Shown here in pieces: positions 1 through 26,097 of a stretch of 26,097 nucleotides of DNA; position 1 is the first letter of the stretch; every line of letters starts with the position of its first letter. The translations under genes were made by a program, and so were the position numbers. Source of the DNA: a virus (lineage: Duplodnaviria > Caudoviricetes); IMG/VR virus record IMGVR_UViG_3300037424_000648, positions 1 to 26,097 of that record. One strand, 5' to 3'. The notes below the pieces were generated by a model, which was given only the letters and a program-made list of their open reading frames with translations, was not told the DNA's origin and did no database searches.

Positions 1-65
1 CCTGGGAGGCCTGCCGGGAGCGCGGGGACCGGGCGGTTAAGCTCCGGATCGAGGTGCTCGAATGA
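1..65 (+). CDS. 3' end of upstream hypothetical gene (partial)
   Basis: Frame open from base 3 (WEACRERGDRAVKLRIEVLE) to TGA 63-65, overlapping the next ATG as ATGA. Confidence 0.55.
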   Translation, partial: WEACRERGDRAVKLRIEVLE

Positions 66-601
66 GACTGATCTGTCCCTCCTGCGGGGCCATGCACAGC
101 ATCGAGGGCTGGCAGGGCAACGCCGACGCGCGCCAGTTCGCGCGCGTCCAGGCCGAGCTGCCCGGGTCGGTGGCGAGGGCCTGCCTGCATTATCTGGCGC
201 TTTTCCGGCCGCGCGCGGAGGGCGGGAGGGGCCTGATCTGGGCCAAGGCGCTGCGCCTGGCGGGCGAGGTGCAGCTGCTGGTCGCCCAGACCCGGATCCA
301 GTGGAAAGGCCAGCCGAGCCGGCCCATCGACGCGACCGTGTGGGGGCTGGCGATGGAGCGCCTGATCGCCAACCCGCCCAAAAAGCTGCCCCTGACCAGC
401 CACGGCTACCTGACCTCCATCGCCTACGACCTGGCCGACGAAATGGACCGGGGGCGGGAGGTGCGGCGCAACCAGGCCGAGCGCGACGGCTCGTTGCGGC
501 GGGAGATCGCTGCGGGGCGGGCCGGGGAGGATGCGCCGGCGGAGCCGCTGGCGCCGGAGGTGCTGCGGGCGATCAGGAATAAAAATATGGGGAGGAAATG
601 A
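62..601 (+). CDS. Conserved Mu-like phage early/middle hypothetical protein with N-terminal CPxCG motif
   Basis: MRLICPSCGA start, YLALFRP, LxWAKAL and PLTSHGYL segments resemble a recurrent Mu-like prophage protein; GAGG upstream. Confidence 0.75.
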   Translation: MRLICPSCGAMHSIEGWQGNADARQFARVQAELPGSVARACLHYLALFRPRAEGGRGLIWAKALRLAGEVQLLVAQTRIQWKGQPSRPIDATVWGLAMERLIANPPKKLPLTSHGYLTSIAYDLADEMDRGREVRRNQAERDGSLRREIAAGRAGEDAPAEPLAPEVLRAIRNKNMGRK

Positions 602-858
602 AAACCGGCACCAAATCAGCGAATATCAACGCCACCCTCTACGATGGGGAATGGCAGGTAAACTACGATTGCGTGGGTGTGGGAACATGCCGGTACGCGC
701 TGTGCTCGATCATGCCTCCCTCCGGGGATGAGGAGTGCGCCTACCGCGAATATGGAGCATGTCGGTGTCTGCCGGCGCAGTATGCGGCGCTGGGTGCGTT
801 TAAAAACAGGGCCGCTCGGGAACTGACGCGGATCCAAACTGAGATGGATAATCAGTGA
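598..858 (+). CDS. Small Cys-rich hypothetical protein
   Basis: ATGA overlap with previous gene, GGAGG upstream, 86 aa. Confidence 0.65.
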   Translation: MKTGTKSANINATLYDGEWQVNYDCVGVGTCRYALCSIMPPSGDEECAYREYGACRCLPAQYAALGAFKNRAARELTRIQTEMDNQ

Positions 859-1058
859 TGACGAATCCCTACATCGACGCCACCTGGGAGGTCTGCAACC
901 TGGAGTGCCCGCATATTTTGTACACTCCCGGCTATGTGCAGGGCGACTGCCCGGCCTGCGACCACCGAGCAATCATGGATTTGTGGGTGCAGTGGGAAAC
1001 CTGGCGGCAGAAAAAACGCATCGATGGGTTGCGCTGCGCTCCACCCATCCTACGATGA
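855..1058 (+). CDS. Small hypothetical protein, possible zinc binder (CxxxCxH...CPAC)
   Basis: GTGA overlap with previous stop; Cys motifs; C-terminus encoded by a REP-like palindrome. Confidence 0.55.
   Translation: MMTNPYIDATWEVCNLECPHILYTPGYVQGDCPACDHRAIMDLWVQWETWRQKKRIDGLRCAPPILR
1023..1053 (-). repeat. GTAG-family REP-like element
   Basis: Reverse complement GTAGGATGGGTGGAGCGCAGCGCAACCCATC: GTAG tetranucleotide followed by GATGGGT...ACCCATC hairpin. Confidence 0.75.
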
Positions 1059-1070
1059 AAGGAAAAACCG

Positions 1071-1277
1071 ATGAGTCTGTCCGATAAATTTGTGTATCAC
1101 ATGATCGAACGCTGCCGGGAAGACGGCCGGCTGGCCTACCTGATGGGTCCTGGCAGCGAGGCATATGCGTTGATGACCGGGGCATATGCGGAGATGAGAA
1201 CACTCGATGCCGAGGCGTTCCGCGCGGGATACCAGCGCAAACTGAAAATGCAACGGGTTCCGCCCAGGGAGGAGTAA
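1071..1277 (+). CDS. Small hypothetical protein
   Basis: AAGGA upstream of ATG, 68 aa, co-oriented. Confidence 0.7.
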   Translation: MSLSDKFVYHMIERCREDGRLAYLMGPGSEAYALMTGAYAEMRTLDAEAFRAGYQRKLKMQRVPPREE

Positions 1278-1280
1278 ACC

Positions 1281-1496
1281 ATGAGTTACGAAGTACCGAA
1301 ATTCACGCCCGCCCAGCGCATCTGCTGCACCAGCGTGCAGGACGGCTGCCTGACGATTGACAACACCACGGACTTGCGCGTGCTGCGCGACGCCCTGGAC
1401 TATGAGCGGAGAGGCATGGGGCGGTCCACGCTGATTAAAAAACTGGTCGCGCGCATCAACCAGCTGGAGAGGCGGCGGCGGGAGGTGCCGCGATGA
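1281..1496 (+). CDS. Small hypothetical protein
   Basis: GGAGGAG RBS, 71 aa, ATGA coupling to next gene. Confidence 0.75.
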   Translation: MSYEVPKFTPAQRICCTSVQDGCLTIDNTTDLRVLRDALDYERRGMGRSTLIKKLVARINQLERRRREVPR

Positions 1497-1717
1497 GCGC
1501 GGCGATCCGGCCCGGCACGACGGTGCGCCTCAAACGGCGGCCGTTTTTTCGTGGCCTGGTGGAGGCGGTGCAAAACAATCTCTTCGACGGTTCGGGGGGG
1601 GGGGGCTCGGCGCGGGTGCGCTGGCTGTTCAAGCCCGCCGGCTGGGTCAGCCAGGTCCACTGGAGTCTGGATGATTTGGAGATAATAGAGGCCGGCGATA
1701 CCCTGCCTGAAAAATAA
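1493..1717 (+). CDS. Small hypothetical protein (possible SH3/KOW-like beta barrel) containing a G12 tract
   Basis: GGAGG RBS, ATGA overlap; IRPGTTVRL...GLVEAV...ARVRW...DDLEII pattern. Confidence 0.65.
   Translation: MSAAIRPGTTVRLKRRPFFRGLVEAVQNNLFDGSGGGGSARVRWLFKPAGWVSQVHWSLDDLEIIEAGDTLPEK
1594..1605 (+). repeat. G12 homopolymer
   Basis: Twelve consecutive G, in frame within 1493..1717. Confidence 0.95.
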
Positions 1718-1731
1718 TTTAAAAATATCGA

Positions 1732-1779
1732 CCACAACCCCTTGTGTTTTAGTTTTATTCATGCCACTACATATAGTGT
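1732..1779. promoter_or_regulatory. Tandem 16-bp palindromes resembling NrdR boxes
   Basis: CCACAACCCCTTGTGT (1732-1747) and CCACTACATATAGTGT (1764-1779), starts 32 bp apart; NrdR consensus acaCwAtATaTwGtgt. Confidence 0.65.
1749..1777 (+). promoter_or_regulatory. Candidate late promoter
   Basis: TTAGTT-N17-TATAGT in the most AT-rich gap of the window, upstream of the lysis/morphogenesis operon; the -35 is weak. Confidence 0.4.
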
Positions 1780-1857
1780 GATCCAGCCATTTTGACCCCA
1801 AACCATAAATAGCTGTCAGGAGTCCGCGGGTATGTGACGACCCCAGGAGACTTTAAC

Positions 1858-2265
1858 ATGCTACCTGTACTGGAACTGATCCGCCTGGAGGAGTGCCACG
1901 ACGCCGGGACATTCGGCGTGCTGCGGCTCAACAAGGCGGTTTTCTGCGTTACGCTGGAGCCGGCCGACCGGCTCAACGCGCCCAACCTATCTTCCATCCC
2001 GGCCCAGCAGTACCTGCTGCGGCGGGTGATGAGCGGGCGCTTCGGCGAGACGTTCGAGGTTTTCGACGTTCCGGGACGCACGCTGGTGCGGATGCATCCG
2101 GGCAACCGCGTGATTGAGACGGAGGGCTGCATCCTGCTGGGGCAATATTTCGGTAAACTGGCCGGCGACCGGGCGGTGCTCAATTCGGGGGCCACGTTCG
2201 CCGAATTCATGCGGCGGATGGCCGGGCACGACCTGGCGCATCTGACCATCCGGGAGGTGTATTGA
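1858..2265 (+). CDS. DUF5675-like protein, putative endolysin (L,D-peptidase-like)
   Basis: GTFGVL, FCVTLE, SSIPA and HPGNxxxETEGCILLG motifs; first gene of late operon; start placed at ATG 1858 after AGGAG. Confidence 0.8.
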   Translation: MLPVLELIRLEECHDAGTFGVLRLNKAVFCVTLEPADRLNAPNLSSIPAQQYLLRRVMSGRFGETFEVFDVPGRTLVRMHPGNRVIETEGCILLGQYFGKLAGDRAVLNSGATFAEFMRRMAGHDLAHLTIREVY

Positions 2266-2702
2266 TGAACCCGTTAAAAGAGCTTGTGCGCGAGAGACCC
2301 GTTTATAAATTTTTAGCCTATGGGTTAACCCTCTGCGGGTTCTTCCTGGTGCTGATCATGGCGTTTTCGATGGCCTACGGCTGCGCGGGGAATCAAAGCG
2401 CCACCCAGCAGCTCATGCGGCAGACCGACGATCCGGGGACGATCGCCCTGGGAACCTTTGCCGACGCCCAGGACGCCTACATCGAGATCCAGCAACTCTA
2501 CCTGCCCTACCAGAATGCGCTGCGACAGAGCAATCCGGATCTGGACGCCGAGATCATCGGTTATTTTCGCAAGGCCAACGCCATCCTGGACGATTGGGAG
2601 ATGTTCGGCGATGTGCCCGTCGGCGATAAAGACAGTTTTCGTGCCTACCTGCGCGAGGTGTCGCTACGCCTGGCCCTGGGAGCCAAGAAAGGCGGTGAAT
2701 GA
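2262..2702 (+). CDS. Membrane/lipoprotein of the lysis cassette
   Basis: Hydrophobic N-terminal helix ending in AYG-C (lipobox-like); overlaps endolysin stop. Confidence 0.6.
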   Translation: MMNPLKELVRERPVYKFLAYGLTLCGFFLVLIMAFSMAYGCAGNQSATQQLMRQTDDPGTIALGTFADAQDAYIEIQQLYLPYQNALRQSNPDLDAEIIGYFRKANAILDDWEMFGDVPVGDKDSFRAYLREVSLRLALGAKKGGE

Positions 2703-2914
2703 TGGGGATCGACGTTAAAAACGTGCCCATCGTCGAAATCGCGGTGGGGCTGAACCTGATCGCCGATATTGTCGAGCGCCTTCGCGCCGACCACGCGGTG
2801 GAGATCACCCCCGAGAATATCGCGCAGTACGTGGCCTCGCGGCGCACCCGCCGCCAGGCCCTGAACGCGGCCCTGGGCGTGACCGCCCCGGACAAGGACA
2901 CTTTTATACGATAA
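2699..2914 (+). CDS. Small hypothetical protein
   Basis: Coupled to previous gene, 71 aa. Confidence 0.65.
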   Translation: MMGIDVKNVPIVEIAVGLNLIADIVERLRADHAVEITPENIAQYVASRRTRRQALNAALGVTAPDKDTFIR

Positions 2915-2922
2915 CCCCAAGG

Positions 2923-2964
2923 CTGGCCGGGACGGGCCCGCTCTGTTGGGCTCATCCCGGCCAG
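2923..2964 (+). other. Long GC-rich intergenic hairpin
   Basis: CTGGCCGGGA (2923-2932) pairs with TCCCGGCCAG (2955-2964); inner stem 2934-2940/2947-2953; no U tract. Confidence 0.75.
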
Positions 2965-2983
2965 GCCGCAAAGAGGATAGACC

Positions 2984-3379
2984 ATGCCTGACTTCATGGC
3001 GCAGACGATCGAGATCCTGGCCCCAGCCGTGGGCGGCCTGCTGCTGGCCCTGGTCTCCTGGGCGCTGGCCGAGGCGGCGCGCTACGTGCGCGCGAAAACC
3101 GAAAACGAGGCGGTCAACGATGCCATCGCGCGGATCTGCCACATGACCGAGACCGTGGTGGCCGAGGTCAACCAGACCGTGGTGGACGATCTCAAGCTGG
3201 CCGCGGCCGACGGACGGCTGAACCTGGACCAAGCGCGCCTGATCGCCAGCCAGGCCCTGGCGATGGTTTTGGACCGCATGGCGCCGGGGGTGCTGGAGAT
3301 CGCCGCCCGGGGCGTGGTTGATCTGAAGGAGTTCATCTCCTCGCGCATCGAACGCGCCGTGCGCGAGCAGAAGGGGTAG
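2984..3379 (+). CDS. Putative holin (single N-terminal TM, LL-H-like architecture)
   Basis: GAGGA RBS; N-terminal TM, V..VNQT.V..LK...DG.L and I...IE.AV...K patterns; near endolysin. Confidence 0.6.
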   Translation: MPDFMAQTIEILAPAVGGLLLALVSWALAEAARYVRAKTENEAVNDAIARICHMTETVVAEVNQTVVDDLKLAAADGRLNLDQARLIASQALAMVLDRMAPGVLEIAARGVVDLKEFISSRIERAVREQKG

Positions 3380-3385
3380 CCGGGT

Positions 3386-3601
3386 GTGGATGGCTGCGAT
3401 AGCGGCGCCCGGTCGGCCGAGCAATATCTGCTGGCAAACCTGCACAACCAGCGCCAACGCACGGCGGCACTGGATTCCGGCAGCCCATCGGCCATTGAGT
3501 GCGCCGACTGCGGCGAAGATATCCCGGACGAGCGCCGGGAGGCGGTAGCGGGCTGCACCCGATGCGTGGATTGTCAAACCAAGTTTGAACGGGGGATCTA
3601 A
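3386..3601 (+). CDS. TraR/DksA C4-type zinc-finger protein
   Basis: CADCGEDIPDERREAVAGCTRCVDCQ zinc finger and N-terminal DxxD. Confidence 0.9.
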   Translation: MDGCDSGARSAEQYLLANLHNQRQRTAALDSGSPSAIECADCGEDIPDERREAVAGCTRCVDCQTKFERGI

Positions 3602-3982
3602 TTGGAAGCTATCTCGCTACCGCTGGCCACGATCATCATCCAGATTCTGGGCCTTCCCGGCCTGGTGTTCATCATCTGGCATTTCGACAACAAACGCGAT
3701 GCCAGAAAAGAGGACCTGCGACGGGTGGAGATCGCCGAGCGCGAACGGGCCATCGCGCTGGTGCTGAGCCAGTACCGCGACGACGTGGCCCAGATCAAAC
3801 GGCTCTACGAGTCCAATGTGCACCTGGTCAAAGACTACGAATCGACCTGCCAGCGGTTGGAGCGGCTCTACAGCGAGACGCTATCGGTCATCAGCCTGAA
3901 TACCCAGACCCAGACCCACCTGGTGGACGCCATCAAAAACAACATGTTCTGCCCCGTGGTCCGCAAAGGAGGCCCCGCATGA
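3602..3982 (+). CDS. Membrane-anchored coiled-coil hypothetical protein
   Basis: TTG start after GGGG; N-terminal TM (IIIQILGLPGLVFIIW) then a helical region. Confidence 0.7.
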   Translation: MEAISLPLATIIIQILGLPGLVFIIWHFDNKRDARKEDLRRVEIAERERAIALVLSQYRDDVAQIKRLYESNVHLVKDYESTCQRLERLYSETLSVISLNTQTQTHLVDAIKNNMFCPVVRKGGPA

Positions 3983-4224
3983 ATCTGGAACGCGCCGCCA
4001 TGCGCGGCAATCTGGCCGACAAAAGCGCCCGGGCCGCGCGCCTGCGTCTTCGAATCGAGGGCACCGCCCGGTCGATCCGCCAGGGGCTCAACACAGCCCT
4101 GACGGCGGTGGATGATCTGGAGATCCCCATGATCGCCGGGCAGATGGACGAGCTGGTGGGCGCCTGGGCCGAATTGCAGGCCCTGCGCTCGGAGATCGAC
4201 CGGCTGGAGAGGGAGCTGCGCTGA
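3979..4224 (+). CDS. Small helical hypothetical protein
   Basis: AGGAGG RBS; coupled on both sides. Confidence 0.75.
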   Translation: MNLERAAMRGNLADKSARAARLRLRIEGTARSIRQGLNTALTAVDDLEIPMIAGQMDELVGAWAELQALRSEIDRLERELR

Positions 4225-4682
4225 TGGCTGAAAAAGGGGACAAGGCGCGGCTCTACGACGTGGCCATGCGCATGTACGTCGAGGGGTCCAGCCTGACCGA
4301 CATCGAGGCGGCCCTGGGGGTATCGCGGCAGACGTTGTCCCAGTGGAAGGGCGACTCGAAAAGGCCCTCGGACGAATTCGACGAGTGGGACCGCGGGCGG
4401 AGTCAGAAGCGCAACAACGTACAGCGTCTGCGCGACCTGTTCGACCGCGAACTGACCGCGATGGAAGAGACCGCCGCCGGCGGGCTGAACCATGTCACCG
4501 TGGATGCCATCAGTAAACTGGGCGCGCTGGTGATGAAGTGGGAGCAGCGCGAAAAGGATATCCGCAAACGAGCCCTGGAAGAGGCCGCCAATATCGTGGG
4601 TACGTCGGTCAAAAAGGGCGGCCTGAGTGACGCGGCGGCCGACGAGATCCGCAAGAAAATCCTGGGAATTGCCAGCCGATGA
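4224..4682 (+). CDS. Terminase small subunit (Mu gp27-like; HTH N-terminus)
   Basis: HTH SLTDIEAALGVSRQTLSQWK; C-terminal GLSDAAADEIRKKILGI typical of Mu gp27-like proteins; directly upstream of TerL. Confidence 0.8.
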   Translation: MAEKGDKARLYDVAMRMYVEGSSLTDIEAALGVSRQTLSQWKGDSKRPSDEFDEWDRGRSQKRNNVQRLRDLFDRELTAMEETAAGGLNHVTVDAISKLGALVMKWEQREKDIRKRALEEAANIVGTSVKKGGLSDAAADEIRKKILGIASR

Positions 4683-6277
4683 CGGAACTTTCCACCCCCG
4701 AGCCCCGAACCGCGCGCACTCCCGGCGTGTTGCTGCCATACCAGCAGCGCTGGGTATCGGACCAGGCCCAGGTCAAGCTGTGCGAAAAAAGCCGCCGGAT
4801 CGGCCTTTCCTGGGCCGAGGCCGCCGATGACGCACTGATGACCGCGTCGGCCTCCGGGATGGATGTTTTCTACATCGGCTACAACAAGGACATGGCCCTG
4901 GAATTCATCGAGGACTGCGCGGACTGGGCGCGGTTTTACAACCTGGCCGCGGGTGAGGTCGAAGACTTCATCTGGGACGAGGAAAAAGAGGCCTACCGGG
5001 CTGTACAGGCCTTCCGCATCCGCATGCCCAGCGGATGGAAAATCGTGGCCCTGTCCTCGCGCCCGGCCAACCTGCGCGGCAAACAGGGCAAGATCGTGAT
5101 CGACGAGGCCGCCTTCCACGACGATTTGGACGGGCTGATCAAGGCCGCGATGGCCATGCTGATCTGGGGCGGCCGGGTGGTGATCATTTCCACCCACAAT
5201 GGCGAGGACAACCCATTCAACGAGCTGATCAACCTGATCCGCGCGGGCAAACGCGCCTACAGCCTGCACCGCATCGATTTCGACGACGCCCTGGCGGACG
5301 GCCTTTACCGGCGCGTCTGCCTGCGCCGGAGCATCGACTGGTCGGAAAAAAGCCAGGCGGCCTGGCGGGCCAACGTGGTCAGCCAATACGGCGAGCATGC
5401 CGACGAAGAGCTTTTCTGCATCCCGTCCCAGGGCGGCGGGGTCTACCTGTCCGGCGTGCTGGTGCAGGCCTGCATGGCCGACGGCATCCCGGTGCTGCGC
5501 TGGAGCTGCAGCGACGAATTTGCCCAGGACCCCGAGGCCGAGCGCCGCAGCGTCTGCCAGGCCTGGTGCGAGGATTACCTGCTGGCCAACCTGGAGCAGT
5601 TGGACGGGCAGCACCGGCACTATCTGGGCGAGGATTTCGCCCGCTCCGGCCACCTGACCGTGCTTTGGCCGGGAGAACGGCGCCAGGATCTGTCCGTGCG
5701 GGTGCCCTTTGCCGTGGAGCTGCACAACGTCCCTTTCAGGCAGCAGGAACAGATCCTGTTTTACATCTGCGACCGGCTGCCGCGTTTTTCCCACGGCGCG
5801 CTGGACGCCCGGGGCAATGGCCAATACCTGGCCGAGGTGGCCATGCAGCGCTATGGCATCAGCCGCATCAGCCAGGTGATGCTCTCCGTGCAGTGGTACC
5901 GCGAGAACATGCCCAAATATAAATCGGCCTTCGAGGATCGCTCGATCGAGATCCCCAGGGACGCGGATGTGCTCGACGACCACCGGGCCATCAAGATGAA
6001 AAAGGGGGTCGCCCAGCTCAGCGACGACGCCGAGCGGGTGGGCAAGGACCAAAAAAAGCGCCACGGCGACGCGGCCATCGCCGGGGCCATGCTGTGGCAC
6101 GCCACCCAGCAGGACGGCGGACCGGCCGCCTGCGCCGGCGCCGACCCCGAGCCCACGGCGCGACTGCTGGATCAGGTCCAGCATGCGCGCCGGGCCGGGG
6201 ATGACAATGATACCGCGCGGGTGTTCCGGCGCGAGATACCGCCACGGCTGGTGAGGGAGTTGACCCGCAATGGGTAA
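4679..6277 (+). CDS. terL: Terminase large subunit, Mu gp28-like
   Basis: LLPYQQRW, EKSRRIGLSW (Walker A), IVIDEAAFH (Walker B), ISTHNG, GEDFARSG and RHGDAAIA nuclease motifs. Confidence 0.95.
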   Translation: MTELSTPEPRTARTPGVLLPYQQRWVSDQAQVKLCEKSRRIGLSWAEAADDALMTASASGMDVFYIGYNKDMALEFIEDCADWARFYNLAAGEVEDFIWDEEKEAYRAVQAFRIRMPSGWKIVALSSRPANLRGKQGKIVIDEAAFHDDLDGLIKAAMAMLIWGGRVVIISTHNGEDNPFNELINLIRAGKRAYSLHRIDFDDALADGLYRRVCLRRSIDWSEKSQAAWRANVVSQYGEHADEELFCIPSQGGGVYLSGVLVQACMADGIPVLRWSCSDEFAQDPEAERRSVCQAWCEDYLLANLEQLDGQHRHYLGEDFARSGHLTVLWPGERRQDLSVRVPFAVELHNVPFRQQEQILFYICDRLPRFSHGALDARGNGQYLAEVAMQRYGISRISQVMLSVQWYRENMPKYKSAFEDRSIEIPRDADVLDDHRAIKMKKGVAQLSDDAERVGKDQKKRHGDAAIAGAMLWHATQQDGGPAACAGADPEPTARLLDQVQHARRAGDDNDTARVFRREIPPRLVRELTRNG

Positions 6278-7763
6278 TTGGAAACGCAAACTCGCCGGCG
6301 TGCTGGCGCCGGATTTAATGAGCCCCGAACAGGCCGCCCTGCTGGTGGATTCGGCCGTGCGCCAGGCGCGCCAGGCCCTGCCCGTGCGGCCGGACTACGA
6401 CCCCAAGAATGAGGGCTACCGGCGCTACGGCGGCGACAGCGGCCAGGCGCGCCTGCACGATTTCACCAGCCTGGCCCAGGACACCATGCTGGAGCTGGCC
6501 TATTACCTCTACGACACCAGCGGGCTGGTCAAAAGATTCGTGCGCGATACCAAGAATTTCGTATTGGGCGAGGGGCTGAGCCTGTCGGTTGAAAACGACG
6601 CCAACGGCGAGGCCCTGGCGGTGCTGGAACGTTTCTGGACCGACCCCAACAACCAGATGGACCTGCGCCTGGAGTCGCGCATCGAATTTTTGGGGCTGCT
6701 CGGCGAGCAGTGCTGGCCGGTGCTGGTCAACCCCCACAACGGGCGGGTGTGGCTGACCTACGCCGACCCGGCCAACATCGACACCGTGCACCTGGTGCGC
6801 GACTTCCCCGAGATCCCCGCGGCGGTCAAACTCAAGGGGTCCGGATCGCGGCCGGGGCGGGTGCTGCCGGTGGTGCGGCCGGCGATGGACCCGCGCAAAT
6901 CCGATTTCGGCCGCATGCGAGGCGAGTGCTTCTTTTTCAAAGTTAATGCGCCGCCCAACAGCCCGCGCGGCCGCAGCGACCTGATCCACCTGTTCGATTT
7001 CATCAACGCCTTCGAAGAGGGTATTTTCGACGAGCTGGACCGCCTCAAGGGCATCAAAAGTTTCATCTGGGACGTGACCGTCAACGGCGCCGACCAGGCC
7101 GAGTGCGACCAGTGGGCCAGGAAGTGGGGCACGCCGCGCAGCAACTCCATCCGCGTGCACAACGAGCAGGTCACGTGGCAGGCCGTGGCCCCGAGCATGA
7201 ACCATCACGACAACAAAGCGCTGTTCGACATGATGAAAACCTACCTGGCGGCCTGCATGAACCGGCCGGATTCCTGGCTGGGCAGCGGCGGCAAGGCCTA
7301 CCAGACCGAGGCCGACCTGATGGGCGAACCCACATTCAAGGACCTGGCCAGCCGCCAGAGGTTCGTGAAATACGCCATCGAGTCGGTGCTGCGGTTCGTG
7401 CTGGACCAGGCCATCCTGGCCGGCACGCTCAAGGAGGATGTGAAGAACCCCTTCGCGGCCACGGCCAATTTCCCGGAGATGACCACCAAAGACACCACCA
7501 AAACGGTCACGGCGCTGGTCTCCCTGGCCCAGGCCCTGGTCCTGGCCACCACCAACGGCTGGCTGGGCAACCAGAAGGCCGCCGAGCTGTTCGCCGCGGT
7601 GGCCGAACAGGTGGGGGTGGAGATCGACGTGTCCGAGGAGATCAAGAATGCGGCCACGGCCGACGACGGCGGCGCGGACTACGACCGCCGTGACCGGCTG
7701 ATCGCCGACATCGTGGCGCGCATCGATGCCAGAGGCAAAAAACCGCCGGAGGGCGAGGCATGA
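6270..7763 (+). CDS. Portal protein
   Basis: 497 aa, immediately after TerL and before the MuF-type gene; LLGEQ and RGRSDL segments typical of portals. Confidence 0.8.
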   Translation: MGNWKRKLAGVLAPDLMSPEQAALLVDSAVRQARQALPVRPDYDPKNEGYRRYGGDSGQARLHDFTSLAQDTMLELAYYLYDTSGLVKRFVRDTKNFVLGEGLSLSVENDANGEALAVLERFWTDPNNQMDLRLESRIEFLGLLGEQCWPVLVNPHNGRVWLTYADPANIDTVHLVRDFPEIPAAVKLKGSGSRPGRVLPVVRPAMDPRKSDFGRMRGECFFFKVNAPPNSPRGRSDLIHLFDFINAFEEGIFDELDRLKGIKSFIWDVTVNGADQAECDQWARKWGTPRSNSIRVHNEQVTWQAVAPSMNHHDNKALFDMMKTYLAACMNRPDSWLGSGGKAYQTEADLMGEPTFKDLASRQRFVKYAIESVLRFVLDQAILAGTLKEDVKNPFAATANFPEMTTKDTTKTVTALVSLAQALVLATTNGWLGNQKAAELFAAVAEQVGVEIDVSEEIKNAATADDGGADYDRRDRLIADIVARIDARGKKPPEGEA

Positions 7764-8632
7764 CCCGCCGTCAAAAAGCCTTTGAAAAGCGCCTGCAGGC
7801 GCTGATCGACGGGGCCGGCCGGCTGGAGGACGACGCGGCGCGTCGGGTGGTGCGGCTGCTGGAGGTGGCCCGGTCCGAGATCGCGGCCGAGGTGGCCACG
7901 ACCGAATGGCAGGCCCTGCGCCTGGCCGAGCTGAAATCGGCCGTGGAACGAACCCTGTCGGGCTTCCGCCAGGGCGCCCTGGCCGACCAGTCCGCCGGCA
8001 TTTCCAACGCCTGGAACGCGGGGATCGACATGATCGACGCCCCCCTGGCCTCGGCCGGGATCCGCGCCGGCGCCCCGGAAATCTCGCGCGCGCTGCTGGA
8101 GGTCATGCAGGGCTACAGCCTGGACCTGATCGAAGGGCTTTCGGCCGAGGCCCTGAAAAATGTCAATAACGCCCTGACGATGGGCCTGCTGGGCCAGCAA
8201 ACACCCTACCAGGTGATGCAGCAGGTGGGCCTGTCCGTGGACGGCCCGGGCGTTATGGGCCAGGTGTCGCGGCGCGCCGAGACCATCGTGCGCACCGAAA
8301 TGGGCCGCGTGCAGAGCCTGGCCCGGGCGGCGCGCATGCAGGCCGTGACAGAGGCGGGCACGGACCCGCCCATGAAGTGGAAGAAACGCTGGATCGATTC
8401 GGGCAAGGCCCATCCGCGCGAGGACCATGCGGCCCTGGACGGGGTGACTGTGGAGCTTAACGAGGATTTTCCGGGGGGCATCCCCTACCCGCACGCGCCG
8501 GGACTGCCGGCCGGGCAGGTCATCAACTGCGGGTGCACGCACGTGCTGGTCTCCGACGACTGGGACGACCTGCCGCGCGCGTTCACCCCCATCGACTACG
8601 CCGAGCGTGCCGACTACGGCCGCGCGGACTAA
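7760..8632 (+). CDS. Minor head morphogenesis protein (MuF/SPP1 gp7 family)
   Basis: RRAETIVRTE, KRW, R..H..LDG and INCGC motifs. Confidence 0.9.
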   Translation: MTRRQKAFEKRLQALIDGAGRLEDDAARRVVRLLEVARSEIAAEVATTEWQALRLAELKSAVERTLSGFRQGALADQSAGISNAWNAGIDMIDAPLASAGIRAGAPEISRALLEVMQGYSLDLIEGLSAEALKNVNNALTMGLLGQQTPYQVMQQVGLSVDGPGVMGQVSRRAETIVRTEMGRVQSLARAARMQAVTEAGTDPPMKWKKRWIDSGKAHPREDHAALDGVTVELNEDFPGGIPYPHAPGLPAGQVINCGCTHVLVSDDWDDLPRAFTPIDYAERADYGRAD

Positions 8633-8646
8633 CAAGGAGCAGACCA

Positions 8647-9105
8647 ATGGCAGCCAAGGACGATTTGAAAAAGGAAAAAGAGGACCTCGATAAGAGGACC
8701 GTTGTCGTCGTCGACCGTGAAACCGCGGTGGAAAAGATCGAAGCGGACCTCTTTATCAGGAAAAACGAATTGGACGCCCGTGAACAGGCGCTTTTTGAAC
8801 GCGAGCAGGCCCTGGACGCCCACGATGAGGGGTTGATTTTCGGCGAGTTGAGCGAGACCGTCACGGTGGACGAGGAGACGAAGGCCGTGTGCCGCGAAAT
8901 GTGCAAGGAGTTGGGAATCACCGCCGAGCATGCCCTGGCCTGCAGTTTCGACCGCGCCACGGATACGGTCAGCATCCTGACCGCCGGCGGCAAGTGCGTG
9001 CGGCTGCGCCCGGGCGACAAACCGCCCCAGTTGAGCGCAATCGAGATCACCGGCGTCAACCCCGAGCTGGCCCGGCGCAAACCGGTGGTCGGCAAGCGGC
9101 GATAG
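8647..9105 (+). CDS. Hypothetical head-region protein with N-terminal coiled coil
   Basis: AAGGAG RBS before ATG 8647 (track start 8533 overlaps MuF); charged heptad-like region. Confidence 0.7.
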   Translation: MAAKDDLKKEKEDLDKRTVVVVDRETAVEKIEADLFIRKNELDAREQALFEREQALDAHDEGLIFGELSETVTVDEETKAVCREMCKELGITAEHALACSFDRATDTVSILTAGGKCVRLRPGDKPPQLSAIEITGVNPELARRKPVVGKRR

Positions 9106-9115
9106 GAGCGCATCG

Positions 9116-11509
9116 ATGCAACTGCCCCAGTGGATCGAGGACTTAACCGGCGAGGCCCGCAATATGGCCGCGGCGGTCTACCGGGCCGTGATGGCCAAGG
9201 ACGGCGACGCCGAACGGGCGCTCCGGGCGGCACGGGATACCATCGCGGCCTGTTTCGACAGCGACCAGGGGTCGATATTCTCGCGTGACATGCCCCTCAG
9301 CGAACAGACCCCCGTGCTGCGCTTCCAGGCCGCGCGCCAGGCCGACGCCTCGGGGCTGGTGTGGGAGGCGGTGATCATCGCCCCGGGCATCAGCGCCGGC
9401 TATCCCAGGTTCTACTGGTCCGAGGAGGTGCTGGAATCCTCCGTGGCCGTGTTCGAGAACGTCGACATCAACGCCTACGAGCTGACGGCCGATTTTTTCA
9501 GCCACCTGCCCATCCCGGATTTAAACGCCCTGGAGAACGTCAAGCGCTTCCTGGCGGCCAAAAAAGTGGGCTGGGTGGAAAAGTGCTGGTTCGAGGCGGG
9601 CGCGGGCATCAAGGCCCAAATCCGCTTTTTGGAGGCGCAGCGCTGGCTGCCCGACATGCTGGCCGAGGCCCAGGCGGCCGGGAAAACCGATGTGCTGGGC
9701 CTGTCCATCGACAGCCGCATCCGCGGATGGGATGTCAAACTGGACGAATTCAGCGTGATCTGGGTGACCCAAATTGTATCCTGCTCATCCGTGGACGTGG
9801 TGACCTACCCGGCCGCGGGAGGAAAATTCTTGCGGGCCGTAGCCGGCCTATATCAACAACCAAAGGAGAGCGTCATGAATTGGAAAGAGAAGTTGCTCGC
9901 CATGATCGGCAAGGCCAACCCGGCCCTGCTGGAGGGCAAGGACCGGGCCGCAATGAGCGATGAGGAGATCATCGGGCTGGCCCAGATGGCAATGGAAAAG
10001 CCGGTCAAGTCGCCGGCGGAGGGGGACGGCCAGCGCGCCGCCCAGGGGATGACCCCGGAGGCCATGCGGGCCGAGATGCAGACGGCCGTGGCCGCGCTGG
10101 GCAAGGAGATCGAGCAGCGCGCGGCCTGCGCACGGGTGTTGGAAAAAAACCTGGCGGCCTCGAACCTGCCGGCCCTGACCCAGTCCCGGTTGCGCACGCG
10201 CTTCGAGGGCGGCACCTTCGAGGAGGCCGCCCTGGACGAGGCCATCAAGCAGGAAAAAGAGTATCTGGCGGCCATGAGCGCCCCGCCGGAGCTGGATCTG
10301 GGCGACCAGAGCCGCATCCACGTGGGGCTCAACACGATGGCCAAGATCCAGATCGCCATCGACCGCAGTTTCGGTTTGACCCAGGCGGACATGCAGGGAT
10401 TCGCGCGCATGGAACGCCTGGACAACAAGCCGGTGTTCCAGGATCTGCGAGCGGCCCAGGATTTCGCCGATTACGCCCAGGTGCCGGCATTTTCGGGCCT
10501 GCGCGAGATGTACGTGCACCTGACCGGCGATACCGAAATCACCGGCCGCTTCAACCGGGCCAACCTGCCCGCCGACCTGCGGGCGGCCCAGGACATCACC
10601 TCGGCCACCTTCGCCTTCGCCATCGGCAACACGCTGCACAGACGGCTGATCAAAGACTACAGAGAAGCCAATTTTCAGGAGGATCTGCTGATCTCCATCC
10701 GCAAGCCGGTGCCGGACTTCAAAACCCAGGAAGCCATCAAGGTGGGTTATTTCAGCGACCTGGACAACGTCGATCCCGAGGCTGCCGACTACCAGGAGAT
10801 CGGGGCGGTCACCGACGAGGAGGCCACCTACGCGATCCTGCAAAAGGGCAACATCCTGACGATCACCCGCAAAATGATCATCAACGACGACAAGAGCCTG
10901 GTCAGCCGGCTGGTCTCGCGCCTGGGCCGCGCCGCGCGGCGCACGCACGCCAAATATGTCTGGAACCTGTGGATTGCCAACGCCAACTGCAGCGACGGCA
11001 CGGCCTGGCACACGGCGCCCCACGGTAACCTGGGGGCGGCGGCGCTCTCCTTCGCCACGGTCCTGATCGCCTACAAGGCATTGGCGGCCATGACCGAAAA
11101 GGACAGCGGCGAAATCATCGGGTTGCTGGACAGCCCGTCGGTCAAACCGACCCTGTTCGGCCCTGTGGACCTGATGGAGACCCTCGAAACCATCTCCCTG
11201 GACGAATATTATTACTCGGCCAACGACCTGACCACCAAAGTCAGGAACCCGCTCAAGGGCAAAATCAACCACGCCACGGTCTCGCTGCTGTCCGACGCCA
11301 ACGACTGGGGCCTGATCCTGCCCAGCTCCGAGGTCGACCACATCGAAATGGGCTACCTCAACGGGCGCCAGGAACCCGAGATGTTCGTGGCCGACGCGCC
11401 CCAGGCCGAGCAGGTGTTCGTGGCCGACAAGATCCGCCACAAGATCCGCCACGAGTACGCCGGCACGCCGGTGGATTTCGTGGGGTCGTACAAGGCCATC
11501 GTGGCTTAA
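9116..11509 (+). CDS. Fused prohead protease / scaffold / major capsid protein (Mu gpT-like capsid domain)
   Basis: Protease motifs SH, LGLSID, SVDVVTYPAAGGKF; helical linker; capsid motifs VPDFK, ITRKMIINDD, LGRAARRT, GYLNGRQEP, KIRHEY. Confidence 0.9.
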   Translation: MQLPQWIEDLTGEARNMAAAVYRAVMAKDGDAERALRAARDTIAACFDSDQGSIFSRDMPLSEQTPVLRFQAARQADASGLVWEAVIIAPGISAGYPRFYWSEEVLESSVAVFENVDINAYELTADFFSHLPIPDLNALENVKRFLAAKKVGWVEKCWFEAGAGIKAQIRFLEAQRWLPDMLAEAQAAGKTDVLGLSIDSRIRGWDVKLDEFSVIWVTQIVSCSSVDVVTYPAAGGKFLRAVAGLYQQPKESVMNWKEKLLAMIGKANPALLEGKDRAAMSDEEIIGLAQMAMEKPVKSPAEGDGQRAAQGMTPEAMRAEMQTAVAALGKEIEQRAACARVLEKNLAASNLPALTQSRLRTRFEGGTFEEAALDEAIKQEKEYLAAMSAPPELDLGDQSRIHVGLNTMAKIQIAIDRSFGLTQADMQGFARMERLDNKPVFQDLRAAQDFADYAQVPAFSGLREMYVHLTGDTEITGRFNRANLPADLRAAQDITSATFAFAIGNTLHRRLIKDYREANFQEDLLISIRKPVPDFKTQEAIKVGYFSDLDNVDPEAADYQEIGAVTDEEATYAILQKGNILTITRKMIINDDKSLVSRLVSRLGRAARRTHAKYVWNLWIANANCSDGTAWHTAPHGNLGAAALSFATVLIAYKALAAMTEKDSGEIIGLLDSPSVKPTLFGPVDLMETLETISLDEYYYSANDLTTKVRNPLKGKINHATVSLLSDANDWGLILPSSEVDHIEMGYLNGRQEPEMFVADAPQAEQVFVADKIRHKIRHEYAGTPVDFVGSYKAIVA
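9863..9877 (+). promoter_or_regulatory. Internal RBS and in-frame ATG (9875) within the capsid polyprotein gene
   Basis: AAGGAGAG-cgtc-ATG right after the protease domain. Confidence 0.7.
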
Positions 11510-11530
11510 CCGACAACCCGACAGGAGCCG

Positions 11531-11550
11531 CGCCCGGTTCCGGCCGGGCG
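11531..11550 (+). other. GC hairpin downstream of capsid gene
   Basis: CGCCCGG-N6-CCGGGCG; no clear U tract, so not called a terminator. Confidence 0.5.
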
Positions 11551-11620
11551 GCCGCAGCCCATTTAATCCCGGCCGGACACGCGGGAGAAACCAATGCAAC
11601 CAACCATGAGGAGAGTAAAA

Positions 11621-12556
11621 ATGCTGGCTAATAAACGAATTTTGACGGTCATGCTGGGCCTTTTCCTGGTGCTGGCGGTGGTTCTGCCGGCCCAGGCGGC
11701 CTACGATATTGTGCGGGTCTACGAGCGCATGGGCGGGGTGGCCGGCGAGGTGCTGGCCACCGGAGATGCGGTCTGCATCAAGGACGCCGACGGGCTGATT
11801 TACAAGGCCGACGCCAACGACGCGGCCCTGCGGCCGGCCATCGGCATGGTGGGCAAGGGGGCGCCGGCCATCGGCGACAGTGTGGAGATCGTCACCCGGG
11901 GTATTTTCGCGGGCTGGACGGCGCTGTCCAAAAACGCCGCAGGCTACCTGAGCGAGACCGCCGGCGAGGTGACCCAGGCGGCCCCGGCCTACAGCCAGGT
12001 GATGGGCGTGGCCATTTCGGCCACCGAATACATGATCAGCCCCAAGAATTATTTCGACACCAGCGCCGTGACGGCCCTGGGGGTGCTGACCGGGGCCACG
12101 CCGATCATCCTGGAGGGCGCCACGGCCGACGCCCATGAGACCACCATCGCGGTGACCGATCCCACGGCCGACCGCACGATCACGTTGCCCGACCGCACGG
12201 GCACGGTGGTGCTGGAGACGGTCAGCGTGACCGCCAAAACCCAGGCCGACACGCCTTTCGCGGCGTCCGTGGCCTACGCCGGGCAGGTGCTGACCAACAG
12301 CGGCGCCGGTGGGGCGCTGGTGTTCAACCTGCCCGAGGCCTCCACCTGGATCGGCCGGCGCCTGACCTTTGCCGTGCTGGCGGCCCAGAACCTGGACGTC
12401 AACCCGGACAACGCCGACCTGATCCTGGGGTTGACCAACGCGGCCGGTGACGCCATCCGCAACGCCACGGTGGGCGGCACGGTGACCCTGATGGCCATCG
12501 ACGCCACCAATATCGTGGTCCTGGGCAGCTACGGCACCTGGTCGGACGTCAACTGA
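11621..12556 (+). CDS. Head decoration / capsid fibre protein with apparent signal peptide
   Basis: GAGGAG RBS before ATG 11621; AGEVLATGDAV...IYKADA...AIG cement-like domain; fibre-like repeat; position after capsid gene. Confidence 0.7.
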   Translation: MLANKRILTVMLGLFLVLAVVLPAQAAYDIVRVYERMGGVAGEVLATGDAVCIKDADGLIYKADANDAALRPAIGMVGKGAPAIGDSVEIVTRGIFAGWTALSKNAAGYLSETAGEVTQAAPAYSQVMGVAISATEYMISPKNYFDTSAVTALGVLTGATPIILEGATADAHETTIAVTDPTADRTITLPDRTGTVVLETVSVTAKTQADTPFAASVAYAGQVLTNSGAGGALVFNLPEASTWIGRRLTFAVLAAQNLDVNPDNADLILGLTNAAGDAIRNATVGGTVTLMAIDATNIVVLGSYGTWSDVN

Positions 12557-12557
12557 T

Positions 12558-12692
12558 CCGGTGACGGGTCGCAAACCGATCCCGGCGGCGGGGCGTGTTG
12601 GCCGATTGCCGCGCGCCACGCCGCCGGATTTCAACGCAACGACCCCGCCGCAGCCCGTTGTATGGACCGGGGGTGAGATCGTTCAAATTTGA
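12558..12692 (+). other. Structured intergenic region (nested inverted repeats)
   Basis: CCGGCGGCG...CGCCGCCGG (about 12582-12627) nested in GGGTCG...CGACCC; palindrome TCAAATTTGA at 12683-12692. Confidence 0.6.
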
Positions 12693-12713
12693 GCCTCTGA
12701 GAGCGTTTTAGCC

Positions 12714-13418
12714 ATGAGCACCCTATCCGATTACACCGACGCCCTGGCCGGGCTGGTTCCGGGATCTCATCCCCTGGGAGCCGTCGACCTGTTGGCGGCC
12801 CGCACCCAGGCCGTGGCCAAGGCGTTGGATCTGCACGGCAAGCATCGCGCGGTAATCGTGGTCGAGGACCTTCCCGGCGACGGCGGGTTCGACTACGCCC
12901 TGGACGATCTGGCCGAATGGGCCGAGGGTTTCTCCTCCGTGATCCGGGTGGAGTACCCGGTCGACGACACCAATGCCGTCTCCAACGTTCTGGACGGCGA
13001 CGACTGGACCCTCTACCAACTGCCCGACGGCCGGGTGCTGCGCCTGCTCTCCGACCGCCCGGCGGTGGGCCGGAGCCTGCGGGTGGTTTATACCGCCCGC
13101 CACGCCATCGACGATACGGCCTGCACGGTGGCCGACGGCGATGAACAGGCCGTGCAGAGCCTGGCGGCGGCCTTCTACTGTCGCATCCTGGCGGCGGCCT
13201 ACGCCCTGGACACGGACTCGACCATCAGCGCCGACACGGTCAACCAGGGCCCGCGCCACCGGGCATTTTTGGATTTATCCGCAAAGTACCGCGCCGAGTA
13301 CAACGAGCACATGGGCATCAGCACCGGCAAACCCAAGGCCGCGGTATCCATCCGCGACCAGGACGTGACCTATCCCGGCGGCGGCGACCGCCTGACCCAT
13401 CCGGGGAGACACCGCTAA
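12714..13418 (+). CDS. Putative head-tail adaptor
   Basis: Position; SVIRVEYPV, LRVVYTARH and AVQSLAAAFYC adaptor-like layout. Confidence 0.6.
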   Translation: MSTLSDYTDALAGLVPGSHPLGAVDLLAARTQAVAKALDLHGKHRAVIVVEDLPGDGGFDYALDDLAEWAEGFSSVIRVEYPVDDTNAVSNVLDGDDWTLYQLPDGRVLRLLSDRPAVGRSLRVVYTARHAIDDTACTVADGDEQAVQSLAAAFYCRILAAAYALDTDSTISADTVNQGPRHRAFLDLSAKYRAEYNEHMGISTGKPKAAVSIRDQDVTYPGGGDRLTHPGRHR

Positions 13419-13933
13419 TGGCCGAGCATTACCGCCAGACGGTCGACACCAGCGAGGTCCAGCGCCTGGCCGCCGATTACCCGGAGATGTTCGTGGAAGA
13501 GACCGAGGCCGTGCTCAGGCTGATCACCGCCCGCCTGGAGAGCGACATCGTGCAGGCCACCCCGCGCGGGGTGGGCGGCGCGGCCGGCCTGGCAGGCAGC
13601 ATGTTCGGAGAGGTGCAGACCGCCGGGTTGACCGTGTCGGGCGTGGTGGGCTCGCCGCTGGCCTATGCCGAGGTGGTCGAGGTGGGCCGCCGTCCGGGAT
13701 CGTTCCCGCCGGTAGCGCCCATCGCCCTGTGGGCCCAGCGCAAACTGGGCCTGTCCGAAACCGAGGCCCAGGGAGCCGCCCTGGCCATCGCGCGCAAGAT
13801 TTTCTGGCACGGCACCGAGGGCGCGCACATGTTCCGCGACACCTGGCAGGCCCGGAAGGCCTGGGTCACTTCCATGCTGGAGAGCATCCCGGCGCGCATC
13901 GTGCGGCGCCTGGGTGCGGGAGAGGGGGCATAG
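13418..13933 (+). CDS. HK97 gp10-like tail completion protein
   Basis: ATPRG...LAGS, VGSPLAYAEVVEVGRRPG..PP, HGTEGAHMF motifs. Confidence 0.8.
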   Translation: MAEHYRQTVDTSEVQRLAADYPEMFVEETEAVLRLITARLESDIVQATPRGVGGAAGLAGSMFGEVQTAGLTVSGVVGSPLAYAEVVEVGRRPGSFPPVAPIALWAQRKLGLSETEAQGAALAIARKIFWHGTEGAHMFRDTWQARKAWVTSMLESIPARIVRRLGAGEGA

Positions 13934-14404
13934 ATGGCTCTGGCCGCTCGTCTATCCGAAATCAAAACCGTTTTGAGCGCGGTCTCCGGCATCGGGACGG
14001 TGCACGATTACATCCGTTTCGCGCGGCGCTGGTCGACCATCCTGGACCAGTTCAAGAAAAGCGATCGCATCAACGCCACCATGATCAGCCGCACGGCCTC
14101 GGCCTCGCGCCAGGTGACACTGGGGGAAACCGAGCGGGCGCATGTATTCGCCGTCAGCAGCGTCTACGGGCTGGCCGACGCCTCCGCCACTGAAAAAACG
14201 TTCCAGAACCTGATCGATGCCCAGTATGCGGCATTTCAGGCCTACGAGCTCACCTGGAATCTGTCCGGCATCACATCCCACCCGGACTGGGGCCCCATGT
14301 CGGGCGCCGTGGGGTTGCAGATCGATGCGATCGACATCCGCCTGTTCGGAGAAACCCTGTGCCATTACGCCGCCTGCCGGGTGTGCGTGGTGGAAATCGA
14401 ATGA
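13934..14404 (+). CDS. Putative tail terminator / neck protein
   Basis: 156 aa after gp10-like gene; GIGTVHDYIR and FGETLCHYA segments. Confidence 0.6.
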   Translation: MALAARLSEIKTVLSAVSGIGTVHDYIRFARRWSTILDQFKKSDRINATMISRTASASRQVTLGETERAHVFAVSSVYGLADASATEKTFQNLIDAQYAAFQAYELTWNLSGITSHPDWGPMSGAVGLQIDAIDIRLFGETLCHYAACRVCVVEIE

Positions 14405-14415
14405 GGAGCGACACC

Positions 14416-14775
14416 ATGAAGACCGGAATTTTGACATTGATCGTGCTGCTGTTGGTCGCCGGCGCCGCCGGCGCCATGAACCTGCTCGAAACCGTAACCG
14501 TTGGTCTGTTCAAAGGCAGCCCCCTGGGTGCCGGAGTGGAAGTGTCCGGCGGAGACCCGGCCTATGCCCGCAAATCGGTCACCCTGGCGGCGGCCGACGC
14601 CGGCGCCCGCGCCCACAGCGATACACCGGTGTTCGATGTGCCGGCCGGGGCCAATTTCGATTACGTGGGCTATTTCATGGGTGGTGCCTGCATCGCCGAG
14701 GACGACATCCCCGAGGAGACCTACGGCAGCCAGGGGACCTACACGGTGACCGCCGGCACGCTGTCGATTACCTAA
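14416..14775 (+). CDS. Minor tail/virion protein with apparent signal peptide
   Basis: GAGGAG RBS before ATG 14416; EVSGG.PAYARK.V, PVFDVPAG and YG.QGTYTVT motifs of small phage tail proteins. Confidence 0.7.
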   Translation: MKTGILTLIVLLLVAGAAGAMNLLETVTVGLFKGSPLGAGVEVSGGDPAYARKSVTLAAADAGARAHSDTPVFDVPAGANFDYVGYFMGGACIAEDDIPEETYGSQGTYTVTAGTLSIT

Positions 14776-14787
14776 CCGGAGACTGCA

Positions 14788-15105
14788 ATGCCTGTCATCG
14801 AGGTGGTTTTTAATGGGAGAGACAACGCCAACGACCTGGTGCTCCTGGCCGACGGTGCGCCGGCCGATCTGGCATCGGTCACGCGCATCCGCGTCGTCGG
14901 GAGCAATGCAGAGGTTGAAGTTGATTCCGCGCTCTCGCCGGAGGCCATCAACTGGGCCACCGGCATCACGGGCACGGTACACCTGGGGCTGGGCCATGAG
15001 GAGCTGCCGGTTGGCAACCACGCCTGCCGGGTAATCGTTTACGATCCGGCCAACCCCAACGGCATCGACTGGGGGCTTGTCGTGTTGTCGGTCAAAGGTC
15101 CGTAG
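14788..15105 (+). CDS. Small beta-rich virion-region hypothetical protein
   Basis: GGAG RBS, 105 aa. Confidence 0.7.
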   Translation: MPVIEVVFNGRDNANDLVLLADGAPADLASVTRIRVVGSNAEVEVDSALSPEAINWATGITGTVHLGLGHEELPVGNHACRVIVYDPANPNGIDWGLVVLSVKGP

Positions 15106-15146
15106 CGACTTGGGAGTGCGTGGGTAAAATAGAATAGGAGGAATCG

Positions 15147-15326
15147 ATGTATCGACTGAAAAAAGGCGTGGAAAGTTTCGAGATCGTCGACGGGCCCCAG
15201 GCGGGCCTGAAATTCGAGCGCGGGAAAACCTACTCACAGGCGCCGGAGGGCTACCGGCGGCGCTTTGAGCCGGCCGACCCGCCGGCCGCAAAAGACAAAC
15301 CGGAAAAGGGGGCTAAGAGCAAATGA
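15147..15326 (+). CDS. 59-aa hypothetical protein missing from the ORF track
   Basis: AGGAGG RBS; MYRLKKGVESFEIVDGPQAGLKFERGKTYSQAPEGYRRRFEPADPPAAKDKPEKGAKSK; stop overlaps tail tube ATG as ATGA. Confidence 0.75.
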   Translation: MYRLKKGVESFEIVDGPQAGLKFERGKTYSQAPEGYRRRFEPADPPAAKDKPEKGAKSK

Positions 15327-16600
15327 GATCCCATCGCGCGACCCACAATCTGATCGCCGTGAGTGCCAACGCGGCCGAGACGGCCATCAACACCGAACAG
15401 ACCCTGGACACCAGCATGCTGGTGGACATGGGCGACATCATCCAGCGCCAGCCGCGCCGCGAGGATAACGCCAGCGAGCTCAACGGCAAGGAAGAGGCCG
15501 ACGCCATCTACGACCTGGGGCACACCGTGCAGGCCAATTTCACATTTAACAAGGCGCAGCCGCAGCACTTCGCATTCATCCTGGCCTACGCCCTGGGGGA
15601 CGTGGCCACGGCGGCGGCCGGCGACGGCTACCTGCACACGATCACGCCCGCGCTGGACGATCTGGACGCGGCGCGGAGCAACCCCAGCTTCACCGCGGCC
15701 CAGCGTTTCGGGCTGACCGTGCTCAAGCAGCGCTTTGCCTCGCTGTTCATGGATTCGTTCACGGCCACCTTCGCCAAGGATGACTGGCTCAAAATTGTGG
15801 GCCAGGCCCTGGGCACGGGCAAGATCACCAAAAACGTGGTCGAGGAAACCATCAGCGCGGCCGAGACCGTCACCCAACTGACCCTGGCGGCCAACGCCGT
15901 GGAGGGATCCACAGCCCAGGCGCGGCTGGACAACGTCCAGCGCATCCGCGTGGAGCTGGCCGCGGGGGTCTGGACCGAGGTGGCCTACACGGCCGTGTCG
16001 GCGGCCACGCCGGCGGTGATCACCATCGTGGCCCCGGGCGAGGCGGCCACCGTGCGCAGCTACAAGGTGCTCTACGTGGCCGCCGAAAGCGGCTGGATGA
16101 CATTCCCGGCGCGGGTTTCCGAGACGCCTATGCGCATTTCTCAGCTCAACTGCGTGCTGGGCGGCTCCTGGACCGGATCGGCCTTTGCCGGAGGGCGCAC
16201 GCTCAACGCCGATATCCGCACCATCACCTGGAACTTTCTCAACAACGGTGCCGTGGAGTTCATCCCGGGGGCCGACGGGGCCTATGCCGCGCGCTATTTC
16301 CGCGACAGCCGTACCCAGACCATCGCCCTGGACCGCGAGTTCAAAGATTATATCCTGCAGAATCATATCGACGCCAACGACACCTTCGGCCTGCACCTGG
16401 TGGCCACGGGGGCCGTGTTCGACGACCCGCATGCCTACAAGTTGGAACTGATTTTTCCGAAATTGGGCGTGGTCACGGCGCCGATCAGCGTGGACGGCAA
16501 GCGCCTGGCCGAAGCCGGCGACCTGCGCGTGATGGAAGATGATACCTACGGCAGCGTGATCGCCAGAATAACCAATCTGCAGGCCACCTACGCGGCCTGA
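15323..16600 (+). CDS. Major tail tube protein
   Basis: 425 aa upstream of chaperones and tape measure; YLHTITP, PSFTAAQR, KLELIFPK tube-like motifs. Confidence 0.75.
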   Translation: MRSHRATHNLIAVSANAAETAINTEQTLDTSMLVDMGDIIQRQPRREDNASELNGKEEADAIYDLGHTVQANFTFNKAQPQHFAFILAYALGDVATAAAGDGYLHTITPALDDLDAARSNPSFTAAQRFGLTVLKQRFASLFMDSFTATFAKDDWLKIVGQALGTGKITKNVVEETISAAETVTQLTLAANAVEGSTAQARLDNVQRIRVELAAGVWTEVAYTAVSAATPAVITIVAPGEAATVRSYKVLYVAAESGWMTFPARVSETPMRISQLNCVLGGSWTGSAFAGGRTLNADIRTITWNFLNNGAVEFIPGADGAYAARYFRDSRTQTIALDREFKDYILQNHIDANDTFGLHLVATGAVFDDPHAYKLELIFPKLGVVTAPISVDGKRLAEAGDLRVMEDDTYGSVIARITNLQATYAA

Positions 16601-16625
16601 CCCTGACCGAGAGAGAGGAACACCC

Positions 16626-17048
16626 ATGCCCAGACTGCTCAGCAGCGCCAACCACACCCTGCGCATCCACGACAACCTGTCCGGATCGGATATCGAGCTG
16701 TACTACCGCTCGCCGACCACGGCCGAGCACACGGCCTACCAGAACGCCTGTGTCGTGCGTAAAGGTAAAAAAGTTTTGACGCGCTACCCCGAGGCGCGCC
16801 TCAAGCACGGGCTGGCGATCCTGACCGGTTTCCGGGCCGGTGATTTCGCGGTGCCCGGGCAGGACGGCCGGGCGCGGGCGATCGCCTCGAATCCGGGCCA
16901 TGCCGATTTCGATCCCGACTGGCGCGCGCAGCTGGAAAAGTACGCCGGCGACCTGATCCAACTGCTGGCGGCGCATGTGTTCGACGCCCCGGCCGAGGTG
17001 GACCTGGACGATGCCGAGCCGGACGGAGAGGCCATCGAACCGGACTGA
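16626..17048 (+). CDS. Tail assembly chaperone (lambda G analogue)
   Basis: GAGGA RBS; between tube and tape measure; acidic C-terminus. Confidence 0.7.
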   Translation: MPRLLSSANHTLRIHDNLSGSDIELYYRSPTTAEHTAYQNACVVRKGKKVLTRYPEARLKHGLAILTGFRAGDFAVPGQDGRARAIASNPGHADFDPDWRAQLEKYAGDLIQLLAAHVFDAPAEVDLDDAEPDGEAIEPD

Positions 17049-17065
17049 CGGCCGACCTTGCGGCC

Positions 17066-17350
17066 ATGACCGCCGGCCTGTGCGGGCCACGGGAGGAAGC
17101 CGGATGCCGCGAGGAGATGGACGCCGGCGAGCTGGAATGGGCTTGCGAAAACTGCCCCAAAACGCGGATCGAGGAGCTGCACCCCTACACGGGTAAACTG
17201 ATCCGGATTCACAACCTGCAGACCGCCGGCTACCCGCTGGCGGCCGACGATCTGACCCTGGACGAATGGATTGATTTAGGAAGGCTCAAAGAGTGTCTAA
17301 CACGGCCACCATCAAAATCAGCATCGACGTCGACGGCAAAACCGGCGTAG
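17066..17350 (+). CDS. Second tail chaperone segment (lambda T analogue), Cys-containing
   Basis: In the -1 frame of the upstream chaperone, no clear RBS; WACENCP and AGYPL..DDLTLDEW.DLG; overlaps tape measure start. Confidence 0.6.
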   Translation: MTAGLCGPREEAGCREEMDAGELEWACENCPKTRIEELHPYTGKLIRIHNLQTAGYPLAADDLTLDEWIDLGRLKECLTRPPSKSASTSTAKPA

Positions 17351-19329
17351 CCACCATCCGCCAGGTGGGCCAGGAATCGAAAAAAGCCGGCGAGACGGGC
17401 GAAAAGGCGTTTAAATCGAGCGCCAAATCGCTGGGGGATTTCAACGCCGTGGCCGCGCGCACCAAACTGCTGGTGGGTGGCCTGGCGGTGGCCTTCGCCG
17501 GCCTGTCGACAGCCGCGGTGCTGGCCATCCGCAAAAGCATCGACGCGGCCAGCGATTTGCAGGAAGTCGTGGGCAAGTTCAACGTCGTTTTCGGCAGGCA
17601 AACCACCCTCGCCAGCAAGTGGGCCGATCAGCTGGTGGATGCGTATGCCATGAGCACGCGCGAGGCCAAACAGTATCTCGCCTCGGTCCAGGATCTGCTG
17701 GTGCCGATGGGCGTGCAGGCCGAAACGGCGGCCGCGCTGTCCAACGAGATCGTCAAGCTGTCGGCCGACCTGGGCAGTTTCAACAACCTGCAGACCGCGC
17801 AGGTAATGGCCGACATCCAGAGCGCCCTGGTGGGCAACTATGAAACGATGAAAAAGTATGGCGTGGTGCTCAATGCCGCCAACGTCGAGCAATACGCCCT
17901 GACTGCCGGAATGGCGCGCAGCAAGGACGCCCTCACCTCGGCCCACAAGGCCCAGGCGGCCTATGAACTGATCGTCAAGAGTTCCCAGGCGGCCATCGGC
18001 GACATGGCCCGGACATCCGACGGGTACGCCAACCAACTAAAAAAACTGCAAGCCCAGCAGGAAGATCTCTCGGCTATGCTGGGCAACAAGTTCCTGCCCG
18101 TGGCCACGGAAATCGTCACCAAAACCAACGAGTGGATCAAGGCCAACAGCGGGCTGATCGACCAGAAGATGGACCAATACATCAACGCGACCGCCACGGC
18201 GCTGAAATCCGTCAAATCGGTCTACGACGCCCTGCCGGAGGGGATGATGACCGGCGCCGGCGGCGGGTTGGTGGGCTGGATCCTGTTCGGCAAGGCCGGC
18301 GGGGCCAAGCTGGCCCTGGCGCTGTACGGCATCAATGCGGGCATGTCCCAGCTGGGGTCCGGCCTGGGGGACCTGGTCAGCTCCTACCGCGAATCGGCCG
18401 TGGCGGTGGAGGAATTCTGGCAGGCGCTGATGGGCAATCGCAAAGGTTATGCCGCGGATATCCGCAACATGCAAGGGGCCGCCGCCCTCAGCCTGAAACA
18501 GCAGGATATTCCTCCTCTGGACTACATCACAATCACTCCTCTGGGCGGAGGAGGTGGAGGGAGTGCGGCCAAGACCAACCCAACCGAATTGGGTGCCGCC
18601 GGCGTCGAACGGGCCATGATCGCCCAAATGGAATATTCGCGGGCACTGGTGGATTCCATCCGTCTGCAAAACGCCCTGGCTGCGGCCATACAGGACACCT
18701 ACGACATCGACCGCGGCAGCGCGACCATCACCCAGGAGCTGGCCGAGATGGACGCCGAGTTCCAGTCCCTGGAGGAAAGCGCCAAGAAGACCGCCAACGT
18801 GCTCGAAGACGCCTTCACCGGCTGGGCGGCCAGCTATAGCCGCACGCTCAACGACATGCTCTGGGAGAGCAATCTGACGTTCGAGGGTATTCTGGAAAGT
18901 TTTGGGAGGATGCTGTCCCAGATGGTCATTCAGAAGGGCATGTCCGCGGCCGGCGGCTATCTGTCCGGTCTGCTGCCCAGCTACCACGGCAACGTCTTCG
19001 CCGGGCCGGGCATCGGCGCCTACGAGAACCAGATTGTCACCCGGCCGACCTTTTTCGCATTCGCCCGCGGCGGGGTCATGGGCGAGGGCGGGCGGCCCGA
19101 GGCGGTCATGCCGCTGACCCGGACACCCTCGGGCGATCTGGGAGTAAAGGCCCAGGCCGGGCCGGGCAAGATCGACGTCCGGCTGGTCAATCAATCCGGC
19201 ACGGAGCTGAAGGCCAGCCGGGCCGAGGCCTCTTTCGATGCCGGCAGCATGATCCTGCAGATCGTGCTCGACGGCGTGGCCCACAACAAGATGGGAGCCC
19301 GCGACATGTTCGCGGGGCTGAGATCATGA
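17293..19329 (+). CDS. Tape measure protein
   Basis: 678 aa, Ala-rich helical; IKISIDVD start, ADLGSFNN, MKKYGVVL; lambda H-like C-terminus FARGGVMGEGGRPEAVMPL. Confidence 0.92.
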   Translation: MSNTATIKISIDVDGKTGVATIRQVGQESKKAGETGEKAFKSSAKSLGDFNAVAARTKLLVGGLAVAFAGLSTAAVLAIRKSIDAASDLQEVVGKFNVVFGRQTTLASKWADQLVDAYAMSTREAKQYLASVQDLLVPMGVQAETAAALSNEIVKLSADLGSFNNLQTAQVMADIQSALVGNYETMKKYGVVLNAANVEQYALTAGMARSKDALTSAHKAQAAYELIVKSSQAAIGDMARTSDGYANQLKKLQAQQEDLSAMLGNKFLPVATEIVTKTNEWIKANSGLIDQKMDQYINATATALKSVKSVYDALPEGMMTGAGGGLVGWILFGKAGGAKLALALYGINAGMSQLGSGLGDLVSSYRESAVAVEEFWQALMGNRKGYAADIRNMQGAAALSLKQQDIPPLDYITITPLGGGGGGSAAKTNPTELGAAGVERAMIAQMEYSRALVDSIRLQNALAAAIQDTYDIDRGSATITQELAEMDAEFQSLEESAKKTANVLEDAFTGWAASYSRTLNDMLWESNLTFEGILESFGRMLSQMVIQKGMSAAGGYLSGLLPSYHGNVFAGPGIGAYENQIVTRPTFFAFARGGVMGEGGRPEAVMPLTRTPSGDLGVKAQAGPGKIDVRLVNQSGTELKASRAEASFDAGSMILQIVLDGVAHNKMGARDMFAGLRS

Positions 19330-19673
19330 GCGATTTCCCGGCCATCCAGACGCCTCCCGGCGAGCGTTTCTCCCAGCGGCGCTACCGGGCTCAGGTCCGC
19401 ACGCCCTTCGAGGGCGGAGCGGTGCAGTCCCGGCCGCAGCACACCCGCAGCCGGTACGTGTTCAGCCTGGGGTGGGAGCGCCTGCCGACCGCCGACCTGG
19501 CCCTGCTGGAGGCGCATTTCGACGCCAACCAGGGGGGAACATTTAACTATACCCATCCGGTCACGGCGGCCGTCCACGTGGTGCGCTACCAGGGCGACGA
19601 GCTGCCGGAGGCGGTTCCGCGCGCGGGCGGCAGATATTGGGAGCTGGACGGCCTGATCCTGGAGGAGAAATAG
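19326..19673 (+). CDS. Distal tail protein (lambda M-like)
   Basis: 115 aa after TMP; RTPFEGG.VQ.R, FSLGW, GGTFNYTHP. Confidence 0.75.
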   Translation: MSDFPAIQTPPGERFSQRRYRAQVRTPFEGGAVQSRPQHTRSRYVFSLGWERLPTADLALLEAHFDANQGGTFNYTHPVTAAVHVVRYQGDELPEAVPRAGGRYWELDGLILEEK

Positions 19674-20360
19674 ATGCCCATCGACATCTCCGCCGCAGCG
19701 ATCATCGAGAAAAACCGCCTGTCGTCATCTGGCGTCTGGCTGCCGCTGCTGGAGATCACCCTGGCCGGTACCGGCGAGGAGATCGACCTGTGCCGCAACA
19801 CCGATGATGTCTCCTGGCCCCTGACCGCCGGCGGCGAGGTCATCCCCGGCGTGACCAAAGTCTACACGGCGTTTCCGCTGGAGATCGACGAGGTCAGCGA
19901 ATCGTCGGACGGAGAGGTGCCGCGCCTGGCGGTGCGGGTCTCCAACGTCTCGGGCGTGATGTGGCAACCGGTGGACCGCAGCGGCGGCTTCCGCAACGCG
20001 TTGGTCCGGATCATGTTCGTGCACTCCGCCCACCTGGACAACGCCACGCCCGAGATCGACCTCTCCATGCGCTGTGCCCGCCCGGACATCAGCAACCAAT
20101 GGGCGACGTTTTTTCTGAGCACCCGCAACCGCTACAACAAATCGTTCCCCAAGGGGCGCATGATGGGCACCTTCTGCCGCTATCCGGATTTCGGCGGCGA
20201 CCGCTGCGGGTTCAACCTGGCGGCACCCGGCTATGACGGCCTGGGCTGCGACCGCTCCAAATCGCGCTGCAAGGCGTTGCGCATCCAGGAGGGCGACGTG
20301 TCCAGGCTGGCCCGCTTCGGCGGCACGCCCGGCGTGGGGGAGAGCGCCCGCTATGATTGA
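19674..20360 (+). CDS. Tail tip protein (lambda L-like)
   Basis: YTAFPLEI, GEVPRL.VRVSNV, four C-terminal Cys (CRY...CG...CDRS..RC) and RFGG.PG. Confidence 0.8.
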   Translation: MPIDISAAAIIEKNRLSSSGVWLPLLEITLAGTGEEIDLCRNTDDVSWPLTAGGEVIPGVTKVYTAFPLEIDEVSESSDGEVPRLAVRVSNVSGVMWQPVDRSGGFRNALVRIMFVHSAHLDNATPEIDLSMRCARPDISNQWATFFLSTRNRYNKSFPKGRMMGTFCRYPDFGGDRCGFNLAAPGYDGLGCDRSKSRCKALRIQEGDVSRLARFGGTPGVGESARYD

Positions 20361-20745
20361 TTTCGGCGACCTGATCGGGATCCCGTTCAAAAACGGCGGC
20401 CGGGATTTCAATGGCTGCGACTGCCTGGGCCTGACCATGCTGGCCTTCCGTCTGGAAGGGGTCGTGTTGCCGGACTACGCCATCTCCTGCCTGGACGTCG
20501 CCGCCATCGACAGCCAGATCGACCGCTCCCGGCCGCAGTGGCGCCGGATCGACCGCCCGCGGATACCCTGCATCGTGGTCATGCGCATGGACCCCGACGC
20601 TCCCGATATGTGCAGCCACCTGGGGGTCTACATCGGCGCCAACCGCATCCTGCACACCATCCCGCGCCACAATTCCAGCACCATCCGGCTGGATCACCCC
20701 CTGCTGCAGGGCAAGATCGAGGGGTTTTATGAATACACCGGATAA
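20353..20745 (+). CDS. NlpC/P60 tail tip assembly protein (lambda K-like)
   Basis: LIGIPF..GGRD..GCDCLGL, HLGVYIG..RILH; start placed at ATG 20353. Confidence 0.9.
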   Translation: MIDFGDLIGIPFKNGGRDFNGCDCLGLTMLAFRLEGVVLPDYAISCLDVAAIDSQIDRSRPQWRRIDRPRIPCIVVMRMDPDAPDMCSHLGVYIGANRILHTIPRHNSSTIRLDHPLLQGKIEGFYEYTG

Positions 20746-23700
20746 AGTCTGGATCACGGCCATCAAGAACCCGTTCGATCCACACAATTCGCGGGTCCAG
20801 GAGTGGATCGAGCCGGTCGACGGGCTTACGGCCCATGATTGCATCCGCCATTTCTATCCCCTGATCGGCGACGGTTTCCAGGCCGCCGTGGCGGTCAACG
20901 GCCGCATGATCCCGGATGAGCAGATCCCGGTCCATCGGATCGGCGCCGGGGACAACGTGGTTTTCACGGCCGTGCCCCAGGGTGATGGGCGCGACATTCT
21001 GCGCACGGTGATGCTGATCGCGGTCATGGTGGTGGCCGCCTATGTCTCCGGCCCGGCCGGAGCGGCCTATTTCGGGGCGCAGGCTACGGCCAGCCTCGCC
21101 GGCGCAGCCATCGCCGTCGGCGGGGCAATGCTGGTCAACGCGGTCCTGCCGCCCCAGACGCCCGACATGGCCGGCATCGGGTCCGACCTGGGGTCGCTGT
21201 CGCCGACCTACTCCTGGACGGCCGCGCCCAACGTCTACCAGGAGGGCAGCCGCTGGCCGGTGCTCTACGGCACACGCCGGATCACGCCTCCGGTCCTGGA
21301 GCGCCACATCTCCCAGTACGGCACGGAGGCCGACGACTACGAGATCAAGCAGTACCTGCACATGCTGCTGGCCGTGGCCGACCATGCGGTGGATTCGATC
21401 ACCGACGTGCGCATCAACGGTTCGCCGATCGAAAATTTCCCGGGGGCCAGCTACCAGACGCGCCTGGGCACCCTGGACCAGGCCCTGATCAGCGGCGATT
21501 TTTACTGGATCCGCTCCCAGACATCCATCGGCTCCAAAATCCCGCTGGACGGCGAATACACCCGCACCACCACCGGCGACGCCGTCACGGCCCTGGAGCT
21601 GGGGCTGATCATCCCCAACGGCCTCTATTTCGTGCAGGAAGACGGCTCGATGGGCTGGGCGCGCTACCGCTGGCAGACGTGGTACCGGCTCAACGGCGCA
21701 GCGGAGTGGACCTACTGGAACACGATCACCCTGCAAAAGCGCACCCGCAGCGCCGTGCGGGCCTACGCCATCAAAACCGATTTGCCGCCCGGGCGCTACG
21801 ATATCAAGGTCACGGCCTACGATTACCGCGTGGCCAGCACCAGCACGCCCTATTACGATGTGGAGGGCTGGAAAAAACAGGAGCCCAGCGGGTTCGAGGT
21901 CCAGACAGTCAACCAGGACCGTTACTCCGACAACGGATCGTATGTGGAGTACGTGGGCGAGATCATCCAAGAGGCCTACACCTACCCCGGGGCGGCCCTG
22001 CTGGCCATCAAGGCCCCGGCCACGGGAGAACTGAGCGGCGGCCCGCCGGTGGTGACTTGCCTGGCCACGCGCAGCACGATCGACACGGTTGATGGGGCCA
22101 AGCCTGCCAGCAACCCGGCCTGGCAGGCCTACGACATGCACTGCAACCGCGAGTACGGCGAGCGCATCGCCGAGAGCGAATTCATCATCGACGACTTCGC
22201 GCAGTGGGCCAGCCATTGCACGGCCAACGGCTATGTGTCGAACCTGTACATCGACAGCCTGATGACCCTGACCGACGCCGTCAAGAACGCCGAGCTGGTC
22301 GGCCGCGGCCGGGTGGTCGAGCGCGGTACGAAATACAGCTGCGTGGTCGATAAGGCCACCGATCCGTCGCAGCTTTTCGGCCTCGGCAACATCATCGAAA
22401 ACAGTTTCAACCTCTCCTACGTGCCCCTCGAAGAGCAGGCCAACGTGGTCCAGGTGACCTACTGGGACGCCGACAACGACTATATCCGGCTGATCGCCCA
22501 GGCGGTGTCGCCGGCCTTCAACCCGGCCACCGACGAGGCCGTCATCGCCCAGGTGGTGCTCTACGGCTGCACCTCGGCCACCCAGGCCCTCAAGTACGCC
22601 AAATACCTGCTCAACGGCAACAGCCTGCTGGTCCGGAGCGTGCGGTTCGACGCCGCGGCCGATGCCATCGCCTGCGCCGCCGGGGACGTGATCATCGTGG
22701 CCCACGACGCCGTCGACTGGGGCGAGTCCGGTCGGGTGGTGGCGGCCGCGGCCGGGACGGTCGCCCTGGACCGGGATGTCACCCTGCTGGCCGGCACGTC
22801 CTACAAAGCCCTGGTACGGCACCGCACGACCGACACATTGGAAGAAGTGGCCCTGGCGGCGGTGTTGGAGGATACCACGGGCCCCGCGGTGGCCCTGACC
22901 GGCACCTGGTCGGTCATCCCCGACGCCGACGCCGTCATCACCATCGGCACGGCCGAGAAGGTCCGGCAGCAATACCGCATTGTTTCCATCACCAGATCGA
23001 CCGAGCTGGTGCGTCGCATCACGGCCCTGGAATACAACGCCGCTGTCTACGACGATACGATCGAGGCCGAACCCTACGTGCCCATTACCAACCCCGACCC
23101 GGTGCAGGGCCTGGCCGCGCGCGAGATCCGCGACATCGTCGCCGGGCAATACCGCATCGGCGTCAGCCTGACCTGGCATGGCCCGGCCTGGAACTGGGAC
23201 GTCTATTACCGGGTGGCGGGCGCCACGGCCTGGCAGTACCACGGAGCCACGGCCGAGGCGGCCTATATCATCGACAACCTCCTGGCCAACACGGCCTATG
23301 ATTTCGCGGTGACCATCCCCGGCAAGGGGCCGTCCTACGGGCAGGTGCTAAGCGGATTTATCATCGAAGGCTGGGCCAACATCAGCCTGCCGGTGTGGCG
23401 CGTGACGGGGCTGGAGATCAAAGAGAGCGGCAACGGGTCGGTGTGGTACGGCCGGGATCTATCCCTGGCCTGGCACGTCACGGCCGAATTCTGGCCGGAG
23501 ACGGCCGACGGCGAGGCCGGCGGAGCGGGCACCTTCTCCACGGCCGAGGCATCACTGGTCTACCGCGTGCGCGTGAACAATCCTGGCGGCAGCCTGCGCC
23601 GCGAAGTCGTCGTCAAGGAGGCCGCCTACACCTACGCCTGGGAGGACAACTACCAGGACGGCAACGGTACGCCGTCGGCGACCCTGAGCGTATCGGTCTG

Positions 23701-25465
23701 GGCCCGCAACAGCGCCGGCATGGAGTCATCGATCCCGGCCACGATCTACGTCAGCAACCCCGCCCCGGCGCCGGTGACCGGCATCCAGGCCCTGGCCTAC
23801 ATGGGCGGAGTCAGATGCTACTGGTCAGCCAACACGGATCCGGACATCCGCGGCTACCAGGTGCGTTATATAATAGATGTCGCCGGCCAGGAGCCCGACT
23901 GGGACGGCATCGGGTGGCTGGACGTCGACGGCACCGAATTAGTGGCCACGCTGACCCACCTGCAGCGGGTCAACGACACCGACACGGCCTATTTCCAGGT
24001 GCGCGCCCGCGACGTCTTCGGCAACGTTTCGACGATCGAAGAGGCGGAGGCCACGGCCGATGATTTTTTTATTGTCGAAAGCGCCCTGTCGGCGGCCCTG
24101 CAGAGCAAGATCAGCGACAGCACGGAGATGACCAGCGCCGCGGCCCTGCTGGAAAACCAGTGGACCCTGAAAATCCAGGAGAACGGCTATGCGACGGGAA
24201 TGGGCGCCATCCTGCACTACCTGTGGGACGCGACGGCGGTGTATCTGACAGGCGAGTACGTGAGCCTGGTGTCTGGGGCCGTGTACATCGCATTGCGCGA
24301 CAACGCCGGCGCCGAGCCCACGGCCAGCCCCCTGGACTGGGAGCTGGTGCCCTACGGCGCCCGCTCGGAAATTATTTTTCTGGTCGATAAATTCGCCATC
24401 ATCAACCCGGCCGGCGGCGACGGCGTCAAACGGGCGCCGTTCGTAGTGGGCAACGTGGGCGGCGTGGCCACGGTGGGCATCAACGGCGCCCTGGTGGTGG
24501 ACGGCACCATCACCGGCACGGCCATCGTCACCAACACGTTGACCGCCGACCATATCAAGGGCGGGTCCTTCGGCACGCTGACCCTGTCGAGCGGCAAAAT
24601 CATCATCAACGCGGCCGGCGGGTTGGAGATCAACTCGGCCACGGGGCTGGTGGTGAATGACGGCGGAGGGGTCGAATTCCACCGCACGGAGTCGGATTTT
24701 TCGGTGCTGTCATGGTATTACGATACGACCGGCCAAGCCAGGATGTATACCTACACCACGGGCGGCCTGGCCATCGATCCATTTGTCAATGGTGCGGGGG
24801 TGCTGTATCTGGGCGCTCCTGGCGTCCGGTTTGGGCGAGCTGAAATCAACCTTACGGGCACTTTGGACATCTTCGCCGGCGGGACCAACGTCTCCGGCAA
24901 ACTATTGATGCTGAACGATGATATAGTCCCCAGGAGTGGCAAGGGGCTGCTCTGGTTCAACAGCTCCGTATATACAGCGAGGCTGTGGCAGGGATATCTG
25001 GATTCATATTTGTATTGGTATCCGGAAGCGCATGCGACGTACAGCCTCCTATGCGGCGCATCGGGCAACCATTGGCTGAATTTTCAGGTCTGGGCCAATG
25101 CCCCGGGGGTTTCCTCATCCTGGTCGATCCTCAGCGATGCCGACGCCAAGCGGGATGTCGAGGTAGTCAGTGATCCGCTGCTGGGCAGGCTGCTGCAGCT
25201 TCAACCCAAATCCTACAGCTACATCGACAAATTAGAAAAAGAGATCGGATTCGTCGCCCAGGACGTCCAGCCGCTTTTCCCCGACACGGTGCGCCTGTTG
25301 CCGGACCTGGAAGGCGGAAAAGAGGGCGGACGCCTGGCCCTGATCTACGACCACATCACCGTCATCAATACCAAGTGCATCGCCGAAACTGCGGCCATGA
25401 TCGACGCCCTGGCCGGCCGGGTCGAGGCGCTCGAAGCCGCAAACTACCAGCCCATCAAAGGATAG
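20729..25465 (+). CDS. Central tail fibre / host-specificity protein (lambda I+J-like fusion) with FN3 repeats and C-terminal S74-type intramolecular chaperone
   Basis: SPTYSW, PVLYG, YPGAALL, SNPAW, LFGLGNI, GDVIIVAHD, ITALEYN; PFVV...VGING; SD..AK...LQPKSY...IGFVAQDVQPLFP. Confidence 0.9.
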   Translation: MNTPDKVWITAIKNPFDPHNSRVQEWIEPVDGLTAHDCIRHFYPLIGDGFQAAVAVNGRMIPDEQIPVHRIGAGDNVVFTAVPQGDGRDILRTVMLIAVMVVAAYVSGPAGAAYFGAQATASLAGAAIAVGGAMLVNAVLPPQTPDMAGIGSDLGSLSPTYSWTAAPNVYQEGSRWPVLYGTRRITPPVLERHISQYGTEADDYEIKQYLHMLLAVADHAVDSITDVRINGSPIENFPGASYQTRLGTLDQALISGDFYWIRSQTSIGSKIPLDGEYTRTTTGDAVTALELGLIIPNGLYFVQEDGSMGWARYRWQTWYRLNGAAEWTYWNTITLQKRTRSAVRAYAIKTDLPPGRYDIKVTAYDYRVASTSTPYYDVEGWKKQEPSGFEVQTVNQDRYSDNGSYVEYVGEIIQEAYTYPGAALLAIKAPATGELSGGPPVVTCLATRSTIDTVDGAKPASNPAWQAYDMHCNREYGERIAESEFIIDDFAQWASHCTANGYVSNLYIDSLMTLTDAVKNAELVGRGRVVERGTKYSCVVDKATDPSQLFGLGNIIENSFNLSYVPLEEQANVVQVTYWDADNDYIRLIAQAVSPAFNPATDEAVIAQVVLYGCTSATQALKYAKYLLNGNSLLVRSVRFDAAADAIACAAGDVIIVAHDAVDWGESGRVVAAAAGTVALDRDVTLLAGTSYKALVRHRTTDTLEEVALAAVLEDTTGPAVALTGTWSVIPDADAVITIGTAEKVRQQYRIVSITRSTELVRRITALEYNAAVYDDTIEAEPYVPITNPDPVQGLAAREIRDIVAGQYRIGVSLTWHGPAWNWDVYYRVAGATAWQYHGATAEAAYIIDNLLANTAYDFAVTIPGKGPSYGQVLSGFIIEGWANISLPVWRVTGLEIKESGNGSVWYGRDLSLAWHVTAEFWPETADGEAGGAGTFSTAEASLVYRVRVNNPGGSLRREVVVKEAAYTYAWEDNYQDGNGTPSATLSVSVWARNSAGMESSIPATIYVSNPAPAPVTGIQALAYMGGVRCYWSANTDPDIRGYQVRYIIDVAGQEPDWDGIGWLDVDGTELVATLTHLQRVNDTDTAYFQVRARDVFGNVSTIEEAEATADDFFIVESALSAALQSKISDSTEMTSAAALLENQWTLKIQENGYATGMGAILHYLWDATAVYLTGEYVSLVSGAVYIALRDNAGAEPTASPLDWELVPYGARSEIIFLVDKFAIINPAGGDGVKRAPFVVGNVGGVATVGINGALVVDGTITGTAIVTNTLTADHIKGGSFGTLTLSSGKIIINAAGGLEINSATGLVVNDGGGVEFHRTESDFSVLSWYYDTTGQARMYTYTTGGLAIDPFVNGAGVLYLGAPGVRFGRAEINLTGTLDIFAGGTNVSGKLLMLNDDIVPRSGKGLLWFNSSVYTARLWQGYLDSYLYWYPEAHATYSLLCGASGNHWLNFQVWANAPGVSSSWSILSDADAKRDVEVVSDPLLGRLLQLQPKSYSYIDKLEKEIGFVAQDVQPLFPDTVRLLPDLEGGKEGGRLALIYDHITVINTKCIAETAAMIDALAGRVEALEAANYQPIKG

Positions 25466-25470
25466 CCAAC

Positions 25471-25647
25471 ATGAGCGACCAACCGAACCGCCAGCCAACG
25501 GCCGAAGAGCTTCTGGCCGGCAAGGACCGCGCCATCGGCGAAATCTACTGCCGCATGCGCGCCCTCGAGGATGCCTACATCCAATTGTCCAGGGAGCACG
25601 AGGCACTGAAAAAGCGGCTCGAGGCCCAGGACACAAAGAAAGCATAG
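25471..25647 (+). CDS. Small coiled-coil protein (58 aa)
   Basis: AAGGA upstream of ATG 25471; heptad-like pattern; follows tail fibre. Confidence 0.6.
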   Translation: MSDQPNRQPTAEELLAGKDRAIGEIYCRMRALEDAYIQLSREHEALKKRLEAQDTKKA

Positions 25648-25650
25648 CGC

Positions 25651-26097
25651 ATGCAATACCTCACAGGTACGGTAGCGGTCGTGAATGGGTCGGCGGCGGT
25701 CGTCGGAACGGGGACATCCTGGACGGCGGCCTTGGCGGGGGGGGTGTTCAAAGTCGGCGGGGTCGCCGGCGAGCACATCGTGCAGAGCGTCGAGAGCGCC
25801 ACGGCCATGACCCTGGCCACCGTCTGGACCGGGGGCACCGACAGCGAACTGGGCTACCAGATCGTCCAGGATTTCACCGATAATTACGGATTCCGGGAAA
25901 TCCACGCCGGCGACCGCGAATGGGCCTGGCATCTGACTCAGACAATCCGGGCCATTGATGCGGCAATGGCGGCCGTCGATCCCAACTCCGGCGGGGTCAC
26001 CACAATAACGTTCGCCGACTCCCCATACACTGTCCAGTCGGACGATGCCGTGCTGCGCATCGATTGCACAGACGGTGACGTTGTGGTGCAATTTCCC
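25651..26097 (+). CDS. Side tail fibre / tailspike, N-terminal part (runs off window)
   Basis: MQYLTGTVAVVNGSAAVVGTGTSW...VESATAMTL..VWTG anchor-like motif; frame open to window end. Confidence 0.75.
   Translation, partial: MQYLTGTVAVVNGSAAVVGTGTSWTAALAGGVFKVGGVAGEHIVQSVESATAMTLATVWTGGTDSELGYQIVQDFTDNYGFREIHAGDREWAWHLTQTIRAIDAAMAAVDPNSGGVTTITFADSPYTVQSDDAVLRIDCTDGDVVVQFP

Follow-up and report, generated by a model that had tools for sequence, protein, structure and literature searches.

In a Mu-like phage from sediment, two 16-bp boxes ahead of the late genes are predicted, on well-supported grounds, to form an operator for NrdR, the bacterial repressor of ribonucleotide reductase genes. Host NrdR probably represses the late genes from this site until dATP drops or NrdR is outnumbered by copies of the phage, and the phage would thus likely time particle production by the nucleotide supply of its host. 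NrdR proteins bind across species. The virus record, all 26,097 bases of which make up the window, is ∼44% complete, holds the late half of the phage and contains no host DNA.

The earlier note had described two 16-bp boxes in an AT-rich gap with a TATAGT inside the second, and all of these were located, with a 16-bp linker between the boxes and their starts 32 bp apart (Table 1). The gap is bounded by the end of a 74-aa ORF (1717) and the ATG of the DUF5675 gene (1858) and has a lower GC content (0.50) than the rest of the first 6 kb (about 0.6-0.7). The boxes end 78 nt upstream of the DUF5675 gene, the opener of the late genes. Even with one mismatch allowed, the window contains no CACWA-N4-TWGTG core beyond these two; counted as single boxes they are within chance, 2 cores being yielded by 19/100 shuffles. 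The spacing-matched pair is far beyond chance. Scored at 31-32 bp spacing with a matrix derived from published boxes (9 of the 10 boxes in Table 1 of PMC13584703, omitting the atypical S. coelicolor nrdAB box 2) the pair reached 28.7 bits (8.6 + 20.1), a value equalled by 0/300 shuffles of the window (best 16.1) and 0/5000 shuffles of the gap (best 16.8). Contigs from run X2 (1584-3350) and run X3 (1594-2084), neither of which is the possible source run, span the boxes with zero differences, and contigs extend beyond base 1 of the record, in X3 by 2.1 kb and in X1 by more.

Table 1. Features of the window around and downstream of the predicted operator; the last line gives a comparison pair in the numbering of its own locus.
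Feature	Position	Strand	Remarks
Conserved Mu-like gene (phrog_2161)	62..601	+	anchor for collecting relatives
Short palindromic repeat	1022-1055		at end of ORF 855-1058
74-aa ORF	1493..1717	+	ends 14 nt upstream of box 1; homolog in L455
Swapped module	1497..2375	+	in L452 replaced by about 2.2 kb: Mor, Mor-type promoter, amidase
A/T tract, putatively UP-element-like	1710..1727	+	just ahead of box 1
Weak sigma70 candidate, TCGACC-16-TAGTTT	1728..1755	+	7/12; straddles box 1 like host nrd promoters
NrdR-type box 1	1732-1747	.	CCACAACCCCTTGTGT; C4, A6, T11, G13 present; GC-rich centre; 8.6 bits
NrdR-type box 2	1764-1779	.	CCACTACATATAGTGT; all six conserved positions; 20.1 bits
-10 candidate TATAGT	1772-1777	+	inside box 2; no -35
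DUF5675 protein, lysin candidate	1858..2265	+	first late gene
Rest of lysis block and Mu gp27-like gene	2262..4682	+	begins with two ORFs
Holin	2984-3379	+
DksA/TraR zinc finger	3386-3601	+
ORFs of lysis block	3602-4224	+
Mu gp27/HTH	4224-4682	+
Terminase large subunit, portal, Mu F, protease-capsid and tail genes	4679..25465	+	co-oriented
MITE-like element of L533 with a strong NrdR pair	1461-1587		17.1 + 17.1 bits; roughly 125-bp element

The critical positions of an NrdR box, given as C4, G13, A6 and T11 in the available part of PMC13584703, were all found in both boxes, and box 2 was identical in 15/16 letters to the nrd box of a host-phylum genome (L532). The 16-bp linker meets the optimum for NrdR, which according to the accessible text of PMC12051234 binds best with 15-17-bp linkers and also accepts 24-27. 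Between C4 and G13 box 2 is 88% AT with a middle AT and box 1 is 50% AT with a middle CC (mean 69%); the guide in the available part of PMC13584703 is a middle AT, or ≥63% AT from C4 to G13, and box 1 fails both the consensus and the search expression given there. The earlier note had pointed to the CCCC centre of box 1 as non-consensus. This was confirmed, yet the published mutagenesis predicts tolerance: in the same partial source, NrdR affinity was still 65-82 nM when both boxes carried a CG middle (50% AT mutant), and the CCCC centre is therefore probably tolerated.

Host-phylum operators were scored with the same matrix. The best pairs upstream of five long ATP-cone genes in four Desulfobacterota genomes scored 18.6-30.7 bits and three strict host-phylum pairs 34.0-37.8 bits, and the window pair lies within the 18.6-37.8 bits of these nrd pairs, the phage's own host being a presumed one. 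The strict pattern matched 4/401 host-phylum genomes, once in a MITE-like element and three times upstream of putative reductase genes, so called by reading of the sequence. The host is taken to be a member of the Desulfobacterota on the basis of named homologs and of syntenic prophages in Desulfosarcina bins, although a bin with the label Pseudomonadota also holds one syntenic prophage. A host lacking nrdR had been named earlier as a refuting condition; NrdR (TIGR00244 above cut-off) was present in 5/5 genomes with DUF5675 relatives, the phage's own host again being a presumed one. As the key positions, the optimal spacing, the host-range score and the presence of NrdR in the likely hosts all agree, the identification of the boxes as predicted NrdR sites is considered well supported.

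The genes downstream serve lysis, packaging, head and tail and include no reductase, so the pair departs from the usual position of NrdR boxes upstream of reductase genes; none of the 31 scanned ORFs was assigned to nucleotide metabolism. The endolysin candidate, holin, terminase, head and tail genes claimed earlier were all found, and the boxes do lie where the late operon begins. Intergenic gaps in the block from the terminase onward are ≤84 nt as far as 12556. The available part of bioRxiv 10.64898/2026.04.11.717860 describes DUF5675 as a C82-peptidase-like lysin candidate, and in the closest sibling phage (L452) an amidase occupies its place.

Published biochemistry, as far as the sources for bacterial NrdR operators were accessible (PMC13584703, PMC12051234, PMC9110341), describes NrdR as binding box pairs as a dATP/ATP-loaded tetramer that kinks each box, and as releasing them when loaded with ATP only. 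In the window phage, host NrdR loaded with dATP+ATP would cover the promoter region at the boxes and block either a box-overlapping promoter (TATAGT or the box-1 candidate) or upstream read-through, and the lysis and virion genes would stay silent in the lysogen and in early infection. Replicative transposition would then lower dATP and multiply the operator copies, NrdR would let go, and the late genes would start after replication. A Mor-type activator from the missing part of the genome could act alone or compete with NrdR; such a dual design of activator and NrdR was counted within this best explanation. The available part of PMC6755750 reports that the host NrdR regulon is induced in lytic growth of the pneumococcal phage SpSL1, so infection can release NrdR. 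The SpSL1 genome contains no NrdR pair, and a decoy pair in SpSL1 was rejected as the cause of that induction.

The viral collection was scanned with a strict tandem pattern in which the box centres were left free. Strict pairs were found in 121 stretches in 35/64 parts of the collection (about 220 when extrapolated to all), against controls over the whole collection of 1 at 26-27 bp spacing and 12 with the reversed pattern. Distinct pairs, in spacing counts from different half-scans, numbered 43 at 31, 65 at 32 and 21 at 42, a second peak, while every remaining spacing between 33 and 48 gave 0-14. Of 235 boxes, 168 had an NrdR-like sequence at the free centre and 3 had CCCC; in one phage (L199) the core of the window's box 1 adjoins a terminase gene. 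Flanks were available for 80 loci, representing 55 families, in 17 of which a head or packaging gene, in one a tail gene and in none a reductase lies within two called genes of the pair; the pairs of the remaining families precede replication, nucleotide or unassigned genes. Record-wide searches placed the terminase in 28 pair-bearing records, and the pair lay ≤3.5 kb upstream of it in 13/28 vs 4.6 expected (P about 5e-5); for records ≥20 kb the figures were 4/15 vs 1.0 (P 0.013) at the 3.5 kb limit and 2/15 vs 0.7 (P 0.16) at 2.5 kb, all with distance thresholds varied after the data were seen and a null that ignores the placement of non-coding space. In five phages >100 kb the pair is far from the terminase. 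A -35 element stands directly ahead of a box in 23/85 distinct phage pairs vs 7.9 expected.

These data bear on a reading in which the pair is an NrdR decoy: replicating copies would soak up NrdR, the host ribonucleotide reductases would switch on and dNTPs would rise, the gap being merely free non-coding space. It would suit a decoy that phage pairs are nearer consensus than most host pairs, given how few host-phylum genomes match the strict pattern (4/401), that a class I/II reductase occurs in just 2/49 pair-bearing records, distant from the pair, and that some phages carry several pairs or arrays, with some pairs overlapping called ORFs. The window, however, has a single pair whose first box is weak, and in SpSL1 the NrdR regulon is induced although its genome has no pair. 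Phage pairs are also enriched upstream of terminase and tied to -35 elements, and this last association speaks more for control in cis than for a decoy alone. A decoy as the whole account is considered unlikely; the two mechanisms can coexist.

Relatives were collected as 86 Mu-like loci, 80 via the anchor gene, utilizing a five-sequence alignment (a single anchor query matched nothing), and six via DUF5675. DUF5675 was rejected as a marker of relatives, being modular, with only 6/196 loci syntenic. A lack of conservation in related prophages had been named earlier as a refuting outcome, and conservation was not supported: a pair comparable to that of the window was found in 0/86 loci, where one weak 17.5-bit pair occurs (L513), and an intergenic pair ≤300 bp upstream of DUF5675 in 0/196 genes, with one loose pair near DUF5675 (L116) falling within a coding region. 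What stands of the earlier interpretation is therefore the box call and the position over the late operon, and what lacks support is conservation.

The place of the boxes is that of a control site in the relatives. A Mor-family gene lies between the anchor and the late genes in 47/69 relatives with a downstream late marker and is missing there in 22/69; in 3/16 relatives outside the 69 (n=85) Mor is upstream of the anchor. No Mor gene is present in the 26-kb record, but because the record is ∼44% complete and Mor precedes the anchor in three relatives, the missing part may encode an activator. NrdR boxes as a general substitute in Mor-less relatives were rejected (0/22), small regulators of other kinds being read from the sequences of these phages. 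The Mor-less relatives (L453-L478, L482, L508, L512) carry varied small genes between the anchor and the lysis genes, read by eye as zinc-ribbon, helix-turn-helix and 45-60-aa proteins, and the late-control slot is therefore a swap hotspot. Both flanks of the module exchanged between the window phage and L452 are 75-79% identical, and sequences of both were present in run X3 and in run X5, where the window phage was found only in pieces.

Such an exchange could have delivered a true NrdR operator as a passenger with no selected role, either with the module or on a small mobile element. The pair does sit within the swapped segment, with nothing comparable in the 86 relatives, and in a Desulfobacterota genome one host-phylum pair (L533), found near the end of a contig and away from reductase genes, is contained in a MITE-like element that has inverted ends and is bordered by CTAG. 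That element is possibly a MITE carrying NrdR operators, and such operators could therefore move. In the window no inverted repeats flank the pair, and a mobile-element origin was rejected on that ground. The pair also sits exactly at the late control site of the relatives, and the interval has no other recognisable late switch. A passenger without function is thus regarded as distinctly unlikely.

The promoter itself was compared with host nrd and Mor-type promoters. No strong promoter (≥9/12) was found in the gap. Overlap with the RNA polymerase site is expected of an NrdR operator; two weak candidates overlap the boxes, neither reaching 9/12 and neither convincing without an activator; as no + strand terminator was predicted between the 74-aa ORF and the boxes, read-through is a third option. 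TCGACC-16-TAGTTT copies the layout of host pairs, 9/10 of which have a -35 ahead of a box. TATAGT gains support as a -10 candidate from the Mor-type promoters of the relatives. When 24 regions downstream of Mor genes were searched for a motif, TTTCTCAAGTGCTTTGGT was obtained, and 19/24 regions were kept as clear Mor dyads, five being dropped as weak or not promoter-like. The clear dyads are of CTCAA-N4-TTTGG type with the best -10 37-38 bp from the dyad start in 15/19, and TATAGT lies 39 bp from the start of box 1. Box 1, CACAA-N4-TTGTG, shares the AA-N4-TT shape of these dyads and, like most of them, has a GC-rich centre. With TATAGT as -10 its centre falls near -44.5, which matches a dyad near -43.5 followed by a -10 with no -35.

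Since box 1 lies 39 bp before TATAGT and the dyad shape is shared, the operator may have arisen by remodelling of a Mor-type promoter at this very position, in which case box 1 would descend from the dyad and the right arm of box 2 from the -10. The dyad-to--10 geometry of Mor promoters approximates the three-turn spacing of NrdR boxes, so the mutational path would be short. A further-reaching account, in which the phage dropped the Mor activator, turned the Mor promoter into an NrdR operator and took the host dATP sensor as its late switch, while dozens of unrelated phage families independently adopted gating by the same sensor, is offered tentatively, the balance of judgement being against it.

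The same promoter could instead be served by Mor/C-type activation only, with an activator from the missing left part binding box 1, TATAGT as -10 and no role for NrdR. The Mu C site is described in the available part of PMC2582627 as a 16-bp dyad centred at -43.5 with a -10 and no -35, close to the position of box 1; the 39-bp distance is near the relatives' 37-38, three relatives have Mor upstream of the anchor, and on a symmetric arm matrix box 1 scored 6.0, within the low tail of the relatives' 4.5-13.9. A Mor-type binder for box 1 is therefore conceivable, the left part of the genome being missing. On the unsymmetrised arm matrix, however, box 1 (2.9) fell under all 19 relatives (5.0-15.7), and on the 18-bp Mor motif the gap scored 2.3 bits, a chance level reached by 37% of shuffles. 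The 19 Mor dyads scored -11.3 to -0.3 bits on the NrdR matrix vs 8.6 for box 1, none of them being box-like. Activation alone also leaves the left arm of box 2 unexplained, the rest of this box having a chance of about 2e-4 given TATAGT. It was accordingly judged improbable as a complete explanation.

A phage-encoded protein of NrdR-like specificity as the binder is very improbable: the early region of the phage is missing from the record and could encode one, but NrdR above the family cut-off was found in 0/50 pair-bearing phage records, with three marginal hits (E about 1e-4). As Mu-type packaging begins at the genome end, a pac or cos site was rejected as the role of the boxes in this Mu-like phage.

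The predicted operator resembles those of bacteria (E. coli nrdAB, nrdHIEF and nrdDG; S. coelicolor nrdRJ and nrdAB) in its two 16-bp partial palindromes with a 16-bp linker, in C4, A6, T11 and G13, in its overlap with promoter candidates and in a score in the range of host-phylum nrd pairs. It differs in standing before phage lysis and virion genes in a record without a reductase gene, and in a first box without the middle AT; the site is a prediction. With the Mor/C-activated middle and late promoters of Mu, as far as the available part of PMC2582627 describes them, and with the Mor promoters of the relatives it shares a dyad ∼44 bp upstream of the presumed start and a -10 without -35, just ahead of lysis genes. 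Unlike these, it has no Mor/C gene at the usual place, its dyad departs from the relatives' motif toward the NrdR box, and its -10 lies within a second NrdR box that is nearly perfect.

The late genes of the window phage would depend on ongoing DNA replication, as in T4, where late transcription is tied to replication via the sliding clamp. Unlike in T4, the coupling would run via a metabolite-sensing repressor of the host and would require no phage protein. The full texts searched, which were mostly open-access ones, contained no description of NrdR operators at late promoters of phages; a 2005 comparative study that defined NrdR boxes reportedly listed some non-reductase targets. New here is a transposable phage whose NrdR pair takes the place of the Mor control site with nearly its geometry.

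If phages do put NrdR operators on late promoters, a host metabolite would couple virion building and lysis to replication, no phage regulator would be needed, and lysogens would gain a second lock on lethal genes. A natural comparison is provided by two sibling Mu-like phages from the same sediment samples, which have Mor or the NrdR pair at one spot.

Several minor observations were made on the surrounding sequence. The 74-aa ORF contains a run of 12 G at 1594-1605, 130 bp ahead of the boxes, at which the X2 and X3 contigs break; the run may be phase-variable or may be an effect of assembly. The repeat at 1022-1055, which presumably is a GTAG-type REP element by its resemblance, also occurs in L452, and its very high depth and many loose ends show that it is multi-copy in sediment bacteria.

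In the wider collection, arrays of four to seven NrdR-type boxes were seen in L263 (92-250), L201 (1419-1570), L221 and the L208 family, several of them near contig ends or upstream of terminase. In the L203, L228, L231 and L246 families, which are larger and low-GC, the pair stands before MazG-like, NAD-salvage, ligase or primase genes, and these genes make up a second class of phage NrdR targets beside the late ones. In L227 (3001-4067) a pair with a good promoter lies directly before an abortive-infection resistance gene that follows the lysin of a prophage.
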